Part shown: positions 1 through 64,000 of the stretch, in pieces
How the letters are laid out: each line of letters starts with the position of its first letter
Position numbering within the stretch: the first letter of the stretch is position 1
Assembly (NCBI GenBank): GCA_964406495.1
Contig: CAYOSB010000002.1
Coordinates: forward strand, 5,044 to 69,043
Origin: an uncultured Bacteroidaceae bacterium
GTDB taxonomy: Bacteria; Bacteroidota; Bacteroidia; Bacteroidales; GCA-2748055
Direction of reading: 5' to 3'
Length of the DNA: 64,000 bases
Translations under genes and position numbers: made by a program
Notes under the pieces: generated by a model
Told to the model about the DNA's origin: nothing
Seen by the model: the letters and a program-made list of their open reading frames with translations, nothing else
Databases searched by the model: none

Positions 1-354
1 CAGGTCGGGGTAATCATAGAAAAAAATCTCATTCGTATAGCACCCGGTGGTGGTAGCCTGTAGACCGGTAAAAATAGCTGTCCTGGAGGGGGCACAGTAG
101 ACTCCCGGGGCATGGGCGTTGGTAAACATAACGCCTGTTTCCGCTAACCGGTCGAGATTCGGGGTGATCGCCTGGTGATAACCCAGCGGATTGATCCAGT
201 CATTCAGGTCATCAAGTACAAAAAAGATAATGTTGGGTTGTTCCGCCATCTGATCCTGCTCCCGGTTACCGGAACAGGCTTGAATGCTGAGCGCAATGGT
301 AAAAATCACCAGCAGCTGAATAACATTAGGGATTGTTGTTTTGTAGATTAGCAT
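1..354 (-). CDS. Sulfatase, N-terminal part only (3' end lies outside the window)
   Basis: My own minus-strand translation from the ATG at 354 gives MLIYKTTIPNVIQLLVIFTIALSIQACSGN...PNIIFFVLDDLNDW...GVYCAPSRTAIFTGL. It has a lipoprotein-like signal, a DD metal-binding motif and the C-x-P-S-R formylglycine signature. The frame stays open to position 1. The ORF is absent from the supplied track because it is truncated. Confidence 0.85.
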   Translation of the reverse strand, partial: MLIYKTTIPNVIQLLVIFTIALSIQACSGNREQDQMAEQPNIIFFVLDDLNDWINPLGYHQAITPNLDRLAETGVMFTNAHAPGVYCAPSRTAIFTGLQATTTGCYTNEIFFYDYPDL

Positions 355-369
355 AGGTGTGTTGTTAGA

Positions 370-1290
370 TTAAAAAACGTCCAGTTCAAACTCCACATAA
401 ATGGGATTGTGATCCGACGGATACACCCCATCCACGTTGTAATCTACCTCCTCGTAGCGCAGCACCTCCACGGGTCCTTTATAGAGTATCCAGTCAATTT
501 CGTTGTGTTCCCCGGAGGTATCATACAGTTGATTGCTGTCTTCGGCATCGTCTTCTCCAACCAGGACCTTATATGGGGGTGACCCCGGACGGCAATTGAA
601 ATCGCCCATCAGGAAAACAGGCCGCTCGGGGGTCCATTCCCCAAACCGGCTGAGTGCATTGATCCGGTCCAGGATGAGTTTGGATGCATTCAGCCGGGCC
701 AGCGCCTCGTTGCGGCTGTTGAAGTAATGGGTATTAAATACGTAAAATTCACGGGTATGCTCCCAATGTCCCCTGTAATCCTCAGGATAAGGTCCCCGCT
801 TTCCTTCTGCAGGAATGTTAAGCAGTGCAAGCCTTACCCACGTAACCATGCGCGGGTTTACCTCTGGTCCGCTTCCAATAATCTCAGGGGTCTTCGACAG
901 TTGAAAACTATGCAATTCGCGCAACCGGAACTTATCACGCTTGAAGAAGATCGCCATATGTTCATCATCGTCACCTCCTTGTCTGCCCTCTCCCACTACG
1001 ACATATTCCGGGAGATGTTCCTGCAGGTAATCGACCTGTTCCTTCAACCCTTCCTGGGTTCCAATGATATCCGGATCATACCGGCGGATCAAATCGAGTT
1101 GCATTTCTCTCCTGACTTCCCAGGCAGGTTCGAAAGTAGGACTGGCAAATTTCAAGTTGTAGGTCATCAACGTGAGCACCGTGGGATCCGCAGTGGCATC
1201 TTTGCCCTGAGCTGGTAATGCATTCGTCGCCAGCGACATGATCATGATCAGCAGGAGTGTTCTTTTTATCTTGAATGCTGTTTGGTTCAT
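370..1290 (-). CDS. Secreted endonuclease/exonuclease/phosphatase (EEP) family protein
   Basis: The 316 aa ORF carries EEP hallmarks: LTLMTYNLKF near the N-terminus, DPDIIGTQEG, GDFN, and SDHNPIYVEFELD at the C-terminus. The start is more likely the second Met (1290), which gives signal peptide MNQTAFKIKRTLLLIMIMSLATNALPAQG. The alternative start is 1320. Confidence 0.85.
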   Translation of the reverse strand: MNQTAFKIKRTLLLIMIMSLATNALPAQGKDATADPTVLTLMTYNLKFASPTFEPAWEVRREMQLDLIRRYDPDIIGTQEGLKEQVDYLQEHLPEYVVVGEGRQGGDDDEHMAIFFKRDKFRLRELHSFQLSKTPEIIGSGPEVNPRMVTWVRLALLNIPAEGKRGPYPEDYRGHWEHTREFYVFNTHYFNSRNEALARLNASKLILDRINALSRFGEWTPERPVFLMGDFNCRPGSPPYKVLVGEDDAEDSNQLYDTSGEHNEIDWILYKGPVEVLRYEEVDYNVDGVYPSDHNPIYVEFELDVF

Positions 1291-1487
1291 AGTGAAAATC
1301 TTTATTTTGAATTTATTCATTGATCATTTTTCAGGCTGTAATCGCTTATGCAGACCATAATTTATGATTCATTGGAATAATAATCTCTTAATATGTGATT
1401 AACAGTTGGATGTTCTCAGGATGAACTCCAAATTAAAATCAATATCATCGGGCACTATTCCCGCGTTGTACTTCCTGGTGACAGTTG

Positions 1488-3047
1488 CTAATTTGCACTG
1501 ATAAAATCTATCTGTGGCCAGGGCTGGTCAGCGGCATCATTCGTCTGCGGTGCACCCGACGTACTGCGCCCCTCTGTGATATACTGCACCAGCAGAACCC
1601 TGAGTTCATTCACGATATCCGGGTATTCCGATTGCGAGTTCACCGTTTCCCCGGGATCATTGCGCAGGTTATACAATTGCACTGGCGGGAGCGTTTCAAG
1701 TACATCATCGTTTCTACCCGGACGCGGATAACTCCAACCACCGGAACCGGGACACATGATCAATTTCCAGTCCCCTTTCCTGATCGCAAACTCTCCTCGT
1801 ATGGAATGGTGTACCGTAGCTTCCCTGAAAGGTGCTTCGGATTCCATCCCTTCAAACAGGGATAGCAGACTGTAACTGTCCTCTCCCTCTGAATCATCCA
1901 GTGCAGTGCCGGCAATTTCCGCACAGGTGGCCATCAGGTCGGTGGTGCAGATGACTTCATCGGATACCGTGCCCGCTTCAATTTTTTCAGGCCACCGGGC
2001 GATGAATGGGACCCTGTGTCCCCCTTCAAAAATGTCTGCTTTATGACCGCGGTAGATATAGCTTGGATGGTGCCCTTTTTCTGCGAGCAATTCAAAATCA
2101 GCTTCGGGCGAGCAACCATTGTCACTGGTGAAAATCACCAGGGTATTCTTATCGATGCCCGCATCTTCGATCGACTGTAATAACTGACCCATATAATGGT
2201 CCACCATCATCACGAAATCCCCGTAAGGATTCAGCCCGCTCTTCCCCTGCCATTCAGCAGTGGGCAAAATCGGCGTATGCGGGGAAGGAAGTGCCAGGTA
2301 TAAGAAGAAAGGCTGCTGTTCCCTGGCACGCGATTGCACATAAGAAATGGACTTCCGGAAAAAATTCGGGGTCACATCCTCATGGACAAAGTCCGGGGCA
2401 GTCAATCCTTTCCTCCACCAGGTATATTTACCCTTGTCAACTGTAACAGTATCGGGCACAGCTGTTGGTATTTCATTCTCCACATACACATAGGGAGGCA
2501 TGTCTAACGATCCTGAATGACCATATGCATATGAAAATCCAAGGTCGTTGGGTGAATGTGAAATGAGTGCTGAGAAATCTATCGGCTTGCTTTTATTCCC
2601 GGCATCAGAGGCTCCTGCATCCCTATGTGCCCAATTCCATCCAAGGTGCCATTTGCCGATAAATGCAGTATGGTACCCCTGGTCCTGCAGTATCGATGCG
2701 ACCGTACTTCTGTCGAGTGGGATCAGGGCCTCTGACCTTCCGTTCAGCACGCCTCTTTTCAGCCGTGACCGCCAGTTATACCGACCTGTCAGGAGGCCAT
2801 ACCGGGTAGGAGTGCAAACAGAAGAGGATGTATGTGCATCAGTGAACCGCATCCCCTCCTTTGCCATCTGGTCGATGTTGGGTGTGGGAATCTTGCCATT
2901 TGTATTAAATGATGAAATGTCACCATATCCAAGATCATCGGCCAGGACCACAATAATGTTTGGAGGTGAAGCGGCACCAGGTCCTGTGTTGCACCCCGAA
3001 AGCAGCAATGCAAGAAATAATCCTGTCAGCAGCGAAATTTTTTTCAT
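1488..3047 (-). CDS. Arylsulfatase (Cys-type, family S1)
   Basis: 519 aa. Lipoprotein signal LLLSGCN. Motifs PNIIVVLADDLGYGD, SSSVCTPTRYGLLTGRYNWRS and GKWHLG. Confidence 0.95.
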   Translation of the reverse strand: MKKISLLTGLFLALLLSGCNTGPGAASPPNIIVVLADDLGYGDISSFNTNGKIPTPNIDQMAKEGMRFTDAHTSSSVCTPTRYGLLTGRYNWRSRLKRGVLNGRSEALIPLDRSTVASILQDQGYHTAFIGKWHLGWNWAHRDAGASDAGNKSKPIDFSALISHSPNDLGFSYAYGHSGSLDMPPYVYVENEIPTAVPDTVTVDKGKYTWWRKGLTAPDFVHEDVTPNFFRKSISYVQSRAREQQPFFLYLALPSPHTPILPTAEWQGKSGLNPYGDFVMMVDHYMGQLLQSIEDAGIDKNTLVIFTSDNGCSPEADFELLAEKGHHPSYIYRGHKADIFEGGHRVPFIARWPEKIEAGTVSDEVICTTDLMATCAEIAGTALDDSEGEDSYSLLSLFEGMESEAPFREATVHHSIRGEFAIRKGDWKLIMCPGSGGWSYPRPGRNDDVLETLPPVQLYNLRNDPGETVNSQSEYPDIVNELRVLLVQYITEGRSTSGAPQTNDAADQPWPQIDFISAN

Positions 3048-3326
3048 AATACCATTAGTTGATTTGAACTGTTAAAAGTTGTACCATCTGATTGTTGGAT
3101 GATCTCCCTCCGGCATTATCCCGTAAAAGATCAAAGCCGTAAAAAATTCAATATACCACAAAGTGAATAATCATTGATTAAAAATTAATTAAATTTTCAC
3201 CTGTTGATTCAATAAATAATTGTTTCTTTTACTTATGTGATTTCACTTATTAAAATTACCAATTTAAAAGTAACCTGGATGAAATCCTCTCCAATATTCT
3301 CAGGTATTTATTTGAAACAAAGACTA

Positions 3327-4469
3327 ATGAACATGAAAAAGATCATTTCCATCTTGCTGTTGATCGTCGTTTTTACCATCGTCAGCACCAGCCAGTCCGC
3401 AATGCAGCCAGAGGAGGAATTGGCAAACAAGTACCAGGAACCTGTTAAGATTGGTGTGGCAGGGTTGTCACACTCGCACGTGGTTCCGCTCCTCAGGAAC
3501 CTTGAGCGCACTGATATTCAGATTGTCGGCATTGCTGAACCTGACCGGGACCTTGCGCAGCGATACGCGGAGCGGTTCGGGTTTGACATGTCAATGGTAT
3601 ACGATTCACTGGAAAAGATGCTCGATGCAACCCAACCTGAAGGGGTACTCACCTTCACTTCCATCTACGATCATTTAAAGGTAGTTGAGACCTGTGCGCC
3701 CCGGGGGATCCACGTGATGGTGGAAAAGCCGCTTGCCGTTTCCGTTGCCCACGCGGAACAGATCTCCGCGCTTGCTGATCAACACGATATCATGGTCCTG
3801 ACCAACTACGAAACATCATGGTATCCTTCGGTGCACCTGGGAAAGAAAATGATCAACGACGGCGACCTGGGTGTGTTGAGAAAGGTCATCGTTTACGATG
3901 GTCACTCCGGACCGAAGGAAATAGGCGTGAACCAGGAATTTCTCGACTGGCTCACAGATCCCGTGCTCAATGGCGGGGGAGCAGTGATGGACTTTGGCTG
4001 CTACGGGGCGGATCTGATCACCTGGATACTTGAAGGAGAAAAACCTTTGAGTGTTTCTGCAAGTCTGAAGCAGTATAAACCTGGGGTATATCCCAAAGTG
4101 GACGATGATGCCACCATCATTTTATCCTACCCGGATATGGAAGGGGTGATCCATGCATCCTGGAACTGGCCCTTCAGCCGGAAGGATATGCACATCTATG
4201 GCTCCACCGGCTATGTATTTCAGGATGATCCGGAAACGATCAGGTACCGCCTGGAGCGAAAATCAAAAGAACAGGTAAAAAAAGTCGCAGCAACAACAAT
4301 TCCTTATAACGATCCATTTACCTGGTTTTCAGATATAATCCGCGGTAAAGCAACCGTTCAACCGACAGGCCTGGCATCATTAGAGATCAACAAGATCGTC
4401 GTTGAGATTCTTGAGGCAGCAAAAGAAAGCAGTAAAACAGGTGAGAAAGTGTATCTCAACCTGCAATAA
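3327..4469 (+). CDS. Secreted Gfo/Idh/MocA-family NAD(P) oxidoreductase
   Basis: The ORF track begins at 3237, but the ATG at 3327 gives a clean signal peptide, MNMKKIISILLLIVVFTIVSTSQS. A Rossmann start KIGVAGLSHSHV and the motif MVEKPLA are typical of the GFO/IDH/MocA family. Confidence 0.85.
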   Translation: MNMKKIISILLLIVVFTIVSTSQSAMQPEEELANKYQEPVKIGVAGLSHSHVVPLLRNLERTDIQIVGIAEPDRDLAQRYAERFGFDMSMVYDSLEKMLDATQPEGVLTFTSIYDHLKVVETCAPRGIHVMVEKPLAVSVAHAEQISALADQHDIMVLTNYETSWYPSVHLGKKMINDGDLGVLRKVIVYDGHSGPKEIGVNQEFLDWLTDPVLNGGGAVMDFGCYGADLITWILEGEKPLSVSASLKQYKPGVYPKVDDDATIILSYPDMEGVIHASWNWPFSRKDMHIYGSTGYVFQDDPETIRYRLERKSKEQVKKVAATTIPYNDPFTWFSDIIRGKATVQPTGLASLEINKIVVEILEAAKESSKTGEKVYLNLQ

Positions 4470-4703
4470 TTTATTTTATGGCCATGTGTCAAACCCTGGT
4501 TTATTGGACCAGAAATTCCTGGTTAATGGGTAGTAAATTACTTGCAAAAATCCCTTTCACCGCATAATCATTTGGAAGGCATGTAATTTATAATTTTCAC
4601 CAGCGTAAATGACCTTTAAAAGGTCCAATCATGAAACAAGGATCAATGACTTGCGGTATTTACAGCTTTTCCTGTATTGCGCTATTTTATTAGTTTAAAA
4701 TAT

Positions 4704-4711
4704 TATATTTG
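4704..4711 (+). promoter_or_regulatory. Candidate Bacteroidota -7 promoter box (TATATTTG, matches TAnnTTTG)
   Basis: Exact match to the TAnnTTTG consensus, 27 nt upstream of the ATG at 4738, in an AT-rich intergenic region. There is no transcript evidence. Confidence 0.3.
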
Positions 4712-4737
4712 AACAAGGAACTCACTACTACTATTGA

Positions 4738-7272
4738 ATGAACAGGAAGCGCATCATATTGGTGATCTTAACAATGTCATTTTTCTGTCATTCAATTAGT
4801 TATTCACAAAAATCCGGGTTGCAGTTCTCCGGCCACGAAGTCCCGCTTGATAAAAGAACAGGATTGAATTTAACACCTGATCAACCCATTCGATTTGGTT
4901 CTGTTGCAAAACTAACATTTGAACTTAAGTTCGAACCCGACCGTCATTCCTATTTTGGATACATTTTCAGGGCTATTCTTGATGACAAAAATATCGACTT
5001 GATCTATACTACGATCCCTGTCGAAGGAAATAACTTTCACCTGGTGATCGGAGAAAATATCAGCAATATATCATTCTCATTTCCGCTTGATGAAATAACA
5101 ACCCAATGGGTTCCTTTTGAACTCACCATTAATAAGAAGTCAGATCAGATCGAATTAAAAGTAGGGGATAATGCTTTCCAGGATGAATTTTCATCCAGTA
5201 GTCGAAGATCGAAGCTTCTGATATTTTTCGGTGCGCACAGCTACGATCAATTCACATCTACGGATCTGCCAAATATGAATATCCGGGATATTGAATTTTT
5301 TGATAGTGGAAAAAGAAAATACCACTGGCCCCTGAATCAGTATGAAGGTAACAGGGTAAATGAAGTAATCGCAAATTTTAACGGGCAGGTACAAAATCCC
5401 TTCTGGCTGAGAAGTTTCCATCAAATATGGAAATTGACTGATGAGATCTATTTCCAGGGGGAGATTAAGTATGCTTATGATGCAATCAACAACGAGATCC
5501 GGATAATTCAGGAAGATTCAATGTATGCTTATCGCATAGGAAGCAAGCGATTGCGTTCATTTTCTCCGGGACATGATTTCTCTCCGGACGACCTGTACCA
5601 GCTGATCTATGACAGCAAAGACAACAGTTTCATATATTACTCCCTGGACCGGAATATAAAGTGTCTGCTTTCCGCACCCTCCTCCTGCGAAGAGGGTATA
5701 AATCAAAACCTTGGTCAACCAAAACACTGGCATCACAGCAGGATTGTAAATCCTGAGAATGGTGTACTGTACACTTTTGGGGGGTATGGACAGCTTACCT
5801 ATAAAAACAAGGTATTCTCTTTTAATGATTCTGCCGGGCAGTGGACGCCTGTCTCCTACGAAGGGACGTTTTATCCGCGATACCTGGCTGGATTGGGGTA
5901 CCATGAGAAAAACAAAAAAGCATATATCCTGGGAGGGTATGGCAGCAAGCAGGGCAAGCAAGCCATCAACCCGGGGTATTATTTTGACCTTCTGACCTAT
6001 TCATTTGAGGAAAACCGGTTTGAAACCCTCACAGAATTCTCAGATCATAGCAATGATTTCTGCTTCTCCAATTCCCTGCACATAGACACAGCTTCAAATA
6101 CTTTATATGGACTGAAGTTTTCAAAATATGAAGCGACCCCACAGGTACAAGCTGTAGCGGTATCACTGGATGATTATGAAATGACCGAGGTGGGAAATAC
6201 CTTTAGTTTTCCTTTTCTTGACATCAATTCAACAATTGATTTATTCTATGACAGTCTAAACAATCAACTTGTATCTGTCAACACCTTTTATGAAAATGGC
6301 AGGACAAAATTAACCATACATCAAATTGCCTATCCACCCATTTCAGAAACCGCCAGGATTGAAACTTATGAGCAAAGTTATCTCACTTGGATTATTCTTG
6401 CTGTATTGATCATCATCCTGGTAGCGGTATATTTCATCATCAGAAAACAAAAGAAAAAGAAAATAACTGGCAACGACTCAATTGTACATGAATATGTTTT
6501 AGATGAGAATGGTACGGAAATAATAAAACTCGTTGATGCTGAGCCCAAACCCGGATCGGTCATTATATTTGGTGGCTTTCAGATTATCGATGCAAAGGGA
6601 AAAGATATTACCTCCTCCTTCACCCCACTGCTCAAAGGATTGTTCTTGTATATCATGATCGCTTCCCTGCGGCACGGTAAGGGAGTTTCATCGAAATCAA
6701 TCGATGAGGTATTCTGGCTTGATAAATCAAAGCAGTCGGCACGCAATAACCGGTCGGTAAACATTTTAAAATTAAAAACGCTGCTCCAGAATGTCGGTGA
6801 CTGCGAAATTTCCAAAGATACAGGATACTGGAAATTCACTTTTAATCCTTCATCAGTATTCATTGACTTTTATGAATACCTGCAGATTATCAGGAAAGGG
6901 AGGCTTAAATCGAAAGAAGACATGATTAATCTCTTGAAGATTATTCACCGGGGTCCTGCTTTGCAAAATATAAATGCAGACTGGCTTGATGATTTTAAAT
7001 CTGAATTATCAAACGAGATCATTGATAATGTGCTGGAATTTATACATCAGCAAGAAGATAAGATAGAACCTGAGTACATCATCCAGATCACGAACTGCAT
7101 ATTTTTCTTTGATATGATCAATGAAGAAGCGATGATCTACAAATGCAAGATGCTCGTGAAGCTCGGTAAACATAGCCTTGCCAAAAATGCATACGAAAAA
7201 TTTGTCAGGGAATTCAAGGTGCTGTATGACGAAGATTATGACAAAAGTTTTTCTGATGTCCTGAAATCGTAG
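4738..7272 (+). CDS. Single-pass membrane transcriptional regulator: extracytoplasmic LamG-like plus Kelch-like sensor region, TM helix, cytoplasmic SARP-like winged-helix plus BTAD domain
   Basis: 844 aa.
- Signal peptide: MNRKRIILVILTMSFFCHSISYSQ.
- Kelch-like GG motifs: LYTFGGYGQ, AYILGGYGS.
- TM segment: LTWIILAVLIIILVAVYFII, followed by RKQKKKK.
- C-terminal pattern: FGGFQIIDAKGKDIT...LLKGLFLYIMI...GVSSKSIDEVFWLD...ARNNRSVNILKLKTLL...GYWKF...IDFYEY, then IHRGPAL...DW and a helical BTAD-like tail. This matches the OmpR/SARP wHTH plus BTAD layout. Confidence 0.7.
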   Translation: MNRKRIILVILTMSFFCHSISYSQKSGLQFSGHEVPLDKRTGLNLTPDQPIRFGSVAKLTFELKFEPDRHSYFGYIFRAILDDKNIDLIYTTIPVEGNNFHLVIGENISNISFSFPLDEITTQWVPFELTINKKSDQIELKVGDNAFQDEFSSSSRRSKLLIFFGAHSYDQFTSTDLPNMNIRDIEFFDSGKRKYHWPLNQYEGNRVNEVIANFNGQVQNPFWLRSFHQIWKLTDEIYFQGEIKYAYDAINNEIRIIQEDSMYAYRIGSKRLRSFSPGHDFSPDDLYQLIYDSKDNSFIYYSLDRNIKCLLSAPSSCEEGINQNLGQPKHWHHSRIVNPENGVLYTFGGYGQLTYKNKVFSFNDSAGQWTPVSYEGTFYPRYLAGLGYHEKNKKAYILGGYGSKQGKQAINPGYYFDLLTYSFEENRFETLTEFSDHSNDFCFSNSLHIDTASNTLYGLKFSKYEATPQVQAVAVSLDDYEMTEVGNTFSFPFLDINSTIDLFYDSLNNQLVSVNTFYENGRTKLTIHQIAYPPISETARIETYEQSYLTWIILAVLIIILVAVYFIIRKQKKKKITGNDSIVHEYVLDENGTEIIKLVDAEPKPGSVIIFGGFQIIDAKGKDITSSFTPLLKGLFLYIMIASLRHGKGVSSKSIDEVFWLDKSKQSARNNRSVNILKLKTLLQNVGDCEISKDTGYWKFTFNPSSVFIDFYEYLQIIRKGRLKSKEDMINLLKIIHRGPALQNINADWLDDFKSELSNEIIDNVLEFIHQQEDKIEPEYIIQITNCIFFFDMINEEAMIYKCKMLVKLGKHSLAKNAYEKFVREFKVLYDEDYDKSFSDVLKS

Positions 7273-7315
7273 CATCAATAACCTTCTTCGCGTTAGGGTC
7301 CGGGTTTATCCTGGT

Positions 7316-8893
7316 CTAATCGTCCCAGTGCCTGGCTATGATCTCCAGGACTTCCTTATTGCCTTTATCCGTATCTCCAAGGAGCTCGCGTTGCCTGGTG
7401 ATCTCTTCTTTCAGTCCTTTGATCACCTCCTGGTATTCGGGATCATCATATGCATTTCGTAGTTCTTTGGGGTCTTTTTGCAGGTCGAAAAAGTCCCAGT
7501 ACCGGACCTGACCATCCGCCGCCGTCTCTTTTTCCTTGAATCCATTCCCGTAAAAAAATGCCAGTTTGTACCGTTTCCCCCTGATCCCGAAATGCGCCGG
7601 TCTGTTTGCTTGGTGCTGCCAGTAACGGTAATAACCGTATTCCCGCCAATCAGCGGGCGTGTTCCCTTTCAGGTTTTCCCGGAAACTATGTCCCTGCATG
7701 GAAGACGGGTACTCCACGCCCGCATAATCGGCAAACAATGCTGAGAAATCCACATTCTCAATAATATCCGAATTACGCGTTCCCGGAGGGATCTCTTTCG
7801 GGTACCTGATTACAAAGGGCATGTGAATGGATTCTTCGTAGATCATGCGTTTATCAAACCATCCGTGTTCCCCCAGGAAATATCCCTGGTCTGCGGTATA
7901 GATCACAATCGTGTTTTCTTCCAGCCCGGAGGTTTCAAGGTAGCCGAGCAGTTTCCCGATATTATCGTCAATGACAGCCCCGCAGCGCATGAAATCTTTT
8001 ACAAATTTCTGATAGGTCTTCAGGCGGGCTGCATCATGACTCAGGCCTGCCACCGAGAAGGGCAATTCAGGATAGTGCATAAAACCACGTTTCTCTTCTG
8101 GCTTCGCATGTGAAGCAAACAGGTAACGTTCCTTCAAATTGTCGATGGATTGGCCCTCAAAAGACCTGCCCGTGGTGGTGGCGCCTGAATCATAAAAGGA
8201 TACCGGCACCGGGATTTCCTCTTCCCTGTACAAGTGACTGAACCGCTCCGGGTAATCGAAGGGTTCATGGGTTGCCTTAAAATGACAGAAAGCCAAAAAA
8301 GGCTTCGATGTATCGCGGTTCTCAATCCAATCGATCGTCTTGTCCGTAATCACATCCGTACTGAACCCTTTGTACTCTCTGCCCCCTTTGAGGTAGTGTC
8401 CCCAATTCTCTTTTGTCTTGAGCACTGGATCGTGGTAACGGCCCTGGCCGGGCAATACGCAATAATAGTCAAAACCGGTAGGTTCGGTTTGCAGGTGCCA
8501 TTTGCCGATCACAGCGGTCTGGTACCCTGCTTTTGACAATAATTTGGCAACATGGAAATGCCCGGGTGTAAATCCTGCACCCAGTGTTTTGACACCGTTC
8601 ACGTGACTGTATTGCCCGGTAAGAATGGTCGCCCGGCTGGGCGTGCAGATGGAGTTTGAGACCAGGCAGTTTTCGAGCACACAACCTTCCTCTGCCAGTT
8701 GTCGGATGTGGGGCGTATGCACGTAATCTTCAAGGATCCCTCCATAGATCCCCCAGGCCTGAGAGGTATGATCATCTGACATGATAAAGAGGATATTGGG
8801 CCGGACCTCTTCTTTTTCGCTACTGCAGCCGGAAAAAAAAGCAAAACCGGCAATAAGAATGAAAACCGTCGGAATCAATTGAATTTTCTGCAT
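7316..8893 (-). CDS. Sulfatase (Cys-type); paralog of 34331-35986
   Basis: 525 aa. Lipoprotein signal AFFSGCSS. Motifs PNILFIMSDDH, SNSICTPSRATILTGQYSHVNG and GKWHLQ. C-terminal block NRPAHFGIRGKRYKLAFFYG. Confidence 0.95.
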   Translation of the reverse strand: MQKIQLIPTVFILIAGFAFFSGCSSEKEEVRPNILFIMSDDHTSQAWGIYGGILEDYVHTPHIRQLAEEGCVLENCLVSNSICTPSRATILTGQYSHVNGVKTLGAGFTPGHFHVAKLLSKAGYQTAVIGKWHLQTEPTGFDYYCVLPGQGRYHDPVLKTKENWGHYLKGGREYKGFSTDVITDKTIDWIENRDTSKPFLAFCHFKATHEPFDYPERFSHLYREEEIPVPVSFYDSGATTTGRSFEGQSIDNLKERYLFASHAKPEEKRGFMHYPELPFSVAGLSHDAARLKTYQKFVKDFMRCGAVIDDNIGKLLGYLETSGLEENTIVIYTADQGYFLGEHGWFDKRMIYEESIHMPFVIRYPKEIPPGTRNSDIIENVDFSALFADYAGVEYPSSMQGHSFRENLKGNTPADWREYGYYRYWQHQANRPAHFGIRGKRYKLAFFYGNGFKEKETAADGQVRYWDFFDLQKDPKELRNAYDDPEYQEVIKGLKEEITRQRELLGDTDKGNKEVLEIIARHWDD

Positions 8894-8948
8894 CAGTATT
8901 GGTATTTACTTATTAGTTGAATTTTATATTTAAAACAATCCTGCAACA

Positions 8949-11861
8949 TCACTGCCGGATGATCACCAACTCTGAATGTCTTGCACCGGCGGTACCGGCA
9001 GAAAGAATATAGGTTCCGGGATTGATTCCGGTCAGGGGCAATTGTATCACTGCCCTGCCCGGCTGCAGTCGCTGCTCTGTAAAATCCCCGCCAATAATAC
9101 GCCCGCTGAGGTCCCTCAACGCTACATGTATCACATCCGCCTGGTGCATTTCGATGTCAATGGTGAGCGCAGTTTGTGCCGGATTGGGGTACACCTGGAA
9201 CTTCTCCTCCCCAAATCGTTTGTTTTGCGTATATACTCCTTCTTCCATATAGCTGGCGGCGATCAACGCGGGACCATCTCCCATGGTCAGGCTGGTGGAC
9301 GATGCATTCATATCTGCAATCACCGGATTCCCCGATTGGATGATCCACTGATCGAATTTCATACCTGAAGGCGGACGATCGGCAGCAATGGTGACCTGGT
9401 GACCTTCCGGATAGTTTCCTCCCCCGTCACCCCCATCAACCAGCAGGGTATACAGCGGGCCTACTTCGGTATCGATCAATTGGATGGCATCGATACGGGA
9501 AGTAACAGGACCAGATTTAAAGCGATAGATCCGGAACCAGTTAATTGCACTAAGGTCGGGAGACCCCGATTTGTTTGCCTCACTGGTTTTCAGCGTAACA
9601 TAATTCCAGCCGTCGGTTAATCCCGTCAGGTTCCAGCTATACTCGTTCTGGTCGGGTCTGCCTGAGCTGCCGATCTCCACCTGGTTGCTAGATTCATGGA
9701 CCGAGACATCCGAGACATAGTACCAGAAGCTCAGTTCAGTATTTGCTTCTGTGCCATAACAATTATACGGCGTGGTAAAAATCTTTTTAAACTCATCCGT
9801 ACTTGCTGCAGAGAATTCAATACACCCGGTACCCTGTTGCTGATCTGTCTCATTCAGACTCAGTCCGGCAGAAGATTTCCACCCGTCACTGCTGTCACAG
9901 TCATCCAGGTAACTTCCCGGATTGCCACTGATCACCTGCTTCAGTTCCGATTTCTCACCGAACCATTCTTCGCCATCCTGCACCATCTGCCACTGAAAAT
10001 TCAACAACCCGTCCGCATCCGGCACGATTACGTCGAATGTGAAGGTTTTCTCCTCCCCGGGTTCAATGCTGTCCCCTTCGGCAAGATGCACCCGGGTGCG
10101 TCCCCAGGTCTTGTTATCGGCAGGCCCCTGGCTACCCAGCCTGAATTGACCGAGGGGCGTCCAGGAAGTAGTTCCCGTGTTTTTCATGGTAATACTTACC
10201 GTGATCGTATCGCCTGCAACCAATTCAGGGACATCCTGCGCAACGAATGCAGCATCGTTCCCTGTTTCCCTGCCCCCGTTCCGCAAGTCGCGTTGCGAAA
10301 CGCTGTAATAATGGATGGAATTCTTTCCTGCCAGCCACTCCAGCAAGCAGGCCCGCAGTTCCTCGGCTTTATCCAGGTATTGATCACGGTCGGGATTGCT
10401 GCCCAGCAGGTTATTCATTTCATGGGGATCGGTATTCAGATCATACATGGCATTGATCACATCCGATTTGATAGTATAGGGAATCATCAGTTTCCAACCA
10501 TCTTTGACCACCATGTAGTTTGGATTATTCTCCCTGTCCCATTCTGTCACGACATACTGACCATGGATGGTATCGGTTCCTTCGATCAGTCCCCGAAGAC
10601 TTGTACCTTCTGAAGCAGGTCCGGACACATCCAGGTAGTCAAGGATCGTCGGATAAAGATCTGTAAGGGAAACATAGCCTTCGACCGTGGTGGCAGGCTG
10701 AATCTCCCCGGGGTTCTTTATCAGCAGTGGAATGTGTGCAGATTCTTCAAGAAACACGTTTTTCTCTCGCATGCCATGGGCACCCAGCATTTCACCGTGA
10801 TCACTTACAAAAATGACCATGGTCTTGTCTGCAATACCAAGTGAATCCAGTTGATCAAGGATTTTTCCCACATAGTGATCAATCTCTGAAACCAGCCCAT
10901 AATATTCCGAAATCATGTATTTGATCTTGTCCGGATCCGCATATTCTGTCCGGTTTTGCCTGCTGTTGGAGCGCACATACGGTGAATTCTGCATGTCATC
11001 GTCAATACTCACCGGCGGCACCATTTCCTCCACCGGGTACATGCCGTACCAGGGTTCAGGAGCAAGCATAGGGGAATGCGGGAAATGAAAGGAACAGGTA
11101 ATACTGAAGGTGGAATCCTTCAGCCGCTCGATCGCCTCCATCGCCTGCCCGGCCTGGAAGGCAGTCATGGTATGCTCCTGGTCGAGTGTCAGTTCGCCGT
11201 GTTGATCGGGCTGTGAATGCTTTAATCCCTGGTTTTGCAATTCCTGCCATGTTTTACCAAAATAGCGGTCCAGGGGATTGGCGATATAGGGCCACTTTGA
11301 CATTCCATCTATAAACTCACCCGCGCCCGGGGCTGGGGGAGAACCCACTTTTGCTAGGTAGTCCCGCCAGATGTGACTCTGTCCGCCGGGTCCGAACACC
11401 GAAGCCCCGTTCCCTGCAACCTGCACTGGGTTTTCGTATACTTCAGCACGTTCTGACAGGGCATGCCATTTCCCGTAGTATTCGCATCGATAGCCATTTT
11501 CTGACAGCACCTCATCAAATGTCGGCATGGTCATTACCTCGCTCTCATCGTAATAATACGTTTGCCCGTTTGAGTAAACGCCGGTGCCCTCAACGGAGAA
11601 ACCGGTAAGCATGGAAGAGCGTGCCGGTCCGCAAACAGCGCACGGTGTATAGGCATTCCTAAAATAAGCGCCCTCCTCCGCAAGACGGTCCAGGTTGGGT
11701 GTCTGAATGACATCATTCCCTGCATATCCCAGTGCATCGTAGCGTTGCTGGTCTGTAATTATAAATAACAGGTTCTTTTTTTTCGGTTGCTGGGAGATAG
11801 CGTTCTGGAGGAATAATAACCCCAGAAAGATAAATAGGTACCGCGACATATCAATGTTCAT
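8949..11861 (-). CDS. Multidomain sulfatase with Ig-like/CBM-like modules and a T9SS C-terminal sorting domain
   Basis: 970 aa.
- N-terminal sulfatase: NLLFIITDQQRYD, TPCAVCGPARSSMLTG, GKWH.
- Ig-like block: TITVSITMKNTGTTSWTP...FQWQMVQDGEEWFGE.
- Jelly-roll/CBM-like block, then a YTLLVDGGDGGG...FDQW repeat-type block.
- C-terminal FQVYPNPAQTALTIDIE...GTYIL...VIIRQ, typical of a Por/T9SS sorting domain. Confidence 0.9.
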   Translation of the reverse strand: MNIDMSRYLFIFLGLLFLQNAISQQPKKKNLLFIITDQQRYDALGYAGNDVIQTPNLDRLAEEGAYFRNAYTPCAVCGPARSSMLTGFSVEGTGVYSNGQTYYYDESEVMTMPTFDEVLSENGYRCEYYGKWHALSERAEVYENPVQVAGNGASVFGPGGQSHIWRDYLAKVGSPPAPGAGEFIDGMSKWPYIANPLDRYFGKTWQELQNQGLKHSQPDQHGELTLDQEHTMTAFQAGQAMEAIERLKDSTFSITCSFHFPHSPMLAPEPWYGMYPVEEMVPPVSIDDDMQNSPYVRSNSRQNRTEYADPDKIKYMISEYYGLVSEIDHYVGKILDQLDSLGIADKTMVIFVSDHGEMLGAHGMREKNVFLEESAHIPLLIKNPGEIQPATTVEGYVSLTDLYPTILDYLDVSGPASEGTSLRGLIEGTDTIHGQYVVTEWDRENNPNYMVVKDGWKLMIPYTIKSDVINAMYDLNTDPHEMNNLLGSNPDRDQYLDKAEELRACLLEWLAGKNSIHYYSVSQRDLRNGGRETGNDAAFVAQDVPELVAGDTITVSITMKNTGTTSWTPLGQFRLGSQGPADNKTWGRTRVHLAEGDSIEPGEEKTFTFDVIVPDADGLLNFQWQMVQDGEEWFGEKSELKQVISGNPGSYLDDCDSSDGWKSSAGLSLNETDQQQGTGCIEFSAASTDEFKKIFTTPYNCYGTEANTELSFWYYVSDVSVHESSNQVEIGSSGRPDQNEYSWNLTGLTDGWNYVTLKTSEANKSGSPDLSAINWFRIYRFKSGPVTSRIDAIQLIDTEVGPLYTLLVDGGDGGGNYPEGHQVTIAADRPPSGMKFDQWIIQSGNPVIADMNASSTSLTMGDGPALIAASYMEEGVYTQNKRFGEEKFQVYPNPAQTALTIDIEMHQADVIHVALRDLSGRIIGGDFTEQRLQPGRAVIQLPLTGINPGTYILSAGTAGARHSELVIIRQ

Positions 11862-11880
11862 TTAAAATCTCAATTAACAA

Positions 11881-11909
11881 GTTACCATTAACTGTGGGTT
11901 AATGGTAAC
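11881..11909. promoter_or_regulatory. Perfect 12-bp inverted repeat GTTACCATTAAC-(5 nt)-GTTAATGGTAAC
   Basis: Read directly from the sequence. It sits 19 nt upstream of the minus-strand start codon at 11861 and about 170 nt downstream of the GH92-like stop at 12077. It could be an operator or a 5'-UTR/terminator hairpin. The function is unknown. Confidence 0.3.
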
Positions 11910-12076
11910 TTAAAGTAAAATTTATGCACCACTGTGTCTAATTTTTTTCGGCTTTTCTTTGCCTGATCCTGCAGGAACATCTTCCCGGACCGACTAAATA
12001 TTCACACCAGCGATAAAGCTGAGGCCAGCGTACTGAACAGACCGGCCATGCGATTTCTATAGTCTTCCGGCAGAAC

Positions 12077-14401
12077 TTATACTTCCGGCAGGATAGTCTC
12101 TGTACCCCACTCCTTATTCGGCAGCTCCCCCAACCTGAGTTCCAGTGTGGCGCCGGACATTACCTGCTTATGCGTGATAAACGGACTGAATATCTCCTCA
12201 CCATTGATAAATGCCTGCTGAATATACTTTTTCGTTTTGCTCGCTCCATCGGCGACCACTGTAAACGTATTGCCATTGGTAAGGTCAATACTCACTTTTT
12301 CGAAAATGGGACTTGTAATGGTGTAAAATGGAATTCCGGGAGTTACCGGGTAGATCCCCATCGCCGAGAACACAACAAAGGCCGTCATTCCACCCCCGTC
12401 CTCATCACCTGGTACACCGAATATATTGTCCTTGAACCAAACATCGAGCAGGAACCGTGTTTTCTTCTGTGTTTTCCAGGGTGCGCCGAAATAGTTGAAC
12501 AGGTAAGGGATGTGGAAGGAGGGCTCATTTCCCATGCTGAACTGTCCAACCATACCTGTAGAGTTCGCGCCATGCACATAAAATTCACGCTTGCGCATCC
12601 CCAATGGCTCCCGGAACAACTGGTCCAGGCGTGCCTCAGCTGCTTCCTTGCCTCCAAGCAATGCCGTCAGTCCCTCTATATCGTGCTGCACATCCCAGGC
12701 ATAGGTCCATCCATTGTTCTCGTCGTAGTAATTTCGGTACCCCGGTCCGCCATCTTTCCTGGGATCGATATCGATCCAATTTCCTTCATCGTCCTTCGGC
12801 ATAAAAAGGCGTTCCCCCGCATGCCATAGATTTTTATAATCCAGTGCCTTTTCAGCATATATCTCTTCCTCCTGCTGCTTTCCCAGTTCATCTGCCAGTT
12901 CCGACAGCGCCCAGAAATCATAGCTGATCCCAAGGGTAACAGCCACCGGTTGTCGTTTTTCGAAACCATCCATCTGCGGTTCAGTCTCTTCTTCCCCCGG
13001 TCGCAATGAGGGGAAATACCCATGTTCGTGATAGAAATCATCGATCGGACGCCGCGGTGTTCCCTGTCTCCAGGGAATGAATGTGCCTTCCACCAGGTTC
13101 TTTTTGATCCCCTCATAAGCCAGCTCCACGTTGTAATCCCGCAGTCCTTTCCGATAGCCGTCAATGAATATGGCAGCGGAATGATAGGCATTCATGCACA
13201 TGTGGTTCCCATGCACCTGTGGAAAAGTAGGCATCCAGCCACTCTGTTCATACATCAGGGTATATGAGTTGAGCATATCATTTTCCATTTCAGGATCCAG
13301 GATGGTGCGCAGGGGGTGCGTGGCCAGGTAGGTATCCCATACCCAGTCATCCACGTAGAAGGGGCGGTCGCTCTCGTGTACTTTTCCATCATACCCGCTG
13401 TAATACCTGCCATACTCATTGATATCCACCATTCGTTCGTAGGTACGGTAGAGCGAAGTATAAAATGTCCTTTTCTGGGCCAGTGTTCCACCTTCCACCT
13501 GGATCTGCCCGACTGTCTGCTCCCAGGTCTCCTTTCCCTGCGCAACCAGTGCATCAAAATGCACATGCTCCAGTTCCTGCTCGCAATTATAACGTGCCTG
13601 GTCAGCACTGATATACGATACAGCATATTTGAGTAATATATTTTCCGGCGCTTCCGGCGGGAGGCTGATCGCCAGGCGACCGGAAGAGCTGTCCAGTTCC
13701 AGGTCACCAACCTGCTGCCCCGCTTCATCGGTAAGCACTGCATGAATAAATACATCCATTTCCCTGCGTACCGAGAAGATTCCACGCGGTGTGTATATGA
13801 TCTTCTCCTGCAAGCGTATTGTGCCGTCTTCATTGGCGGCTGCAGCCATATGATGCGAACCGTTGAATAAAAGATTCCTTTTGTCATTTTCGGAGAATTC
13901 TATCTTGTATATACCACTCCTGGCACCCGGTGTGAAACTCAACCTGATATCATCCTCGATCAGGTAGGTGGAATAGAGCCAGGGGTGCACGGTTTCAAGG
14001 TCATGATCGATCACCATTTTTTTTCGCCAGGAATCCCGCGTTATTTCGCCGTTGACCACCTTCATCTGGAACAGTCCTTTGTTCCTGTGTGCCGCAACCT
14101 GGAGCGGCCAGGCCTCTACCTGGTCGGAGATGTAGTCCGATTTCACCGGGTACATTCGAAGCATCTTGTTGGGCAGATGGAATGTCGGGTAGGTGGGAAC
14201 GAGAAAACGAGACACATTCCCAATGGTTGGATCAATATATTGGGTGTTGTCCTCCTTACCTGCGATACTGTTTTCATTGGTGCAGGAGTAAGCTACCAGG
14301 GTGAGCATACCTATCATAAACAGGATTCCGAGTTTGGATGCAACCCTTTGAGAACTCATAAAATCAACTTGCGGATATTGTTGTTGGATGGAATGATTCA
14401 T
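12077..14401 (-). CDS. GH92-like glycoside hydrolase (alpha-mannosidase family), divergent subgroup
   Basis: 774 aa. Motifs FYTSLYRTYERM, DDWVWDTY, NEPSFHIPYLFNYFGAPWKTQ and GDEDGGGMTAFVVFSAMGIYPVTPG. Lipoprotein-like LVAYSCTN. The true start may be the internal Met at 14359. Confidence 0.9.
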   Translation of the reverse strand: MNHSIQQQYPQVDFMSSQRVASKLGILFMIGMLTLVAYSCTNENSIAGKEDNTQYIDPTIGNVSRFLVPTYPTFHLPNKMLRMYPVKSDYISDQVEAWPLQVAAHRNKGLFQMKVVNGEITRDSWRKKMVIDHDLETVHPWLYSTYLIEDDIRLSFTPGARSGIYKIEFSENDKRNLLFNGSHHMAAAANEDGTIRLQEKIIYTPRGIFSVRREMDVFIHAVLTDEAGQQVGDLELDSSSGRLAISLPPEAPENILLKYAVSYISADQARYNCEQELEHVHFDALVAQGKETWEQTVGQIQVEGGTLAQKRTFYTSLYRTYERMVDINEYGRYYSGYDGKVHESDRPFYVDDWVWDTYLATHPLRTILDPEMENDMLNSYTLMYEQSGWMPTFPQVHGNHMCMNAYHSAAIFIDGYRKGLRDYNVELAYEGIKKNLVEGTFIPWRQGTPRRPIDDFYHEHGYFPSLRPGEEETEPQMDGFEKRQPVAVTLGISYDFWALSELADELGKQQEEEIYAEKALDYKNLWHAGERLFMPKDDEGNWIDIDPRKDGGPGYRNYYDENNGWTYAWDVQHDIEGLTALLGGKEAAEARLDQLFREPLGMRKREFYVHGANSTGMVGQFSMGNEPSFHIPYLFNYFGAPWKTQKKTRFLLDVWFKDNIFGVPGDEDGGGMTAFVVFSAMGIYPVTPGIPFYTITSPIFEKVSIDLTNGNTFTVVADGASKTKKYIQQAFINGEEIFSPFITHKQVMSGATLELRLGELPNKEWGTETILPEV

Positions 14402-14754
14402 GGTGTCAGATGTGATTTATTCACAAAATAAACAAGGAGGAATAATAATTGATTAAAGTTTGATTAATAAGTTTGATAAAACTTTATTTTTAATTGAACT
14501 CAGCCCTCCTGGAATTTTTTTTACTTCTATACATCTAATACACTATTAACTCACTTCAATGACGCGAATTATGTGGTTTAAAACAAGATCAAAATACTTC
14601 TGGTAGTTATCTCCTTTTCAATAACATTTTATAGTATTGATACAGACTCGTATTTCATGACATTAAGCTTTTATTAATGAACTGTTATTTAGATTACCTT
14701 AAATTGGATTCAGATATTATTTCGAGCCTGACTCATTTATCAAAAAAGCAAAAT

Positions 14755-15987
14755 ATGAAAAAGTTCCATTGCCTTGTCATCACAGCGTTATTCCTCTCAA
14801 ATTTCGCGATCGCAGGAGGTCCGAAAAGCATCAGGGATTTCGATGTACTTCCCGAAAACAGTCCCGCTGAAAACAAAATGAATCTCCAGAAAGCCATTGA
14901 CTGGGCATCGCCGAGAGGGGCAGCACTTTTTATTGAACCTTCAGAAACGCCTTATCCTGTTGATGGTGGACTGGTTCTGAAGAAGAACGTATCCCTGGTG
15001 GGTGTGCACGGTCCGACCCACAGGGGAACGGTGCATCCTGATAAAAAACAACCGGTGGGCAGCGTGTTCAGCATTACAGACCAGGACAACCCTTTTATCA
15101 CCGTGGAAACAGGCACACAGCTCAAAGGAATCCAGTTCTGGTATCCGGAACAGACGATCAGGGATCCGGAGGCCATCATCCCCTACCCTGCCACTGTCCA
15201 GGTTTCCAAGACCAGCAGGGCCCAGGGAATATTTATGTCCTGCCTTACTTTTTACGGAGAATACCTCGCGTTCGATTTCAATGCGACACGCGGACTGGCA
15301 TGTGAACTCATGACCTTCGAACATTGTTACGGGTATCCGCTGAGCGGCGAATTCATCCGGATCGACTACTGTTACGATGTTCCAAGGATCCTGCATTGTC
15401 ATGTCAATCCGGCTGCACAACGCTACATCGGCGGTCAATACAGCAAGGAGGTCGTGGATGCGGTCATCGCCAAAAAGACATTCGCCTACACGATCAATCA
15501 TACCGACAATGCACAGATCATCGACCTGTTTACTTTCGGAACCTATGGCGGCATTCTCCTGGGCGGAGAGTCCTACGGTCAGCTCACCAATTTCAACTTC
15601 GATTGTGTGGCGGTAGGTATCCATAAAAAAGGCAACAATACCAAGAACCGGAACTGGCAGATCGCCCAGGGATCCATCATCGCCAATACCGGGGAGGACC
15701 TGGAAAACATCCACCCGATCATTATCGAGGGACAGGGGCATACTGCACTCTCCAATGTTGAAGCTTTCTCCGGTGGAAATGGAGCCCTGACCACTGTACC
15801 TGAGAATGAGTCGTGGGACTACATGTTGATTCGCGGCGACCAGAAATGCACTGTATCGGTATGGGGAGCCCGGATGCGCAACTACGCCTCGGATGAGCCG
15901 GTCACGATTGAGAATAAAAAAGCAGTGGTCCAGTTTACTGCCTGCATCGATAAGGATGAGGAGCTTTTTAACCTGACTGTAAAATAA
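14755..15987 (+). CDS. Secreted right-handed beta-helix protein (pectate-lyase-3 / GH28-GH55-related fold), function unknown
   Basis: Start chosen at the ATG at 14755, giving MKKFHCLVITALFLSNFAIAGG. The N-terminal pattern SIRDFDVLPENSP...NLQKAIDWASPRGAALFIEPSETPYPVDGGLVLKKNVSLVG resembles the Pectate_lyase_3 entry motif. The assignment is by resemblance only. Confidence 0.65.
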   Translation: MKKFHCLVITALFLSNFAIAGGPKSIRDFDVLPENSPAENKMNLQKAIDWASPRGAALFIEPSETPYPVDGGLVLKKNVSLVGVHGPTHRGTVHPDKKQPVGSVFSITDQDNPFITVETGTQLKGIQFWYPEQTIRDPEAIIPYPATVQVSKTSRAQGIFMSCLTFYGEYLAFDFNATRGLACELMTFEHCYGYPLSGEFIRIDYCYDVPRILHCHVNPAAQRYIGGQYSKEVVDAVIAKKTFAYTINHTDNAQIIDLFTFGTYGGILLGGESYGQLTNFNFDCVAVGIHKKGNNTKNRNWQIAQGSIIANTGEDLENIHPIIIEGQGHTALSNVEAFSGGNGALTTVPENESWDYMLIRGDQKCTVSVWGARMRNYASDEPVTIENKKAVVQFTACIDKDEELFNLTVK

Positions 15988-16158
15988 TTGCCAGCCGAAA
16001 TGCTATAATGCTCGTTCTCCTGGCAATTTGAAATTTTGAACATGATAAAGGAAGGATAATCAACCTAAGCAAATAATTGTTGAATTTTTCATTATTCAAT
16101 GGGCACCCAACAATTCTTGAAATCCTCTTATCAACTCCGGAAGAAAATTAAAAATCAG

Positions 16159-18396
16159 ATGAAAAAAATTCGAACGCTCCTGTTATTAGTCACGCTCATC
16201 GCAGCATTTGCCTGTTCTAAAACTTCAGAGTCAGGCCAAAAAGAGATTATGCAACCTGTGGACTACGTCAATCCGTACATGGGAACCATCAGTCATATAC
16301 TGGTCCCGACCTTCCCGACGGTCCACCTGCCACACAGTATGATGCGGGCTATCCCGCAAAGGCGTGAAGCGAAAGAAGTTACCATCACAGGATTACCGGT
16401 GATCCAGGCCAGTCACCGGGGGGCATCTGCATTCAGTATCAGCCCGTATCAGGGCGACAAAGCGGGACTCCGTCCTGTGATCGAATACACGTATGATCAT
16501 GAACAGGTAACGCCCTATTCCTATCGCACCTACCTGGATGAATATGATATACAGGCCGACCTGGCCGTATCGCATCAATCTGCCGCTTACCGGATTTCTT
16601 TTCAGAACAAGGAAACTGCCTTCCTGGTTATTACCTCAGGGAGAGGAAGCCTTGGATGGGATGGGGAAGCCATTTCCGGGTATCAGTCCATCGGTGGTGG
16701 CACATCTGTATACCTGTACCTGGAGCCCGGCACATCACCCAATGAAATTTCAGTACTGAGTAATGGCGTATTGCAGGCCGGGGAAAATGCCGCGGGCGAT
16801 GCAGCATCGCTTGTGTTGGTGTTTGATGCGCCAGGAAAAGAGCTCGAAATAAAGTATGGCGTCTCTTTCATTGATGCGGAGCAGGCGAAGGCAAACATGA
16901 AGCGCGAAGTGGATGGAAAAACCGTAGATGAATTATGGGACGAAGGACGAAAGATCTGGAACGAGGAGCTCAGCAAGATCAAAGTACAAGGTGGTTCGGA
17001 GGATGAAAAGACCGTATTTTATACTTCCCTGTATCGTGCATACGAGCGACCGGTGAACATTTCAGAAGACGGACGCTATTACAGTCCGTTCGACGGAGCA
17101 GTGCATAACGATCACGGGCGTGATTTTTATACCGACGACTGGATCTGGGATTCATACAGGGCACATCATCCATTGCGGACCATCATCGATATTCAGCGGG
17201 AGGAGGATATCCTGAACTCCTTTGTCCTGACGGCGGAACAGATGGACCATTTCTGGATGCCAACCTTCCCAACGATAACCGGAGACCGCCGGGCGATGAA
17301 TTCCAATCATGGTGTGGCCACCTTCCTGGATGGGCATGTAAAAGGCCTGGAAAATTTTGATCTTGAAAAGGCTTATCTTTCCGGTAAGCTGGCAGTGACC
17401 GAAAAGACCCTGGCGCCCTGGTCCGGGAAACCCGCCGGGGAACTGGACCGGTTTTATCATGAACACGGGTACATCCCGGCACTGTATCCTGGTGAAGAGG
17501 AGACGATCCCGGAAGTACACCACTTCGAAAGACGTCAGCCCGTTGCCGTAACCCTGGGGACGGCTTATGACGAATGGTGCCTTGCACAACTTGCCCAGGA
17601 ACTGGGCAGGACGGAGGAGGCGGGTCGCTTTATGAAAGGCGCATACAATTACCGGAAACTCTATAACCCTGAAACCGCTTTCTTTCACCCGAAGGATGCA
17701 GAGGGGAATTTCATAGAACCCTTTGATTATACCTTTTCCGGGGGAATGGGTGCGCGTGGATACTATGATGAAAATAATGCCTGGACCTACCGCTGGGATG
17801 TGCAGCACAACATCCCCGACCTGATCGAGCTGATGGGCGGCAATGAAGCATTTGTAGAGAACCTGGATGCCACGTTCCGCGAACCGCTGGGAAGAAGCAA
17901 ATATGCTTTCTATGCGCAATTGCCTGACCAGACCGGTAACGTGGGACAATTCTCCATGGCCAATGAACCCTCGTTGCATATTCCCTATATGTACAACTAC
18001 GCTGCACATCCCTGGAAAACACAGAAAATGATCCACAAACTGGTGAATGACTGGTTCAGGAATGACCTGATGGGCATACCTGGCGATGAAGACGGTGGGG
18101 CGATGTCGGCATTCGTGGTATTTTCCATGATGGGATTTTACCCGGTCACACCGGGTGTCCCGGAGTACAGCATTGGGAGTCCCTTCTTTGAAACCACGAA
18201 TATTGAGCTGGAAAATGGCAACACCTTCACTGTCCAGGCAAATAATTTCAGCCAGGAAAACAAATATATCCAATCTGCAAAGCTGAATGGTGAGGACCTT
18301 CCATTGCCCTGGATCACGCATGATGCTATTATGCAGGGAGGCACGCTTGAACTGGAAATGGGTAAACATGCGAATAGAAACTGGGGTGTAGAATAG
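16159..18396 (+). CDS. GH92-like glycoside hydrolase, same divergent subgroup as 12077-14401
   Basis: Start at the ATG at 16159 (MKKIRTLLLLVTLIAAFACSK). Motifs VDYVNPYMGTISHILVPTFPTVHLP, FYTSLYRAYERP, NEPSLHIPYMYNYAAHPWKTQ and GDEDGGAMSAFVVFSMMGFYPVTPG. Confidence 0.9.
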   Translation: MKKIRTLLLLVTLIAAFACSKTSESGQKEIMQPVDYVNPYMGTISHILVPTFPTVHLPHSMMRAIPQRREAKEVTITGLPVIQASHRGASAFSISPYQGDKAGLRPVIEYTYDHEQVTPYSYRTYLDEYDIQADLAVSHQSAAYRISFQNKETAFLVITSGRGSLGWDGEAISGYQSIGGGTSVYLYLEPGTSPNEISVLSNGVLQAGENAAGDAASLVLVFDAPGKELEIKYGVSFIDAEQAKANMKREVDGKTVDELWDEGRKIWNEELSKIKVQGGSEDEKTVFYTSLYRAYERPVNISEDGRYYSPFDGAVHNDHGRDFYTDDWIWDSYRAHHPLRTIIDIQREEDILNSFVLTAEQMDHFWMPTFPTITGDRRAMNSNHGVATFLDGHVKGLENFDLEKAYLSGKLAVTEKTLAPWSGKPAGELDRFYHEHGYIPALYPGEEETIPEVHHFERRQPVAVTLGTAYDEWCLAQLAQELGRTEEAGRFMKGAYNYRKLYNPETAFFHPKDAEGNFIEPFDYTFSGGMGARGYYDENNAWTYRWDVQHNIPDLIELMGGNEAFVENLDATFREPLGRSKYAFYAQLPDQTGNVGQFSMANEPSLHIPYMYNYAAHPWKTQKMIHKLVNDWFRNDLMGIPGDEDGGAMSAFVVFSMMGFYPVTPGVPEYSIGSPFFETTNIELENGNTFTVQANNFSQENKYIQSAKLNGEDLPLPWITHDAIMQGGTLELEMGKHANRNWGVE

Positions 18397-18503
18397 AGGT
18401 GAACGGGCATTTTCAGCCAGTGGAGACCATGGGAAATGTCCCTCCACAGACCACCAGGAAGATCTCCAGGCTGAATCTTGCGTATTGCCGCCCTTAAATA
18501 TTT

Positions 18504-21233
18504 TTATTCAATCGCATGAACATACCCATCGGCAGATAATACATACACCATATTCCGATAGATACACAGGGTCGATTCCTCCACCCGCTGTCCAAGTTTT
18601 ATGATCCAGTGTGGTTTCCCGGTTTCCTGGTCCAGGCAGTAGAAAAACGGCGTATTTCCTGAAGCGATATACACACGGCCGCTGGCCAGGGCAGGCGCCG
18701 ACAACCCTCCACCATCCGGAAAAGCCCAGTTGATCTCCGCTGTTTCCGGATCCACACAATATACCCTGCTGGCGAGCGGTATACCCCCGATACCCCTGCC
18801 AACACGGGCGGTAAAAAATGCTTTTCCATCTGCAAACGCCGGACTCGCATTAAAGCCCGTATGCACTCCCTTTTCTTCTTCATTTGTATTGCCTTCATTC
18901 AGAAGGGCACCAGTCTTCGCATCAAAACTGGTGAAGATATTGGAATGATTCGGCAGATAGATTTTCCCGTCTTTGGCGATTAACGTTCCTGAATCAAGGC
19001 CCACCCCATTTTCTTTCCAGACTATTTCGCCTGTTTTCTTATTAAAAGCATAGAGCGATCTGCTCCAGGAGCCAAAATAGACCAGGTCCCCGTCAATAGC
19101 TGGTTCAGCAGGTACCGATTTGGCTGTGGGGTACATCCATACAATATGTCCGGTTGCACCATCCAGGCACACGGCATATCCACTCACAGTAGGCACATAC
19201 ACCAGGCCGTCATCAACTGCAGCAGAGCCCCACACCCATCCGCCTGGTATGGTTTGCTTCCAGACCACCGCACCTGTTTCGGCATCAAGACAATAGAAAA
19301 AGCGCTCACTTCCCTGTTGCCCTGCATACACTTTGCCATCAGCGATGGCAGGTCCAACGGAAATAGCGGCCCCCATTTCAAATTTCCAAATCTCTTTTCC
19401 CGAATCGGCATCCACGCAATACAGGAAACCGCTGGGTGTCCCGAAATATAACTTCCCGGCAGCAGCAGTGGGTTTACTCTGGTAAAATGTTCCACCGGAA
19501 ACCAGGTCGGTGAATATACGTTCTCCCCCATCATTTTCAAAGGCACGCAATATGCTTTTTTTCCAGCGTAATTTATCATTGCTACCCATGCAATAGAGCA
19601 TCAGGTTGCTGTCTGTGATCAACAGCTGATCTGTATCTCCCGCAAGATCTGCATAGATGGGGTGCCCGCTGATTTTTTCCTCCCATTGTACATTTCCGCC
19701 ATGATCGAAACGGTACAAGCGACCACTGATGGTGGCAGCATAGATGTGTTTGTCATCCACCACCGGCCGTGCCCGTATCCAGTCATCCACTTCCGCTTTC
19801 CAGGCCAGTGTTCCGCTGGAAGCATCCAGGCAGTACAGGTGTTGATCTGCTCCGCCAATATACAGCCTGTCACCATAAAGAACAGGCGTTGAGAAGTGCT
19901 TTCTCGCTCTCTGCTCAGGATCCTCTACCATATATTCCCATATTACATTTCCATCCGATGCATCCAGGCAATACACGCGTCCATCGTTTGCTCCGAAATA
20001 AACCCTGTCCTCTTTTACTTCTACAGCAGTATTGATCGGTCCACCGGCCTGGTGCTTCCAAGCAATGCGCTGTTTCCCTCTTCCACCGGACAGGTTCAGC
20101 GCATACAGGTAGCCTTCCATAGTTCCCTGGTAAACCCTGTCACCGGCAATCACCGGTTCGGCCAGTGCGTCGATATCCCCCACATTAAAGTCCCAGCGCT
20201 TCTGCTTGTTCTGTGCATCGGCACATATCAGCCTGTTAAAGTTCTGGCAGACAGGCGGTGCAGCGTAAATATCATGTACACCAAACGGATAGACCACTAC
20301 ATCTTCATTCCCGGTTACTGCAGCATAGCGTGTCCTGTAATCTACATGACCGGCATACCGGCGCGCTTCCGTTTTCCCCGTCGCTTTATTCAGATACACC
20401 AGGTTGCGGGCCAGTCCTTCGTTTCCGCCGTGTGAATTGATCTCACGCAGCACCACCTGGTCATTGATCAGCAAAGGAGTGGATGCCATACCGGGATATT
20501 TGTACAGGTAAAAAAGGGGATGGTTTTGCGTGGAACTCCAGATCTCTGCTCCGGTCTCCAGGTCCAGGCAGAATGAGGTCACGCGCATACCCGGTGACGT
20601 GACATATACTTTATCCCCTTCAATAACGGGCCGGGCATACCATCCCAATCCTACGGGAAATTTCCATTTCTCGCGGCCAAAGCTGGGTCCTGGTGCCGTG
20701 GTAGTCCCGGTATTGTGTTTGTTGGCCTGGAACATGGGCCATTCAGCAGAAAGGTCCCCGCCTGTGACCCTTGTTTCTGATTCGAAAGCAGTATACATGG
20801 GACCGTTTTCCTCAAGATCCTCCTGAATTTGCTCCATCACCTTGTAACCGGCATCGATGGTCTGGCAGATCCCATGCATTATCTCCCGGTATTTTTTGCT
20901 CTTCTGTGCATCGTTTTCAGGGTCCTGTTGACTATGCAATGTATTCCAGGCACCAAATGCCGGAGTATTTGCCATTCTCGTCTCCAGGTTCCGGTATTTG
21001 AGATCCAGGTCGAAAAACGGAAGTGTATTGGCGCCCTGCTGCTGCAATGCGCTCATCCACATGTACAATATTTTGGTGCGCTCACTCAGATTCGTTTCGT
21101 TGGTTGGTTGTGCTTTTACCTCCGACCGTACGCGGTCAAATTCGGGATCCCCGCTTCTGTATTCCTGTGCAGGAAGTTGTAAGATGCCGGTCATTGAAAT
21201 GATCGCAGCAATTATCAGGCAATAGTTACGCAT
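18504..21233 (-). CDS. Secreted PQQ-like (BamB-type) beta-propeller repeat protein with an N-terminal helical domain of about 170 aa
   Basis: 909 aa with a signal peptide. It has at least 14 repeats of the form [DG]-x-[VL]-Y-x(6-10)-[LVF]-Y-C-[LV]-D-x-x-[ST]-G-x-x-x-W, for example DRVYFGANDGRVYCLDASDGNVIWEY and GKLYFGTPSGFLYCVDADSGKEIWKF. The protein ends ...DGYVHAIE. Confidence 0.85.
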   Translation of the reverse strand: MRNYCLIIAAIISMTGILQLPAQEYRSGDPEFDRVRSEVKAQPTNETNLSERTKILYMWMSALQQQGANTLPFFDLDLKYRNLETRMANTPAFGAWNTLHSQQDPENDAQKSKKYREIMHGICQTIDAGYKVMEQIQEDLEENGPMYTAFESETRVTGGDLSAEWPMFQANKHNTGTTTAPGPSFGREKWKFPVGLGWYARPVIEGDKVYVTSPGMRVTSFCLDLETGAEIWSSTQNHPLFYLYKYPGMASTPLLINDQVVLREINSHGGNEGLARNLVYLNKATGKTEARRYAGHVDYRTRYAAVTGNEDVVVYPFGVHDIYAAPPVCQNFNRLICADAQNKQKRWDFNVGDIDALAEPVIAGDRVYQGTMEGYLYALNLSGGRGKQRIAWKHQAGGPINTAVEVKEDRVYFGANDGRVYCLDASDGNVIWEYMVEDPEQRARKHFSTPVLYGDRLYIGGADQHLYCLDASSGTLAWKAEVDDWIRARPVVDDKHIYAATISGRLYRFDHGGNVQWEEKISGHPIYADLAGDTDQLLITDSNLMLYCMGSNDKLRWKKSILRAFENDGGERIFTDLVSGGTFYQSKPTAAAGKLYFGTPSGFLYCVDADSGKEIWKFEMGAAISVGPAIADGKVYAGQQGSERFFYCLDAETGAVVWKQTIPGGWVWGSAAVDDGLVYVPTVSGYAVCLDGATGHIVWMYPTAKSVPAEPAIDGDLVYFGSWSRSLYAFNKKTGEIVWKENGVGLDSGTLIAKDGKIYLPNHSNIFTSFDAKTGALLNEGNTNEEEKGVHTGFNASPAFADGKAFFTARVGRGIGGIPLASRVYCVDPETAEINWAFPDGGGLSAPALASGRVYIASGNTPFFYCLDQETGKPHWIIKLGQRVEESTLCIYRNMVYVLSADGYVHAIE

Positions 21234-21365
21234 GTCTTTAATGATTTGGTTTTCAGAAATTCCTGTCTCCAGGCATAGGTGCTTTTGTATTTAGCGGATT
21301 TCAATGCTACTTAATGTCTATATTTTAAATTTTAAGCCCTGCTTTTCTATCCGGGGTTCTACGTT

Positions 21366-22901
21366 TCAGTCATTCTCCTGCATCAATAAGGGAACAGGTG
21401 TTTCCACGAAACCTGCGGGTCTTGAATTCGATGTGGGCACATTGCGGTCGCCGATCCATTTCCTGGCCACCCTGGCCATGGTCATCAATTGCTCAACCTG
21501 GTCCGGGTATGCCTGCGAAAGATCTTTTTTTTCCCCGGGATCATCCTCCAGGTGATACAATTTTGCCTCGCGCGGACCCAGGTCTTTTGCCCACATATTA
21601 ATGAATGATTCAAGTGGTAAGTGTAATTTCCATGCTCCCACCCTGATGGCTTTCAATTGGTCCATCAGGTAGTATGCGAAATAGGCATGGGGAGAGTTTG
21701 CTGTTTCAGGATGTGCCATCAGGTCATAGATATTCATTCCATCGATGACCCGGTCTTCCGGGAGTTCAATCCCGACGATATGTGCCAGGGTAGGCATAAT
21801 ATCCAGCACAGAAGAGATTCCACCTGAGACCTTGCCTTCGGGGAATGTGCCTTTCCAACTAACGATCATGGGCACCCTGAAGCCTCCTTCCATAATGGTT
21901 CCCTTATAACCAGAAAATGGAGCATTTGAAGCCTCCGCATAAGTTCGTGGTGCTCCATTATCTGAAGTAAATATAATCACTGTATTTTCTAAAATTCCTG
22001 CTGCCTCTAACGCCCTGGTGATGACACCCACCGACCAGTCAATTTCTTCTATTACATCACCATACAATCCATTCTTCGAAGTACCCAAGAATGCATCACT
22101 TGCTGAAATGGGATAATGAGGCATGGTGTGTGCGTAATACAGAAAAAATGGCTGTGTACTGTTTTCTTCAATAAACTGTACTGCTTCTTCTGTATACCTC
22201 TGAGTCAGGGTGTTCTGCACCACCGGCTGCTCAATTACTGTTTCATTACGCAGCAGGGGTATCTCAGGTTGGTCATAGGTCTGATTATTGCCTCTCCACT
22301 TAAATCTGCCTTCCCCGGTATCATTGCTGTAAGGTACGCCATAGTAATAATCAAAGCCCTGCCGGGTGGGCAGAAATTCCGGCTGGTCGCCGAGGTGCCA
22401 TTTCCCGATGAGTGCTGTCCTGTAATCCTTTTCTTTCAAAATTTCTGCAATGGTCAATTCACCAGGATGCAATCCCATTTCATCCACCGGAAAGCAGACA
22501 CATTCGCCCCGGTAATTTACCGCCATGTTGTTTCTGACCGGATACGTGCCGGTCAGCAACGCTGCCCTGGAGGGCGTGCAAAGGGAAGCCGCTGCGTAAA
22601 AATCCGTAAACATGATCCCTTCTTGAGCAAGTCGATCGATATGCGGCGTTTTGGTGAGGGTATTCCCGTAACAGGACAAATCACCATAGCCCATATCATC
22701 TGTGAAAATGATGACAAAGTTGGGAGGTTGATCTCCTGCAGCGACGGGGTGCACTGCCAGCAGGATGAGGACCAGGGCGATCCACCTGTATACAGCACCG
22801 CCTGGGTTAGTTCTTTTCGGTTGACTCTGCATCATGGTAAAGATTTTATCTGGTATCATGGTACCCATGATCCGATTATTGTTTTCGCTTGAATAGCGCA
22901 T
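21366..22901 (-). CDS. Arylsulfatase (Cys-type)
   Basis: 511 aa. Motifs PNFVIIFTDDMGYGD, AASLCTPSRAALLTGTYPVRN and GKWHLG. The start is ambiguous between 22901 and the Met at 22835. Confidence 0.95.
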   Translation of the reverse strand: MRYSSENNNRIMGTMIPDKIFTMMQSQPKRTNPGGAVYRWIALVLILLAVHPVAAGDQPPNFVIIFTDDMGYGDLSCYGNTLTKTPHIDRLAQEGIMFTDFYAAASLCTPSRAALLTGTYPVRNNMAVNYRGECVCFPVDEMGLHPGELTIAEILKEKDYRTALIGKWHLGDQPEFLPTRQGFDYYYGVPYSNDTGEGRFKWRGNNQTYDQPEIPLLRNETVIEQPVVQNTLTQRYTEEAVQFIEENSTQPFFLYYAHTMPHYPISASDAFLGTSKNGLYGDVIEEIDWSVGVITRALEAAGILENTVIIFTSDNGAPRTYAEASNAPFSGYKGTIMEGGFRVPMIVSWKGTFPEGKVSGGISSVLDIMPTLAHIVGIELPEDRVIDGMNIYDLMAHPETANSPHAYFAYYLMDQLKAIRVGAWKLHLPLESFINMWAKDLGPREAKLYHLEDDPGEKKDLSQAYPDQVEQLMTMARVARKWIGDRNVPTSNSRPAGFVETPVPLLMQEND

Positions 22902-22919
22902 CTATCGCATTAAAAATTG

Positions 22920-25592
22920 TTATTCAATGGCATGTACATATCCGTCTGAAGACATGATATATATTTTTCCTTTATAAATTGCCGGTGTTGACTCTTCCAC
23001 TTTGTTCCCCATTTTATACATCCATTTGCGTGTGGTGGTGCCATCGCCATTTCCTTTTGCATCCACGCAATAAAAATAAGGATCCGCGATGGAGGGGAAA
23101 TAAACGTTTTCATCATCAATCACCGGACTGCTCAATCCGCCCCCCAGGTGTGTCCATATCTTTTCGCCTGACAAAGCATCAATGCAATAAATGACTGCCT
23201 TAACACATATGCCACCTAATCCGAGTCCATGCCAGCACGACATGTATACCTTCCCGTCGTGATAGGCCGGGGTAACATTAAAAACAGAGTTGCCATCCCT
23301 GAATTCCCAGATCAACTCACCGGTTCGCGCATCAATGCATTTGTTCTTTGAATAGATCCGCCCATCTGCTATGATCGAGACTCCGGAATCAGTAGCACCC
23401 CCCTGGAATTGCCAGTTAACCCTTCCCGTTTTTTTATCAAATGCGATCATGTAATTGTCCCAGCTACCGAATATCACCTGGTCACCTTCCACGCATGGCT
23501 CGCTGCATACAGACATATTGAACCGGTGGCGCCAGATCATATGACCGGTTGATGCATCCAGGGCCATGACATACCCGTCGACACAGGGAACAAAGACCAG
23601 CTCATCCGTAACTGTAGCAGACCCCCAAACCCATCCGGTTTTCTGATCCCATAACTCTTTTCCGGTTGCAGCATCGAGGCAATAGAATTCCTCCTCGGCA
23701 CCCTGCTGTCCGATAAAAATCCTGCCGTTGTCATACGTAGGTGCTCCTGACACAGAACCTCCCAGCTCAAACTTCCATTTTTCTTTCCCGGTTTCCGAAT
23801 CAACGGCATATACAAACCGTGCCGGTGTTCCAAAATAGACCTTGCTATCCACAGCAGTTGGTTTGCTCTGGTAATAGGCTCCTCCTGCGATCTGGTCGGT
23901 GAGTATACGTTCACCATCTTTCATGAAGCTTTCAATGATACTGCGCTTCCATACCGGTTGTCCTGAGGTGGAGATGCAATGTATATAAAGATCACTATCG
24001 TTGATGACCAATTTGTCATTTGCCAGGCTGATGTCTGCGAAAATGGGATGATCGCTCAACTTCAGCCTGAATTGTTCCCTGGCCGTATTATTCTGCAATT
24101 TGTAACCAAACAGGGTACCACCCATGGTGGCAACATAAAGTTGATTATCTTCCAGCACCGGGCGTGACCTTACCCAGTCATCGACCTCAATTATAAAAAG
24201 TATCGCACCACTGTGCACATCAAATCCATACACTTCTTTACTGGCTGATCCAACGACCACAATATTCCCGTATATACAAGGCGTGGAAAAATGCCTGAAC
24301 GCATTGCTTTCCACCCTGGTGGAAGTTTTCCACATCAGTTCACCGGTGTGCCTGTTCAGGCAGTAAAAATAGCCATCATTGGCACCGAAAAATAATTTAT
24401 CGCCATGCACCTCACCTTTGCGGTTGATGGATCCACCTGCCCTGAACTGCCATTTTGCTTTAAGGCCATGACCATACCATTGATCCGCGTCAAAGGCATA
24501 GAGGTAGCCTGTCTGGGTACCGATAAAGATCTGTTTTCCATCCAGGATTGGTTCGGCGAAAGTAAAACCCACATTGTATTCCCATAGGAGTTGCCCTGTC
24601 CTGGTGTCCTTACATTTCAGCATGCTAAATCCCTGCGCGATGGCAGGGGATTCATGAATGTCCTGCGTACCGTATGTATATACGGTGAAATATTCATTTG
24701 CAGTAAACGGGGCATGACCCGCACGGTAATCCACATGTCCGGCCACCATGTCTCTCTCAATGACCCCGGTTGCCTTATCCACGAAAACAATGTCTTTTGC
24801 AGGCCCCTTGTTCCCCCGGGCACCCAATTCCCGGTACATCACATAATCTTCAAGGACCACGGGGGTAGATTGGTTACTCGGGGTATTATACAGCTGATCG
24901 CCCATGATTTCCACCAACTGGTTGGTGTGCCAGATCTCTTCCCCGGTTTCCAGGTCCAGGCACCACATCAGTGTGCGCATTCCCGGGGAGGAAAAGTAAA
25001 CACGTCCATTTTCAATTATCGGCCGGGATTCCCAGGATAAACCAACCGGGAACTTCCAGGCTTTTTCACCGAGAGCAGGACCCGTTGCCCCAGTATACCC
25101 GGTCAGTCCTTCATTTCCCTTGTAGTGTGTCCATGGTATTTCCGGCTGCACAGATGAATCATTTGGGCGACGTGCGCTTGATTTAATGACAGGTGTTGGA
25201 TGAAGAGCCAGTTCATTCTGAATGGAATCCAGGATGGCATAACCCCTGTCAACGGCGTTACATAACCGGTTCATCTGTTCATCTGTGAAGATCTGGGGTT
25301 TTCCCTCATTGCGATCGATCGTGTTCCACCAGGTATCCTTCCGCAAGGCGGAATCTACAGGCAGGTAGGCATCCAGACGAGCACCTTGCTGTTGTAATGT
25401 AACCACCCATAACTTCATCTTAAGGGCACGCAGTTTAAAGGTTTCCCGTGTTGTTGGATTTTGCTGTACATTCAGCCTGATCTGATCCAGTTCCGCATCT
25501 CCGCTGGATACAAAAGAAAGCTCCTGGGAATGGACAAAAGTCACCAGGAATAAAATGATATTGATCACAAGAATCCGCTTTGAAACCATCAT
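22920..25592 (-). CDS. Secreted PQQ-like beta-propeller repeat protein; paralog of 18504-21233
   Basis: 890 aa with signal MMVSKRILVINIILFLVTFVHSQ. It shares blocks with the 909 aa paralog: LQQQGA, AWKFPVGLSWESRPIIENGRVYFSSPGMR versus KWKFPVGLGWYARPVIEGDKVYVTSPGMR, and the identical C-terminal DGYVHAIE. Confidence 0.85.
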   Translation of the reverse strand: MMVSKRILVINIILFLVTFVHSQELSFVSSGDAELDQIRLNVQQNPTTRETFKLRALKMKLWVVTLQQQGARLDAYLPVDSALRKDTWWNTIDRNEGKPQIFTDEQMNRLCNAVDRGYAILDSIQNELALHPTPVIKSSARRPNDSSVQPEIPWTHYKGNEGLTGYTGATGPALGEKAWKFPVGLSWESRPIIENGRVYFSSPGMRTLMWCLDLETGEEIWHTNQLVEIMGDQLYNTPSNQSTPVVLEDYVMYRELGARGNKGPAKDIVFVDKATGVIERDMVAGHVDYRAGHAPFTANEYFTVYTYGTQDIHESPAIAQGFSMLKCKDTRTGQLLWEYNVGFTFAEPILDGKQIFIGTQTGYLYAFDADQWYGHGLKAKWQFRAGGSINRKGEVHGDKLFFGANDGYFYCLNRHTGELMWKTSTRVESNAFRHFSTPCIYGNIVVVGSASKEVYGFDVHSGAILFIIEVDDWVRSRPVLEDNQLYVATMGGTLFGYKLQNNTAREQFRLKLSDHPIFADISLANDKLVINDSDLYIHCISTSGQPVWKRSIIESFMKDGERILTDQIAGGAYYQSKPTAVDSKVYFGTPARFVYAVDSETGKEKWKFELGGSVSGAPTYDNGRIFIGQQGAEEEFYCLDAATGKELWDQKTGWVWGSATVTDELVFVPCVDGYVMALDASTGHMIWRHRFNMSVCSEPCVEGDQVIFGSWDNYMIAFDKKTGRVNWQFQGGATDSGVSIIADGRIYSKNKCIDARTGELIWEFRDGNSVFNVTPAYHDGKVYMSCWHGLGLGGICVKAVIYCIDALSGEKIWTHLGGGLSSPVIDDENVYFPSIADPYFYCVDAKGNGDGTTTRKWMYKMGNKVEESTPAIYKGKIYIMSSDGYVHAIE

Positions 25593-25714
25593 CGGACAGA
25601 AATTAGAAACTATTTTTCGCTTTCGCTACCTGCGCCAATTTGTAACCCTATCCCCGAAATCACCATTGAACCATTGAACCATTATATTCATGCGCATGGT
25701 TCGCTTTTTTGTCT

Positions 25715-26938
25715 TTATTTCACCCTGTACAGCCATAAATCATCGTTATAGCGGATATACAGGATGCCTTCGTGAATCACTGGATGCGCAAATGCGAAGG
25801 TTGCCTGTGCTGCAGGGATCTGGAAGCGGCTGACGATATCAAATCCTTCTTTGGATGGATGCGCGAGCGCTACTTCGCCCCTGTCGGAATACATATAAAA
25901 TTTATCATCCGCCAGTATAAATGAGCCTCGTTGCAAATCGCGGGTTGTAAAGACAGTCTCTCCAGTTTCGTAATCAACACCTGCCCACAATTTCCTTTTA
26001 TCAGAGACGCCGAAAACTGTTCCTTCATACCAAATCAGTCCGCTTATTTTGGCATCCAGATCAGTATTCCGGTATATGGTATCAAGCAGTTGCTCGCCCT
26101 CAACAATTCTGAACAGGGTTGTTCCTTCGCCATAACCGGAGGAGTAGAACAATCTGCCATTATCATAAATGGGTGGCAGGGCATGGTTGAAATGCCTATC
26201 TGTCAGGGGATGCCTGACCCGCACATCGCCGTTATCCGGATCAATAAGCAGAATATAATTCGCCGTGTTCAGAAGTACAAGGTCCTTATTATTGTGGTTA
26301 ATGAGTACAGGAGAGCAATAAGAGTTGACTGTACTGTCGATATCAGCCTTCCAGATAAGTTCCCCACTCATTTTATTGAGTGCAATGAAATTTGCTCCGG
26401 GACCACCTGCGGTAAAGAATATCTTCTCTTCATAAATCAGGGGCGACTCTGTATATCCCCATTTTATTTTCGGAGCATTGTATTGTTCCATGAGATCCAC
26501 GCGCCAGAATTCTTCCCCGGTACGGGCATTTAAACAAACCACATCGCCCATCGAAGCAGCATAATACAAGCGATTCCCCTCCAGGGTCGGTGTGCTCCGA
26601 GAACCCGTATATTTGTAGTTGAATTCAGGGCCGATTTCAGTTTTCCAGACGAGGTTGTATTGTGAGTCGAAATGGAACACGTAGCCAATGGAGTCGATCA
26701 TTCCCGCCACATAAATACCATCTTCATTCACGGCAGGTGCCGCATACCCCGAACCTATCCCGGTAACCGTATGTACCAATTCAGGTCCGGATTCAGGCCA
26801 GCTGTCCAGCAATCCTGTTTCATTATAGACCCCGTTCCTGTGAGGACCTCCGAACTGCGTGATCTGGGCAATATTATCAGAATGAGTAGTGAGTATCGCG
26901 ACTAATACTGCAATGGCCTTCAGATTGATGTGCTTCAT
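25715..26938 (-). CDS. Secreted single PQQ-like beta-propeller protein
   Basis: 407 aa with a signal peptide. Propeller-blade repeats include NRLYYAASMGDVVCLNARTGEEFWRV and EKIFFTAGGPGANFIALNKMSGELIWKA. Confidence 0.85.
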   Translation of the reverse strand: MKHINLKAIAVLVAILTTHSDNIAQITQFGGPHRNGVYNETGLLDSWPESGPELVHTVTGIGSGYAAPAVNEDGIYVAGMIDSIGYVFHFDSQYNLVWKTEIGPEFNYKYTGSRSTPTLEGNRLYYAASMGDVVCLNARTGEEFWRVDLMEQYNAPKIKWGYTESPLIYEEKIFFTAGGPGANFIALNKMSGELIWKADIDSTVNSYCSPVLINHNNKDLVLLNTANYILLIDPDNGDVRVRHPLTDRHFNHALPPIYDNGRLFYSSGYGEGTTLFRIVEGEQLLDTIYRNTDLDAKISGLIWYEGTVFGVSDKRKLWAGVDYETGETVFTTRDLQRGSFILADDKFYMYSDRGEVALAHPSKEGFDIVSRFQIPAAQATFAFAHPVIHEGILYIRYNDDLWLYRVK

Positions 26939-27081
26939 ATATGATCTTTTATTTCAGATTTTATAACTTAGCGAACAACAACAATTGGACCACAAATCCT
27001 ATCTTGCAGTGGCCCACGGTGCAATTGGAACCTATTATACGCATCCCGCATTATATGACAAATTAAAAGACAATAATATTC

Positions 27082-29502
27082 CTAATTAAATGAGATTGTC
27101 CTGGTAGCTCCCTGTTCGAGGGCCAACTCCGTCATTTTTCCGTCAACCATGATTGTACAGGGATTGCCCTGCAGGGATGTAATCACGCATGTTGTCAACG
27201 CTCCCCCCTGCCAGGTCAGATCCACTTCAAAGCCGCCCCGGGTCCGAAGCCCTTCAACAGATCCTTCCGGCCAATCGCCAGGAAGCGCAGGCAAAAGATG
27301 AATAAGAAAATGAAAGTCGGAAAAATCCAATGGGCCTTCTTCACTAATTTCAACTACGATGTGGCTTTGCAACAGCATCTCTGCAATTCCGGCACTTGCC
27401 CCGAAATTCCCATCAATCTGGAATGGAGGATGGGCATCGAAGAGATTGGGATATAATCCGGCCTTTCTGGGTGGGTCACCAGGATTTTTGGGTTTGTCAA
27501 CTGCCGGTGTAATCAGGTTGTGCAGGATTTTCAGTGCATGGTCCCCGTCCAGGAACCTGGCCCAAAAATTGACCTTCCAGCCCATGGACCAGCCGGTTGC
27601 CTCATCTCCCCTGAAAATCAGCGATTGTTTTGCTGCATCAAACAGTTCATCATCCTTCCACGTGATATCGCTTCCGGGATGAACACCCCACAGGTGGGAT
27701 ACATGCCGGTGTTTGTTATCCGGATTATCTTTATCTTCAAGCCACTCCTGGAGCTGTCCATGTTGTCCTATCATATTGGGTGCAATCTTTTCGATCATGG
27801 ATGCAGCTTCTTTTGGCAATGGGCCATCGTCACCAACCAGCCGGCCAGCCAGCACGTAGGCTTCAAACAGCGAACGTATGATCTGGTGGTCCATGGTAGG
27901 TCCCATTACCAACCCACCGTTCTCGGGAGAATTCGAAGGTCCGCTGATCAGGTAGCCGGTGATTTCATCTTCGTATAAAAAATCCGTGTAGAACTTGACA
28001 GCACCCGTGAGGACCGGGTAATATTTTTTCAGAAATTCAAGGTCTCCTGTATAAAGGAAGTGTTCCCAGATGTGGTGCGCAAGCCATCCGCTTCCTCCGA
28101 CCCAGATGCCATGGTTGGATCTATTGACCGGTGCCGTGGCACGCCAGAGATCAAAATTGTGATGCAAAACCCATCCGTCAGCACCATAATGCTCCCTGGC
28201 AGTATTTTGCCCGGCCTCCGCCAGCTCTTCAAGGGCATTAAAAAGAGAGGTGTTGCATTCCGGAAGACCGGTCAGATTGGCCGGCCAGTAATTCATTTCT
28301 GTGTTGATGTTACAGGTCATCTTGCTCCCCCACGGGGGATTGAGTTTGTCATTCCATAGTCCCTGAAGGGTCAGGGGCTGACTATCCTCCCTGCTTCCCG
28401 AGATCAGGAAGTATCTCCCATATTGGAAAAGGAGGGTAACCAGGTCGTTGTCGGTGGTATGTTTAAAATTTTCAATCCGCTCATTCGTGGGCAAATGCAA
28501 ATATGAGGTGTCGGGGGGGTCCAGCGAGAGGGATACCCGGTTAAAGAGCTCCTGGTAATCTTCCAGGTGCGTTACATATAACTCATCAAATTTTTTGGGA
28601 GCGACCTGCTCCAACATGCGTCTACATCTATCAGCCGGACTACCGTCCACTGATTTGTAATTCTCGAAATTTGAGGCGGCCACCACTTTTACAGTTGCGT
28701 CATCTGCCCCTGTCACTTCAAGCAATTCCCCGTTGCGGGAAATTTCTCCCCCCGGGGCGGTGACCTGCAGGTGGACTTCAAATTTAATAACGCCATCTTC
28801 GACCGCTCCGGCAAGCACCATCCCGTCCTGTGTGACCGATGAGATCCTGTAATTGCGATGCGGACTTTCGAGGCTGAGGCTAAATGACACGTTTCCAGGG
28901 CGATCGGCTGAGATCCTGGTGATGATCGCCTGGTCCGGATGGGAGGCAAAGGTCTCCCTTGTAAATCCTACACCATCAACCGTATAAGTGACCTTCGAAA
29001 GTGCCCTGTTAAGATCAAGCTCCCGTCGGAATTGATCTGGCGATTCATGACCGGGAAATTCCAGGTACAGATCAGCACAGGGCTGATATTTGGGCAATCT
29101 TAAGGGGATACTCATGAATTCCTCCATGGCCAGCGCTTCAGCCTTACGCTGCATTTCCCTGGCTTGCTGCAGATCTCCTGCAATTTCATACCTCCGCATC
29201 TGCTGGAGCAGGGCCCTGATCTCGTCCAGGTATTCTACCGCACCGGGATGGGCATACTCCCTGGGCCGGCCTGTCCAGATGGTGGCTTCGTTCAACTGGA
29301 GCCGTTCCCGGGCCGGGCCACCAAATACCATTGCGCCCATGGTCCCATTGCCGATGGGAAGTGCTTCCGTCCACGCTGTAGCGGGTTGATCGTACCAAAG
29401 CACCAGTGTTTCATCATCATGTTCATCTGTTGAAGCACTGCACCCAGTAAAAAACATGCCACTGATCAGAATAATCGCGGAGAATCGACTTAATATCTTC
29501 AT
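27082..29502 (-). CDS. GH95-like glycoside hydrolase (alpha-L-fucosidase family)
   Basis: 806 aa. Lipoprotein signal FFTGCSAS. The N-terminal [28 protein letters not shown]...[15 protein letters not shown] is characteristic of GH95. Confidence 0.9.
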
Positions 29503-29619
29503 TCAATCGTAATTAAAAGTGTGTAATCAATTGCTAAAATACTGATAATTATCATCTACACCCTGACAGGCATAGGCCTTCAGCAGAATACGAAAATCTT
29601 TCATGCAGCAAGGTGCGTG

Positions 29620-30990
29620 CTACAAGCGGTAATACGCTTCCCAGCCGTTGCGTGGTTCATGGCCTTCAAGCAGCTTGTTCGCTTTCCGGTTGTTGGTGAT
29701 TTTCTTTCGCGAGGTATCAAATTTAAGTTTACCTCCCAGTCTTTGAGCGATACAACCCAGCATGAATACCTGGGTGAGTGGAGCTGCTACTGCAAATGAA
29801 GAATTACAATAGGGATCTTTACCCGAAGCGGCACGCAGGAAGTTCTCCATGTGGTCCTTGGACGTTTCACTTTCGGGCAGCTCGGGCAATTTGTTCTTCA
29901 TCTCCTCCATTTTTTCAATTGGAATGATCTGGTGCATATCTCCGTGTGTTCCCCCGACAATCGTCAGATCATCACTGTAAATTATTTTACCTGTCCTGGG
30001 GACTTCCATCTCTTCCGGCATTTCTTCCGGACGATCTGGTCTGTTATCTACACCATCATACCAGTTAATGGTCATGGCCGGCATGCCCGGGCCCCGCTCT
30101 GCAAAATCGAACGCGATCGTAGTAGCCAACGGGTAAATGTAATCATTCTGACCTATAAGTGTTTCGGCCCGAATCTCATGGGGAAGTCCGAGTTCCAGGT
30201 AACGATGAATGGAATCGAGCGTGTGTGGTCCCCAGTCACCAAATGCTCCGTTCCCATAGTCGTACCAACCACGCCAGTTTCCTGGATCATACTTTTCATT
30301 GTAGGGGTGTTTGGGGGCCGTGGCTGCCCATACGTCCCAGTTCATTCCTTCCGGCATGGGCTGTTCCGGAGGAAACCCCTGCACATCACCCCAGGGGTGC
30401 CAGCGCCGCCCTTTGTTCATACTGGCATCTACCTTCCGCACATTTTTTATAATCCCTGCATCCACCCATGACTTGAACTGAAGACGCTGGTTGGTGGAAT
30501 GCCCCTGGTTGCCCATCTGGCACATCACCTTATATTTTTTTTCAGCCTCCATCAGTAATTCGCACTCTTCAAAGGTATGGGCCAGGGGCTTCTCCACGTA
30601 TACATGCTTACCGAGCGACATGGCAAGCATGGTGATGGGAAAATGCGAATGATCCGGGGTACCAATGATACAAGCATCTATCTCATTGGACATGGCATCG
30701 AACATTTTCCGGAAATCATCAAACACCCTTGCCTTGGGATACAACGCTTTCAACTCATCGGTACGTGACGGGACAACATCACAAAGTGCTACACAGTTGG
30801 CCAGTCCTGTTCGCATGGCCCATTGTCCAATTTTACCTGCACGATGGGCACAGCCAATAATCGCGATGTTTAATTTGTCGGATGCTGCAATTCTGCCAAG
30901 TGCCACACCAGGCATTGTACTGAATGTTGTAGCCGCCAGGGCAGCAGCTGAATTTTTGAGAAATACGCGTCTTTTCATGTTTTTTGTCAT
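29620..30990 (-). CDS. Tat-exported Gfo/Idh/MocA oxidoreductase (GH109-like architecture)
   Basis: 456 aa. Twin-arginine motif MKRRVFLKNSAAALAA. Motifs NIAIIGCAHRAG and YVEKPLAHT. The size and Tat signal resemble NAD-dependent GH109-type enzymes. Confidence 0.85.
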   Translation of the reverse strand: MTKNMKRRVFLKNSAAALAATTFSTMPGVALGRIAASDKLNIAIIGCAHRAGKIGQWAMRTGLANCVALCDVVPSRTDELKALYPKARVFDDFRKMFDAMSNEIDACIIGTPDHSHFPITMLAMSLGKHVYVEKPLAHTFEECELLMEAEKKYKVMCQMGNQGHSTNQRLQFKSWVDAGIIKNVRKVDASMNKGRRWHPWGDVQGFPPEQPMPEGMNWDVWAATAPKHPYNEKYDPGNWRGWYDYGNGAFGDWGPHTLDSIHRYLELGLPHEIRAETLIGQNDYIYPLATTIAFDFAERGPGMPAMTINWYDGVDNRPDRPEEMPEEMEVPRTGKIIYSDDLTIVGGTHGDMHQIIPIEKMEEMKNKLPELPESETSKDHMENFLRAASGKDPYCNSSFAVAAPLTQVFMLGCIAQRLGGKLKFDTSRKKITNNRKANKLLEGHEPRNGWEAYYRL

Positions 30991-31158
30991 GATTTCTGAT
31001 TTTTTAGGGGCTGTCGCATGTAAAATAAATGGATTCCCCCCTAATATATATTTTTAAGATGTTTATTCCAACAAATCTCCAACAGCCTTTGCAGCAGGAT
31101 CAACCATATGCAACCAGTCTGCTGGTGCTTTAGCTCGAAATCCTTATTCATGAAACGC

Positions 31159-32781
31159 TTATTCTTCCTGGTCCTGCAATTGTGCAATCGTCTCATTCTT
31201 TCCCGTTGCCGGCGTACTCTCCACATATTCGTCAAAGTATCCCCGTAACCTGGCAATCTGCTCCTGGTATTCCGGATTATCAATGCGGTTGTCCACTTCA
31301 AGGGGATCGGTTGTACGATCAAAGAACATATCTCCAAAATCGCGATAATCCATATTTTTCCTGGCTGATGTCGGATCAAGCATGATCCCCAGTTTGTAAT
31401 CCTCGGTGATTACAGTTGCCTGCGACCAGCTCTCCGAAACCACATATTCCCTGTCCAGTGATTCGCCATTATACATGACATCTACCAGGGATTCGCCCTG
31501 GATCGGATGTTTTAGCTCCGGTACTTCAAGATCCAGCAGATCAATCAACGTGGGCAATACATCCGCATTGGTGACCAGTTCCCTGATACGTTTCCCGTTC
31601 GGGGACCTCCCAGGATACTTAATGATGATTGGTATATTCAGAATATCCTCATACACATTCTGTCCGAATGCACATTTTTCCACCATCCCGTGATTGCCCA
31701 CAAAATCGCCATGATCAGATGTATAGATCACAATGGTTTCCCTGTCCTGACCGGTTTCTTCCAGTGCATCAAGAATTTCACCTACATGGTGATCGATTTC
31801 TGTTACAAGCGCATAATATCCGCCAATATAGTTTCGCCAGAGTTGCTCATTCTGGAAGGCTTTGTCCATATTCCAGACCTTATTCCCGCCATTCCGCTGC
31901 GATTGCAACACCGGAGGCAAATTCTCTGTAGGTTCATAAAAATTTTCCGGCATCTTAATGGAACTCCCGTGCCTCGTTCCCTTGCCCCATTCAGAAACAT
32001 CATACAAATCCATATATCTTTTCAATGGATTATAAGGCTGGTGTGGCCGGTAGAAGCTAGTCCAGCAAAAAAATGAAGTGTCATTGTCCGCATGTTCTTT
32101 GATCATCTTTATGGTCTCCATTGCCGAATAGGCCTCCATGGTATACTCTTCCGGAAGCTCTGAAATCCGGGTTCCAAGATCAGCAGTGGGTATTTCAGTA
32201 TCAAATTCTGATGAACCCCGTGGACCTCTTCCGAATTCAGCAGCCCAATCACGGGCAAATTCTTTTATGTAACCATTTCGCTCGACCCAGCTCACATAAT
32301 TATCATCATCAGGATCGTAGCCATGACCTTTCTTTACATCCCAGCCCTCATCAATTGCGTCCCTTAAATGCCTCTTTCCAAAAGCATAAGTCTTGTATCC
32401 ATTTTGTTGGAAAATACTGGCCATGGGCACAACTTCGTCCATTACAGAAGTATGCCCGCCGTTATTGATAAATCCCAGGGTGCGTACCGTCAGACCTGTC
32501 ATCAGTGACGATCGAGAAGGAACACAAATCCCCTGCGTTGCATATGCACGGTCAAAGACCACGCTTTCAGATGCCAATTGATCCAGGTTAGGGGTGATCA
32601 CATCAGGATGATCTTCAAATCCCATCACTTTTTTGCTGTGCTGGTCACTGAATAGGATAATCACATTGGGTTTTTTATCGGAAGAATCCGTCGTTTGCTT
32701 ATTTGCACAGGAAGTGAAGCCAAGGTGGAATAGGAGACCAAGAAAAATGGCCGCTTGATTCAAACGTTTATTGATTTGCAT
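31159..32781 (-). CDS. Sulfatase (Cys-type)
   Basis: 540 aa. Lipoprotein signal GFTSCAN. Motifs PNVIILFSDQH and TQGICVPSRSSLMTG. Confidence 0.9.
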   Translation of the reverse strand: MQINKRLNQAAIFLGLLFHLGFTSCANKQTTDSSDKKPNVIILFSDQHSKKVMGFEDHPDVITPNLDQLASESVVFDRAYATQGICVPSRSSLMTGLTVRTLGFINNGGHTSVMDEVVPMASIFQQNGYKTYAFGKRHLRDAIDEGWDVKKGHGYDPDDDNYVSWVERNGYIKEFARDWAAEFGRGPRGSSEFDTEIPTADLGTRISELPEEYTMEAYSAMETIKMIKEHADNDTSFFCWTSFYRPHQPYNPLKRYMDLYDVSEWGKGTRHGSSIKMPENFYEPTENLPPVLQSQRNGGNKVWNMDKAFQNEQLWRNYIGGYYALVTEIDHHVGEILDALEETGQDRETIVIYTSDHGDFVGNHGMVEKCAFGQNVYEDILNIPIIIKYPGRSPNGKRIRELVTNADVLPTLIDLLDLEVPELKHPIQGESLVDVMYNGESLDREYVVSESWSQATVITEDYKLGIMLDPTSARKNMDYRDFGDMFFDRTTDPLEVDNRIDNPEYQEQIARLRGYFDEYVESTPATGKNETIAQLQDQEE

Positions 32782-32979
32782 AATTAATCTGTTTAGCTGT
32801 TGTATGATAGAATATAGATGTTGTGTTTATGGCTTTGACTAAGGTTTTTGTTATGGTTGTATTTTTGCATTGAATGGCTGAAACATAATTGCCGGTGACC
32901 CGTTAAGATGAATTAGTTTTTTTACTTCAACTGTATCTGTTTAAGGTATCATTGATTTTACTAATATAAACGCGATACA

Positions 32980-33273
32980 TTAGCAGCACATTAAAAGATT
33001 CTTAATTCGGCAAAAATAAGCTGTGTAGATTTCATATTTAATCGAAGGATGTCCCCTGACATATTCTTTCTCCGTGATCCAGTTAAGGTGATCCATATTG
33101 GGTGTCTGGAATTCTGCATCTGCATTCAGGTAGCTCGCATCGCCAAATCCCTGGTCATCGTTATAAATGATAATGATGTTGGGATTGCCTGGAGGTGTTT
33201 TTTCGCTGCACCCGAAGAATATGGTGGGTGCAATAATTTACATTATATTAAATATCATTCGATTGTGAATCAT
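32980..33273 (-). pseudogene. Decayed sulfatase N-terminal remnant
   Basis: My own minus-strand translation gives MIHNRMIFNIM-stop(33238-33240)-IIAPTIFFGCSEKTPPGNPNIIIIYNDDQGFGDASYLNADAEFQTPNMDHLNWITEKEYV..., then unrelated sequence and a stop at 32980. It is homologous to the N-terminus of the 56658-58253 sulfatase (PNIIVIYTDDQGFGDMSLLNPDAKFETPNLDRM). It has an in-frame stop in the signal peptide and no C-x-P-x-R motif or catalytic core. Confidence 0.6.
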
Positions 33274-33307
33274 AGAAACTGCACATTAATTTAAACTGCG
33301 CGCTAAT

Positions 33308-34297
33308 TCAATTTTTTTTGGCATATTCTTCCGCCATGTAAGGCCCCCGCATTTCTCTCAGTGCTTGCAGCCACCAGCGTATCCCGGGATTTTCTTCTGT
33401 CCCGTCACCGCCCGGATCTGCATTCGGTCCATGTGGCGGCACACACTGCAGCCAGGTGGATGCACACATGTATCCCCAACCATTTTCAAAATGATTTTTC
33501 GTCTTATCTATCTGATCAGCTTTCATCTCGTCTGTGTAAAGCCCGATATTGATGTAATTTTCCAGGGGAGGAGCCTTGCTGTAGCTTCCCCAATATCTGA
33601 CCGTTCCGGGGGTTCCTTCAGACTCAATGTAGGGTTTATCGGGATCTTTATGACTGAAATGTATGCCCAGGTCGGCTTCTTCAGGAGGCAGACCACGAAA
33701 ATTTGTTGCAATATAATAGCTTGAGTCAACCGCCTTTGCAGCCCGAACCATTCCTTCCGGGTCAAAACCCATTGCACGTTTGGCCATTCCTTCGTTGTCT
33801 ATATCCACAAATACATTCCGGAAATCGTTCTCTTTTAAAAATCTGACGGTATTTGCAACAGCATTATTCGCCTCTTTCTGTGTCCATGATTCCCATTTTG
33901 CGGTTGAACCTCCCCAGTACAAACAACCCACCAATACGATCATTCCTTTTTTATTGGCTGCTTTTATGATTTTTGCGAGACGATCTGAATACACTGGATT
34001 CAAACTGCCATCCTCATAATAACCTTTAAAATTCCCATACCTGGAACCCATTACATACACACTAACGGTGTTCACCCCATATGACTTGTACTCGTCCATG
34101 TACTCAATCAATTCATTTGTCGACTGTTCTGAATACAAGGCATTCGAACAACGCAACCCGGCAACCAGGATTTCCTGCTCGTTCAGGCAGGTCTTGTCTC
34201 CTTTCACAGAGAATACATAGTCCTTGTTGGTGCACTGCTGAAATACAATCAGGGTGACCAGTGCCAGGATGATTTGTTGCAGTTTAAAGATGTCCAT
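33308..34297 (-). CDS. Secreted TIM-barrel glycoside-hydrolase-like protein (clan GH-A-like), unclassified
   Basis: 329 aa. Lipoprotein-like signal ending QQCTN. GVNTVSVYV, and VFVDIDNEG with an Asn-Glu pair like the GH-A acid/base motif. The family was not recognised with certainty. Confidence 0.55.
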   Translation of the reverse strand: MDIFKLQQIILALVTLIVFQQCTNKDYVFSVKGDKTCLNEQEILVAGLRCSNALYSEQSTNELIEYMDEYKSYGVNTVSVYVMGSRYGNFKGYYEDGSLNPVYSDRLAKIIKAANKKGMIVLVGCLYWGGSTAKWESWTQKEANNAVANTVRFLKENDFRNVFVDIDNEGMAKRAMGFDPEGMVRAAKAVDSSYYIATNFRGLPPEEADLGIHFSHKDPDKPYIESEGTPGTVRYWGSYSKAPPLENYINIGLYTDEMKADQIDKTKNHFENGWGYMCASTWLQCVPPHGPNADPGGDGTEENPGIRWWLQALREMRGPYMAEEYAKKN

Positions 34298-34330
34298 ATT
34301 GTTTAACTATCAATTTTTTACATGTACCAT

Positions 34331-35986
34331 TTATTCATCCCAATTCTCTTCTACAATTTCCCTGATCCGGGGGAATGCATCATCCGTATCGCCGATCTCC
34401 TTTCTTTTTTCCCACAATAATTGTTTGAGATCTTTAACGATTTCCTGGTAATCGGGATTCGAAAACTGGTTATACATCTCATTCGGATCTTTGGCCAGGT
34501 CATACAATTCCCAGCCAGGAGGAGTACTATCCCAGTACCGGTTTCCGTCTTTACCTGTCACCTCCTGGTTATTATGCACATTCGTATAATCCGCACCATA
34601 ATAGAATATGAGCTTGTAGTCTTTGGTCCTGATGCCAAAATGTGCAGGATTTCCCATCCGGTGAGCCATGTGCATCCAATACCTGTAATAGGTTCCTTCC
34701 CGCCAGTCGTCGGGTTCTTTTTCTCCTTTCATGGCTGGTACGAAACTCTTGCCCTGCATATAATCTGGCGTTTCAATCCCGGCCAATTCCAGGATCGTGG
34801 GTGCAATATCTGTATTATTGATCAGCCAGTCATTGCGGCTGTCGGGTTGCACCATTTCAGGATAGCGCACAATCAGGGGCATTCTGCTCGATTCTTCATA
34901 CATCCACCTTTTGTCGATAAAGTCATGTTCACCCAGCATCATCCCCTGGTCGCTTGTATAAATAATGATGGTGTTTTCCAATAAATCGTTTGCTGCCATG
35001 TAATCCATGATGCGGCCCAGGTTATCATCAATTCCCTTTACGCATCTTAAGTATTCCTTGAGATACAATTGGTAGGCATGGTGTGTCATCTCATCCTGCG
35101 TGGGATCCTCCTTCCCGGTCAGTTCCCGGATCTGCGATCTGTACACACGGGCCAGGTTTCTTTTATGTGGCTGAAGAGAGACCGTGGCACCGATATGATC
35201 CACCAGCGAATCGTTTTCCCCGCGGGTGGCGACAGAACCAAAAAACGGACCGGGCTGATTATATAGATTGCAGGGTTCAGGAATAAATTCATTTTCCAGG
35301 TAATGCGCGTATCGCTCTGCATACACAAACATGTCATGCGGTGCCTTGAACTGATGCATCAGAAAAAAAGGTTTGGTGGTATCTCTTTTGTTTTCCAGCC
35401 AATCAAGTGACATATCGGTGAGCACATCGGAAGAATGACCCTTTTTATCGACAACATCTATTTCCAGTTCAAGCGTACTGTCAAAGCGGATACGTCGTTT
35501 TTTGCCTCCCTCGCTGACATGGATCACCGGGTTCATATATCTTCCCTGTCCCGGCAATACAGCAAAATAATCGACATGCGCCGGTGCATGCTTCAAATGC
35601 CATTTCCCGATCACTGCTGTGGAATACCCGGCTTTTTTCATTTCTTCAGAAAGGTACTGCTGGTCACCGGGAAGACCGTCATACAGGTCATACACTTTAT
35701 TTACATGAGAATACTGGCCCGTCATAATTGAAGCCCTGCTTGGTGTACATATCGAATTTGTACAGAAAACATTTTCGAAGACCATCCCCTCTTTTGCGAT
35801 CTCATCCAGGATGGGCGTCGGGTTTAATACCGAAAGCCTTGAATTGTACACCCCGATGGCCCTTTCACAATGATCGTCTGACATGATGAACAGAATGTTT
35901 GGCCGTTGCACCTCATCCGTCTCCTGGCATGATCCCATAAACTGAGCACAACCAAGCAAGAATGTAATTAAGATAAAATTTCTCAT
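34331..35986 (-). CDS. Sulfatase (Cys-type); paralog of 7316-8893
   Basis: Start moved to the Met at 35986 (MRNFILITFLLGCAQFMGSC). Motifs PNILFIMSDDH, TNSICTPSRASIMTGQYSHVN, GKWHLK and NPAHFGIRTKDYKLIFYYG. Confidence 0.95.
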   Translation of the reverse strand: MRNFILITFLLGCAQFMGSCQETDEVQRPNILFIMSDDHCERAIGVYNSRLSVLNPTPILDEIAKEGMVFENVFCTNSICTPSRASIMTGQYSHVNKVYDLYDGLPGDQQYLSEEMKKAGYSTAVIGKWHLKHAPAHVDYFAVLPGQGRYMNPVIHVSEGGKKRRIRFDSTLELEIDVVDKKGHSSDVLTDMSLDWLENKRDTTKPFFLMHQFKAPHDMFVYAERYAHYLENEFIPEPCNLYNQPGPFFGSVATRGENDSLVDHIGATVSLQPHKRNLARVYRSQIRELTGKEDPTQDEMTHHAYQLYLKEYLRCVKGIDDNLGRIMDYMAANDLLENTIIIYTSDQGMMLGEHDFIDKRWMYEESSRMPLIVRYPEMVQPDSRNDWLINNTDIAPTILELAGIETPDYMQGKSFVPAMKGEKEPDDWREGTYYRYWMHMAHRMGNPAHFGIRTKDYKLIFYYGADYTNVHNNQEVTGKDGNRYWDSTPPGWELYDLAKDPNEMYNQFSNPDYQEIVKDLKQLLWEKRKEIGDTDDAFPRIREIVEENWDE

Positions 35987-36258
35987 TGGGTCAAAAAGAT
36001 ATATTTTTACTTGTTCAAACCATTTATTAGAATCTGCAGAAACCATAAAGAAAAAGGTTGATGTGTTATTTAACTCATCTCCGGTCAATTTATAATTATC
36101 CTGTAATTTAATGCGGATGTTCTGACAAGATGTTTGTCGAAAGCAAGATTATTGCTAATTCAGGCTCAACTTGCCAATCACCCTATACCCTGTCTCATTT
36201 TTTCATATTTCTCAGTGTTAAAAACACTTTTCAGCTTATCCTGATAACAAGTTCATTA

Positions 36259-36498
36259 CTAATCGCTATAATTACCTGTTGTAAGCTGACTGCGTGACAG
36301 GTTAATTTTGAAATACTCTTTACCATCATCCAGCATCAATCGGTAAGTTACTTCAGGGTCTCTTTTCCTTGTCATTGCTTTTTCCGGTTGAATCCTGTTT
36401 TGTTTTGTTTTGTTTTGAGCCATCACAGTCATGTTCATCACGGACATGGACAGTAAAACAAATAAAATCAGCCTTAAATTTCGATGATCAGACTTCAT
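36259..36498 (-). CDS. Small hypothetical secreted protein (79 aa)
   Basis: ORF with a plausible signal peptide, NLRLILFVLLSMSVMNMTVMAQ. No family was recognised. It contains a (TGTTT)x4 tract at 36396-36417. The coding status is uncertain. Confidence 0.3.
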   Translation of the reverse strand: MKSDHRNLRLILFVLLSMSVMNMTVMAQNKTKQNRIQPEKAMTRKRDPEVTYRLMLDDGKEYFKINLSRSQLTTGNYSD

Positions 36499-36851
36499 AA
36501 TTGTGCTGATTTAATCTTATTAAAAAATTAGTACTCAAGGGGTTAATTTTTACTAAATTTTCTCAAATTGTGGATGCTACGCTAACGCGTTTCTATTTTT
36601 CCGGTACCAGGCTCAATAATGTTGAATCGCCTGTCTGATAATGGAGTTGCTTCGCTTCAGGAAGTTCAGAATAACATCCCTGAAGCATCACGATAAAAAG
36701 CATTCCAACGGACAGCAACACATCGAAAAACTTCACAAAGGGAAGCAGTCCATGCAATGATACACCTTTACGTAATATTTGATCAATTGAGTGGATGCTT
36801 TCCATATTGTTTACAGGTCAAGTTATTATATGCAGGTAAATGATGTACCTC

Positions 36852-38270
36852 TTATTCCACAATCACCAAGGGTTCCTTTTCCAGGTCGGCACCCGTCAGG
36901 CTTACTTCTGCATCGCGTTGCCATTCCATCAGCTTAACTGACAAATCCTCAACAACCTCAGGATGTTCTTCAACGAGGTCATTGGTTTCAGCCGGGTCAG
37001 CCTCAATGTCATACAGCTCATACTGATCATTGTTAATCTTATGCAATTTCCAATTGCCTTCGATCCAGGCCGACCAACCGGTGAAATCTTCCGTTCTGGG
37101 AGTGTCGATGATGGGGCAGAAAAAATCGCGCCACCAACCATCTAATTCTTCCCTTGTAAATTCTGATTCAAAACTTTTAGTCTTCCTGGAATAAGGATTG
37201 TCCCGCCAAAAAGGCATGGCCTTCGGTCTGTCGGCCATGTCTTTTCCTTCAATGATAGGTAGTAAACTTATTCCGTCCATTGTATGATCCTCCACGGTGA
37301 TTCCAAGCAATTCCATCAATGTTGGCAGCATGTCCATCGTGTTGGATCTGAATTCTGTTTCCAAAGGCGTTGTTATTTTTTTCGGCCAGACGATCGTTGC
37401 CGGAACGCGGATACCACCTTCCCACATACTACCCTTGCTGCCACGTAATCCTTTTATGCTGTCTGCAGGCCTGTGACCACCGTTGTCGCTGGTATACCAT
37501 ATCAACGTATTTTCATCTATCCCCCTGCGCTTCAGTCCTGATCGAAGATTTCCCATGGCCTGGTCCATACCAGTGATCTCTCCGAAATAATTTTGCCACT
37601 CTTTTGGCAAATCGGGATACATATCTTTATATTTCTGCGCCGGCCGATGCGGTGTATGTGGAGAACCGAACCAGATCACGAGGAAAAATGGTTTGTCATC
37701 CTCCCGGATACTGTCCACATATTTTAATGCCTCATCCACGATCACTTCCGAACCTTCTCCCGGAAAGATTTCGGGATCATCGCCATTCCGGCTCAGTTCA
37801 GGATCGGTTTCAAAGAAGTTATCATGCGAGACATAGTAATCAAAGCCATGCATATTCGGATTAAACGGAGATGATGCCTTGACCGGGCCCATATGCCATT
37901 TGCCGAAATGCCCGGTTGCATACCCTGCCTGCTTCAGTATTTCGGCGATGGTCAGTTCCCGGGGGTGCATCGCAAAATTGGGATTGAACATTCCTGAACG
38001 GTGACAGTGCCTTCCTGTGAGGATGCCGGCACGTGTGGGGGAACAATTGGGCGAAGAAGTATAGAACCTGTTGAAACGGATCCCTTCCCTTGCCATCTGG
38101 TCCATATGCGGGGTTTGCAGTCCCCTGTCCGGATCTGCATTATAACCCACATCCCTCCAACCCTGGTCATCTGCCATGGCCAGGATAATGTTGGGTCTGA
38201 CCTCTTTTTCAGTTGTACATCCTGTAAAGAGGAAAAGTAAACTCGCTAATAACAGATGTATTGTTCTCAT
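36852..38270 (-). CDS. Sulfatase (Cys-type)
   Basis: 472 aa. Lipoprotein signal LFTGCTT. Motifs PNIILAMADDQGW, SSPNCSPTRAGILTGRH and GKWHMG. Confidence 0.95.
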   Translation of the reverse strand: MRTIHLLLASLLFLFTGCTTEKEVRPNIILAMADDQGWRDVGYNADPDRGLQTPHMDQMAREGIRFNRFYTSSPNCSPTRAGILTGRHCHRSGMFNPNFAMHPRELTIAEILKQAGYATGHFGKWHMGPVKASSPFNPNMHGFDYYVSHDNFFETDPELSRNGDDPEIFPGEGSEVIVDEALKYVDSIREDDKPFFLVIWFGSPHTPHRPAQKYKDMYPDLPKEWQNYFGEITGMDQAMGNLRSGLKRRGIDENTLIWYTSDNGGHRPADSIKGLRGSKGSMWEGGIRVPATIVWPKKITTPLETEFRSNTMDMLPTLMELLGITVEDHTMDGISLLPIIEGKDMADRPKAMPFWRDNPYSRKTKSFESEFTREELDGWWRDFFCPIIDTPRTEDFTGWSAWIEGNWKLHKINNDQYELYDIEADPAETNDLVEEHPEVVEDLSVKLMEWQRDAEVSLTGADLEKEPLVIVE

Positions 38271-38294
38271 TTCAGCTGGTTTTCATTTACTGTT

Positions 38295-39467
38295 TTAATA
38301 GTTGATTGATAAATCAATTGCTGTTGATTTCCACACATCGTAAAAGGTGCGGGCAGCCTGGCTGAACTTTTCGTAATCTGACCTGGTTTCGAACACCTGG
38401 GTATCATTCCAGAGTACGTCCCGTGGATGACCAAGCAAACGGGCCTCGGGCCAGAAGAACACCTGCCCCCATATCAGCCTGTTGTTGGTATTGATTCCAG
38501 GATTCTCCCCCGAGCCATCACCATCAATTGCTTCAAGCTGGTCCTTGCTGAGTAAGTCTTTTGTAGCAGCTTCCAGGTTGGACCTGATCCATTCCGACCG
38601 CTCCGCCATTGAAACATATCCCACCCTGCTATTCTCGCGCTGATGTGCCCATGCAAGGCAGACCGTGGCAGGGGCCACCTTGTTTTCCTTCGCAATTTTT
38701 TGTATGACAGGGTGTTGCATATCGTCCTGGTGTTCCGGGAATCGATCGCGTCCGGGCCGCCGGGGCGAGCCAAGCGACATGTAGCCCGAAGGAGCAATGT
38801 TATTCTGAATGAAAAATCGCACCAGTTCCTGTTGCTGGAACAGGGGATGCAGCTCCATTTGATTATACAACGGGCGGTTCAGATCATTTGTATCCCTCAG
38901 AAGCAACTCCATTGTCTTCCTGGTTTGATTGGAGGTGCCGATATTTTTCACCTTTCCGCTGCGTTTCAATGCTGCCATTTTTTCCCATATTTCCATGAAC
39001 TCCTCATGTATATAAGGCACTGCATGCGCATTCACTGAATCTCCGGATGCTCCGGGCTCATGAAAGTTGGGCCAGGGCCAGTGGACAACATACATATCGA
39101 GCGCTTCCACCCCCAGCATCCTTAAGGAGTCCTCGCATGCAGGGATGACGGCTTCGGGCTGCATGTGTTTATTCCAGAGTTTTGACAACACAAACAATTC
39201 ATCTCGCTCCACGATTCCTTTCTGTATTGCCTTTGCGATTCCCCTTCCCACCACCGCTTCGTTCTGATATGCTGTGGCGCAATCAATGTGCCTGTATCCC
39301 AGACGAATTGCTTCTGTAACAATATCATCCATGGCGTCGTACAGGTCGGGATTATCTGAATGGAATGTCCCCATTGCCGCCTGCGGCATTGTTGTTCCAT
39401 CAGCTAACAAAAGCTGGGTCACTTCTGAAGGATCGATGGGGTTGATTTCGTGATTGATTAAGCTCAT
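38295..39467 (-). CDS. Aldo/keto reductase, cytoplasmic, with an extended C-terminus
   Basis: 390 aa with no signal peptide. AKR tetrad context: HIDCATAYQNE (Asp, Tyr), LSKLW (Lys) and VVHWP (His). About 70 extra residues follow the usual AKR end. Confidence 0.9.
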   Translation of the reverse strand: MSLINHEINPIDPSEVTQLLLADGTTMPQAAMGTFHSDNPDLYDAMDDIVTEAIRLGYRHIDCATAYQNEAVVGRGIAKAIQKGIVERDELFVLSKLWNKHMQPEAVIPACEDSLRMLGVEALDMYVVHWPWPNFHEPGASGDSVNAHAVPYIHEEFMEIWEKMAALKRSGKVKNIGTSNQTRKTMELLLRDTNDLNRPLYNQMELHPLFQQQELVRFFIQNNIAPSGYMSLGSPRRPGRDRFPEHQDDMQHPVIQKIAKENKVAPATVCLAWAHQRENSRVGYVSMAERSEWIRSNLEAATKDLLSKDQLEAIDGDGSGENPGINTNNRLIWGQVFFWPEARLLGHPRDVLWNDTQVFETRSDYEKFSQAARTFYDVWKSTAIDLSINY

Positions 39468-39562
39468 TCTTCTTTTCAGTATCTGTTTTTAATTTAAATC
39501 ACATTGTTTAAATAAATGGGGCGCATGCCTGCGGGATGTCACCAGCATCCCGTCACGGCGCA

Positions 39563-40594
39563 TCAGAGATCAATAAGCACCTTCATACTCCGGTCCCCCT
39601 GCGCATCAATATATTGATACGCCTGGAGGTATTCATCGAAAGAAAAATGCTTTGAGATCAGTGGTTCCAGCTTGATCTTCCCATTCGCGATCATTTCCGC
39701 TGCCGCGACATAGTCTTCGTGCCTGTACATCATGGATCCGAAAACATTCAGTTCATGTTCGCCCAGGTAAAACATGTTGACGACCGGGTTTTTAGCATAT
39801 ACACCGAGGATCACGATATCGCCACCTTTTTCCACGTTCGCCATTAACGCATCAAGCGATTCCTGGACACCCGCAGCTTCCATCCCGATCTGAAATCCCT
39901 CATCTCCGAAATAAGCCCGGGCACCCTCCGCAAAAGGCGTTTCCTTCACATTCAGCACCCCATCTATTCCACATGCCCTGGCTTTTTCCAGCCTGTAATC
40001 ACTTAGATCTGTGATCAATACTTTTTTAGCGTCCCGTGCTTTTGCAAATTGTGCAACCAGGTTGCCAATGGTACCCGCACCCGAAACCACCACATTTTTA
40101 CCCTTGATTCCCGTGGTCCGGCTGGTTGAATGCGCACCGACTGCCGCGGGTTCAATCATCGCTCCCTGGTCCAGTGAAATAGATTCCGGCAGCACAAGCA
40201 AACGGTCTTCAGGAACTAAAAAATACTCGCTGGCCACCCCGGGTGCCTGGAAGCCCTGCACTTTCAGTTCCTGGCAGGCATTGTATTGTCCCCTCAGGCA
40301 GGGACCGCACCTCCCGCATACCAATTGGGGCCTCGCGGTTGCTTTCATACCGGGTTGGACGCCTTTTACATTTTTCCCGACCGCTTCCACAATGCCGGCA
40401 TACTCGTGTCCCTGGACCACCGGGTAAGGTGTTGCCGGATGTGCTCCATGAAATACATGTACATCACTTCCACACACTCCTATTCTCTTAATTTGAAGTA
40501 ACACTTCATTTGGTCCCGGAGCCCCCGGGGGAGCAACATCTGCAAATTCAATCTGTCCCGGTTGTGTCATGATGGCTTGCCGCATATCAAACAA
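39563..40594 (-). CDS. Zn-dependent medium-chain alcohol/polyol dehydrogenase
   Basis: 343 aa. Motifs GVCGSDVHVFHG and GHEYAG, structural-zinc motif CGRCGPCLRGQYNAC, and Rossmann motif VSGAGTIG. Confidence 0.9.
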   Translation of the reverse strand: MFDMRQAIMTQPGQIEFADVAPPGAPGPNEVLLQIKRIGVCGSDVHVFHGAHPATPYPVVQGHEYAGIVEAVGKNVKGVQPGMKATARPQLVCGRCGPCLRGQYNACQELKVQGFQAPGVASEYFLVPEDRLLVLPESISLDQGAMIEPAAVGAHSTSRTTGIKGKNVVVSGAGTIGNLVAQFAKARDAKKVLITDLSDYRLEKARACGIDGVLNVKETPFAEGARAYFGDEGFQIGMEAAGVQESLDALMANVEKGGDIVILGVYAKNPVVNMFYLGEHELNVFGSMMYRHEDYVAAAEMIANGKIKLEPLISKHFSFDEYLQAYQYIDAQGDRSMKVLIDL

Positions 40595-40635
40595 TTATTT
40601 GTTAACCAATCTTTTTTTTTATGGATCCCAGGCAT

Positions 40636-42273
40636 TTAGCTAAAAATGGAGTACAAGACAATAAGCGTCACAACGAGTACTCCTGCCCAAACCCTGGGAT
40701 CCCGGGCTCCCATGAATTCATCACGTGCCAGGACTGCAAGCGGACTGTCCCAGGTGTAATTTTTTATCACCTCCGGGGAGGGTTTTTGCGTCAACCTGCT
40801 TGTGATGAAATATATTACCGTACACAACACAAATAACCACCATGCCTGCATCATGAACGGGATTCCCAGTCCGTTGGTAAGATACATGTACCCACTGATC
40901 GGTTCAAAATCCAGGCAGAAGGCTGCAATCCCCAGCACCAGGCCGGAAAGTAGCGTAATAAATGCAGCCTGCGATGTCCCTCTGCGTGAGAATACACCAA
41001 ACAGGAATACAACTGCAACAGGGGGCGCAATTGCAGAAGCGATTTTATTAATTGCCTCAAAAATACTTGAAAACTTGCCGCCCTGGGTCGACCAGGCCAT
41101 CGCCAACAGCATCACCGCAACAGCAGCGTATCTTCCAATGCGTATTTGTCGTTTATCGGATATTCCCGGCTGAATACGTTTTACAATGTCAACGGCCACC
41201 AAGGTTGCTGAGCTGTTCAATGCTGCAGCAATGGTACTCATTAAAGCTGCAAGCAGCGTAGCTGCCATCAAACCCTTCAATCCTACCGGTAACAATTCAC
41301 TGATCATCACCGGCAAGGCCATATTGGCATCGGTACCAATAATATCTTTGAACAGAACGTAAGCGATCACCCCCGGAAAAACCAGGATAAATACCGGCAG
41401 TATTTTCAAAAAGCCTGCCAGTACAGGACCCAATTGCGCATCTCGTTTCGACTTTGCCCCCAGGACCCGCTGGACAATCGTCTGGTCTGAGCACCAGTAC
41501 CAGAGTCCCAGGACAGGATAACCCAGCAGGCAGGCATACCAGGTCAGGCCTGTATCTCCCCCCAGGACCTCCAGGCTTTCCCTGGTATGCATTATTTTGA
41601 GTTGTCCAGGTTTCAGATTTGCTTTCAACTCGGCTATTGTATTGATTCCGTTATCCGACAAAGCAAATACAGCAAAACCTGTAAGTAAAATTGCTCCTAA
41701 TATCAGGATCACAGATTGTACGGTTTCGGTAACGACGACCGCCTTTAAACCTCCCAACACAGTATAAATCGTGGTGATGACAGAAATAACCAGGATCGAA
41801 GTCAGAACATTTATCCCAAAGAAGGTTTTAAAGACTACAGCACCCGCGTATAAGCTCATCCCGATATGTACAAACAGCGCACCGATAATGGCAATAAACG
41901 CCATCAGCGTCCGGGAGCGCGAATCATACCTTTTTTCCAGGAATTCGGGGAGCGTTGAAATCCTGCTCTTGAAGTAGAAGGGAGCAAAAATGAGGCCCAG
42001 CATGATCAAAGTAACCGCTGCCAGCCATTCAAAATTCCCCCAGACCAGCCCTTCATTGTACCCGGAGGCTGCCAGCCCCACCAGGTGGATGGTTGAAATA
42101 TTTGAAGCGAAAAGTGCTGCACCAACCAACAACCAGTTGAGTCCTCTTCCGGCCAGGAAGTAGCCTTCACTGGTCATCCGTTTGAATTTCACTGACAGGA
42201 TCCCGATGACAAGTATACCCAACAGGTAAATGACAATGATCGTCGAATCGATAATATGTATGCCTTGACTCAT
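40636..42273 (-). CDS. Sodium:solute symporter (SSS/SGLT family)
   Basis: 545 aa, polytopic and hydrophobic throughout. The N-terminal YFLAGRGLNWLLVGAALFASNIST is typical of SSS transporters. Confidence 0.9.
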   Translation of the reverse strand: MSQGIHIIDSTIIVIYLLGILVIGILSVKFKRMTSEGYFLAGRGLNWLLVGAALFASNISTIHLVGLAASGYNEGLVWGNFEWLAAVTLIMLGLIFAPFYFKSRISTLPEFLEKRYDSRSRTLMAFIAIIGALFVHIGMSLYAGAVVFKTFFGINVLTSILVISVITTIYTVLGGLKAVVVTETVQSVILILGAILLTGFAVFALSDNGINTIAELKANLKPGQLKIMHTRESLEVLGGDTGLTWYACLLGYPVLGLWYWCSDQTIVQRVLGAKSKRDAQLGPVLAGFLKILPVFILVFPGVIAYVLFKDIIGTDANMALPVMISELLPVGLKGLMAATLLAALMSTIAAALNSSATLVAVDIVKRIQPGISDKRQIRIGRYAAVAVMLLAMAWSTQGGKFSSIFEAINKIASAIAPPVAVVFLFGVFSRRGTSQAAFITLLSGLVLGIAAFCLDFEPISGYMYLTNGLGIPFMMQAWWLFVLCTVIYFITSRLTQKPSPEVIKNYTWDSPLAVLARDEFMGARDPRVWAGVLVVTLIVLYSIFS

Positions 42274-42460
42274 TTTTAAAATCTATCAGGGGAGGTTATC
42301 TAATCCGGTATGTCCATATTTTTTTCTGAAAAAAAATACAATAATTTTTTGGAGCTTTTCTGACCTGTTCAAAAGTTGGATGATGAACATAGAAAACCAC
42401 AGGGGCTGTATTTACTTTCATGATCGGAAAGAGCCACATACCCGTTGCTGGTTATGGTTG

Positions 42461-43915
42461 TTATTGATCCCAGAGCCGGTACGGATCATCATATTTCTTC
42501 ATTTGATCCAATAAGAGTGCTTCCATTTCCGCCAGCTTACCTGCATATTCGGCCTGACCTGCCAGGTTGGTTTCCATCTCGTCTGACCTGTTGTGCTCCG
42601 ACAAGAACTCGTGCGGATTTTCGGCGAGGTTGAAGAGCTGGGTCTCCCTGATCGTGCCATCCATGACATCGTATTTGATCAATTTCCACTCGTCTTTCTT
42701 TACACACCGCATACCCGGTTTGGTTCCCCCGCAATACACACCATACATCACATCCCTTACCGATTCCTTCTTTCCTTTCAAGACCGGCGCAAAACTTTTT
42801 GCGTTTACCGTGGCAGGAATTTCAATACCTGCAAGGTCACATAAAGTCGGAAGAATATCCGAAAGATAGATGTTCCCCTCTACGCGCTTCCCGGCCTTTA
42901 TTCCGGGACCTTTCACAATAAACGGAACCCGCCAGGTGTGCTCGTACAGGTTTTGTTTCCCCATCAATCCGTGCCTGCCAATCGCGATGCCATGGTCAGA
43001 GGTATAGATTATATAGGTGTTATCAAGCTCATCCATCTCTTCCAATTTGTTCAGCACCTTCCCGAGCTGAATGTCGATATTTTCGGAGCAGGCAAATTCC
43101 CGCCCCACTTCATTGCGGACGGTTTGTTCATCCCTGTTTTTCCAGACCCCGCTCACTCTTTCCTCATCTCTGAGATTGGGATGTCCGTGGAAAAATGGAT
43201 GTTCAGGAAGATAGTTCACAGGTAATGGAGGCTGTTTCGGATTCGCCGGGGGAAGGGTACTGGTATCCGTGTGATTAACGGCCCCGTATTTGGCGAGCAA
43301 TTCAGGTGTTCCATCACGGGTATCGTGGGGATGAGAAAAACCAAAGTAAATAAAGAAAGGATCCGTGTCCTGGCTGCTTTCCCTGTCTTCCAGGTAATTC
43401 AATACCTGCTTTGCATGCCATGCGCTCCCTGTTTCTTCGGTACCCCCTCTTTTTGTAGCATCATGAACCACTGTAAACTGACTGTTCGCCGCGGGATAGG
43501 AATTTCCTATTTTGCAGGTGCGCATCGTACTGTACCCGGCCCTGTTAAACACTGCGCCAATGGTATACAATTCCAGGCTGTCAGGAAGATTCGGATCCCG
43601 GTGTTTTTCATTTCTTGAGGGCAGGTGCCACAGGGTACGTCCACTCATGACCATATGCCGGGAGGGTCTGCATACTGCACCACTGAATGATCCCATGTGA
43701 CGGGCACTTTCAAATACCATGCCTTCGGCTGCCAGCATATCAATATTCGGAGATTCCAATACGGAACGAGGGTTATAGAATTTAAAATCAAATGGCGACT
43801 GATCATCCACGATTACAAATAAAAAATTCGGGGGTTCTTTTCGGGATTGATCACATGCTGAAACCAGGATCGATAGCAGTAGTGGCAGGAAAAGTAACTT
43901 TATTTTTTTCATCAC
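42461..43915 (-). CDS. Sulfatase (Cys-type)
   Basis: 484 aa. Lipoprotein signal ILVSACDQ. Motifs PNFLFVIVDDQS and GAVCRPSRHMVMSGR. Confidence 0.9.
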   Translation of the reverse strand: MMKKIKLLFLPLLLSILVSACDQSRKEPPNFLFVIVDDQSPFDFKFYNPRSVLESPNIDMLAAEGMVFESARHMGSFSGAVCRPSRHMVMSGRTLWHLPSRNEKHRDPNLPDSLELYTIGAVFNRAGYSTMRTCKIGNSYPAANSQFTVVHDATKRGGTEETGSAWHAKQVLNYLEDRESSQDTDPFFIYFGFSHPHDTRDGTPELLAKYGAVNHTDTSTLPPANPKQPPLPVNYLPEHPFFHGHPNLRDEERVSGVWKNRDEQTVRNEVGREFACSENIDIQLGKVLNKLEEMDELDNTYIIYTSDHGIAIGRHGLMGKQNLYEHTWRVPFIVKGPGIKAGKRVEGNIYLSDILPTLCDLAGIEIPATVNAKSFAPVLKGKKESVRDVMYGVYCGGTKPGMRCVKKDEWKLIKYDVMDGTIRETQLFNLAENPHEFLSEHNRSDEMETNLAGQAEYAGKLAEMEALLLDQMKKYDDPYRLWDQ

Positions 43916-44041
43916 ATTTACTTCGTTTTACTCTGTTATGTGGAATAAAAATAGTATTAATCTGACAAAAAAACAGGTACATTCCCGTTTTTACGAAAAC
44001 AGGGCTGCGTTTCTAACGGTCAGCTAAATTCGCCAGGGAAT

Positions 44042-45496
44042 TTATCTTGTTGATTCATTTGCCCGGATACTATCCAGCTCCTCCAACAGTTGACTTGCGA
44101 TCTCCGGGTGTTCTTCAAACAGGTTTTTGCTTTCTGCAGGATCATCCGACAAGTTGTACAATTGTGGCCCAGTTATGCGTATTCTTTCTTTTCTTGCCTC
44201 GGGTAGCTCTTCAGGCAACCAGTCATCAATGTATTTCCATTCGCCCATGCGCAATGCCTGCATCCCGTGCATGTCGGCAGTAACAATCGACTTCCTCGGT
44301 GTGGTTTCCTTCTTGCCCATCAGGGCGTTGTAGAAACTGTGGCTGTCAGGCGCCACATTCATATCCCGCGGTAAACCATCACCTGTGATGTCGGCAATGG
44401 TGGCAAATACATCCATCACACCAATGATGTCGTCTGATGCAGTGCCAGGCTGCACCTTGCCTTCCCACCAAACGATGAAAGGTACCCGGGTTCCTCCTTC
44501 CCAGATGGTATGTTTGTCTCCGCGGAGGTCGCCATTGATTTTCAAACCGGCATTAATAGCCTGGATCTCCGGAGCTTCGGGCCTGTTACCCGGTATTTCC
44601 CCTCCATTGTCGCTTGTAAAAATGACGATTGAATTCTTTAACAATCCCTTATAGGCCAGCGTTTCAAGAATTTTTCCGACACTCCAGTCCAGGTCCTGTA
44701 TAAAATCACCATAGGGTCCGCAATTGCTCATTCCCCGCATATAATTGGAAGGAGTAATGGGATGATGTACCGCTACAGGGGCAAAATAAAGGAAAAATGG
44801 TGTTTCACTGCTTTGCAGCGACAGCCAATCCAGGGTCTTCTCGGTCAGCACCTCCATGGTCTCAGTATTGAACCGCTGGGGAGCGTCAAAGCCATAATAC
44901 TGCGGGCCGTAAAAGGTCCGCGAATAAGGTTCTATTTTATCGCTACGTATCCCGTAGATATGGTCATTCTCTATATACACCCCCATTTTATCACCATGGT
45001 TCTGGGGCACCCCAAAATGATAGTCGAATCCCAGGTCCAGTGGCCCGGGCTTCAGGATACCGGTGTACTCCTCAAGTGTACCTGTTGTTCCATACCCCAG
45101 GTGCCACTTGCCTACCGCGGCAGTATTGTACCCGAGCTCCTTTAGCCAGTCAGCGATGGTGGTCCTGTCAGGATCAGGCAGCAATGGACTTTCCACTCCC
45201 CAAACACCATATTTAAGTTTCGATCGCCAGGGGTAGCGTCCGGTAATAAAACTGTACCGGGTGGGTGTACAGACGGATGCAGCGGTATAGGCACTGGTAA
45301 ATTTCATGCCATTTTCCGCGATTTTGTCAATATGCGGGGTGCGCACCAGGTCTTCATCAGCTCCATATGAGTTCAGGCTGGTATATCCAAAATCATCTGC
45401 CAGGATGAATATCACGTTGGGGCGGTCCTGTGCGTTGGTCAAAATGCTGCAGCAAAGCACGACAGTAAAAATCAATATTAAGTTTAAATGTTTCAT
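44042..45496 (-). CDS. Arylsulfatase (Cys-type)
   Basis: 484 aa. Motifs PNVIFILADDFGY, AASVCTPTRYSFITGRYPWRS and GKWHLG. Confidence 0.95.
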   Translation of the reverse strand: MKHLNLILIFTVVLCCSILTNAQDRPNVIFILADDFGYTSLNSYGADEDLVRTPHIDKIAENGMKFTSAYTAASVCTPTRYSFITGRYPWRSKLKYGVWGVESPLLPDPDRTTIADWLKELGYNTAAVGKWHLGYGTTGTLEEYTGILKPGPLDLGFDYHFGVPQNHGDKMGVYIENDHIYGIRSDKIEPYSRTFYGPQYYGFDAPQRFNTETMEVLTEKTLDWLSLQSSETPFFLYFAPVAVHHPITPSNYMRGMSNCGPYGDFIQDLDWSVGKILETLAYKGLLKNSIVIFTSDNGGEIPGNRPEAPEIQAINAGLKINGDLRGDKHTIWEGGTRVPFIVWWEGKVQPGTASDDIIGVMDVFATIADITGDGLPRDMNVAPDSHSFYNALMGKKETTPRKSIVTADMHGMQALRMGEWKYIDDWLPEELPEARKERIRITGPQLYNLSDDPAESKNLFEEHPEIASQLLEELDSIRANESTR

Positions 45497-45673
45497 TTTT
45501 TTATATTTAGTTCTAAAAATTAAGTAACAGCTTTATGTTTTTTATTGTATTCCGGGTCGTTAATTTTCTCTGTTGATTGACGGGTCTAATGGTAAACTAT
45601 CATATTGTCAAATTCGTTCAATTCAGACAAAAGCAGGCACTTATGAGGTTTCATTGACAATGCTTTTTTTGAT

Positions 45674-47854
45674 TCACCCTGCTTTGGCTATTTTTATATC
45701 CTCAGCCACCCATTCAGTGATTTTCACCCAATCGACATATCCAACCCTGTTGGTCCACAAAGGATTGACATTTTGCTGAAGTGCATTATCAACATATATT
45801 TTCCAGGCTTCTAATGCATTTTCCAGATCTGAAATTGCTGCTTCCTGGTAAGTCTTGTCTTTTGTCTCTCTGAAAAGCGCCAGGTTCGTGGAACCGGAGA
45901 TCTTATAAGCATAGTAATTACCCAGTGAAGCCATTGTTCTTATATCCTGCAAAGTGTATTTTAATTCCTGGTTATCTTCCGGATTCATCGTTTCAATTAT
46001 ACGGAGCGCTTTCTGAGCGCGCTCGCTTAACATCTCTGATACTTCGAAAGGAGATTTTAGATCTGTGGTATTACCTTTAATCTTCATTGTGACAAATTCC
46101 GGTATAGACTGAAAGCCTGCTTTTTTGTGTGTTCCGAGACTAATGAAGCGGTTGACATCGTGAAAACCAGTCTTATTTCGCGCATAACCAGCCCTGCTTT
46201 TGCATCCTTCGATGTACCATTGAAAATCGAGTGGTCCCCAATGAAAGCCTGTCGTAATCGGATAGATCATTGAAGCTTCCTGCCATGCTGTAAATAATTT
46301 TTGTGCCTCGACTTCAGGGTAACGAAATTGTAATAATTGAATGAACCGTTCATTTGAAAGTTCGGGATTATACCCCAGTCTGCCCCAGATCATCCAATGG
46401 TACCAGTGTTTGACCACCTCCAACTGGCGCGGTTCCATTGCCTCCTTCATTAGAAACTCTCGGCCCCATACCCATTGGTCAGAACCATAGTAAAAACCTC
46501 GTGAAACATCATAAGGAATATTTTGAATAAACTCCCTTACAAAATCAGGCGCACCCCAGCGGAAATAGTAATTATCATCATTTCGCAGGGTCCAGATAGT
46601 TTTCATGCCCTGGATCTCCTCGACAAATCCATGATGGTATGGTTGTTCAGTGGCGCTCATCACATGCGCCTTTGCATATTTAAAACTAAAAATGAATTCA
46701 ATGTTGTTGTGCTGGACCAGGGGGGCGAATTTTTCAGCAATATCGAGTGCTCCGGTCTGGTGCTGCCGGTGGATGAATGTGAATTTCCTGTCCGGCATTT
46801 CGGCTGCGGCATCAAGTAAACCCATGGCATAGGTATCAAAGGCCCAGTCTTCCTTTTCCTCTACACTGGATCCTTTCATATTCTCACCAGTAGTGAGCCC
46901 GATCCCTGCCAGGTCGGGATAGGTCAGGAACATCTGCTTTACACTTTTTCGAAAATAATCGCGTGTTACCGGATTATCAATATCATCGGTGATACCGTTT
47001 TTTCCTTCTGTACCATTCATAAAAATATTCCACGTAATAACATAAAAATCAACATTGCGCTCTTTTCCATATTGCATCACCTTCTGCCAGAAACTAATTT
47101 TTTCATCGATACTCATCTTTATCAAAGTTTCCGTATTGCCCAGAATTTCAGGAGCATCATATCCGGTTCCACTCAGATTATAATGTTCTTTCCAGTCAAC
47201 GGTAGAACGTTTCACATCACTGAGCGCAATCTCCTCGTAACCCGGCACTTTGACAAGCGAAGGGAACGGATGTAGGCTCCATAGTGAAATGAAATTGAAG
47301 CGGTATCGCGCCATTTGGTCGATGTATGCTTTCCAGAAATCAAAACTCCACATCTCAGGAATGTTCTTCTGGGCAGCATCACACGCGTCGGTATAGCTCG
47401 GGGTGCGCACATCCAGTGGGATATTAAATTTGGTGCCCCGCATCTTCATATAAGGATCCTGGGATTGGTTGGTGACATCGTCAAAGCCGAATATCCGGAT
47501 CTGTTCGGCAAGTTCCAATCCTCCGTACATTGCGCCCGCGTCATCTGTGGCTGTTATAATAATATTATCCTTCTCCCTGGCAATGGTAAATCCTTCGGCT
47601 TCGATCGATTCCAGCCCTGGTTGAACAGAAATAATAATATCCGCCTGTTGTACATCGTCTACAATTAACTTAATTCCCCGTTCAGAAAAAGAAGATTTGA
47701 TTTCCTGCAAGGCAAATTCAATTTGTGGACTGTCAGTATACGCACCAGCAGAAATTACAATGTGTCCCGCCTGCTTATCGCAACCTGTGATTAACAGAAG
47801 TACAATACCGATATGTGATAAAAGCTTAATAAACCAAGGAATTCCTGTTCTCAT
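45674..47854 (-). CDS. Uncharacterised glycoside-hydrolase-like lipoprotein (GH20b/GH67N-like N-domain plus putative TIM barrel); paralog of 53653-56508
   Basis: 726 aa. Lipoprotein signal LLITGCDK. The block [20 protein letters not shown]...[66 protein letters not shown] is shared with the 951 aa paralog. I could not place it in a named CAZy family. Confidence 0.75.
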
Positions 47855-48001
47855 TTTTTCAATTTAATGATTCAAATTCAATTTTTCATGTATACTTTCA
47901 ATTCCTGCTCATGCAGAATTTTCCGGATTAGTTTCGTGAGGAGGTTACGGGATTCATTTGCGCTATTTCACTGGCGCCCTGGTATCTGCATTTATTACAT
48001 C

Positions 48002-48691
48002 TTATAATCTCAATATCTTTACATTCCTGTACCACACCTCGTAGCCATGATTTTGTAAATCGATATGGCCAAAGGGCGATTTTCCAAAGAAGGGATTATT
48101 TTTCCATTTTGAGTCGGCAACCTGCTGCTCCCAATCCTCCGAATACATCTGGCATTGCATCACGATCACGCCATTGACCCAGTGGGTCACCAGGTTATTG
48201 GAAATCCTTATTCTGCCTGAATTCCATTCCATGGCAGGATTCACAACCTTGTCCTCTGATGTGGGATATACATCGTAAAGGGAACCTGTGGATGTTTTAT
48301 CGAATACACCCGGGTCGTCAAAAACCTGGTATTCTGGTCCTGTAATATAGGGCCTTCTCCACTGAACTCCTTCCCGGGTTCTGTAAATAACTCCACTGTT
48401 TCCTTTTTCTTCGATTTTCCATTCGAATTTCAGATCAAAATCGGCAAAAGCCTCAACCGTCATCAGGTCATCTCCACCTTTTTTACCATCGCAGTAGATC
48501 GCATTTTCCTTTACGGTCCAGGACTTCGGAGCGTCTCCGTTATAGGCCTTCCATCCATCCAGGGTCTCACCGTTAAACAGGTTAATCCATCCCGTGGCAA
48601 ACTCCTCCGGAGTCAGAGTATTCTCTTTTTCCTGGGAAAAAACAGTTAAGTGAAAAACCAAGAATGCTGAGATCATCAGTATGTGCTTCAT
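48002..48691 (-). CDS. Secreted DUF1080 (3-keto-disaccharide-hydrolase-like, concanavalin-fold) protein
   Basis: 229 aa with a signal peptide. Motifs WINLFNGETLDGWKAY, WTVKENAIYC, NSGVIYR, EYQVFDD, and HIDLQNHGYEVWYRNVKILRL at the C-terminus. Confidence 0.85.
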   Translation of the reverse strand: MKHILMISAFLVFHLTVFSQEKENTLTPEEFATGWINLFNGETLDGWKAYNGDAPKSWTVKENAIYCDGKKGGDDLMTVEAFADFDLKFEWKIEEKGNSGVIYRTREGVQWRRPYITGPEYQVFDDPGVFDKTSTGSLYDVYPTSEDKVVNPAMEWNSGRIRISNNLVTHWVNGVIVMQCQMYSEDWEQQVADSKWKNNPFFGKSPFGHIDLQNHGYEVWYRNVKILRL

Positions 48692-48729
48692 AAGTATAAA
48701 TTTTAGTTGATTTGAATATGATTTTAAGT

Positions 48730-50187
48730 TCAGAACGACCAGCCGTTATGATATGTATGCTTGATCCATTCGTTGCTCATTTCCAGTGCGTTTTGCTCTA
48801 CCCATGACTGTGCCTGGCGCTCCACTTTCCTGGTAACAATATCGCTTGAGAATGGGGACAACTTCGCTGTCCTGATCGTCTCGGATGCGCCAATATTGCT
48901 GACTTTCATGTTTTCGCTGTCCCATTCCAGGGTTTTTTGAAGCGATTGCAACCTGACAGCCAGGTTGCCCATGACCACCATTTCATTGAACGGACCGGCA
49001 TATCCAAAGTTAGATGATGGTACTCCATCATTCTTACAGCACTCCACGAAGTTCATTTCATGTCTTCCTCCACCCAGCGGATGATCCGGGATCCTGCCAA
49101 GATCCACTTTGGTCTGCGGCATAAACGCTTCCCCGTTCCTGTAGGTTTTCCAGTTAGCTCCATAGCTTTCCGCGATCAGTGTACCTTCGGTTCCTATGAA
49201 CATAAACCCTCCTCCCGGCTTCATCGGGGCATCATTTGGCAGGTCATAGGGACGCGGAGGCATCAAACCTCCATCATACCAGGTGAGTTCCAGCTCCGGA
49301 AGTGCCTGGTAAGGCAGGTTCTTTCGTGCAGGAAACTTATAACTTACTTTGGAAGCTACCGGGGCGCTTTCAGTATTTACAAGCGAAGAACTGGCCTGGA
49401 AAGCGAAAGGGTGTCCCAGTTGAAGTGCGAAATTCGGAACATCGAGCAGGTGACATCCCATGTCACCCAGGGCACCCGTTCCAAAATCCCACCAGCCACG
49501 CCATATCCAGGGGTGGTATTCAGGATTATATCCACGCATTTCTGCCGGACCAATAAACAAATCCCAGTCCAGTGTTCGCGGAATTCTCACTACTTTATCA
49601 GGCTTTGGCATGCCCTGTCTCCAGATGGGCCTGTTCGTCCAAACATGTGCTTCCCGGATCACACCCAGGCAACCACTCTGAACAACTTCTGCAACTTCAT
49701 ACACCGTATCACTGGAGTGTCCTTCATTCCCCATCTGGGTAACCACACCCGCTTTTTTCGCCAGATCTGTAAGATACCGGGATTCCCACACAGAATGTGT
49801 CAGGGGTTTTTGAAGATAAACATGTTTTCCGAGTTCCATTGCTGCAGCTGCTGAAAGCGCATGCGTGTGATCAGGAGTAGCAATCACCACCGCATCAATG
49901 TCCTTCTGCTCATCGAACATTTTCCGAAAGTCCTGGTATTTTTTTGCATCAGGATACGTTTCGAACACCGGCTTCGCATAATCAAAGTCTACATCGCATA
50001 ATGCTACAATGTTCTGCCCGACCATGTTTCTCAGGTTCACCTTTCCTTTTCCTCCCACACCTATTCCTGCTATATTCAGCCGGTCACTTGGAGGAGTATG
50101 ACCAAGTCCGGAAACCGCAAAACTTGGAACAACAGTCAGGGCGAGTCCGCTTGCAGTGGCGTTTTTAATAAAATCTCTTCGTTGCAT
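48730..50187 (-). CDS. Tat-exported Gfo/Idh/MocA oxidoreductase (GH109-like architecture)
   Basis: Start moved to the Met at 50187, giving the Tat motif MQRRDFIKNATASGLALTVVPSFA. Motifs NIAGIGVGGKGKVNL and YLQKPLTHS. The gene is 38 bp upstream of the DUF1080 gene on the same strand. Confidence 0.9.
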   Translation of the reverse strand: MQRRDFIKNATASGLALTVVPSFAVSGLGHTPPSDRLNIAGIGVGGKGKVNLRNMVGQNIVALCDVDFDYAKPVFETYPDAKKYQDFRKMFDEQKDIDAVVIATPDHTHALSAAAAMELGKHVYLQKPLTHSVWESRYLTDLAKKAGVVTQMGNEGHSSDTVYEVAEVVQSGCLGVIREAHVWTNRPIWRQGMPKPDKVVRIPRTLDWDLFIGPAEMRGYNPEYHPWIWRGWWDFGTGALGDMGCHLLDVPNFALQLGHPFAFQASSSLVNTESAPVASKVSYKFPARKNLPYQALPELELTWYDGGLMPPRPYDLPNDAPMKPGGGFMFIGTEGTLIAESYGANWKTYRNGEAFMPQTKVDLGRIPDHPLGGGRHEMNFVECCKNDGVPSSNFGYAGPFNEMVVMGNLAVRLQSLQKTLEWDSENMKVSNIGASETIRTAKLSPFSSDIVTRKVERQAQSWVEQNALEMSNEWIKHTYHNGWSF

Positions 50188-50481
50188 ATGAATTGGTTTT
50201 AGTTGGTTGTTGGTTGATTGCCTCTCACAAATATAAATTAACATGAAAACGATTAAGAAAAAATTAATTCTGGATAAATATCCATGCAGGTAAACCAATA
50301 AATCAATAAAAATAAATCAATAATTATTACGGGACTTATAATTGAAACAATGGCAAATCAAATCAAAACTCAACGCTTAATCCAATAATTGACACCTGAA
50401 TTCCTGCCTGTTAAGCATAATTTAATCCTTTTTTATATCCCTGAATCTATCTTTAATCAAGATTTAAATACAAATAACACT

Positions 50482-52806
50482 ATGAATACGTTAATTAATA
50501 GACTTTCTGTACTGTTGTTGTTAGCATTGGTCCTTGCTAACGGTTGTGAACAGGATCAACCTGAGAAAAAACAGCCTGTGGACTATGTGAACCCATTTAT
50601 CGGAACCATGGGCTCAGGCGAGCGAAAAAGTACAGATGGCAGGACCCATCCGGGTGCCTGCGTTCCTTTTGGCATGACCAAATGGATCCCTGCAAATATT
50701 GATGGTCCCAGCGATCCATACAAGTATGTGGAAGGAAGCAGACGAATGCGTCTATATCCGGAAATTATAAAAGAAGAAATATTCGGATTCAGGGGATCAC
50801 ATTATCCAAATGGTTCACACATGCGTGATTATGGAAGCTATGATTTTATGCCCATTGTTGGTAACCTGAAATTTACCACGGATGAGCGAGTATCAAAAAT
50901 CAGTCATGAGAAAGAATCGGCCTCCCCGGGATACTATTCAGTGTTCCTGGAGGATCATAAAACACTTGCAGAGATAACCGCTACCGAAAGAAGTGGATAT
51001 TTCAGGTTTTCATTTCCCGATACCAACCAGGTCCATATCATCACTGATACACGGATGGGTGATGGTTTTATTCAAATCGTGCCGGAAAAAAACCAGGTCA
51101 TAGGCTACGGAGGCTATTCATTTTTCGGAAGGACCAAAGGATATTTCGTGGCGCAATTCAGCAAAGATTTTTCTTCCTGGGGTACATGGGATCAAGAGGT
51201 TTCGGAAAAGGCAAAAGAAGTAAGTGGTGAACATGTAAAATCATTTGTCAGTTTTGATACCAACGGAGAGGAAACGATCGAAGTTAAAATAGGAACCTCC
51301 TTTATAGATATTGAAACAGCGCTCGCCAACCTGGAAAATGAAATCGGCAGCAAGAAATTCGCAGAAGTCAAAAAAGAAGCCAGGGAAGCATGGAATGAAA
51401 AACTAAGCAGAATTGAAGTTCAGGGTGGAACCGAGGCGGATAAAATCAAATTCTATACATCACTCTACCTGGTCCATTTCGAACCCAGGATTTCTTCCAG
51501 TGGCGGGCGATACTACAGTGTTTTTGATGAAACAATTCATGAGACCGGGGAAGGATCTGAATTCTACAATGATTTCTCCCTGTGGGATACCTATCGCAAT
51601 AAACATGCGCTCATGACCCTTCTTGAACCAAAGATTGAAGGCGATATGATGCAATCCCTCGTTAATATGTATAAACAAGGCGGATGGATTCCCAAATGGC
51701 CGAACCCTGGATATTCGAGTGTGATGATCGGGGCGCCGGCAACACCGGTTTTTGCTGATGCCTATTTGAAAGGAATCCGGAACTTTGACATAGAAACTGC
51801 TTATGAAGGTTTAGTAAAGAATCATACTGTTAAGCCTGATCCCAATGAGTTTAAGAACGGGATGAGATACAGGGGTATGGACGGAGTTGAAGACTATATG
51901 AAATATGGCTATGTTCCCTTTGATCTCCACAGCAGTTCTGCATCCAAGACTGTTGAAGCAGCATTTGCAGATTGGGCGTTGGCTCAACTGGCAAAAGAGT
52001 TGGGGAAGGAAGATGATTACGAATACTATCTTAAGAGATCCGGTAACTATAAGAACCTGATCGATACTGAGACAGGATATCTCAGGGCAAAAGACACTAA
52101 AGGAAACTGGATAGCGCCTTTCGATCCCATCTCAGAAGATGATTACCTGAACAATGGGCTGGATTGGAGACCCAGGGAAAACTACCCTTATATTACCGAA
52201 GGTACCCCCTTGCACTGGACCTGGCATGTAATGCATGATCCCCGGGGATTGATTCAACTGCTCGGGGGAAAAGAAAAGTTTACCGAGAAACTGGAGTTTT
52301 CCTTAATAAAAGGCGAACCTTACAATTTCGGCGAATGGAACCCATGGTTCAATCAATCTAATCAACCCGTAATGCATGCCGTGTATTTATTCAATGATGC
52401 GGGTGCGCCATGGAAAACACAGAAATGGATCAGGACCATCATGGAGAAATCCTATGGAACAGGACCCGACGGCATGGTCGGGAACGATGATGTCGGGACG
52501 ATGTCGGCATGGTATGTATTCAGCGCGATGGGCTTTTACCCGGTCGCCCCTGGAGAGCTAAAATACTCCATGGGAAGCCCGGTTTTTGATAAAATCATCA
52601 TTCACCTGCCGGAGTATCTCTATGGGGGGAAGGATTTCACGATCATTGCTGAAAACAATTCCCCGGAAAATAAATATATCCAGTCTGCAACTATCAACGG
52701 GGATTCGCTTAACAAGCCATGGATTGACCATACGACCATTAAAGAAGGCAGCACCCTTACACTGCAAATGGGAAACAACCCCAATAAGAATTGGGGGAAC
52801 AGGTAA
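50482..52806 (+). CDS. GH92 glycoside hydrolase (alpha-mannosidase family), more canonical type
   Basis: The track ORF starts at a TTG at 50389. The ATG at 50482 gives signal MNTLINRLSVLLLLALVLANGC. Motifs VDYVNPFIGT, HPGACVPFGM, FYTSLYLVHF and GNDDVGTMSAWYVFSAMGFYPVAPG. Confidence 0.9.
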   Translation: MNTLINRLSVLLLLALVLANGCEQDQPEKKQPVDYVNPFIGTMGSGERKSTDGRTHPGACVPFGMTKWIPANIDGPSDPYKYVEGSRRMRLYPEIIKEEIFGFRGSHYPNGSHMRDYGSYDFMPIVGNLKFTTDERVSKISHEKESASPGYYSVFLEDHKTLAEITATERSGYFRFSFPDTNQVHIITDTRMGDGFIQIVPEKNQVIGYGGYSFFGRTKGYFVAQFSKDFSSWGTWDQEVSEKAKEVSGEHVKSFVSFDTNGEETIEVKIGTSFIDIETALANLENEIGSKKFAEVKKEAREAWNEKLSRIEVQGGTEADKIKFYTSLYLVHFEPRISSSGGRYYSVFDETIHETGEGSEFYNDFSLWDTYRNKHALMTLLEPKIEGDMMQSLVNMYKQGGWIPKWPNPGYSSVMIGAPATPVFADAYLKGIRNFDIETAYEGLVKNHTVKPDPNEFKNGMRYRGMDGVEDYMKYGYVPFDLHSSSASKTVEAAFADWALAQLAKELGKEDDYEYYLKRSGNYKNLIDTETGYLRAKDTKGNWIAPFDPISEDDYLNNGLDWRPRENYPYITEGTPLHWTWHVMHDPRGLIQLLGGKEKFTEKLEFSLIKGEPYNFGEWNPWFNQSNQPVMHAVYLFNDAGAPWKTQKWIRTIMEKSYGTGPDGMVGNDDVGTMSAWYVFSAMGFYPVAPGELKYSMGSPVFDKIIIHLPEYLYGGKDFTIIAENNSPENKYIQSATINGDSLNKPWIDHTTIKEGSTLTLQMGNNPNKNWGNR

Positions 52807-52883
52807 TCGCATACCTGGTGCTTCCAAAAAATATTCAGCTCAGATTGATCTGTTCAAATGCTACATGATGAGCGGCAGGACTA

Positions 52884-53522
52884 TTAATCGAGCTCTTTGA
52901 TCCGTATGTTCCGGAAACTGTATACCTGGCCATCCTCTCCATGGTGCTGCAGGGCAATGTGACCTTTCGCATCCATATCGTCAGTATAATCTGTGCATAA
53001 TACATCGTTAACATAGATGCGCAGCCGGGTGCCTTCTGCATGGATCCGGTATTTATTCCAGCCGTAACGCTTAAATGATCCTTCTGTCTTTTCGCGGAAT
53101 GCATCTCCTGAAGGGGAATCATTGGGTTTCTGCGGATATAACCAGCCACGGCGTCCCTCATCGTAAAGTCCGCCCGACCAGGCACGGTCAGAAGCATCGA
53201 CTTCCGCCTGGTAGCCCCATACTTTGTTAGGCTTCACATGGCACCTGAACATAAATCCCGAATTGGATTTACCTTCCGGCAATTTGACCTCTCCCTCAAA
53301 GATAAAGTCAGAATAAGTATCCTCAGTAACGAGAAAGAACTTTTTGTCGGCAACCAGGTGAATTTCACCATCCACCACTTCCGCTTCTCCCCAGTCATAA
53401 GGATTCATCCATCCATTGAGAGTTGATCCGTCGAAAAGATCCACCCATCCCGCTCCACTTTCCCGTGGGGATGAAAAATTAAAAGCTGAAAGAACAAGAA
53501 TTGTTAAGACTAATGTTTTCAT
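52884..53522 (-). CDS. Secreted DUF1080 (3-keto-disaccharide-hydrolase-like) protein
   Basis: Start at the Met at 53522 (MKTLVLTILVLSAFNF). Motifs WVDLFDGSTLNGW, NSGFMFR, GYQAEVD and HIALQHHGEDGQVYSFRNIRIKEL. Confidence 0.85.
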   Translation of the reverse strand: MKTLVLTILVLSAFNFSSPRESGAGWVDLFDGSTLNGWMNPYDWGEAEVVDGEIHLVADKKFFLVTEDTYSDFIFEGEVKLPEGKSNSGFMFRCHVKPNKVWGYQAEVDASDRAWSGGLYDEGRRGWLYPQKPNDSPSGDAFREKTEGSFKRYGWNKYRIHAEGTRLRIYVNDVLCTDYTDDMDAKGHIALQHHGEDGQVYSFRNIRIKELD

Positions 53523-53652
53523 AATTAAATATTTATGAGTGTTTTGATAAGCATGAAATAATAACCGGTTTCTATAATGATGGTCGGTCGCACCGCAATT
53601 TCGCAAAAAATTCTGTTTATTCCCACTTGTGGCCTGTCGCTTTGATCATTTT

Positions 53653-56508
53653 CTACAGACGCCAGGGCTCCAGTTCCTCGCTTTTCCAAACGATTTCCCT
53701 TTTGCCTCCTGCATCTTCGCGAACTATCACCAGGCTTCTCCCGGCAGTAATCCCCAGCAAATAAGTACCCAGCTTTTCAATCTCCGGGGTTGTATAGGGT
53801 GTTGCTTCCACATTGCCGGGGGTACCACGATAGATCACCAGCTGTCCCCTTTCAAGGGCTACAAAATGCGGTGCACCATGGTCATTATGCATCATTGCTT
53901 TCCAAAGCATGCCCCTGGTATTTTCCGGGGAGCCATCATACAGGATCAGGCGGCCGTCATCCCGCAACCGGATAAAACACTCCAACCGGGGAAATTCAAA
54001 GACATCTTCATCGGTAAATATATCTCCCTCTTCGAGGATAACCTGGTGGATTTCATCCTGCCAGTCCATCGCCCGGTCTTCTGAAACAGATCCAATTGTA
54101 ATTTGGATCTCCCGTTTACCGATGGTCCCGGTATGGTCCTCAGCAACTGCCATGAGCTCATACACTCCCGGTGCCAGCCCTTTCAGTAATGGATCGCTTG
54201 CCTCGCTCCATGTCATTGGCTTTCCCCTGTGCGGCTTTAATTTCAGACCGTTGAAGTACAGCATAATTTCCCTGATACCATCTGCGTCCTCGGCCACCAA
54301 CTCTGCCCGCAGGTCGGTTCCTGCCGGCAATTCAATACCATCTGACAGGTTAGTAAAATGCACTTCGGGGGCATCTCCCTCCCGCCTGACGGTCTCAACC
54401 TCTTGCTCTACTTCTGATAAAATGCTTTCCCAATCCATATAACTGGTTCTTTGCATCAATTGAGACCTGTATTGCGATGAAACTATCGCTGTATATGCTT
54501 TCCATTCATCAACTGCATCTTCCAGGTGTGCAACGGCATCATCACTGAATTGTTTTTGCTGTGTGGTGACCCGAAACGCTGCCAGTTTGGCCGCACCACG
54601 CATTTTATCTGCATAATAGCGCCCCAGGTAAGCCATCGCCTCAATGTCATTTAACGTTTCGGTCAATTCTGCCTGTTCTGCAGCCTGTGCCCGCAAGTCC
54701 GGAATGAGTGCGAGTGCTCTTGCCGCATAAGTATCCAGTTGATCCGCTACCTGAAAGGGTGTGATTCCAGGTAACTGATCACCGTTCACAATGGCCTCTC
54801 CCCATTCCTGCACGGAGTGAATGCCAGATCCGATCATCGGCCAGAATGAAAAATTGTAGTCATCGATAGTAAGGAATCCTCTCCTGTCAATACATCCTTC
54901 AGGTGCAAGGTGTGCATCATTGGGACAGAAGGTGGCATTGTTGACCAGGGGTATAATTTCACCTGTGGCTGCCCAGGCATCATAAAGTTTCCCGGGATCA
55001 ATACCCGGAAACCGATACCGCAGGTTCGCCTCCCAGTAATCCCGTCCAAGATTTGGATCATACGCAAGCTCTCCCCACATGCGGAAACGGTACCAGTGTT
55101 TATCGATCTCCAGTTTTCCGGATGTTTCCGGGTTTTTGGAAATAAATTCACGTCCCCAAACATATCCGTCTGACCCCATATAAAATCCTGCCATCACATC
55201 ATGCGGCATCAATTGGATATAATCCCGCACATAATCCGGATTACCCCAGCGCAACACAAACATGTCATCGTTTCGCAGGTTGAGCCAGCTGCGAACCCAG
55301 TACTTCTCCACATCATCCCGAAACCAGCGGTCAAACAACTGTGGATGTCGGCCGGTATACATATGCCCGATCGCATATTTAAAACTGGTTTCAAATTTAT
55401 CGGGAAAATCCTCAAATGCAGTTGTTATGGGTCCCAGTCCTGTCATATGCCGGCGAAAAATGAACCGGACATTCCGCTCTGGTTGCTGTTCAAGTACATC
55501 CATGATGCCCCGTCCATAGGTGTTGAAGAGAAAATTTTCGATCGAGTACTGGCCCGCAATATGATTATCCGCATTTTCTCCAGCAGTGACCCCAATACCG
55601 GCGATCTGGGGATAGGTCTTCAGGGCCTCACGGACACATTCCCTCATGTAATCATTTGTAACAGGGTTGGTCTGGTCAGGGGTAATACCGTGTTTACCGG
55701 TCGCACCAAAGGTCATGACATTCCAATGAAACAGGTAGATCTCAATCCCGCGATCCCCTGCATATTCAAATACCATTTGCCAGTATTTGATCTTATCTTC
55801 GATCGGGATCTTTTTGACCAATTCAATTGTTCCTGGTTTTTCGAGGTCCACATCCTGCAACCTGTTTTTGTGTTCTGATTTGAATACACCTTCGCTGACA
55901 CGGTAAACATCATCAAGGGCTACTTCGGGAAAATCGTCCAGTTGGATGATGGAAGGGTAAGGATGTGTGCTCCAAAGGCTCAACACATTATAGCGGTAGC
56001 GTGCCAGGTCATCTAAATAGGCCTTCCAGAACTCAATATCCCAGACCGTTTCGATATTGTTCTGGGCATTGTCGCCAGTGTCATCGTATGAAGGGGTCCG
56101 GGCATCCCATGGAATATTGAATTTCATACCTCGTTTTCTTACAAAAGGCTCTTTTTTAACGTTTTCCACCGGTAATCCCAATCTGATCCGCTCAGCCAGT
56201 TCAATTCCACCGTACATTGCCCCATTTGCATCCGACCCGGTAATTTCAATGATCCCAGGTTGTACTAACAGGATTTCAAATGCTTCGGGCGAATCCCTGT
56301 CATGGCTGACGGACAGTGTTACATGGAGCGTTTGCTGTCCGGCTTCTGCAAGTGCACGTTCCAATTCGCCGGCAGCAAACGCCACCTGTGGAATACTTGC
56401 ATCATATTCAACCTGGGCAATGATATGATAAGGCACCAGGATTCCTGAAAAAAGCACCGAGAACAAAAAATATATTGATTTCTTCATCATAGGGTAGGTA
56501 TTTCCCAT
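53653..56508 (-). CDS. Uncharacterised GH-like protein (paralog of 45674-47854) with C-terminal Ig-like and bulb-lectin-like modules
   Basis: 951 aa.
- N-terminal and core blocks: NGAMYGGIELAERIRLG, RKRGMKFNIPWDARTPSYDDTGDNAQNNIETVWDIEFWKAYLDDLARYRYNVLSLWSTHPYPSII.
- C-terminal 114 aa: three repeats of the type CFIRLRDDGRLILYDG / HFVALERGQLVIYRG / YLLGITAGRSLVIVRED.
- The start may be 56490 (MMKKSIYF). Confidence 0.75.
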   Translation of the reverse strand: MGNTYPMMKKSIYFLFSVLFSGILVPYHIIAQVEYDASIPQVAFAAGELERALAEAGQQTLHVTLSVSHDRDSPEAFEILLVQPGIIEITGSDANGAMYGGIELAERIRLGLPVENVKKEPFVRKRGMKFNIPWDARTPSYDDTGDNAQNNIETVWDIEFWKAYLDDLARYRYNVLSLWSTHPYPSIIQLDDFPEVALDDVYRVSEGVFKSEHKNRLQDVDLEKPGTIELVKKIPIEDKIKYWQMVFEYAGDRGIEIYLFHWNVMTFGATGKHGITPDQTNPVTNDYMRECVREALKTYPQIAGIGVTAGENADNHIAGQYSIENFLFNTYGRGIMDVLEQQPERNVRFIFRRHMTGLGPITTAFEDFPDKFETSFKYAIGHMYTGRHPQLFDRWFRDDVEKYWVRSWLNLRNDDMFVLRWGNPDYVRDYIQLMPHDVMAGFYMGSDGYVWGREFISKNPETSGKLEIDKHWYRFRMWGELAYDPNLGRDYWEANLRYRFPGIDPGKLYDAWAATGEIIPLVNNATFCPNDAHLAPEGCIDRRGFLTIDDYNFSFWPMIGSGIHSVQEWGEAIVNGDQLPGITPFQVADQLDTYAARALALIPDLRAQAAEQAELTETLNDIEAMAYLGRYYADKMRGAAKLAAFRVTTQQKQFSDDAVAHLEDAVDEWKAYTAIVSSQYRSQLMQRTSYMDWESILSEVEQEVETVRREGDAPEVHFTNLSDGIELPAGTDLRAELVAEDADGIREIMLYFNGLKLKPHRGKPMTWSEASDPLLKGLAPGVYELMAVAEDHTGTIGKREIQITIGSVSEDRAMDWQDEIHQVILEEGDIFTDEDVFEFPRLECFIRLRDDGRLILYDGSPENTRGMLWKAMMHNDHGAPHFVALERGQLVIYRGTPGNVEATPYTTPEIEKLGTYLLGITAGRSLVIVREDAGGKREIVWKSEELEPWRL

Positions 56509-56657
56509 ATCTTAATATTTCTACAGGCCGCAGTGAAGTTTTTATCTGCACCCACTTCCCTTCTTTTGCCCCGTGGATTTGCATGCCCTTTTGTGCTTGC
56601 TTCCTCTGAACCTTTAGCTCGGCGGAAGCCAAATTAAAATGCTCAATGATGAGGGTT

Positions 56658-58253
56658 TCATTCTGATAATTCTTTAATAACTTCAGGGTGCTGTCTTGCT
56701 GCGTATTCCTCCTCTGTGACCCAGCTCAGATCTTTCCAGTAATAAGTATCATTCATCTGAAGTGGTCCAACTGTTGTTCGTCCATTTAATACGATATCAA
56801 TTGCTTTTTGCGTAAGCTCTGCAACAATTTCCGGATGTCTGGCAGCGACATCATTCTCCTCTGATGGATCATCGGATAAATTGAAAAGCGCTTTCTTATT
56901 ACCGGCAATATGGAAGATTAATTTCCAGTTGCCTTCAGTGATCGCATAGTCACCCCTGTTTGAATGATTGATCAAAGGCAATCTGGCATGGTTTGTTGTT
57001 GGCTTTCGCAGCACATTGGCAAAGCTGTAACTATCCACTCCTCCATCTGCCGGTAATTCGGCACCAATGATTTCAGCAAATGTTGCCAGCAGATCAACCT
57101 GACCAACAATCCCATTCCAGGTTCGGCCCGGGCTCTTTACGCCATTTGGCCATTGAACGATAAAAGGAACACGATGTCCGCCCTCATAGATCGAACGTTT
57201 ACCGTCCCTGTAAATGTAATTGCTAAAGTGTCCAAAATCGTCTATTCTTTCCCTCCATGAATTTTCCGGACCATTATCGCTGCTGAACACAACCAGGGTA
57301 TTCTGATCCAATCCGGATTTCTCAAGGTAATCAAGGATTTGACCGACATGATGGTCCGTTTCTATGACAAACTCGCCATAAGCTCCGGCCTCGCCCTGAC
57401 CATGAAAATCAGGTAAGGGACACACCGGGTAATGCGGAGAAGTATAGGCCAGGTAAAGAAAGAAAGGTTTGCCATTTTCAGCATCCGCCTTTTTCCCATT
57501 CATCCATTCAATAGCTTTGTCAGTGAAACGAGTCAGACATAAGCTATCCGCAAAATCCGGGGCCACCTCCATACCCCTTCTATTTAACAGCACTTTGGTT
57601 GCTTCCGGATTTTCCTGGTACGGTGGAATGATCCGGTAATCCACATGTCGTGCATTTGGTTTTTTCGCTGTATATAGTATAGGTGGCACTTTTGCATAGC
57701 GGCCTTCGAACCAGGCGAGGACTCCATAGTTTAATGATGCCGGTATGCCGTAGAAATATTCAAAACCTTTGTCCAGCGGCATATCCAAAACAGGCCTGCT
57801 CCAATCGCGATCCTCCGGGGTTCCGGGGAAGTCCATGCCGAGGTGCCACTTTCCAACCATTCCGGTATTGTATCCGTTGTCGCGCAACATCGAAGCCAGT
57901 GTCATGCGGTCATCGTTAATCAGGCACTCTGCTTCTGCTCCGAGTACCCCCCGCTTTTTTACGGTCCGCCAACAATAACGACCGGTCAGTAAACCATAGC
58001 GTGAGGGTGTACATACTGCATCAGCACTATGCGCATTTGTAAAAAGAATACCTCCTTTTGCCATGCGATCAAGATTAGGAGTTTCGAATTTTGCGTCCGG
58101 ATTCAACAGGCTCATATCTCCAAACCCCTGGTCATCGGTGTAAATAACAATGATATTGGGCTTTTCAGGTAAATCACCGGTGCAGGAGTGCATCACAGCA
58201 GCAATGACAATAAAACCAAAAGTGCTAATTATGATTGTCTTATTTAATTTCAT
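56658..58253 (-). CDS. Arylsulfatase (Cys-type)
   Basis: 531 aa. Lipoprotein signal VMHSCTG. Motifs PNIIVIYTDDQGFGD, ADAVCTPSRYGLLTGRYCWRT and GKWHLG. Confidence 0.95.
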   Translation of the reverse strand: MKLNKTIIISTFGFIVIAAVMHSCTGDLPEKPNIIVIYTDDQGFGDMSLLNPDAKFETPNLDRMAKGGILFTNAHSADAVCTPSRYGLLTGRYCWRTVKKRGVLGAEAECLINDDRMTLASMLRDNGYNTGMVGKWHLGMDFPGTPEDRDWSRPVLDMPLDKGFEYFYGIPASLNYGVLAWFEGRYAKVPPILYTAKKPNARHVDYRIIPPYQENPEATKVLLNRRGMEVAPDFADSLCLTRFTDKAIEWMNGKKADAENGKPFFLYLAYTSPHYPVCPLPDFHGQGEAGAYGEFVIETDHHVGQILDYLEKSGLDQNTLVVFSSDNGPENSWRERIDDFGHFSNYIYRDGKRSIYEGGHRVPFIVQWPNGVKSPGRTWNGIVGQVDLLATFAEIIGAELPADGGVDSYSFANVLRKPTTNHARLPLINHSNRGDYAITEGNWKLIFHIAGNKKALFNLSDDPSEENDVAARHPEIVAELTQKAIDIVLNGRTTVGPLQMNDTYYWKDLSWVTEEEYAARQHPEVIKELSE

Positions 58254-58380
58254 AACAGGTTAATCGTTGCTCATCCATGCAATCGTTTTGTTCTCCCCTT
58301 TACCTTGATAAACGGCAAGTCTTTTTTGATGCAGTAATTTCAAGTTTAAATGGACCCGTGTCTGATTCCAGGAAACCGGG

Positions 58381-59958
58381 TTATTTCTCATCTTCATCCA
58401 GCGCGCGTTTACCTTCAAAAGCGTTCCACTTCAACCGGTCTTCTGTTTTTCTGTCGGCTAAATATACCTCTGGATCATAATCCGGATTGGGCTTGGGAAA
58501 ACGGGCCCGATAGGTTTCAAAGTAAGCCATCATCTCATCATAAAGCTCCTGGTGTTTTTCCGGGTATTCATCAGCGATGTTCACTACCTCTCCAGGATCT
58601 TTCGACAGGTCAAAAAGCATCGGAATTTCCGGTGATTCATAGAAATGAACTACTTTGTGTTTGCCTGAAATAATCGCTGAATGTGGTACAGAAGTACGAT
58701 AGTGGGGATAATGAAAATAAAGATGACGGTTCAGGAACGCTTCACCAGGTGTTTCTCCTGAAATGTAATCTGCAAGGCTGACCCCGTCAATATTCTGAAT
58801 TGCTTCCGGGAATCCGCCTGCCCAATCAACAAACGTGGGCAGGAAATCATAATTGATCACATTCCCTGCAAACACGGAACCGGATTCAATTCCCGGTCCT
58901 TTGACGATCATGGGCACCCTGATGCCACCATCCCAGTTCCACCATTTGGCTGCATGCAGTGGTTGTGTCAGTTCAGGATTGAGGTCCAGCTCGCTATGCC
59001 TGTAACCATTATCCCCTACCAATACAATATAAGTGTTATCAGCAATTCCAAGTTCTTCCAGCTTATCGAGCACAGCCCCGATCCTTCCATCCAGGTCCTC
59101 ACCCATAGCGAGCCAGTTCGCAGGATCCCGCTTGCGCTGGATCGTCTCGGGATCCATATTGTTTCTTTTGTACCAGTCCTGGACTGCAGGGTGATTGACA
59201 TACTTCTGCCGGGTCTCATTTAAACACTCCCTGCCCGCGTGCATGGCATAGTGAGAAATCTGGAGATAAAAAGGATTTCCCTGCTCCACCTGGTCCTCGA
59301 TAAAGTCAATTCCCTTTTCCGTAATACTGAACATCAGTTTAGGATCAGAAAGATCTTCAGGCAATCTTCTTGGATTCGGTGCTCCCGGTGGCAGGTTGTT
59401 CCGAAGCGTGTTTCCTTCGCTATTTGTAGTCGGACCATCATGTACTGCATAGCCATGCAGTTCCGGATCGCTCCTCATATGCCATTTACCAACATGGGCA
59501 CTTACATAACCATAGGGTTCCAATGCCTCCGGAATGGTAACCGATGCCGTATCAATTTCATAATCTGATACATTGGGTATCATCGGAAAATGCTGGTAAC
59601 TGTTGCTGTTGTCATAATACGCATCCTCGTTGTTCCCGAGGAATACGGTAAAGCCACTGCGGACGACTGACTGACCGGTCTGAACACACACCCGTGCCGG
59701 GGAGCACTGCGGCGATCCGTATGCATTACTGAACTTCATCCCTTCCTCAGCAAGCTTTTCGATGTTAGGCATTTCCAATACTGGCATAAATGCATTCTGC
59801 ATGGAATCAACCATTGGAACCGGAGACCCGTTCCATGCCCAGTCATCAATGTAAAACATTACGATATTGGGTCGTTCAACCGGTGGTGTCCCGCAGGAGG
59901 CAAAAACCAGGACCATGATAAGAATTGTGGATTTCAACAGATGCTTCAAAATTTTCAT
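58381..59958 (-). CDS. Sulfatase (Cys-type) with a conserved acidic C-terminal tail; paralog of 63596-64000
   Basis: 525 aa. Lipoprotein signal VFASCGTP. Motifs [30 protein letters not shown] and GKWHM. C-terminal tail [12 protein letters not shown]...[12 protein letters not shown]. Confidence 0.9.
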
Positions 59959-59970
59959 AATCAGGATAGT

Positions 59971-60179
59971 TTTTTCGTTTATAGGTTTATTCGTAATATG
60001 TCCGTTCGTTGTATATCCGTTCGTTGTATGTCCGTTCGTTGTATGTCCGTTCGTGATTTGTCCGTTCGTGATTTGTACGTTCGTGATTTGTACGTTCGTG
60101 ATTTGTACGTTCGTATGATGTACGTTTGTGATATGTCCGTTCGTAATATACCGTTAGTTTTATATCCGTTAGTATTTTT
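59971..60179. repeat. 15-bp tandem repeat array (about 12-14 units) in three sequence subtypes
   Basis: Units read directly from the sequence:
- 60001 TCCGTTCGTTGTATA
- 60016 and 60031 TCCGTTCGTTGTATG
- 60046 and 60061 TCCGTTCGTGATTTG
- 60076 and 60091 TACGTTCGTGATTTG
- 60106 TACGTTCGTATGATG
- 60121 TACGTTTGTGATATG
- 60136 TCCGTTCGTAATATA
Degenerate units lie on both flanks. The array sits between the start codon at 59958 and the stop at 60250. Confidence 0.9.
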
Positions 60180-60249
60180 TACTTATGTTGTAGAATTATA
60201 GTTTGGTTTGCGCCGCATGCAATCGCTCCCTGATAGCAAAGCATATGGT

Positions 60250-61743
60250 TTACATAAATTCTTTGATGTAGATATCCTTAAAGCGGATCTTTAATTCACT
60301 TTTCGCGTGCAACTGGAGCGCAATGCGTCCTTTCATACCGACATTGTATAGTTGATGCGCCTGGTTGTCCAGGATCCCTGTAAAATCTTCGTCACATACG
60401 ATCAAACCATTCAATATGGTGATCATCCTGGTTCCCTGGCAGATGATCTTCATCTCATTCCACCCATCACCGTCCTCCGCATACTTAAATACGACCTCTT
60501 CGGGCCCCTGTTCTCTTTTTATTGCAGACCCCGGAGACGGTGGACAGATCCAGCCGCGGGCCTTCCTGGTCTCATCATAGATGAGTCCTGTCCGCCATGG
60601 TGCCGGGGGATGTATGTCGACCTGCGGGCCATCCAGCCATCCACCGCGCGGGGCACTTTCTGAGCGGTCATACCTGCTGCGCACCTGTACCCCGCTATTG
60701 CCTTTGCTCTCCCTGAATGCCTGTAACTTAAGCTGAAGCTCGAAGTCAGCATATTCCTTATCAGTGCATAACCAGATGTAATCATGATCCTGAGAACCGA
60801 TGGAATTGCATTCAATGGTTCCATCCTTCACCCGCCAGAAATTCCTGTCCCTGTCCTTATCGACGGAAGCGACATGCCATCCTTCGAGTGAGGTTCCGTT
60901 AAAAAGCGACAGCTTTTTATTTACGGATGGATCACCCTTGAGAAAAGCTTTCAGTTTGGGAGCGAAATTTCCGTTCAAATCTCCAGTGGCCAGTACATAG
61001 GCCATTCCCCCATCAGATGCATCAAGGCCGTTTTCCTTGTGCTTCGCTGTGGCGCGGAACCTGGAATATAACCACCTGTATTCTTCACGATCGGCGGTCT
61101 TCATCCACTCCACCTGGTCCCAGCCGTCATATGCCCTGCCACCAAACTTGGTTCTTCCCTGCCCTGTAGTATAAAAGTATGTTGCGCCCAGGGCAACGCA
61201 ATCATCTTTTCCATGCGAAGGAGAACCATCTTCAAGCTTCCACTTATCAGCCCGCTCATTGATCTCAGCATGTGATACCAGGATGCAATATTTCCGCTTT
61301 TCAGGATCCGCCCGTAATATTGCCTGGTAAGCCACCTCAAATGGTCCTGCCTGGACATACCAGAACTTACTGCCCGGGTGACTTTTATTGATTTCTTCCT
61401 TTGCATGTTCAATGGCAGCCTCCAACGCTCGTTGATCGTCGAAAAAGACCGCTTCATTAAAATTAAACCTCTTCGCGCCGCCAATCGTGCTTTCATAATT
61501 CTCGGCTTCCTTCCATTCCAGGCTGTTGTCCAGCCTGTTGTTGTAATCAAAATGAACCAGCTTATCGTGCCATCCCATTTTATCAAATATGGCAAGTGCC
61601 AGTGCAGTGGCACTCCAGTCATCGGGATCATGCATGTTGCCATCCGCACTCCAGCCGATACGGTCATTTTCACCCGGAAGTTGGGCGATGATCTCATTCA
61701 ACCCTGAGATGATAATTACCAGGACCAATAACATTGTCCGCAT
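60250..61743 (-). CDS. Secreted fusion protein: unknown N-terminal domain (possible nucleoside-hydrolase-like fold) plus C-terminal DUF1080 domain
   Basis: Start at the Met at 61743 (MRTMLLVLVIIISGLNEIIAQ). The N-terminal half contains HDPDDWSATALALAI, which is reminiscent of a DxDDxxA nucleoside-hydrolase-like motif; this link is weak. The C-terminal half has LSLFNGTSLEGWHV, WRVKDGTIEC, NSGVQVRSRY, GPQVDIHP and RIALQLHAKSELKIRFKDIYIKE. Confidence 0.8.
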   Translation of the reverse strand: MRTMLLVLVIIISGLNEIIAQLPGENDRIGWSADGNMHDPDDWSATALALAIFDKMGWHDKLVHFDYNNRLDNSLEWKEAENYESTIGGAKRFNFNEAVFFDDQRALEAAIEHAKEEINKSHPGSKFWYVQAGPFEVAYQAILRADPEKRKYCILVSHAEINERADKWKLEDGSPSHGKDDCVALGATYFYTTGQGRTKFGGRAYDGWDQVEWMKTADREEYRWLYSRFRATAKHKENGLDASDGGMAYVLATGDLNGNFAPKLKAFLKGDPSVNKKLSLFNGTSLEGWHVASVDKDRDRNFWRVKDGTIECNSIGSQDHDYIWLCTDKEYADFELQLKLQAFRESKGNSGVQVRSRYDRSESAPRGGWLDGPQVDIHPPAPWRTGLIYDETRKARGWICPPSPGSAIKREQGPEEVVFKYAEDGDGWNEMKIICQGTRMITILNGLIVCDEDFTGILDNQAHQLYNVGMKGRIALQLHAKSELKIRFKDIYIKEFM

Positions 61744-61848
61744 CAGTATTTTTTCCTTTACCTGCTGACAACTTTTTGTAAATAAATTCAAATGTGGCAT
61801 AGAGTCGTTTTCATTTATTACAGTGATAGATTTTTTCTTTCAAAAACG

Positions 61849-63456
61849 TTATAGTTCCCGGTTCTGAATTTCAACAACTCGATGCGGTTCATGCTTTTCC
61901 ATCCACGCGATCAATTTCGCCTTCATCTTCTCCGCCTGGGTCCGGTTTAGTTCCGGTGAAACCGGTGATACAAGCAGGTTGCGCATTTCATTGGGATCAT
62001 TCTCCAGGTCATAGAGTGCATCCAGGCTCTCCTGGTCTGCCTTTCCTGCGATCATCAGCTTCAGGTTCCCGCTCCTGATCATGTAATTTGGTTCATTTCT
62101 ACCGGTGGAATAAGACACCACATCATGATCCACCGGTTTCCCTTCGATAAATGTCCGCAAACTTATTCCATCTGACCTGGGAGCAGGCTTATCCATGTAA
62201 TCAAGTATAGTCGGACATACATCCATAGTGGATACAGGTGCATCCACCACTGTCCCGGCTTCGATACGCCCGGGAAAACGCATCAGTAATGGAACATGAA
62301 CAGCTCCCTCGTAGAACATCGATTTAGAGTGGATCCCGTGGTCCCCGAGCATCTCACCGTGGTCAGATGTGAAAATTACAAGCGTGTTATCTGCCAGTCC
62401 CAGTTCATCCAGCTTGTCAAGAATCGTTCCGAGCCTGCGGTCTATTTCACTCACCATCCCATAGTAGATCGATCGCATATGCTGAATATTTTCCGGAACG
62501 CGATAGCGCCATTCATTTTCTCCATGCATCCTTCTCCTGTAAGGAGAGTCCGTCATGGGATCATCAATGGTTTCAGGTACCGGGATGGATTCCGGGGGAT
62601 ACATACTGTAAAAAGGTTCCTGCACTACCATGGGCGGATGTGGTGGATCAAAAGAGCAGGTTAGTGTAAAAGGACCCTCTTTCATTCGCTCCAGTGCATC
62701 CAGGGTCTGCTCTGTATTATATGCTGTGTAGGATATATCCGGTGGCAGATCAAGTTTTCCGTATTGCGTGGATTGCCTGGCCTGTAAATTATTCTTTGCC
62801 TCCGGGGATGCATCAGCCATGTCATAATTATAGTCTAGTTTTACAGGAGTATAGGGCCGGTGGTTTCTTCCTGAAAATAGCTCACCATCGCCGGGCTTTT
62901 TAGGTTCAACACCCTTGCTCACCAACCATTCCTTATAAACTGTAATAATATGCGGCACACCGTAATGATTTCCGATGGGATTCACTGTATTATCGTAGCA
63001 ATCCGTGAACTGGTAGGGCGTGTGCCATTTGCCATAATATTCTGCCGCATAACCATGCTTTTTCAATATCCTGTCGAAGGTCGGCAGATCAGGCACATCT
63101 TCGTTCATGTAATCTCCATTGTTTTCCACTGTAGTATTTACAGAGGAACGGCCGGTTAGAAAAACAGCACGGGAGGGCACGCAGACCGGGTTGGCTGAGT
63201 AGGCATTTGTGAAGATGACCCCCTCCCGGGCGACACGATCCATATTGGGTGTCTCAATAATGGAATTGCCGGCACAGCCCATCGCATCAAAACGCTGCTG
63301 GTCGGTCATAATGAATAGCAGGTTGGGCTTGCTATCTTTCCCTTCTGACCCGACTTCACCCTCCTGTTTCGGAGTTGCTTCTATCGTTTGAAGCAGTGCC
63401 ATAATGAATACAAGAAAAAATATTCCAAAGATCCATGTAGTATTACGTGTTCTCAT
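61849..63456 (-). CDS. Sulfatase (Cys-type); catalytic domain paralogous to 8949-11861
   Basis: 535 aa. Motifs PNLLFIMTDQQRFD, ANPVCVPSRAVFLTGRSS and GKWH. Confidence 0.95.
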   Translation of the reverse strand: MRTRNTTWIFGIFFLVFIMALLQTIEATPKQEGEVGSEGKDSKPNLLFIMTDQQRFDAMGCAGNSIIETPNMDRVAREGVIFTNAYSANPVCVPSRAVFLTGRSSVNTTVENNGDYMNEDVPDLPTFDRILKKHGYAAEYYGKWHTPYQFTDCYDNTVNPIGNHYGVPHIITVYKEWLVSKGVEPKKPGDGELFSGRNHRPYTPVKLDYNYDMADASPEAKNNLQARQSTQYGKLDLPPDISYTAYNTEQTLDALERMKEGPFTLTCSFDPPHPPMVVQEPFYSMYPPESIPVPETIDDPMTDSPYRRRMHGENEWRYRVPENIQHMRSIYYGMVSEIDRRLGTILDKLDELGLADNTLVIFTSDHGEMLGDHGIHSKSMFYEGAVHVPLLMRFPGRIEAGTVVDAPVSTMDVCPTILDYMDKPAPRSDGISLRTFIEGKPVDHDVVSYSTGRNEPNYMIRSGNLKLMIAGKADQESLDALYDLENDPNEMRNLLVSPVSPELNRTQAEKMKAKLIAWMEKHEPHRVVEIQNREL

Positions 63457-63595
63457 CTATGTTGAATTTAATGCTATATCAATCATCCTAAAATCTATTC
63501 AGGATGATCTGTACCGAAAATTTCGCAGTTTTATTCCACATGAAAATTTCTCACCAGTAACGAATACAACGTCATTTGAAAACGATATTTCAACA

Positions 63596-64000
63596 TCACG
63601 GTTTCTCATCTTCTTCCAGTGGACGTTTCCCTTCGAAAGGACCCCACATTTCCCGCCTGGTGTTTTTGTTCGCTTGCTTGTATACTTCTGGATCATAGTC
63701 CGGGTTGGGTTTGGGGATCCGGGCATTCACTTTTTCAAAATAGGCCATCATCTGGTCGTACATTTTCTGATGTAGATCGGGTTGATCCTTCGCTATATTG
63801 ATCACTTCTGCTTCATCGGCAGCCAGGTCGAACAACATTGGTGTATCCGGTGCTTCATAAAAATGCATCACTTTCATAGAACCGGAGACCATCGCTGATA
63901 TGGGCATGGAAGTGCGGTAATGCGGGTAATGAAAATATAGGTTGCGGTTACGGAAGCCCTCTGTCGTTTCCTCGCCTTCCAGGAGTCCAGCGAGGCTTAC
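63596..64000 (-). CDS. Sulfatase, C-terminal part only (5' end outside the window); paralog of 58381-59958
   Basis: The frame is open from 64000. My translation reads [40 protein letters not shown]...[17 protein letters not shown]...[13 protein letters not shown]. It aligns residue for residue with the C-terminus of the 58381-59958 sulfatase. Confidence 0.85.

Follow-up and report, generated by a model that had tools for sequence, protein, structure and literature searches.

Knowledge of how Bacteroidota control their glycan loci comes chiefly from HTCS, SusR, ECF sigma/anti-sigma pairs, and a small number of cytoplasmic repressors, and only a minority of loci outside gut Bacteroides have a known regulator and DNA site. 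The locus considered here, a 64,000-nucleotide stretch from an uncultured Bacteroidaceae bacterium that we call the window, is a sulfatase/GH92/GH95 cluster with sulfatase fragments at both ends, and it raises the question of which protein could control these genes and through which DNA. A sequence-only reading had singled out the gene at 4738..7272 (+) as the only regulator in the window and had described its product as a membrane-anchored one-component protein with a sensor outside and a SARP-type winged helix plus BTAD inside. The gene is an ATG-to-stop open reading frame of 844 aa, and full-length homologues have 830–906 aa. We find no further regulator-type Pfam domain in the open reading frames of at least 200 aa, the small open reading frames of the larger gaps, or the window ends, and the gene does stand alone in this respect. 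It was also correctly described as one of the few plus-strand genes (5 of 34) and as AT-rich, with the lowest GC content in the window (0.395 vs 0.480 ± 0.022). Since its GC3 of 0.438 falls within the range of the other window genes, the low GC mostly reflects amino-acid composition and not foreign origin, and we set horizontal transfer aside as a weak explanation. No SusC or SusD homologue is found within the 64-kb window, which makes the locus a CAZyme/sulfatase cluster rather than a canonical PUL.

Topology and Predicted Periplasmic Sensor

The first 23 residues (4738..4806, +) resemble a signal peptide, as had been proposed: MNRKR and a hydrophobic core lead to an SYS/Q junction, the N-terminal hydrophobic peak recurs in the family, and the predicted mature start keeps the pattern Q-x-Y-G-L-x-F in homologues, with cleavage predicted before Q24. 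The ectodomain that follows comes to about 526 residues, in line with the earlier estimate of about 520. Its N-terminal part (approximately aa 24–200; 4807..5337, +), predicted to be periplasmic, is modelled by AF2 (pLDDT 90.1) as a concanavalin-A-type jelly roll of the LamG/LNS/pentraxin kind. Foldseek returns 64 PDB matches at E ≤ 1e-3, the best being neurexin LNS2 (2e-6) and laminin LG5 (5e-6), with pentraxins and legume lectins also represented. The jelly roll noticed in the letters is borne out by fold, not by sequence; the family profile of this domain has no match among PDB sequences, and Laminin_G_3 reaches one of 24 members, below threshold (E = 0.018).

The second part of the ectodomain is a predicted periplasmic Kelch-type β-propeller (approximately aa 240–548; 5455..6381, +; boundaries approximate). 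Kelch_2 (25.7 bits, cutoff 21.3) and Kelch_1 (23.4 bits, cutoff 20.1) both match aa 340–373 above their Pfam cutoffs, propeller families match across aa 331–433 with E values of 3e-8 to 4e-7, and phmmer against the PDB finds a designed six-blade Kelch protein (1.3e-17) and KLHL12 (3e-5). The GG repeats taken earlier as Kelch-type are thereby substantiated, with doublets at aa 348 and 399. Pfam and NCBIfam scans of the single protein sequence detect Kelch alone: among the domains named in the sequence-only reading, Trans_reg_C, BTAD, and Laminin_G_3 all go undetected at Pfam thresholds. These scans likewise contain no enzyme-domain match besides the generic Kelch propeller and no histidine kinase, receiver, or AraC-type HTH domain.

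A single transmembrane helix, LTWIILAVLIIILVAVYFII (aa 549–568, or 550–568; 6382..6441, +), with a hydropathy peak of 3.11, lies at a position that recurs in 115 homologues. It is followed by the expected poly-Lys stretch, here RKQKKKK, a basic stop-transfer that together with the juxtamembrane linker spans aa 569–605 (6442..6552, +). These 37 residues show little conservation, and the model treats them as disordered (pLDDT <50 at model residues 1–28). Across the 115 homologues, the 15 residues past the helix hold on average 5.4 Lys and Arg, compared with 2.1 ahead of it, and by the positive-inside rule this places the C-terminus in the cytoplasm, where it had been assumed to be.

Cytoplasmic Module

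The cytoplasmic part comprises 276 residues, and its structure model (pLDDT 87, pTM 0.81) has a SARP fold that accounts for its entire length. AfsR (8hvr/8k60) and EmbR (2fez/2ff4) are the sole Foldseek PDB matches at E ≤ 1e-3, with alignments of 250–259 columns that take in the winged helix and the BTAD together; the next match has E = 0.19. Within the model, aa 606–702 (6553..6843, +) form an OmpR/SARP-type winged helix-turn-helix of β-strands, three helices, and a wing hairpin, and aa 710–844 (6865..7269, +) form a BTAD-like domain of seven helices. The predicted recognition helix, S-A-R-N-N-R-S-V-N-I-L-K-L-K, is the most conserved stretch of the module and nearly invariant across the family, with module residues A100, N102, N103, and V106 invariant. 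Trans_reg_C (PF00486) does not match the window protein even at E ≤ 10 and reaches one of 24 diverse members (E = 0.053), and BTAD (PF03704) does not match the window protein and reaches one of the 24 (E = 0.016). A profile of the cytoplasmic family has as its best PDB sequence match a PhoB-family winged helix-turn-helix (E = 0.62), over the same helix as the predicted recognition helix, and phmmer with the cytoplasmic part finds nothing significant among PDB sequences. The assignment as a SARP-type winged helix plus BTAD is thus supported by the modelled fold and not by HMMs. With the topology above, these results support the earlier description of the protein as a membrane-anchored SARP-type one-component regulator.

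Family and Genomic Context

The family is Bacteroidota-wide, with about 1,300 clusters at 50% identity, and its annotation depends on the pipeline: the names in use are "galactose oxidase", "Kelch repeat protein", "hypothetical protein", and "SARP family activator". NCBI and UniRef call members "galactose oxidase" or "Kelch repeat-containing protein", and many carry the JGI name "DNA-binding SARP family transcriptional activator". Exhaustive phmmer searches from the family did not reach the canonical SARP family.

The sequence-only reading had suggested a survey of how this architecture is distributed next to CAZyme and sulfatase clusters. Among the 67 surveyed loci flanked by at least 8 kb, 63 contain glycan-utilization genes (GH92, GH99-like, GH3, GH95, GH43, or SusC/D), with GH92 present in 45 and a GH99-like gene in 46. 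A same-strand GH92 gene lies directly downstream of the regulator in 26 of the 67, and SusC lies within 10 kb of it in 27. The survey is taxonomically skewed, Mucilaginibacter and Pedobacter contributing 50 of 80 loci; all five distant homologues that we examined individually also reside in glycan-utilization clusters.

A Candidate Operator Conserved across the Family

In 46 of 57 spacers between the regulator and the next gene, we find a phased triple of ATTAAT at period 11 (score ≥15/18), whereas shuffles give 0.3 and periods 8–10, 12–14, and 16 give 0–6. The unit of repeat is ATTAAT-(C/G)-A-(A/T)-T-T, of which positions 1–8 are conserved and positions 9–11 are loose. A TAnnTTTG-like box begins 9–10 nt past the third hexamer in 31 of the 46 sites and almost nowhere else; the downstream TTTG element had been considered as a −33 box, an assignment that was replaced by the −7 box once offsets were measured. 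The candidate operator, which is new in this analysis, therefore consists of three ATTAAT-type direct repeats with an 11-bp period that end 9–10 bp before a TAnnTTTG (−7) box. Because ATTAAT is palindromic, the orientation of a site has to be read from the weaker spacer positions and the −7 box.

Extending the scan to 1.37 Mb of loci gives 144 sites of at least 16 bits, none inside open reading frames; the full shuffle gives none. The sites face GH92 (35), GH3 (23), SusC (20), and GH99-like (9) genes and are present in 16 of 22 taxonomic groups, with none in the other six among the DNA scanned and none in 37 kb from two 51–52%-identical relatives (L088 and L089). Every locus scanned was selected for encoding the regulator, and so co-occurrence of operator and regulator is built into the sample. 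SARP promoters are known to carry 11- or 22-bp direct repeats, of which the first 8 bp are contacted, with 8 bp between the 3′ repeat and the −10 element (PMC10936776). As read from these sequences, the predicted geometry is that of a canonical SARP promoter: 11-bp direct repeats with about 8 bp conserved, a fixed gap to a −10-type box, and overlap of the upstream element (PMC10936776). A conserved SARP-style candidate operator before neighboring genes adds independent support for reading the protein as a regulator. Autoregulation is not supported, as no site of at least 14 bits occurs in 4470–4737 and only 3 of the 144 family sites face the regulator gene.

Predicted Sites in the Window

The window was scanned with a matrix built from other genomes only. 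It contains seven matches of at least 14 bits, against 0.025 expected, and its intergenic DNA holds 10 matches at period 11, against 0–4 at other periods and a shuffle mean of 0.49. Four of the five site locations fall within 10 kb of the regulator gene (P about 0.025), and the density of about one site per 9.5 kb in regulator loci compares with a single site in the distal 47 kb of the window.

The highest-scoring predicted operator, ATTAATCAAAC-TTTAATCAATT-ATTATTCCTCC (14436..14468, −; 24.3 bits, against a best shuffle score of 14.4), lies 35 bp upstream of the GH92 gene 12077–14401 (−), with the −7-like box TTATTTTG 9 nt past the third hexamer; the regulator gene is not adjacent to this best predicted target. 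TRF calls a period-11 repeat at this site. That repeat had been read as a TTGATTAA motif, together with a TAAATCAA repeat at 50291–50323, a register that gave way to ATTAAT after the family spacers were compared. On the other strand, ATTAAGCTTTT-ATTAATGAACT-GTTATTTAGAT (14662..14694, +; 21.7 bits; box TAAATTGG at offset 10) is predicted 61 bp upstream of 14755, the likely true start on reassessment of a gene for a secreted 410-aa protein, after which the GH92 gene 16099–18396 (+) follows. The predicted operator TTTAATTAATT-TTTAATCAATG-ATTATTCACTT (3161..3193, −; 22.6 bits) is located 114 bp upstream of the sulfatase gene 1488–3047 (−), within the divergent region common to this gene and the GFO oxidoreductase gene 3237–4469 (+), and the locus of a 70%-identical orthologue (L087) has a 22.6-bit site at the syntenic position. 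A fourth predicted operator, GTTAATCACAT-ATTAAGAGATT-ATTATTCCAAT (1371..1403, −; 20.5 bits, and 20.6 with a matrix leaving out Mucilaginibacter), lies 51 bp upstream of the Exo_endo_phos-family gene 370–1320 (−).

Two further candidates are weaker. The one at 50247..50279 (−; 17.1 and 18.0 bits), at the doubtful 5′ end of the GFO open reading frame 48730–50298 (−), is less certain because its perfect TATATTTG box is off-register, at offset 16. A marginal candidate of four phased hexamers (11882..11925, −) lies 26–64 bp upstream of the T9SS-tailed sulfatase gene 8949–11861 (−), with a hexamer-phase score of 14/18 and 14.4 bits only with the matrix leaving out Mucilaginibacter. A 15-bp array at 59990–60174, considered as a target, bears no resemblance to the predicted operator, has no matrix match, and was rejected. 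None of the 89 related loci has a homologue of the secreted 410-aa protein or of the Exo_endo_phos gene, so that these two predicted non-GH92 targets bring no comparative support. With sites in only 5–6 of about 33 intergenic regions of the window, control of most of the sulfatase cluster would have to come from elsewhere.

Comparison with Known Regulators

The module shares with the SARPs AfsR, ActII-ORF4, DnrI, and Mycobacterium tuberculosis EmbR an OmpR-type winged helix placed directly before an all-helical BTA domain. The canonical SARPs of Actinomycetota are soluble and cytoplasmic, and any extra domains they have are likewise cytoplasmic and C-terminal (NOD/TPR in AfsR, FHA in EmbR), whereas here the module is the C-terminal end of a Bacteroidota membrane protein with a large periplasmic sensor, and its sequence similarity lies below Pfam thresholds. 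The predicted DNA side differs as well, with three repeats (sometimes four), an AT-rich palindromic core, a −33/−7 promoter, and glycan-degradation genes rather than antibiotic clusters as predicted targets.

In ToxR, CadC, and TcpP, one transmembrane helix joins a periplasmic sensor, with no phosphorelay, to an OmpR-type winged helix that has to find its DNA at the membrane, and the window protein has the same plan of a single polypeptide with one transmembrane helix and a sensor tied to such a winged helix. The "ToxR-like topology" claimed for it therefore stands as the concept of a membrane-tethered winged helix but not in its polarity. ToxR-type proteins begin with a cytoplasmic winged helix and end in the sensor, without a signal peptide or BTAD and with unrelated sensor domains; here the sensor is N-terminal, behind a signal peptide, and the DNA-binding module is C-terminal.

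Periplasmic β-propellers also serve as sensors in HTCS, but the window protein is without the histidine kinase, receiver, and AraC domains and hence without a phosphorelay, and its Kelch-type propeller is preceded by a LamG-like domain and coupled to a SARP-type output. Its predicted functional niche is that of SusR and HTCS in Bacteroides PULs, SusR being an inner-membrane sensor of periplasmic oligosaccharide that controls adjacent glycan-utilization genes (PMC7641319). The view that sets it apart from the usual PUL regulators is accurate with respect to HTCS, SusR, ECF, and GntR/LacI, but it needs amending in that "SARP-OmpR" already appears among predicted PUL regulators in Terrapon et al. 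2015, as that work is cited in PMC7641319. Going by that citation, those regulators are probably the same family as the window protein, and the JGI names agree. Our literature search found no characterized "SARP-OmpR" member and none with a described topology, sensor domain, operator, or regulon.

Proposed Mechanism and Alternatives

We consider it probable that the protein is a type-I single-pass inner-membrane one-component transcription activator that acts through the predicted repeats. A cleavable signal peptide would export about 525 residues, the LamG-like jelly roll and then the Kelch propeller, to the periplasm, and the transmembrane helix with its poly-Lys stop would keep about 276 residues with the SARP fold in the cytoplasm. 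The conserved DNA suggests that SARP modules bind the three 11-bp direct repeats, which would take the position of the −33 promoter element and stop 9–10 bp short of the −7 box. As in AfsR, bound protomers may stand in for recognition of the upstream promoter element and bring in RNA polymerase; contact of the activator with RNA polymerase and sigma is suggested by the operator position over the −33 region. The predicted regulon would include the GH92 gene 12077–14401, an operon of the secreted protein 14755–15987 and the GH92 gene 16099–18396, the sulfatase gene 1488–3047, and the phosphatase-family gene 370–1320, perhaps the divergent GFO oxidoreductase gene, and possibly the sulfatase gene 8949–11861 and the GFO gene 48730. 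From context, the ectodomain may bind a periplasmic oligosaccharide derived from a mannose-containing glycan, sulfated in this organism. Ligand-driven clustering of ectodomains could then concentrate the tethered SARP modules locally and favor cooperative filling of the three repeats, an idea prompted by canonical SARP domains being monomeric until they meet DNA. That signal-peptide-led transmembrane SARPs couple mannose-oligosaccharide sensing to transcription throughout the phylum in this way, ligand clustering loading three protomers onto phased ATTAAT repeats that replace the −33 element, is a more tentative proposal, to which we give somewhat less than even weight.

Tethered action is not the only way to reach the repeats. 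Other single-pass regulators are known to undergo regulated intramembrane proteolysis, and ligand binding or loss could trigger cleavage near or inside the membrane, releasing a soluble winged helix-BTAD fragment onto the ATTAAT repeats from a protein that has no function while tethered. The disordered, poorly conserved linker of 37 residues (pLDDT <50) could be the cleavage site, and a few short database entries consist of the cytoplasmic module alone (e.g., P0177, 254 aa). Most short entries, however, clearly come from truncated gene calls, their starts lying within the transmembrane helix or ectodomain, no conserved protease gene lies beside the regulator in the surveyed loci, and the membrane-tethered winged-helix regulators ToxR and CadC can act without release; we regard proteolytic release as unlikely.

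It is less likely still that the protein is a regulator with a different true target, and that the phased ATTAAT repeats serve as a generic AT-rich upstream promoter element or are bound by another factor common to these glycan loci. Preselection of all scanned loci for the regulator, the AT-richness of both repeats and promoters, and the lack of sites in L088, L089, and six of the 22 taxonomic groups would fit such an explanation. Yet the 11-bp phasing, the three units, the 8+3 unit structure, and the fixed 9–10 nt to the −7 box form the specific signature of tandem OmpR/SARP-type binding (PMC10936776), the density of sites drops to one in the window's distal 47 kb and to zero in the 37 kb of L088 and L089, and a nearly invariant recognition helix fits a shared operator. 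The same helix, as the most conserved part of the module, and the SARP-type candidate operator conserved beside the gene argue against a protein that does not bind DNA at all, such as a membrane-anchored periplasmic lectin or enzyme whose helical tail is a scaffold for protein–protein contacts. The names "galactose oxidase" and "Kelch repeat-containing protein" given by NCBI and UniRef, the detection of Kelch alone by Pfam, and the common role of BTAD/TPR-like helices in protein contacts would suit this possibility, but the only fold matches of the module at E ≤ 1e-3 are to complete SARP units with their winged helix, and no enzyme domain besides the generic Kelch propeller is found. We hold it to be the least probable of these explanations, and very improbable in itself.

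Implications

The activator reading, in which the tethered SARP module acts through the predicted repeats, offers a compact one-protein pathway from sensor to promoter, and a candidate operator that is readable in sequence would make regulons predictable from genomes alone. In soil Sphingobacteriia, Chitinophagia, and Cytophagia, the regulons readable in this way cover GH92, GH99-like, GH3, GH95, and SusC/D genes; in marine-type Bacteroidia, they cover sulfatase/GH92 clusters. Culturable hosts, namely, Pedobacter heparinus, Mucilaginibacter spp., and Sphingobacterium, have clear orthologues with strong predicted sites, which makes the hypothesis directly testable. The family is also a natural test of whether SARP activation carries over to a phylum that departs from the Streptomyces model in its promoters and primary sigma factor. 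If the more tentative phylum-wide proposal is true, the SARP "sigma-adaptation" known from Actinomycetota also works with the unusual primary sigma factor and −33/−7 promoters of Bacteroidota, and PUL control would gain a fifth mechanistic type, one whose operator code can be read from sequence.

Domain Architecture and Topology

The regulator open reading frame occupies exactly 4738–7272 (+), from ATG to stop, and encodes 844 amino acids. The four-part layout proposed in the sequence-only reading is found in full. The N-terminus, MNRKR, leads into the hydrophobic core of a signal peptide, directly after which the homologues conserve a mature start, Q-x-Y-G-L-x-F; an ectodomain of ~525 residues follows, then one strongly hydrophobic stretch, LTWIILAVLIIILVAVYFII (aa 549–568, hydropathy 3.11), then RKQKKKK, within a cytoplasmic part of 276 residues. 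The 115 full-length homologues likewise have a single TM helix at ~aa 520–585, with a mean K+R content of 5.4 in the 15 residues past the helix vs 2.1 in the 15 ahead of it. This asymmetry and the N-terminal signal peptide point to a type-I orientation, in which the LamG-like and Kelch domains are predicted to be periplasmic and the SARP module cytoplasmic.

The propeller is the sole domain visible to sequence methods. Kelch_2 and Kelch_1, which had been expected here, score above their Pfam cutoffs at aa 340–373, and propeller families match aa 331–433 with E values of 3e-8 to 4e-7. Against PDB sequences, aa 240–548 match six-bladed designed Kelch proteins (1.3e-17) and KLHL12 (3e-5). The other expected families, Trans_reg_C, BTAD, and Laminin_G_3, are undetected by Pfam in the window protein, and scanning 24 diverse homologues singly gave isolated sub-threshold matches only (E = 0.053, 0.016, and 0.018, respectively). 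The best match of a cytoplasmic-part profile to PDB sequences is only a PhoB-family wHTH (E = 0.62), in an alignment that covers the expected recognition-helix motif.

As judged from predicted models, fold settles the question of domain identity. The 276 cytoplasmic residues, modeled with an alignment of 24 sequences (A1), give a pLDDT of 87.3 and a pTM of 0.81; beyond 28 disordered juxtamembrane residues, the model runs through β-strands, three helices of which the third is long, a β-hairpin wing, and seven helices. A Foldseek search of the PDB returns six matches at E ≤ 1e-3, all six of them SARPs, and the next match is at E = 0.19. The six are AfsR in transcription-initiation complexes (8hvr, 8k60) and EmbR (2fez, 2ff4), with alignments spanning 250–259 columns and TM scores of 0.53–0.60, so that the earlier reading of the C-terminal part as wHTH plus BTAD holds at the level of fold. 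Its jelly-roll-like N-terminal region is also recovered: the first 239 mature residues, modeled with a separate alignment (A2), form an all-β sandwich (pLDDT 90.1) with 64 PDB matches at E ≤ 1e-3, headed by neurexin LNS, laminin LG, pentraxin, and legume-lectin domains. Domain order, folds, and the family-wide topology signal are direct products of computation.

Family and Genomic Neighborhoods

The gene is a typical representative of a family that is catalogued yet uncharacterized. The 293 word-indexed homologues, nearly all 830–880 aa long, are named "galactose oxidase", "Kelch repeat-containing", or "hypothetical" in NCBI/UniRef; "DNA-binding SARP family transcriptional activator" is the JGI name of many. 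With the cytoplasmic part as query, an exhaustive phmmer search yields 1,290 clusters at 50% identity, 1,073 of them at E ≤ 1e-10, and does not reach the large canonical SARP family. Throughout these clusters the cytoplasmic module is at the extreme C-terminus, and the short matches are mostly truncated gene calls. One degenerate peptide pattern retrieves 421 relatives in species-representative genomes, ranging over Sphingobacteriia, Chitinophagia, Cytophagia, Saprospiria, and Bacteroidia.

The neighborhoods of these genes are rich in glycan-utilization functions. All five distant homologues with Pfam-labeled neighbors lie in glycan-utilization clusters, which include SusC/SusD/DUF3823, GH92, GH95, GH99-like, GH43, and GH3 genes. 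Among survey loci from other genomes (50 of 80 from Mucilaginibacter and Pedobacter), 67 have at least 8 kb of flank, and 63 of these carry glycan-utilization markers: GH99-like genes in 46, GH92 in 45, GH3 in 29, and SusC in 27. In 26 of the 67, the regulator is followed immediately by a same-strand GH92 gene. Similarity of the GH99-like genes to GH99 is distant, with one scoring above the Pfam cutoff. Some loci carry the regulator as a tandem paralogue pair or as two copies per contig (L006, 10001–15151; L022; L063; L008 and L010, on the same contig), which could indicate heteromeric action or distinct ligand specificities.

The window itself holds at least 15 sulfatases, three GH92 genes, and one GH95 gene, and no SusC/D. 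The local order of sulfatase (−), GFO (+), and regulator (+) is kept in the 70%-identical orthologue. As the sequence-only reading stated, the regulator is among few plus-strand genes (5 of 34) and is AT-rich; its GC content of 0.395 is the lowest in the window (others 0.480 ± 0.022). Its GC3, 0.438, is inside the neighbors' range, so the AT-richness mostly reflects amino-acid composition and is not a mark of foreign origin. It is also the only regulator-like gene, a regulator-type Pfam domain being absent from the other ORFs of at least 200 aa, the small ORFs of the larger gaps, and the window ends.

Among the sulfatase, GH92, and GH95 genes lie those for GFO/IDH/MocA oxidoreductases (3237–4469, 29620–30990, 48730–50298), PF06439 proteins of the "3-keto-disaccharide hydrolase" family (48002–48691, 52884–53606, 60250–61800), and AKR and ADH (38295–40594). 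The presence of NAD-dependent oxidoreductases and PF06439 proteins in this setting may reflect an oxidative (3-keto-glycoside) route of cleavage alongside the hydrolases. One sulfatase, 8949–11861 (−), has 970 aa with Ig-like/InlB-repeat domains and a type-IX-secretion C-terminal sorting domain, which suggests that it is secreted or surface-attached. Three large PQQ/BamB-like β-propeller proteins are encoded consecutively (18504–21233, 22920–25592, 25715–26938, all −); one has a weak lambda-carrageenase-propeller match, and they may be uncharacterized glycan-active enzymes. The longest gene-free gap, 36089–36851 (763 bp), contains no ORF with any family match.

A Candidate Operator across the Family

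Spacers between the regulator stop codon and the next gene, read in many genera, contain three, sometimes four, (A/G)TTAAT direct repeats with a period of 11 bp. Examples are ATTAATcaaat-ATTAATagttc-ATTAAG in Mucilaginibacter, GTTAATcattt-ATTAATtcttt-TTTAAT in a Bacteroidaceae MAG, and ATTAAGggttt-ATTAAGatttt-TTTAAG in Larkinella. Three phased hexamers scoring at least 15/18 are present at period 11 in 46 of 57 spacers, compared with 0–6 at periods 8–10, 12–14, and 16, and 0.3 (maximum 2) in dinucleotide shuffles. The counts at periods 7 and 15 (25 and 12) are interpreted as echoes arising within the repeat itself. The unit derived from 41 distinct sites is ATTAAT-(C/G)-A-(A/T)-T-T, with positions 1–8 informative and 9–11 loose; since the core hexamer is palindromic, site orientation depends on the weaker positions. 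The Bacteroidetes −7 consensus is TAnnTTTG. In 31 of 46 sites a TAnnTTTG-like box begins exactly 9 or 10 nt past the third hexamer, and each other offset from 0 to 33 has 0–1 sites; this fixed distance places the repeats where the −33 element would be. In several Pedobacter and Larkinella loci (L005, 15411–17639; L006, L022, L036, L041, L043), the first gene past the regulator, behind the operator site, encodes a DUF7133 plus cytochrome-c protein of ~740 aa, a redox protein that would not be expected in a glycan regulon.

Across 1.37 Mb of survey loci, every one of which contains the regulator by design, a 33-bp scoring matrix finds 144 sites of at least 16 bits, none inside ORFs; a full shuffle gives none. 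The sites face GH92 (35), GH3 (23), SusC (20), GH99-like (9), GH95 (4), and unlabeled (40) ORFs, and only three face the regulator gene itself. Sixteen of the 22 taxonomic groups have such sites, and the loci scanned from the other six have none. The loci of two 51–52%-identical relatives (L088 and L089) show no ATTAAT-type site of at least 13 bits in 15–22 kb: either their targets lie beyond the region scanned, or this subgroup uses a different operator. These relatives are placed after SusC/SusD, DUF5627, and Big_5/T9SS genes. As with the domain folds, the glycan-gene association and the phasing of the repeats, with their constant spacing to a −7-like box, come directly from computation.

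Predicted Sites in the Window

A matrix built from other genomes only gives seven matches of at least 14 bits at five locations in the window, compared with 0.025 in shuffles (best shuffle score 14.4 bits). A hexamer-phase scan confined to the 5,986 bp of intergenic DNA likewise gives 10 matches at period 11 and 0–4 at each other period from 6 to 18; 200 shuffles average 0.49, with a maximum of 4. The strongest predicted site, 14436–14468 (−; 24.3 bits), is 35 bp upstream of GH92 12077–14401 and is called a period-11 repeat by TRF as well. Others are 3161–3193 (−; 22.6 bits), 114 bp upstream of sulfatase 1488–3047; 14662–14694 (+; 21.7 bits), 61 bp upstream of the start at 14755 of a secreted 410-aa protein; 1371–1403 (−; 20.5 bits), 51 bp upstream of an Exo_endo_phos-family gene; and the weaker 50247–50279 (−; 17.1 bits). 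Four of the five fall less than 10 kb from the regulator (P about 0.025), and most window sulfatase genes are without a site. A matrix lacking any Mucilaginibacter site recovers all five locations and adds a marginal one upstream of the T9SS-tailed sulfatase.

The secreted protein (14755–15987, +; signal peptide MKKFHCLVITALFLSNFAIA) lies between two GH92 genes, the next being 16099–18396. Its true start is likely 14755, the annotated start at 14677 being probably 26 codons too early; it has no Pfam match and no homologue in 89 related loci. In the locus of the 70%-identical orthologue (L087), a 22.6-bit site occupies the syntenic sulfatase/GFO spacer, with a third repeat, ATTATTCC, the same as in the window, and a second site (22.9 bits) lies upstream of a sulfatase gene followed by a GH99-like gene. 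Separately, the spacer between sulfatase 58381–59958 (−) and PF06439 protein 60250–61800 (−) carries ~12 tandem copies of a 15-bp unit, TTCGTGATATGTCCG, in an array (59990–60174) that also scores at periods of 30 and 45 bp; the array is unlike the ATTAAT operator and has no match to the operator matrix.

Comparison with Known Systems and Proposed Mechanism

Canonical SARPs, as described for AfsR, act at promoters whose direct repeats are spaced by 11 or 22 bp and whose −10 element is 8 bp from the 3′ repeat; within an 11-bp repeat, each protomer touches the first 8 bp, and the SARP domain is monomeric until side-by-side assembly on DNA over the −35 region (PMC10936776). Unit structure, phasing, and promoter position of the predicted operator all match this pattern, an agreement that does not draw on the fold evidence. 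The regulator resembles SARPs in fold and predicted operator logic, but it is membrane-anchored behind a periplasmic sensor, belongs to another phylum with other targets, and fails the SARP family's sequence models. The idea of a wHTH regulator tethered to the membrane is common to it and the ToxR/CadC-type proteins, although its polarity is reversed and a BTAD is added. It fills the same niche as SusR and HTCS, without a phosphorelay.

We propose that the regulator binds the phased ATTAAT repeats and would activate, not repress, the genes behind them. The ectodomain may bind an oligosaccharide in the periplasm. Recurrent GH92 and GH99-like genes point to a mannose-containing ligand, and the sulfatases to one that is sulfated in the window organism. 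Clustering of ectodomains by ligand would then lead to cooperative loading of three tethered SARP modules.

"SARP-OmpR" proteins already appear among predicted PUL regulator families in PMC7641319, citing Terrapon 2015. The literature searched holds no characterized "SARP-OmpR" member and no account of topology, sensor, operator, or regulon. The present analysis adds a confirmation at the level of fold, ties the family as a whole to GH92 and GH99-like genes, and offers a predicted operator and regulon that can be tested.

Follow-up and report, generated by a model that had tools for sequence, protein, structure and literature searches.

Which reaction is carried out by two large, related glycosidase-like proteins encoded in a locus crowded with sulfatases? 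The question arises in the window, the whole 64-kb stretch of DNA that was analysed, which comes from an uncultured Bacteroidaceae bacterium. Sulfated algal and microbial glycans form a major, partly recalcitrant pool of marine carbon, and most loci for their degradation still contain "hypothetical" proteins. A preliminary description of the window had pointed to a paralogous pair of large unclassified proteins, here called A and B, flanking a DUF1080/GFO/GH92/DUF1080 sub-cluster. Pfam searches and the gene coordinates bear out this arrangement, and both open reading frames are real. The genes concerned are as follows.

45674..47854, minus strand: gene A (45674-47854), an open reading frame of 726 aa; GH138-like, predicted lipoprotein (Cys25)
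53653..56508, minus strand: gene B (53653-56508), an open reading frame of 951 aa; predicted to be secreted, with the three-domain core of A plus two C-terminal beta domains
48002..53606, mixed strands: the sub-cluster between A and B (Pfam), consisting of the next four genes
48002-48691, minus strand: DUF1080/3-keto-disaccharide hydrolase (Pfam)
48730-50298, minus strand: TAT-signal GFO glycoside 3-dehydrogenase-like protein (Pfam)
50389-52806, plus strand: GH92 (Pfam)
52884-53606, minus strand: DUF1080 (Pfam)
44042..45496, minus strand, as A: S1 sulfatase immediately downstream of A (PF00884, E 2e-54)
56658..58253, minus strand, as B: S1 sulfatase immediately upstream of B (PF00884, E 5e-52)
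58381..59958, minus strand: S1 sulfatase that is the conserved companion of B-type genes in different phyla, recognised by sequence identity to sulfatases adjacent to B orthologues

The locus is indeed rich in sulfatases, with about 16 PF00884 genes in the 64-kb window, and Pfam also detects GH92 and GH95 genes. Within the sub-cluster between A and B, NCBIfam NF058561 (BT_2158_fam) is matched at 647 bits, short of its cutoff of 750. A MAG is the closest relative, with 92% identity, and Prolixibacteraceae come next at ~70%. A and B are genuine paralogues: BLASTP aligns 706 residues, of which 37% are identical and 55% positive (E 2e-149). The sequence blocks quoted for them occur in both proteins: GAMYGG at A107/B96, KFNIP at A142/B129, RTPSY at A150/B137, FWKAY at A173/B160, ARYR at A182/B169 and SLWS at A190/B177. 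Two trivial slips in the quotation need correcting, since the residue before GAMYGG is A in protein A and N in protein B rather than D/N, and the W-block begins with M/V, not I/V. Both proteins also look secreted, as had been stated. Read by eye, A has the lipobox LLLITG-C25, and B has a hydrophobic, signal-like N-terminal segment that ends in ...HIIA-QVEY.

Structural models generated by AF2 show how these proteins are built. The model of A has a pLDDT of 83 and a pTM of 0.88, and that of B a pLDDT of 87.3 and a pTM of 0.86. In both, an eight-stranded beta/alpha barrel follows the N-terminal domain, in agreement with the TIM barrel suspected earlier, and in A a helical C-domain follows the barrel. 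Three regions matter for what follows.

47489..47764, minus strand: N-terminal GH20b/GH67N-like alpha/beta domain of A, aa 31-122, carrying G107-A-M-Y-G-G (sub-threshold Pfam matches, DSSP)
46445..47467, minus strand: (beta/alpha)8 barrel of A, aa ~130-470 (assigned from the AF2 model by DSSP and from hhalign against the barrel of GH138)
53683..54375, minus strand: C-terminal extension of B, an Ig-like beta-sandwich at aa ~712-806 and an all-beta domain at aa ~820-942 (DSSP)

The N-terminal module of A is of the GH20b/GH67N type, as proposed, with sub-threshold Pfam matches to PF03648 (E 7e-4) and PF02838 (E 3e-3), and PF02838 is precomputed for many homologues. DSSP places the barrel strands of A at residues 138-144, 188-193, 269-275 and 315-321 (strands 1 to 4) and at 358-364, 385-392, 419-423 and 451-456 (strands 5 to 8). 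No Pfam family covers the barrel of A or B, and none of the sources searched gave a functional name for either protein or its homologues. The C-terminal extension of B has a weak match to Big_7 (Pfam, E 0.025), and PF17957 is precomputed in many B orthologues. Against the PDB, the C-terminal domain of B shows similarity only to bulb-type lectins, at non-significant E-values (0.4-1.1). These beta domains are probably carbohydrate-binding or spacer modules.

The preliminary description had judged both proteins unassignable to a named CAZy family. This judgement did not hold: A and B are unambiguous distant homologues of GH138 over the N-domain, the barrel and the helical domain. The alpha-D-galacturonidase BPa0997 is matched by phmmer (E 3e-18) and by a profile search (E 6.7e-35; profile 14-690 against chain 8-667), and hhalign aligns 619 columns with GH138 at 99.9% probability (E 6.9e-33). 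Foldseek searches with the predicted structures agree, giving GH138 6HZG as the top match for A (TM 0.74-0.77) and GH138 again for B (TMt 0.75 to 6HZG), with GH67, GH20 and GH84 far behind (TM 0.41-0.54). The GH138 fold and domain order are kept in both models, and the alignment stops at GH138 position ~667-673 (profile, hhalign).

Homology at this distance does not carry function with it. Identity of A and B to BPa0997 is only 17-18%, and the NCBIfam equivalog model for alpha-D-galacturonidases, NF049878, is matched at 102.6 and 97.9 bits, below its cutoff of 1300. Judged from sequence, A and B are not GH138 equivalogs. The preliminary description had held that a clear match to a characterised family of known specificity would speak against a new family, and part of this applies, because A and B are unambiguous distant homologues of GH138. 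The specificity is nevertheless not transferred, since identity is low, the score reaches ~100 of 1300 bits, the GH138 nucleophile has been lost and the genomic surroundings are not pectic. The idea of a new or poorly characterised family therefore survives in a modified form, as an uncharacterised sister clade of GH138. The literature searched describes no use of GH138 on marine or sulfated glycans and no characterised relative.

Comparison of the active sites shows what separates the two clades. Conservation was counted in 150 divergent representatives, one per 50%-identity cluster, of which ~145-146 have a residue at the columns concerned. The positions of interest are listed here.

46883..46885, minus strand: A Glu324 in T-G-E-N, following strand 4; predicted catalytic acid, corresponding to Glu294, the acid/base of GH138
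55576..55578, minus strand: B Glu311 in A-G-E-N; equivalent to A E324 and GH138 E294, predicted catalytic acid, invariant in alignment A3, codon verified
46667..46669, minus strand: A Ala396 in K-Y-A-K-A-H, after strand 6; site of the GH138 nucleophile Glu361, non-acidic
55366..55368, minus strand: B Gly381 in K-Y-A-I-G-H; GH138 nucleophile site, non-acidic (alignment and codon check)
46574..46585, minus strand: A Arg424-Asn425-Asp426-Asp427, immediately following strand 7; proposed to supply the second catalytic carboxylate, as nucleophile or base, from a new place
55264..55275, minus strand: B Arg412-Asn413-Asp414-Asp415, after strand 7 (407-412); proposed second catalytic carboxylate, invariant in alignment A3, codons verified
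46478..46480, minus strand: A Asp459 in G-S-D, after strand 8; clade-specific conserved acid on the C-face of the barrel
46766..46768, minus strand: A Arg363 in strand 5; equivalent to GH138 Arg332, aligned by profile, hhalign and MAFFT

For GH138, Labourel et al. (JBC, 2019) are said to have identified E294 as the acid/base and E361 as the nucleophile, with R332 reportedly clamping the GalA carboxylate together with R521. All four residues are invariant in the GH138 alignment (A2), and PDB 6HZG is titled as an E361S variant. The acid/base is kept in the A/B clade. HMMER, hhalign and MAFFT all align A E324 with E294, and of 146 representatives 137 have E in this column and 7 have D. R363 is preserved too (R in 140 of 145), as is K392 (135 representatives). 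The nucleophile is lost. Its partner in A is A396 according to HMMER and MAFFT and M399 according to hhalign, three residues apart, and the representatives contain no conserved acid anywhere between A 393 and 405. The 396 column reads A in 123, G in 10, T in 5, S in 4 and D in 2, but never E. Across wider samples, the position is acidic in 119/120 GH138 sequences but in 0/120 matches of A and 0/118 of B. The Glu of the GH138 motif K-Y-N-G-E after strand 6 has no conserved counterpart in the A/B clade, and the loop that replaces it (A 394-396, B 379-382) has a pLDDT below 50 in both models.

These losses weigh on one rival explanation, that A and B are ordinary GH138 alpha-D-galacturonidases which use the retaining mechanism published for that family to release GalA from an RG-II-like glycan. 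In its favour, no PDB sequence outside GH138 is matched significantly, GH138 is by far the best structural match, the alpha-D-galacturonidase model is the only NCBIfam match, and both the acid/base Glu and the counterpart of R332 are conserved. However, the bit scores fall far short of the cutoff, the nucleophile position holds Ala or Gly and never Glu, and the R521 equivalent is non-basic in the alignments, being F544 or N-type residues within a poorly aligned, low-confidence loop. The fourth domain of GH138 (~670-893 of BPa0997) is also absent from A, which ends at 726, and B carries its Ig-like and all-beta domains (712-951) in place of it. Moreover, no pectin or RG-II genes occur among the genes of the window (64 kb), which contains ~16 sulfatases instead. 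We regard this explanation as extremely improbable.

What the clade has gained is a different acidic cluster. After strand 7, R424 is conserved in 140, N425 in 119, D426 in 130 (plus E in 10) and D427 in 130 of ~146 representatives. The resulting R-N-D-D motif is present in 119/120 matches of A and 115/118 of B but absent from 119/120 GH138 sequences. D459 is conserved in 136/145 representatives, where GH138 has Gln, and the invariant basic set of the clade comprises R139, K142, R150, K392, H/R397 and R424. In the AF2 model, every conserved charged residue is found on the catalytic C-face, no more than 0-4 positions beyond the end of a barrel strand. Among the 497 sequences compared, the two catalytic configurations are almost mutually exclusive. 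A strand-4 Glu with a strand-7 acidic pair and a strand-8 Asp, and no strand-6 acid, characterises 119/120 matches of A and 115/118 of B, while a strand-4 Glu with a strand-6 Glu, and neither the strand-7 pair nor the strand-8 Asp, characterises 119/120 GH138 sequences. Two further clades obey the same either/or rule. The preliminary description would have counted a lack of conserved acidic catalytic candidates against a new family; candidates do exist in both proteins, namely the strand-4 Glu and the strand-7 Asp pair. From conservation, strand position and covariation, we propose a catalytic role for D426/D427.

The same counts bear on whether A and B could be inactive glycan-binding derivatives of glycosidases, or belong to another enzyme class, such as lyases or esterases, on the same scaffold. 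The canonical nucleophile has been lost, B has extra putative binding modules, and no activity is known for clade members; the literature searched yielded no characterised one. Against this, the acid/base Glu and ~15 polar residues of the C-face are near-invariant over hundreds of clusters and four phyla, a degree of conservation that typifies active sites and not binding surfaces, and the loss of one carboxylate is accompanied by the gain of others. We consider such a role very unlikely.

Two other catalytic arrangements would make use of the strand-7 pair. In the first, A and B would be inverting alpha-uronidases resembling GH67 or GH115, in which the strand-7 Asp pair would activate water while the strand-4 Glu acted as the acid. 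They would remove branches of GlcA or GalA from sulfated fucans or mannans. GH67 is the second-best structural match (E 1e-15, TM ~0.53), R363, equivalent to the carboxylate-binding Arg of GH138, is invariant, and the spacing from E324 to D426/7 resembles the GH67 acid and its reportedly two later-strand bases. The GH92 and GH95 genes of the locus would also fit acidic glycans that contain fucose or mannose. This explanation nonetheless lacks any sequence match to GH67 or GH115 catalytic domains, and the closest relative, GH138, is retaining. We consider it unlikely.

In the second, A and B would be hexosaminidase-like, for example sulfoglycosidases releasing sulfo-GalNAc or sulfo-GlcNAc, with the D-D pair polarising the 2-acetamido group of the substrate in place of an enzymic nucleophile, as in GH84, GH20 and GH185. 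An absent nucleophile beside an adjacent acidic pair is a hallmark of GH20 (D-E) and GH84 (D-D), which are both significant fold matches, and the partner sulfatase of B is closest to GalNAc-6-sulfatases and an S1_16 sulfatase. GH185 provides a precedent within the same superfamily for a sulfo-hexosaminidase with unconventional catalytic residues and a substrate-assisted mechanism (PMC10570127). Several features argue otherwise: the acidic pair follows strand 7 and not strand 4 as in GH20 and GH84, an invariant Gly precedes the strand-4 Glu, no Pfam match to the GH20, GH84 or DUF4838 catalytic domains was found, and the window shows neither a pointer to a hexosamine glycan nor hexosamine catabolic genes. 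Overall, this possibility appears improbable.

Database searches show that the A/B clade is large and widespread. Clustered at 50% identity, it comprises 2746 clusters with a limit of E<=1e-3 and 1752 with E<=1e-10. Its members come from Bacteroidota, Planctomycetota, Verrucomicrobiota and Kiritimatiellota and are conserved at 57-71% identity across phyla. It is common in Pontiella, Novipirellula, Puniceicoccaceae, Prolixibacteraceae and Flavobacteriaceae, all known sulfated-glycan specialists. Cultured bacteria that carry it include Draconibacterium sediminis (WP_052670670.1), Maribacter, Seonamhaeicola and Pontiella, among them Pontiella sulfatireligans (WP_136065962.1). For orthologues of A, a sulfatase is the commonest neighbour (31/77 loci), accompanied elsewhere by GH78, GH28, GH3, GH43, GH2, alginate lyase, Sde182-like and GFO genes. 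The neighbourhood search found no conserved partner for them, and because these neighbourhoods are heterogeneous, no single substrate can be read from them. B-type genes have a sulfatase within one gene in 6/8 loci; the two genes overlap by 4 nt in Pontiella and lie 2 nt apart in Novipirellula. One orthologous sulfatase adjoins B orthologues in 4/7 loci outside the window, at 40-70% identity: the sulfatase at 58381-59958 shares 40% identity with its counterpart in L083 (Novipirellula) and 62-70% with those in L082 (Pontiella), L084 and L086. Among solved structures it is closest to the S1_16 kappa-carrageenan sulfatase 9FO1 (E 2e-58) and to GalNAc-6-sulfatases. A diatom sulfated alpha-mannan pathway was also considered as the target of the locus. 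It consists of GH195, which is GH99-like, GH92 and two sulfatases (PMC13063451). GH195 is unrelated to A and B, and the pathway was not adopted since none of its four enzymes is a GH138 relative.

Taken together, A and B are probably members of a large glycosidase family that is sister to GH138 and acts on sulfated or acidic glycans. This separate placement is suggested by the absence of the GH138 nucleophile and the presence of a different conserved acidic cluster, and NCBIfam score and catalytic residues set the two clades apart. The explanation we favour, and hold to be reasonably likely, is that A and B are exported, probably exo-acting glycosidases of this clade for anionic glycans, with the second catalytic carboxylate relocated and B working with an S1 sulfatase. 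They would be two anciently diverged members (37% identity), A a lipoprotein and B a secreted protein with additional Ig-like and all-beta C-terminal modules, acting on a sulfated and/or uronic-acid sugar. Two carboxylates would take part in catalysis: the strand-4 Glu would donate the proton, and one of the paired Asp residues after strand 7 would act either as nucleophile (retaining) or as general base (inverting), so that either stereochemistry may apply. The combination of strand 4 and strand 7 is the classical geometry of retaining TIM-barrel glycosidases. B may act with its dedicated sulfatase (58381-59958), which would either unmask the substrate or desulfate the product. Such a module could comprise a sulfoglycosidase followed by desulfation, or a glycosidase that needs prior desulfation. 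That the clade has a specificity not seen before, directed at the sulfated or uronic sugars in marine glycans, and, jointly with this, a conserved two-enzyme module of B and S1 sulfatase is a tentative suggestion, possible but short of probable. Assigning an activity to the clade would fill a recurrent gap in sulfated-glycan pathways, and the conserved pair of B and sulfatase offers an immediately testable two-enzyme system. The either/or motif pattern would also illustrate usefully how a catalytic residue can move within a TIM-barrel glycosidase superfamily.

Several known systems resemble A and B in part. The GH20 and GH84 beta-N-acetylhexosaminidases are significant fold matches (TM 0.40-0.45), the GH20-type N-domain is detected in A by sub-threshold PF02838, and profiles weakly match NagJ N-domains (E 0.06). 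The strand-4 D-E or D-D pair of these families is absent, however, the motif in A and B being G-E-N, and Pfam finds no GH20 or GH84 catalytic domain in either protein. The GH67 alpha-glucuronidases (1K9D, 1GQL), inverting enzymes that act on uronic acids, share the three-domain layout (Foldseek E ~1e-15, TM 0.50-0.54), and the N-domain of A matches PF03648 at 20.2 bits against a cutoff of 24.3, below threshold. No GH67 catalytic-domain match was found by Pfam in A or B, and no sequence similarity was detected in the barrel. The GH185/GH163 enzymes (DUF4838; Sp_0475, a 6-sulfo-GlcNAcase, and BT1035/BT1044) likewise combine a GH20-like N-domain with a barrel. GH185 pairs a sulfated sugar substrate with an unconventional catalytic apparatus, and these families use substrate-assisted catalysis with D309 and Q174 (PMC10570127). 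Membership of A or B in them was rejected, as PF16126 (DUF4838) gave no match to either at E<=1.

GH138 (BT0997/BPa0997; PDB 6HZE, 6HZF and 6HZG) is the closest system, homologous to A and B over ~620-660 residues; as in A and B, a GH20b-like N-domain is followed by a (beta/alpha)8 barrel and then by a helical domain. GH138 and A share the strand-4 G-E (E294, A E324) and the strand-5 R-x-H (R332/H334, A R363/H365). Further shared residues are an N in each of strands 3 and 7, the K-Y of strand 6 and, in strand 2 and helix 1, the block W..D...R.N..LW.HP. By contrast, K142, N144, D148, R150, R424, D426, D427, D459, D543 and E549 are invariant in the A/B clade but not found in GH138. The contexts differ as well: GH138 belongs to an RG-II PUL, whereas the A/B clade resides in sulfatase-rich loci of marine type.

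The apparently secreted proteins A and B are distant homologues of glycoside hydrolase family GH138 by sequence, profile and fold, which overturns an earlier statement that no named family could be attached to them. Both open reading frames lie where the preliminary description placed them:

45674-47854, minus strand, A, open reading frame of 726 aa
53653-56508, minus strand, B, open reading frame of 951 aa

BLASTP aligns the two at 37% identity across 706 residues (E 2e-149), confirming the proposed kinship. Every block quoted as shared between them is found, apart from two single-letter errors in how the degenerate positions were written, and the gene content of the window bears out their position as flanks of the DUF1080, GFO, GH92 and DUF1080 genes. 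Read by eye, the N-terminus of A contains a lipobox (...LLLITG-C25), and that of B is hydrophobic and signal-like.

Pfam returns only sub-threshold N-terminal matches for A (GH67N, E 7e-4; GH20b, E 3e-3) and none over its central region. The sole NCBIfam model matched by A and B is NF049878, "alpha-D-galacturonidase", with scores of 102.6 and 97.9 bits for the two proteins. Among all PDB sequences, phmmer finds one real match, the GH138 enzyme BPa0997 (6HZE, 6HZF, 6HZG; E 3e-18), and a 43-sequence family profile reaches it at E 6.7e-35, with profile positions 14-690 on chain residues 8-667. Rebuilding BPa0997 from the printed alignment led to its full protein, which carries the NCBI name alpha-d-galacturonidase, and 119 relatives. 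With 39 of these aligned, hhalign relates the A/B family to the GH138 family at 99.9% probability (E 6.9e-33, 619 columns).

In confident AlphaFold models of A (pLDDT 83, pTM 0.88) and B (pLDDT 87, pTM 0.86), an N-terminal alpha/beta domain leads into a beta/alpha barrel of eight strands, which is followed by a helical C-terminal domain; B is extended by an Ig-like sandwich and then by another all-beta domain. Foldseek searches of PDB entries to April 2026 rank GH138 first for both proteins (TM-scores 0.74-0.77 for A, 0.75 for B; identity 16-18%) and find no closer solved structure. The models and searches agree with the N-terminal domain and barrel first read from the sequence. The last domain of B (aa 820-942, 53683-54051) is built of beta strands alone, among which the pattern "..G.L(V/I)(I/L)Y(D/R)G" recurs; its similarity to bulb-type (GNA-like) lectins is non-significant (E 0.4-1.1), and it is a possible carbohydrate-binding module.

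GH138 is reportedly a retaining enzyme: Labourel et al. (2019) are reported to assign the acid/base role to Glu294 and that of nucleophile to Glu361, with the GalA carboxylate bound by Arg332 and Arg521. These roles fit the 6HZG title "E361S", and all four residues are invariant in the GH138 alignment. Glu294 aligns with E324 of A and E311 of B, in a G-E-N motif right after strand 4, and Arg332/His334 align with R363/H365 of A. Opposite the Glu361 motif KYNGE, A has KYAKAH and B has KYAIGH. The residue of A paired with Glu361 is A396 by HMMER and MAFFT, or M399 by hhalign, past a three-residue insertion. Across 150 divergent representatives, one per 50%-identity cluster, position 396 is Ala in 123, Gly in 10, Thr in 5, Ser in 4, Asp in 2 and Glu in none, and no conserved acidic residue occurs within 393-405. 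The clade has its own near-invariant residues, all 0-4 residues past barrel strands: R139, K142, N144, D148 and R150 (strand 1), K392, Y393 and H/R397 (strand 6), R424, N425, D426 and D427 (strand 7), and G457, S458 and D459 (strand 8). D543 and E549, also near-invariant, lie on a C-domain loop. GH138 residues differ at these positions.

Catalytic motifs in a census of 497 sequences
A hits: strand-4 Glu present, strand-6 acid absent, strand-7 acidic pair present, strand-8 acid present; 119/120
B hits: strand-4 Glu present, strand-6 acid absent, strand-7 acidic pair present, strand-8 acid present; 115/118
GH138 hits: strand-4 Glu present, strand-6 acid present, strand-7 acidic pair absent, strand-8 acid absent; 119/120

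The same either/or rule holds in two further clades found beside A orthologues. In the clade of about 700 aa, which BLAST places nearest to GH138 (25-26% identity), KFNWSH goes with RNED and GSE; the clade of about 880 aa pairs KY.WE with WNGG, keeping the strand-6 Glu and lacking the strand-7 acidic pair. Of all the evidence, this covariation argues most strongly that the putative second catalytic carboxylate has shifted out of the strand-6 loop into that of strand 7, and against the protein having become inactive. The possibility that A and B are non-catalytic, or not hydrolases, sits poorly with acidic residues regained at strand 7 as the strand-6 acid is lost, and appears very unlikely.

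Both additional clades are uncharacterised members of the same superfamily, in tandem with A orthologues; further examples occur in L018, L029, L032, L040, L041, L042, L045 and L050.

L012, 12169-14280 and 14302-16992, members of the two clades
L034, 712-3348 and 13633-15789, members of the two clades

From 1.84 billion representatives the family profile retrieves 2746 clusters at E<=1e-3, a number that falls to 1752 at E<=1e-10 and to 683 at E<=1e-30. A-type orthologues (57-71% identity) occur in Prolixibacteraceae and Draconibacterium, Saprospiraceae, Cytophagales, Flavobacteriaceae (Seonamhaeicola, Maribacter, Hyunsoonleella, Algibacter), Sedimentisphaerales, Pirellulales, Phycisphaerae and Opitutaceae/Verrucomicrobiae. 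B-type orthologues (40-69%) occur in Pontiella sulfatireligans, Novipirellula artificiosorum, Puniceicoccaceae and Synoicihabitans. Source annotations name them only "hypothetical protein", "Ig-like domain-containing protein" or "GH20 zincin-like fold domain-containing protein". The nearest relative of A (92%) lies on a 6 kb MAG contig and has the GFO-DUF1080-A synteny in common.

Clustering 817 neighbour proteins from 77 A-type loci reveals no fixed neighbour gene of A. Sulfatases lead (31/77 loci), followed by GFO oxidoreductases (13), acetolactate-decarboxylase-like (11), Sde182/DUF1593-like (10) and BNR_4 (10) proteins, GH43+CBM6 (8), TAT-signal aldo-keto reductases (8), GH3 (7), alginate lyase (6) and GH95 (5); GH78, GH28 and DUF4955 appear in Flavobacteriaceae and Prolixibacteraceae loci. 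Two of these neighbour groups lie directly beside A orthologues in glycan loci: PF03306 proteins of about 270 aa that resemble alpha-acetolactate decarboxylase, and Sde182 nucleoside-hydrolase-like proteins (PF07632/DUF1593).

L053, 2161-2973, and L060, 12158-12967, PF03306 neighbours, as in 9 other loci
L034, 12117-13622 and 15793-17361, and L012, 6109-7437, Sde182-like neighbours

B-type genes behave differently: in 6/8 loci a sulfatase is at most one gene away, overlapping by 4 nt in Pontiella and separated by only 2 nt in Novipirellula. In 4/7 other loci, from Kiritimatiellota, Planctomycetota and other lineages, the adjoining gene is an orthologue (40-70% identity) of one sulfatase of the window:

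58381-59958, minus strand, S1 sulfatase, partner of B, two genes upstream of B
L082 (Pontiella), 13264-14835, orthologue
L083 (Novipirellula), 12936-15248, orthologue
L084, 12834-14441, orthologue
L086, 6409-7974, orthologue

Among solved structures, the window sulfatase is closest to an S1_16 kappa-carrageenan sulfatase (E 2e-58) and to GalNAc-6-sulfatases, an indication that a sulfated sugar of galacto configuration occurs at some point in the pathway.

In its 64 kb the window holds about 16 S1 sulfatases, three each of GH92, GFO-type oxidoreductases, DUF1080 proteins and PQQ-like propellers, and one each of GH95, SSF transporter, AKR and Zn-ADH, with no SusC/SusD pair across its whole length. 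At least within the window, the locus forms an island of CAZymes and sulfatases, not a canonical PUL. A T9SS C-terminal sorting domain on the sulfatase at 8949-11861 marks the organism as Bacteroidota. Between A and B, in the stretch 48002-53606, a TAT-signal GFO scores 647 bits (cutoff 750) against the NCBIfam "BT_2158 family glycoside 3-dehydrogenase", with DUF1080/3-keto-disaccharide-hydrolase genes on both sides. Taken together, the GFO and DUF1080 genes of the window suggest an oxidative (3-keto) glycoside-cleavage route beside the hydrolases; the GFO, DUF1080 and AKR trio recurs by a B orthologue in L087. One propeller weakly matches the lambda-carrageenase propeller domain (PF25292, E 3e-11), and similar propellers lie near A and B orthologues (L012, L085). 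Two ORFs amid GH92 and sulfatase genes are further unassigned candidates, and the long antisense ORFs are almost certainly shadows of annotated genes.

3237-4469, 29620-30990 and 60250-61800, the other two GFO genes of the window and a DUF1080 fusion of 516 aa
18504-21233, 22920-25592 and 25715-26938, minus strand, consecutive PQQ_2/BamB-like beta-propellers of 909, 890 and 407 aa
14677-15987, plus strand, 436-aa ORF with no Pfam or NCBIfam match
33308-34297, minus strand, 329-aa ORF with only a sub-threshold GH5 match (E 6.5e-4)
49060-49854, 53629-54084, 53909-54442 and 55201-55878, plus strand, long ORFs antisense to the GFO gene and B

A and B are homologous to a retaining TIM-barrel glycosidase, keeping its acid/base Glu and one carboxylate-binding Arg and losing its nucleophile, with a compensating, strictly conserved Asp-Asp past strand 7 and an Asp past strand 8. 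They have a basic active-site rim, export signals (by eye) and a tight genomic link to sulfatases. Both are predicted to be glycosidases for anionic sugars, probably exo-acting, in which E324 of A and E311 of B would donate the proton and D426 or D427 of A (D414 or D415 of B) would serve as nucleophile or base; B may act in tandem with the sulfatase at 58381-59958. This overall picture, whether retaining or inverting, is reasonably probable. An unknown CAZyme within a sulfatase island is a common finding; clade size, a clean active-site rewiring and a conserved sulfatase partner set A and B apart as a well-defined experimental target.

In the literature searched, no characterised member of the clade was found. 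Second to GH138 in the Foldseek ranking are GH67 alpha-glucuronidases (TM 0.50-0.54 for A), with GH20 and GH84 below them (0.40-0.45). These families, and the DUF4838 families GH163 and GH185, are more distant analogues whose membership tests A and B fail; an inverting, GH67-like uronidase is unlikely, and a substrate-assisted, hexosaminidase-like sulfoglycosidase decidedly improbable. With GH138 itself, A and B share the fold and half of the catalytic machinery, yet they miss three tested defining features: the equivalog cutoff (about 100 bits against 1300 for NF049878), the nucleophile (Glu361 of strand 6 is replaced) and the fourth domain. Their genomic context also differs, and a true GH138 galacturonidase is scarcely credible. 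For these reasons A and B are not filed as GH138 in the functional sense, while their formal CAZy placement may lie inside that family.

Follow-up and report, generated by a model that had tools for sequence, protein, structure and literature searches.

The locus analysed here raises the question whether two adjoining genes, one for a Tat-exported oxidoreductase of the Gfo/Idh/MocA (GFO) family and one for a secreted DUF1080 protein, encode a couple able to cleave glycosides, and by which chemistry. A preliminary description of the window, meaning the whole 64-kb stretch of DNA that was analysed, had read them as an oxidise-then-cleave module, occurring in three copies among sulfatase genes and acting either on linkages or on sulfate esters. 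The features discussed are collected in Table 1.

Table 1. Genes of the window considered in the analysis, with positions, strand and main sequence matches
Positions	Strand	Feature	Matches and predicted role
3327-4469 (start 3237/3327)	+	Sec-secreted Gfo/Idh/MocA oxidoreductase, other subfamily	PF01408 + PF22725
29620-30990	-	Second Tat-exported oxidoreductase, divergent solo paralogue of BT2158/AL3 family	NF058561 311 bits; Tat motif KRRVFLK
45674-47854	-	Lipoprotein, distant relative of GH138 alpha-galacturonidase BPa0997	PDB 6HZE, E 3e-18, N-terminal region only
48002-48691	-	Secreted short-type DUF1080, 229 aa	PF06439; predicted 3-keto-alpha-glycoside 1,2-lyase and 2-hydroxy-3-keto-glycal hydratase
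48730-50187	-	Tat-signal Gfo/Idh/MocA oxidoreductase, 485 aa	PF01408 + PF19051; predicted glycoside 3-dehydrogenase, BT2158/AL3 family
50389-52806	+	GH92 alpha-mannosidase-family gene, divergent, upstream of pair	PF07971 6e-169, PF17678
52884-53522	-	Orphan secreted DUF1080, divergent subtype	PF06439 2.5e-41
60250-61743 (ORF 60250-61800)	-	Two-domain secreted protein with C-terminal DUF1080	PF06439, residues 298-513, 9.7e-31

Conservation of the gene pair

The open reading frame of the oxidoreductase spans 48730-50298 on the minus strand; an internal methionine at 50187 opens the sequence MQRRDFIKN and gives the 485-residue product, a length reproduced when genes were called independently on a public contig of identical sequence. 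RRDFIK corresponds to the twin-arginine consensus, and a hydrophobic stretch follows MQRRDFIKN. The DUF1080 product begins, on reading of its sequence, with a Sec-type signal peptide devoid of a lipobox cysteine. Because of these signal peptides, both proteins are predicted to lie outside the cytoplasm. The arrangement originally noticed, with the oxidoreductase upstream and the DUF1080 gene downstream on the same strand, separated by 38 bp (48692-48729), was confirmed by the ORF listing and by Pfam. No terminator-like hairpin was found between the two genes on the minus strand by a promoter and terminator scan, whose counts were at the level of shuffled sequences and whose coverage leaves out Bacteroidota promoters; the two genes are probably co-transcribed.

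Relatives of the oxidoreductase are encoded in 73 informative loci, 28 of which carry a DUF1080 gene directly downstream, on the same strand. Reciprocally, when homologues of the short DUF1080 were sampled, 7 out of 8 had an oxidoreductase gene directly upstream; this sample was obtained by exact-protein context look-ups, supplementing a metagenome scan with the DUF1080 protein (12 loci, few of them long enough). The adjacency is conserved in two clades, each featuring a different DUF1080 subtype, and the spacing within homologous pairs ranges from a small overlap at the start to about 62 bp. Since it is found at these frequencies in both directions, the adjacency is far above chance. A fortuitous juxtaposition in a crowded carbohydrate locus could be suspected, because both families are abundant and the window holds three genes of each, but is effectively refuted by these conservation data: order, strand and spacing of the pair recur in relatives whose flanking genes differ widely, and the BT2157-BT2158 and AL2-AL3 genes, from Bacteroides thetaiotaomicron and Alistipes, also adjoin (bioRxiv 10.1101/2024.03.25.586180). 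Orthologues of the oxidoreductase, 74-78% identical, occur in Draconibacterium, Maribellus and Mariniphaga, where many are solo genes located beside recR; the enzyme can therefore work without an adjoining DUF1080.

Relationship to the BT2158/AL3 and BT2157 families

The clusters BT2156-BT2160 of B. thetaiotaomicron and AL1-AL5 of Alistipes encode an 'alternative broad-specificity pathway', an oxidise-eliminate-hydrate system dissected biochemically in gut Bacteroides and Alistipes between 2021 and 2024 (Nasseri et al., bioRxiv 10.1101/2024.03.25.586180; Liu et al. 2021, PMC8121099). BT3 and AL3 oxidise C3 with a tightly bound NAD, the alpha-anomer is preferred for 1,2-elimination by BT2 and AL2, BT4 is dispensable in vitro, and substituents such as 6-phosphate, 6-sulfate and 6-deoxy are tolerated (bioRxiv 10.1101/2024.03.25.586180). 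BT2157, which is a 3-keto-alpha-glycoside 1,2-lyase and 2-hydroxy-3-keto-glucal hydratase, cleaves 3-keto-trehalose (PMC8121099). The idea that Tat export suits a prefolded, cofactor-loaded enzyme agrees with the bound NAD reported for AL3 and BT3.

In the product of 48730-50187, Pfam identifies PF01408 (1.5e-17), corresponding to an N-terminal Rossmann NAD-binding domain at residues 38-153 with the motif GIGVGGKG, and PF19051 (2.5e-15). The NCBIfam model NF058561 (BT_2158_fam, glycoside 3-dehydrogenase) aligns over nearly its entire length (residues 2-484 against profile positions 1-482 of 487) and scores 647.5 bits, below the curated equivalog cut-off of 750 bits, while a 52% identical relative with classical partners (locus L071) passes at 818.8. 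For this reason the enzyme is classified, on sequence grounds, within a sister clade of BT2158/AL3 and not as a certified equivalog. It matches Alistipes AL3 (PDB 8TDF/8TDH) with an E-value of 1e-139 and 49.8% identity. The sugar-site residues described from the trehalose-bound structure of AL3 (bioRxiv 10.1101/2024.03.25.586180), namely Q161, R192, W195, D248, H252 and Y349, correspond to E, R, W, D, H and Y, five of the six being identical; the change of Q161 to E is shared by this protein and its whole clade (55 members). In AL3, Q161 is NAD-proximal, while H252 and D248, both kept here, contact OH-3.

The DUF1080 product was recognised by PF06439 ('3-keto-disaccharide hydrolase'/DUF1080) with an E-value of 6.6e-45 and 153.9 bits, against a gathering threshold of 26.8; no NCBIfam model recognises even BT2157-like DUF1080 proteins. 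Its sequence matches in the PDB are 4JQT (1e-44), 3U1X (1e-39) and 8TDA (BT2157; 2.5e-25, 30% identity). Seven of the eight conserved active-site (channel) residues of BT2 are kept: N134, E164, Q166, Y190, K245, Q273 and H275 correspond to N98, E120, Q122, Y139, K195, Q213 and H215, while the loop carrying the eighth, E103, is deleted. The same seven are invariant across 31 short-type homologues, down to 35% identity. A structure model (pLDDT 92.7) shows a beta-jelly-roll fold, with TM values of 0.85 to 3U1X, 0.77 to 8TDA and 0.78-0.80 to 8RR2/9FBE, the latter being deposited in the PDB as '3-keto-glycoside eliminase/hydratase'. The fold also resembles CBM66 and GH16.

The proposal of three copies of each partner is overstated: of the three GFO-family and three DUF1080 genes in the window, only one of each kind forms a true pair. 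The oxidoreductase at 29620-30990 is 34.5% identical to AL3, displays Q, K, W, D, H and H at the AL3 site and belongs to a large family found mostly in Pirellulaceae; no DUF1080 gene adjoins it, either here or in three of three homologous contexts. The one at 3327-4469 is placed by sequence outside the BT2158 family: it reaches only 29 bits with NF058561, does not keep the AL3 sugar-site residues and resembles generic family members, its best PDB matches being 3V5N and dihydrodiol dehydrogenase (about 1e-16). Among the other DUF1080 proteins, that of 52884-53522 keeps the equivalents of N, E, Y, Q and H (5/8), with D replacing Q166 and no equivalent of K245; a 61% identical relative sits just upstream of an oxidoreductase gene in another locus (L010). 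The domain of 60250-61743 keeps only the equivalents of N134, Q273 and H275 (3/8), and its homologues are promiscuous, being joined to unrelated enzymes and domains such as Kelch, beta-lactamase, GH43 and ThuA. The N-terminal domain of the same protein has no Pfam match; its model (pLDDT 88.8) is closest to nucleoside hydrolases (TM 0.46-0.56), and a nucleoside-hydrolase-like fold is predicted. A repeated "3+3" module was thus rejected on subfamily and residue grounds.

Proposed reaction and comparison with known systems

From homology and residue conservation, on which every step below depends, we consider it likely, with a probability of roughly 0.7, that the pair constitutes a self-sufficient, redox-neutral periplasmic exo-glycosidase, working by oxidation, elimination and hydration and not by a Koshland mechanism. 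The oxidoreductase would fold in the cytoplasm around a tightly bound NAD+ and be exported by the Tat system. It would then act at the non-reducing end of an oligosaccharide, oxidising the terminal pyranoside at its 3-OH to give a 3-ketoglycoside, from which the DUF1080 protein would take the now acidic H2, expelling the aglycone by 1,2-elimination, and would hydrate the resulting 2-hydroxy-3-keto-glycal to a 3-keto sugar. Return of the hydride from the reduced oxidoreductase to this sugar would regenerate NAD+ and release a free monosaccharide. The oxidise-then-cleave reading of the preliminary description is essentially right, given the homology to BT2158/AL3 and BT2157/AL2, the key residues and the adjacency, but it is not new. 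Because the characterised homologues strictly require no hydroxyl groups other than OH-3 and OH-4, the pair could, to judge from gene context, remove alpha-linked terminal residues, probably of manno or gluco configuration. Such residues, if modified elsewhere, possibly by sulfate at O-6 or O-2, could be poor substrates for the GH92, GH95 and GH138-like enzymes of the locus.

With the BT/AL cluster the window shares a Tat-exported GFO-family glycoside 3-dehydrogenase beside a secreted DUF1080 lyase/hydratase, both predicted to be periplasmic here; the latter maintains the fold and 7 of 8 catalytic and metal-site residues, and the former is about 50% identical to AL3. The differences are that only two genes are present, with no BT2156/AL1, BT2159/AL4 or SusR-like regulator nearby; that the DUF1080 protein is short and 3U1X/4JQT-like, has a Sec instead of a lipoprotein signal and misses the E103 loop; that the oxidoreductase carries Q161E and falls below the NF058561 cut-off; and that the pair belongs to a sulfatase/GH92/GH95 locus, in a Prolixibacteraceae-like bacterium, and not to a gut disaccharide operon. 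A complete BT2156-BT2160-like operon was rejected: none of the 34 window genes scanned encodes a PF01261 TIM-barrel 3-keto-beta-glycoside lyase of the BT2156 type, the NF058563 model for a BT2159-type cytoplasmic reductase, whose cut-off is 650 bits, reaches at best 30.7 bits in the 64-kb window, and no regulator was seen in the window.

Periplasmic C3 oxidation, followed by cleavage of the 3-ketoglycoside by a DUF1080-family or analogous enzyme, is likewise found in Caulobacter and Pedobacter LacABC with DUF1080 (CCNA_01705) and in Agrobacterium and Sinorhizobium ThuAB (PMC9007349; PMC8121099). There, the oxidant is a membrane-bound, cytochrome-c-linked FAD dehydrogenase, or ThuAB, and electrons go to the respiratory chain, whereas the window enzyme is a Tat-exported GFO protein with a predicted bound NAD, which would return them to the product. 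DgpA with DgpBC, acting on C-glycosides, and the Agrobacterium O-glycoside beta-eliminase OGE (PMC10628242) also combine a GFO-family 3-oxidase with a separate eliminase, and DgpA matches the window oxidoreductase at 2e-12; their eliminase, however, is a TIM-barrel/xylose-isomerase-like metalloenzyme instead of DUF1080, and these enzymes work in the cytoplasm on aryl C- or O-glucosides. In GH4 and GH109 enzymes, transient C3 oxidation acidifies H2 and leads to elimination of the aglycone, and GH109 has the same GFO Rossmann fold, but all steps occur in one active site with the bound NAD recycled at each turnover, while in the window they would be split over two proteins. Placement against these families, to which the preliminary description had appealed, showed membership in neither: the best GH109 match (6T2B, E 2.6e-5) is restricted to residues 30-175, that is, to the Rossmann domain, and Pfam detects no GH4 family in any of the three window oxidoreductases. 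Zymomonas mobilis glucose-fructose oxidoreductase is also a Tat-exported GFO-family enzyme with a non-dissociable nicotinamide cofactor, working by a ping-pong mechanism between two sugars; it differs in oxidising free glucose at C1 and reducing fructose, with neither glycoside cleavage nor a DUF1080 partner.

Sulfatase context and alternative explanations

The window contains 12 complete PF00884 sulfatase genes; incomplete copies lie at its two edges, and an 85-aa fragment occupies 32983-33237. Its genes for alpha-linked sugars are three GH92, one GH95 and two GH138-like. The GH138-like lipoprotein gene immediately downstream of the pair, after a gap of 147 bp, scores 102 bits with NF049878, against a cut-off of 1300; on the identical public contig, the gene call for the divergent GH92 enzyme gives 774 aa. 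The closest relative (locus L001) has the same order of GH92, oxidoreductase, DUF1080 and GH138-like lipoprotein, at 90-95% identity. A 329-aa ORF at 33308-34297 shows weak GH5, DUF4434 and apiosidase-like matches. In flanks of up to about 10 kb on each side, at least one sulfatase gene was found for 7 of 15 short-type pairs, against 1 of 18 BT2157-type pairs (Fisher p = 0.012) and 7 of 39 solo oxidoreductase genes (p = 0.043), in a small sample uncorrected for phylogeny and drawn from sulfatase-rich host lineages.

It is improbable that the two proteins form no glycoside-cleaving couple, that is, that the oxidoreductase acts on sugars generally in the periplasm, like a glucose-fructose oxidoreductase or a monosaccharide dehydrogenase, and stands beside a DUF1080 protein acting as a GH16-like hydrolase or a lectin-like binder. 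Such an explanation would fit the solo orthologues located beside housekeeping genes in many Prolixibacteraceae, the NF058561 score under the equivalog cut-off, the similarity of the DUF1080 fold to CBM66 and GH16, and the precedent of THTE_1561, a characterised DUF1080 protein reported to be an endo-xanthanase/lichenase. The match to the Zymomonas enzyme, however, is only about 1e-7 and confined to the Rossmann domain, compared to 1e-139 for AL3, five of whose six sugar-site residues are kept; within the DUF1080 subfamily the residues of the lyase/hydratase set do not vary, BT2/AL2 are reported to lack the GH16 ExDxxE motif (bioRxiv 10.1101/2024.03.25.586180), and the adjacency is conserved. 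The minimal two-gene clade (Q161E oxidoreductase with short 229-aa DUF1080) might have been recruited repeatedly into sulfatase-rich loci of sediment and marine Bacteroidota and might cleave terminal alpha-glycosides still carrying sulfate or another modification outside C3 and C4, which we regard as rather unlikely. Similarly doubtful is a specialisation of the published mechanism for sulfated sugars, by which terminal alpha-linked residues still sulfated (e.g. at O-6 or O-2) would be removed prior to any desulfation, leaving the surrounding sulfatases to act afterwards on either the sulfated monosaccharide set free or the chain that has been shortened. The sulfatase enrichment near short-type pairs, the tolerance of 6-substituents by characterised homologues and the clade-wide Q161E, which sets the lineage apart, speak in its favour, as do loci in which the pair is interleaved with sulfatases: Sulf / GFO / DUF / Sulf / Fn3-like / Sulf / Sulf in L094, Sulf / GFO / DUF / Sulf in L099, and, in L096, SusC / SusD / GFO / DUF with sulfatases as four of the five genes that come next. 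Against it, half of the short-type pairs lie in non-sulfatase contexts (L098, L100, L101, L003, L004), the enrichment is subject to the limits of sampling given above, and all sugar-binding residues other than Q161 are those of AL3, active on glucosides and mannosides.

A redox-assisted desulfation, in which oxidation beside a sulfate ester would let the DUF1080 protein eliminate sulfate in place of the aglycone, appears highly improbable. A 3-ketone activates H2 and H4, so that by established E1cB chemistry the leaving group must sit on C1 or C5. This way is closed to sulfate on C2, C4 or C6, whose elimination by a C3-oxidising enzyme is therefore chemically implausible. The family oxidises C3, the residues contacting OH-3 are kept, and hydrolytic S1 sulfatases are already abundant in the locus; the point in favour is the setting of the genes among at least 12 sulfatases, and the 29620 and 3327 oxidoreductases might differ in regiochemistry.

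The pairing had been presented as undescribed. This does not hold for the couple itself, whose pathway is published and whose oxidoreductase has an NCBIfam 'glycoside 3-dehydrogenase' model, but appears correct for sulfated glycans in the searchable literature, where no relevant report was found that connects DUF1080 or GFO enzymes with either sulfatases or PULs. The mechanism is thus already known, and only the repeated placement among sulfatase genes appears to be undescribed; what is fresh is a distinct clade of minimal two-gene modules, located in sulfatase-rich loci more often than BT2157-type pairs.

It was in gut bacteria that the 3-keto route was established, with disaccharides, thioglycosides and acarbose as substrates. 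The window and its relatives offer a trimmed two-gene version of it, in which the oxidoreductase forms a clade of its own and the DUF1080 protein comes from an uncharacterised subfamily, likewise separate (3U1X/4JQT-like); this version turns up repeatedly inside sulfatase, GH92, GH95 and GH29 loci. Should the pair simply be a broad-specificity clean-up glycosidase, the result would amount to routine annotation transfer. If instead its substrates are modified alpha-linked residues on which classical glycosidases fail, a step would have to be added to models of sulfated mannan or fucan turnover, and a function would be assigned to a DUF1080 subfamily known from structural genomics. Sulfate-tolerant cleavage, if true, would let a redox route get around the sequence assumed for the breakdown of sulfated glycans, 'desulfate first, then hydrolyse'.

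The gene pair and its surroundings

The preliminary description placed a Tat-signal Gfo/Idh/MocA (GFO) oxidoreductase next to a DUF1080 protein, and this adjacency was confirmed: the two ORFs, listed in the table, are separated by a 38-bp spacer, belong to the respective Pfam families, and are called in the same way, as 485 and 229 aa, on an identical public contig (Logan SRR7048225). The oxidoreductase matches PF01408 and PF19051, and its RRDFIK conforms well to the twin-arginine motif; the 229-aa protein matches PF06439 (DUF1080, "3-keto-disaccharide hydrolase") with an E-value of 6.6e-45, and carries a plain Sec signal.

Features of the window discussed in the text, with positions and strand
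Feature	Position	Strand	Remarks
Oxidoreductase ORF of the pair	48730-50298	-	internal Met at 50187 starts MQRRDFIKN, giving 485 aa
DUF1080 ORF of the pair	48002-48691	-	229 aa
GFO-family protein	3327-4469		Sec signal; generic secreted family member
GFO-family protein	29620-30990	-	Tat signal; same broad family as the pair oxidoreductase
DUF1080 protein	52884-53522		PF06439; lacks Q166 and K245 equivalents
DUF1080 domain	C-terminal half of 60250-61743		PF06439; retains N, Q, H only
N-terminal domain of the same protein	60928-61683	-	conserved, Pfam-less, about 250 aa
Sulfatase N-terminus (PNIIIIYNDDQGFGDASYLN...)	32983-33237	-	85-aa ORF fragment
PQQ-like/BamB-like beta-propellers	18504-21233, 22920-25592, 25715-26938	-	three (near-)consecutive, amid sulfatases
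Sodium/solute symporter, Zn-dependent dehydrogenase, aldo-keto reductase	38295-42273	-	tight same-strand block
Paralogous secreted proteins	45674-47854, 53653-56508	-	726 and 951 aa; Pfam signal almost nil

Besides 12 complete sulfatase genes, the window includes truncated ones at either edge and a fragment, probably a pseudogene remnant, situated between the sulfatase at 31159-32781 and an unassigned 329-aa gene. Also encoded are three GH92 and one GH95, two distant relatives of GH138, three beta-propellers of the PQQ-like type, and a T9SS sorting domain. This domain and the closest relatives assign the source to Prolixibacteraceae-like Bacteroidota. One propeller weakly matches (2.8e-11) the lambda-carrageenase beta-propeller family PF25292. 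The two paralogous secreted proteins, one of which lies directly downstream of the pair, are distant kin of the GH138 alpha-galacturonidase BPa0997 (PDB 6HZE, E 3e-18, N-terminal region); they score about 100 bits against NF049878, whose cut-off is 1300, and could be members of a new or divergent glycosidase family. The aldo-keto reductase of the symporter block could act as a cytoplasmic sink for released (keto-)sugars, replacing a BT2159-type reductase; such a gene is also found close to DUF1080 genes of the short type (similar to the 229-aa protein) in two related loci, L097 and L099.

Relation to characterised enzymes

The NCBIfam model NF058561 ("BT_2158 family glycoside 3-dehydrogenase") covers the whole pair oxidoreductase, at 647.5 bits, below the cut-off of 750. 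PDB entries 8TDF/8TDH match it with an E-value of 1e-139 and 49.8% identity. These entries are the glycoside 3-dehydrogenase AL3 of Nasseri et al., whose residues Q161, R192, W195, D248, H252 and Y349 are all recovered in the sequence under a single numbering offset; the pair oxidoreductase has E, R, W, D, H and Y at these positions.

For the pair DUF1080, the best PDB matches are 4JQT and 3U1X, while the characterised lyase/hydratase BT2157 (BT2; 8TDA) is matched at 2.5e-25, with 30% identity. Seven of the eight conserved BT2 channel residues are kept (N98, E120, Q122, Y139, K195, Q213, H215), and none of the seven varies among 31 aligned short-type homologues, whose identity falls as low as 35%; the loop of BT2 bearing E103 is missing. 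The AlphaFold model (pLDDT 92.7) superimposes with a TM-score of 0.85 on 3U1X, 0.77 on BT2, 0.76 on its counterpart AL2, and 0.78-0.80 on 8RR2/9FBE, deposited under the title "3-keto-glycoside eliminase/hydratase"; the 9FBE chain carries an H-to-N substitution.

Conservation and copy number of the pair

A genome scan with the pair oxidoreductase produced 80 loci, 73 of them with enough downstream sequence, and in 28 of these 73 a DUF1080 gene follows immediately on the same strand. Reciprocally, a gene with PF01408 and PF19051 lies directly upstream of short-type DUF1080 homologues in 7 of 8 cases on long contigs, and likewise in 3 of 5 informative metagenome loci. The adjacency is thus conserved in relatives; its lack there had been named in the preliminary description as a refuting outcome. 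Since flanking genes vary widely while the adjacency is kept, the pair behaves as a portable two-gene unit.

In a neighbour-joining tree the oxidoreductases fall into four groups: AL3-like enzymes; enzymes above the NF058561 cut-off (e.g. 818.8 bits in locus L071) paired with long-type, BT2157-like DUF1080s; solo genes beside recR in Draconibacterium, Maribellus and Mariniphaga; and the clade of the window, which holds essentially all short-DUF1080 pairs. The Q161E change is common to the last two. In L071 the long-type pair is accompanied by a Tat-signal IolE-like TIM-barrel gene. The solo orthologues (L021-L045, e.g. L021 9977-11458 and L033 9992-11461) are 74-78% identical and have conserved housekeeping neighbours, namely a large glycosyltransferase-like gene and a 208-aa gene resembling recR (assigned from the N-terminus of its sequence only), which points to a constitutive role of the oxidoreductase, with no need for an adjacent DUF1080. 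An expanded version in L004 (10001-14260) and L095 (7475-11786) consists of oxidoreductase, short DUF1080, second DUF1080 (39% identical and keeping all seven residues, as checked in L004) and second Tat oxidoreductase, whose site residues read Q K W D H W. BNR/sialidase-like genes and a SusC gene are the neighbours of this version in L095.

Further copies of both families, from which a module repeated three times had been proposed, do exist in the window (see table). The 29620 oxidoreductase scores 311 bits on NF058561, shares 34.5% identity with AL3 and has Q, K, W, D, H and H at the six sugar-site positions; no DUF1080 adjoins it in the window or in three sampled homologous contexts. Its family is very large and chiefly from Pirellulaceae; proteins of Stieleria, Novipirellula, Rubripirellula and Rhodopirellula, often misnamed 'inositol 2-dehydrogenase', are 62-67% identical to it, an unusually high cross-phylum similarity that would fit horizontal transfer between lineages rich in sulfatases. 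The 3327 protein is generic, and the 52884 and 60250 DUF1080s miss conserved residues. An accessory binding module seems the better description of the 60250 subtype, which occurs in fusions with Kelch, beta-lactamase, GH43, ThuA, methyltransferase and other domains. The window therefore contains one bona fide pair, not three.

The N-terminal domain of the 60250 protein has invariant motifs (DRIGWSxDGNxxDxDDWxAT, FWYVQAGPFEVAY, KRxYCxLVSHS, LDASDGGMA...TGDxxGNF). In most cases it makes up a secreted protein by itself, about 280 aa long, with one example in Pontiella sulfatireligans; fusions with sulfatase, ThuA, GH28/pectate-lyase, alginate-lyase or DUF1080 domains also occur. Best fold matches of its predicted model (pLDDT 88.8) are nucleoside hydrolases, and are weak (TM 0.46-0.56, E about 1e-3).

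Mechanism and sulfatase context

Liu et al. 2021 (PMC8121099) showed that growth on alpha-glucosides, trehalose among them, depends on BT2157-BT2160 and that the purified BT2157 protein breaks down 3-keto-trehalose; they proposed BT2158 to be a Tat-exported, cofactor-bound enzyme. C3 oxidation by BT2158 (BT3) and AL3 uses a non-exchanging NAD, and it is most likely the 3-keto sugar product that re-oxidises the reduced enzyme; in vitro the system can do without the fourth oxidoreductase, which is cytoplasmic. Of the sugar hydroxyls only OH-3 and OH-4 are indispensable, 6-deoxy and 6-phospho sugars being accepted, as are 6-sulfo sugars in a related system (Nasseri et al., bioRxiv 10.1101/2024.03.25.586180). 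From the activities assigned to these homologues, oxidoreductase and DUF1080 should suffice for net alpha-glycoside hydrolysis, and the two-gene architecture fits this deduction. The pair is a trimmed, subfamily-shifted form of the BT2158/BT2157 pathway, and we put the probability that it works by the same oxidise, eliminate, hydrate mechanism at about 0.7. The oxidise-then-cleave reading of the preliminary description is thus supported, but it is not novel, because the strong homology behind it is to a system whose mechanism is already published.

Elimination of sulfate esters had also been considered. The pair oxidoreductase conserves the residues contacting OH-3, and its family oxidises C3. 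A 3-ketone permits E1cB departure solely from C1 (the aglycone) or C5 and offers no such exit to a sulfate on C2, C4 or C6; on this established chemistry, sulfate elimination by the pair is unlikely.

What is new is only the recurrent placement of the pair in sulfatase-rich loci; no paper tying DUF1080 or GFO enzymes to sulfatase loci was found in the searchable literature. Among loci of 8 kb or longer, at least one sulfatase flanks 7 of 15 short-type pairs, against 1 of 18 long-type pairs (Fisher p = 0.012) and 7 of 39 solo genes (p = 0.043), an association that is only suggestive, because the sample is small and the statistics ignore phylogeny. Gene orders include Sulf-GFO-DUF-Sulf-Fn3-like-Sulf-Sulf, with GH29 and GH3 close by (L094), SusC-SusD-GFO-DUF followed by four sulfatases in the next five genes (L096), and Sulf-GFO-DUF-Sulf-AKR (L099); about half of the short-type pairs lie in unrelated contexts. 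Specialisation for sulfated substrates seems improbable. The recurrent placement raises the idea that the pair may remove modified, possibly still-sulfated, alpha-linked terminal residues.

Follow-up and report, generated by a model that had tools for sequence, protein, structure and literature searches.

A 15-bp tandem array occupies the spacer between two co-oriented genes of a sulfatase cluster in the window, by which we mean the whole stretch of 64 kb of DNA that was analyzed. The array is probably a minisatellite (a bacterial VNTR) that is specific to its lineage, expanded recently and is tolerated at this position, and not a dedicated array of protein-binding sites. Functional roles such as copy-number tuning, a DNA operator or the binding of proteins to RNA, including Rho loading, are on balance unlikely.

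A 15-bp array between a DUF1080 gene and a sulfatase gene

The minus-strand genes at 58381-59958 and 60250-61800 are separated by a spacer of 291 nt (59959-60249). An initial inspection of the letters alone (the sequence-only reading) had reported that a minisatellite takes up the region directly upstream of the sulfatase gene, and most of the intergenic spacer is indeed occupied by it. The features of the region are as follows.

58381-59958, minus strand: sulfatase gene, 525 aa (Pfam PF00884 and PF16347; tblastn of orthologues)
59959-59985, minus strand: decayed or non-repeat tail with the sulfatase translation-initiation region (from the sequence)
59971-59985, no strand assigned: degenerate proximal copy TTTTTCGTTTATAGG, recognisable only via TTCGTT...TA.G (direct sequence reading)
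59986-60179, no strand assigned: core minisatellite of 13 head-to-tail units (TRF, unit table, lag-15 self-identity, neighbour test)
60180-60249, minus strand: unique 70-nt spacer from the DUF1080 stop to the distal array end, with no other copy in the window
60250-61800, minus strand: upstream DUF1080 gene, 516 aa, with a C-terminal 3-keto-disaccharide hydrolase domain (Pfam PF06439)
59941-60201, plus strand: artefactual 86-aa ORF in stop-free repeat frames
59867-60118, plus strand: artefactual 83-aa ORF in stop-free repeat frames

Analysis of the 64-kb window with TRF revealed one array (59990-60174, period 15, 10.7-12.2 copies, 84-88% matches, score 178-185), and the runner-up tandem repeat reached a score of only 54. 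Similarly, the self-identity of the array at a lag of 15 amounted to 0.79, with 0.85 in the best 150-nt window, compared to 0.21-0.27 at lags other than multiples of 15, and in the rest of the window self-identity did not exceed 0.49 at any lag from 4 to 60. Thus, the array is real, comprising 13 units and one degenerate copy, and it is the sole strong tandem repeat of the window. Its distances to the flanking genes had also been given correctly, as it ends 28 nt upstream of the ATG at 59958 and 70 nt past the stop codon at 60250-60252.

In the 15-nt register, 12 of the 13 units in 59986-60179 have a length of 15 bp and one (60151-60164), from which one base was lost, has a length of 14 nt. 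The unit consensus reads TCCGTTCGTGATATG on the plus strand, which corresponds to ...ACGAACGGACA... on the gene (minus) strand. Unit positions 3-9 (CGTTCGT) are nearly invariant, with variation at positions 2, 10, 11, 13 and 15; in 9 of the 10 central units this core is unchanged while the 4-5 nt between cores vary. Neighbouring units share 83% identity, compared to 72% for non-neighbours (order permutation p = 0.0002), identical units cluster in runs of 2-3 in the middle of the array, units at both edges are degenerate, and the longest perfectly periodic stretch measures 52 nt. These results agree with the earlier description of ordered subtype blocks and degenerate ends, a pattern expected from duplication and slippage. 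The composition of the blocks required correction, as a block described as three identical copies does exist but is made up of two exact TCCGTTCGTTGTATG units and one unit ending in A, and the grouping of the GATTTG units depends on the register (2+2 or 1+3). Spacer-less head-to-tail units of ~10-100 bp, and a pattern of local duplication in which neighbours are most alike and edges are decayed, are among the hallmarks of a VNTR or minisatellite, and both were found in the array.

Changes from neighbour to neighbour fell into the core in 5 of 29 cases, fewer than the 13.5 expected for this core, which was defined post hoc, and a count of distinct states did not give a significant result for core conservation (p = 0.14). 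The under-representation of changes within CGTTCGT could reflect constraint and is suggestive only.

Reading frames and the start of the sulfatase gene

The N-terminus of the sulfatase is a lipoprotein-type signal. In tblastn searches, sulfatase orthologues align from residue 1, and for this reason the ATG at 59958 is the true start and the array is untranslated. In the product of the upstream gene, the N-terminal ~290 aa are without domain assignment. The final 27 nt before the sulfatase ATG lie outside the well-formed array, and the sense strand of 59959-59985 reads AAACGAAAAAACTATCCTGATT-ATG, with a run of A from -12 to -17 and an A at -3. No Shine-Dalgarno sequence was found ahead of the ATG on the sense strand of this segment, which may be comparable to the A-rich initiation regions of Bacteroidota. 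The degenerate copy at 59971-59985 overlaps the A-rich stretch just upstream of the start.

No stop codon interrupts the array in any of the three sense frames, the array is in frame with the genes on both sides, and ATG, GTG and TTG do not occur in it on the sense strand. Open frames combined with a lack of start codons are compatible with selection against interference, or with chance. An N-terminal extension of the sulfatase through the array was considered, as the frame is shared and no stop intervenes, but it was rejected because no start codon of these three types is available in the array, the alignments with orthologues begin at residue 1, and the lipoprotein signal is located at the start of the protein. 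Repeat-encoded pentapeptides make up the two plus-strand ORFs (59867-60118 and 59941-60201), which lie antisense to the start of the sulfatase gene, and the stop-free frames of the repeat account for them, in line with the sequence-only reading.

Genomic context

Both genes belong to a group of six consecutive minus-strand genes (52884 to 63456), in which gaps measure 46-149 nt except for the 291-nt gap with the array. The position of the array therefore looks like that of an intercistronic spacer in an operon-like setting, and the spacer would be transcribed as part of such an operon. The window covers a very large cluster for the breakdown of sulfated glycans, which extends from 7316 to 63456, mostly on the minus strand, and comprises at least 14 sulfatase genes, three GH92 genes and one GH95 gene. 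Also encoded are two alpha-galacturonidase-like proteins, three PQQ/beta-propeller proteins, several GFO/IDH/MocA oxidoreductases, DUF1080 proteins and a sodium/solute (SSS) symporter. One of the sulfatases (8949-11861) bears a C-terminal sorting domain of type IX secretion (T9SS). Together with the lipoprotein signal of the sulfatase next to the array, the lack of a Shine-Dalgarno sequence and the nearest relatives, this domain suggests that the DNA is from Bacteroidota. No SusC/SusD pair was identified among the ORFs of at least 150 aa that were scanned against Pfam or NCBIfam.

Within the tightly packed minus-strand cluster, two long non-coding gaps were noticed at 36089-36851 (763 nt) and 32782-33307 (526 nt). 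TAnnTTTG boxes are present in them at 36303 and 32860 on the plus strand and at 33018 on the minus strand, and small repeats were found at 36396 (TGTTT, 4.4 copies) and at 33276 (a 17-bp unit, 1.9 copies). Neither gap gave an Rfam match at the gathering threshold, and these gaps may be promoter regions or gene remnants.

Absence of the array from related loci

Only 5 full-length homologues of the upstream DUF1080 gene were found in 5.8 billion proteins. In the locus of its closest relative (L002, 85% amino acid identity), no array was present in the 132 nt that follow the aligned gene end up to the end of the contig. The locus with the closest sulfatase orthologue (L119, 73%) has kept the order of DUF1080 gene and sulfatase gene with a repeat-free spacer of 78 nt, and in L120, L121/L122, L124 and L125 the gaps amount to 8-103 nt, compared to 291 nt in the window. 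The array was absent from all relatives found (72-85% protein identity), whose spacers measure 8-103 nt where the next gene is visible, and TRF detected no comparable array over ~160 kb of related loci. Since it is missing in the relatives and from these ~160 kb, the array is, judged from the sequences compared, a lineage-specific insertion or expansion that is younger than the split from the relatives with 85% protein identity. Its absence at 72-85% protein identity is compatible with a young lineage-specific function, for example copy-number tuning.

When the window spacer was aligned locally with the spacers of L002 and L119, scores were no better than for shuffles, and no residual similarity was found. 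On the same grounds, a 'proto-unit' ACAAATCGAAC... in the L002 spacer was rejected. At 2609-2658 of L002, the DUF1080 gene runs 13 codons past the stop position of the window gene (ETTNRTRTQNIN*), and the next ATG (MKLLKNLI...) resembles the start of the window sulfatase, with a stop after 12 codons, shortly before the contig end.

Metagenomes were also scanned with the degenerate two-unit pattern CGTTCGTNNTNTGTNCGTTCGT, in which 18 of 22 positions are fixed, and at least 100 loci matched. Among the matches listed, nearly all were microsatellites of the (CGTT)n type and none was an orthologous locus; further alleles could exist beyond those listed. One match (L026, 527-1587 of Ga0126336_10053793) is a minisatellite of ~1 kb with ~70 copies of a 15-bp unit (ATGTCCGTTTGGTGT / CGTTCGTTGTATGTA) that is very similar to the window unit, on a 2.8-kb metagenome contig without convincing bacterial genes. 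This contig is probably eukaryotic host DNA whose resemblance is due to chance and was picked by the search pattern. L026 was rejected as a homologue, as 1-2 look-alikes are expected by chance and nothing else ties it to the locus. Collections of plasmids, phages and viral contigs gave no match to the array.

A second assembly and the question of copy number

The only other public assembly of the locus is from Logan run SRR7048225 and consists of two contigs that are 100% identical to the window, and both data sets may derive from the same read set. That the copies were spuriously expanded or collapsed by the assembler has to be considered for a contig from a metagenome assembly, in which repeats are error-prone, and the Logan contigs do stop and start inside the array, at three identical GTACAAATCACGAAC units. 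However, both array edges and 11 unit junctions were reproduced base for base in the SRR7048225 assembly, for which a different assembler was used, the longest perfect run of the array is shorter than a typical read, and unit variants anchor the remainder. Also, a break at k = 31 would need at least three identical units, which is consistent with the three present in the window. An assembly artefact deserves hardly any credence.

One of the Logan contigs (L123, 3-1712) corresponds to window positions 58381-60090 and begins in the repeat. In its gene call the coding sequence of the sulfatase reaches into the open frame of the repeat, so that the product has 569 aa instead of 525. The protein collection lacks the exact 525-aa sulfatase (best match only 73% identical), though the SRR7048225 sample has the gene, and the falsely extended product of 569 aa probably explains this absence. 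A cluster look-up in 15 billion proteins gave no variants of the upstream gene at 90% identity or more, and two near-identical variants of the next sulfatase are located on contigs whose ~2 kb do not extend as far as the array.

The sense strand of the gap was searched for elements of transcription, and neither a terminator nor a sigma-70-like site above shuffle expectation was found. The strict Bacteroidota -7 box TAnnTTTG is absent from this strand in a consensus scan, which an atypical promoter could escape. The sole TAnnTTTG of the gap is located on the opposite strand at 60121, within one mutated unit. Similarly, the sense strand of the unique spacer at 60180-60249 contains neither a hairpin followed by a U run, as in a terminator, nor a strict TAnnTTTG box. 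No inverted repeats bracket the array or the spacer, the best inverted pairs being 11-19 nt long with 74-91% complementarity at other positions, and this rules out an invertible promoter of the Bacteroidales 'fin'-type shufflon.

These data bear on the possibility of phase variation, which the sequence-only reading had raised for a spacer of variable copy number. Slippage would alter the number of 15-bp units, and the length of the spacer or the number of elements would set the output of the sulfatase gene. Runs of 2-3 identical adjacent units, with the 52-nt perfect stretch among them, would be good substrates for slippage, the array lies immediately upstream of the start of the gene, and a phase-variable copy number of promoter tandem repeats has been described for Mycobacterium tuberculosis (PMC12817950). 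As the Logan short-read assembly breaks exactly at the triple unit, variation at this site would be invisible. However, no polymorphism was seen, the sole other data set being identical on both sides of the array, and consensus scans detected no promoter motif in or beside the array on the sense strand. Furthermore, a 15-bp unit keeps no logic of -35/-10 spacing, and the reading frame is irrelevant because the array is untranslated. We consider such copy-number control of the sulfatase gene unlikely.

The CGTTCGT core and the protein encoded at 4738-7272

According to another proposal, a transcription factor would bind the CGTTCGT direct repeats cooperatively, as in an iteron-like or operator array, and would thereby control the sulfatase gene. 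This would agree with the invariance of the core in nearly all central units next to variable intervening nucleotides, and the window encodes a membrane protein (4738-7272) with a cytoplasmic domain of 270 aa, which the sequence-only reading had taken for a regulator. However, no other intergenic region of the 64 kb, and hence of a cluster that is presumably co-regulated, contains the core. Elsewhere in the window, CGTTCGT occurs once (about 4 occurrences are expected by chance), inside a gene at 13434, and the repetition of a motif upstream of other genes that is typical for the operator of a regulon was not observed within the 64 kb. A period of 15 bp corresponds to ~1.4 helical turns and places successive sites on different faces of the helix, which also argues against an operator, and relatives with the same gene pair lack the array. 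Neither a replication gene nor features of an origin are located nearby, and the cumulative GC skew is monotonic.

The gene at 4738-7272 (plus strand) encodes a protein of 844 aa with a signal peptide, a weak Kelch/beta-propeller region at residues ~330-450, one hydrophobic helix at ~550-575 that is predicted to span the membrane, and a helical cytoplasmic C-terminal domain of ~270 aa. For this C-terminal domain, no sequence match was obtained in Pfam, NCBIfam or PDB, and no DNA-binding domain was detected. By eye, its motif 'IDEVFWLDKSKQSARNNRSVNILKLKTLLQ' is winged-helix-like. A single-sequence AlphaFold model of the protein was unusable (pLDDT 47) and was left out of the fold search. With weak Kelch repeats, one membrane helix and a C-terminal domain lacking assignment, the designation as a regulator is not established; the protein could control the cluster as an uncharacterised one-component regulator in the membrane. 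Taken with the evidence on the core, a DNA operator or iteron-like array is very unlikely.

Properties of the putative transcript of the array

The sense strand of the array is composed of 46-48% A, compared to 28 ± 5% for the cluster, and has a C/G ratio of 1.5-1.8, compared to 0.89. Nowhere else in the 56-kb minus-strand cluster is the sense sequence as rich in A and as poor in G and U as in the corresponding RNA (~70% A+C). ACGGA was counted 7 times in the spacer of 291 nt, compared to 0.9 times per kb overall, and GGAUA is found in two units and GGACA in five units of the sense RNA. The folding energy predicted for the sense RNA was -34.4 kcal/mol, compared to -38.4 kcal/mol for shuffles (z = +1.05), and the antisense RNA likewise folded no better than shuffles. 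No match to Rfam reached the gathering score, and a lone match with E = 0.43 is located outside the array. With no fold above shuffles and no Rfam match, a structured cis-regulatory RNA or a member of a known RNA family was discarded.

An element acting at the RNA level, which had also been suggested, could nevertheless consist of repeated ACGAACGGA(C/U)A motifs in an A/C-rich transcript that recruit an RNA-binding protein, for example an RRM-type Rbp protein of Bacteroidota or Rho, and thus set translation, stability or termination. In favor of this possibility, the sense RNA is predicted to be single-stranded, its composition is unusual within the cluster, ACGGA is enriched, and the GGAUA and GGACA units partly resemble GUAGGAUA, which is bound by RbpB. 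RbpB of B. thetaiotaomicron binds single-stranded RNA and a probe with 3x GUAGGAUA (bioRxiv 10.1101/2021.04.27.441718). However, two units share 5 of 8 nt with the RbpB motif, which is a partial match, the enrichment reflects one repeat that is counted many times, and the array is not conserved in relatives and offers neither covariation nor structure as evidence. A reading of the array as a CsrB-like sponge has no partner, since Bacteroides is reported to be without CsrA and Hfq (PMC13370968). We regard an RNA-level element as highly improbable.

Comparison with known repeat systems

The unit of the array is much shorter than those of MIRU elements, which are 40-100 bp long. Further differences from MIRU-VNTR loci and promoter repeats are that a single locus was seen and that no promoter is duplicated by the repeat. 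The array nevertheless resembles the intergenic VNTRs represented by the MIRU-VNTR and promoter tandem repeats of M. tuberculosis in its spacer-less head-to-tail units of at least 10 bp, its site between co-oriented genes, its sub-type blocks and decayed ends, and the trouble that it causes for short-read assemblies; common to both is a unit length that is a multiple of 3, by which frames stay open (PMC12817950). Judging by its anatomy, as seen in one allele, the array would best be grouped with the promoter tandem repeats and intergenic VNTRs of bacteria.

Within the same phylum, P. gingivalis has BrickBuilt, an intergenic repeat whose tandem units lack spacers and combine conserved with variable positions, and which is found 49-591 nt from genes (PMC4596501). 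By analogy, the array could belong to a mobile element, namely a BrickBuilt-like MITE with many dispersed copies in the genome. The likeness extends to the conserved and variable halves of the units and to a location tens to hundreds of nt from genes. However, BrickBuilt has a unit of 23 nt, a leader and a tail with terminal inverted repeats, 19 occurrences per genome and promoter activity (PMC4596501), whereas the array has a unit of 15 nt, no terminal inverted repeats around it or its spacer and no promoter motif. Since leader, tail and array are each unique in the 64 kb, a BrickBuilt-type MITE was discarded as far as this stretch is concerned, and a minisatellite mobilized in this way is extremely unlikely.

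The TAACTGA heptamer repeats of Beggiatoaceae, Cyanobacteria and some Bacteroidetes are likewise direct repeats in the untranslated region before a start codon, and a post-transcriptional, protein-binding role has been suggested for them (PMC4679880). They differ from the array in their unit of 7 nt instead of 15 nt, in their ~170 loci per genome and in their location a few nt from the ATG (PMC4679880), whereas the array was found at one locus, with its end 28 nt upstream of the start codon.

Plasmid and origin iterons share with the array several direct repeats with a conserved core. Iterons measure 17-22 bp and are spaced in helical phase, whereas the units of the array abut at 15 bp, with no rep gene, origin, AT-rich unwinding region or skew shift. 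An iteron array was rejected, the neighbours being sulfatases, DUF1080 proteins and glycoside hydrolases and the GC skew showing no turn. Finally, a CRISPR array, which has repeats of 21-48 bp and unique spacers of similar length, was ruled out as the units abut without spacers.

Proposed origin and significance

For a tolerated minisatellite, the anatomy of the array suggests that slippage during replication, or else unequal recombination, multiplied the 15-bp unit. Recent duplications would have generated the runs of identical neighbouring units in the middle, and the copies at the edges would have decayed by point mutations and one 1-nt deletion. The array would probably be transcribed together with the flanking genes as an untranslated, unstructured spacer, whose sense RNA contains ~47% A, lacks a terminator and canonical start codons, and does not encroach on the final 27 nt ahead of the ATG. 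Its toleration is understandable because it is unstructured and devoid of start codons and terminators and because the initiation region is preserved. The likeliest effect would be none, or a mild length-dependent change in the expression of the downstream sulfatase. Such a change could come about if coupling to the upstream gene were loosened, or if Rho or ribonucleases gained more room on an untranslated RNA with more C than G. A dedicated conserved mechanism is disfavored since relatives lack the array and the core motif is absent from the rest of the cluster.

As it stands, the array adds nothing to existing knowledge of bacterial tandem repeats. For practical purposes, arrays of this kind break short-read assemblies and create spurious ORFs and false N-terminal extensions, and should the array turn out to be polymorphic, strains could conveniently be told apart by it. 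It would then also provide a small example of repeat-mediated expression tuning in a sulfatase cluster of environmental Bacteroidota. It is distinctly unlikely that the array is a young functional cis element, in which a copy number changed by slippage tunes the sulfatase from a polycistronic message, either via single-stranded ACGAACGGA sites for an RNA-binding protein or Rho or via CGTTCGT sites for a DNA-binding regulator. If this were true, the array would constitute a heritable and reversible expression dial for a glycan-degradation cluster of Bacteroidota.
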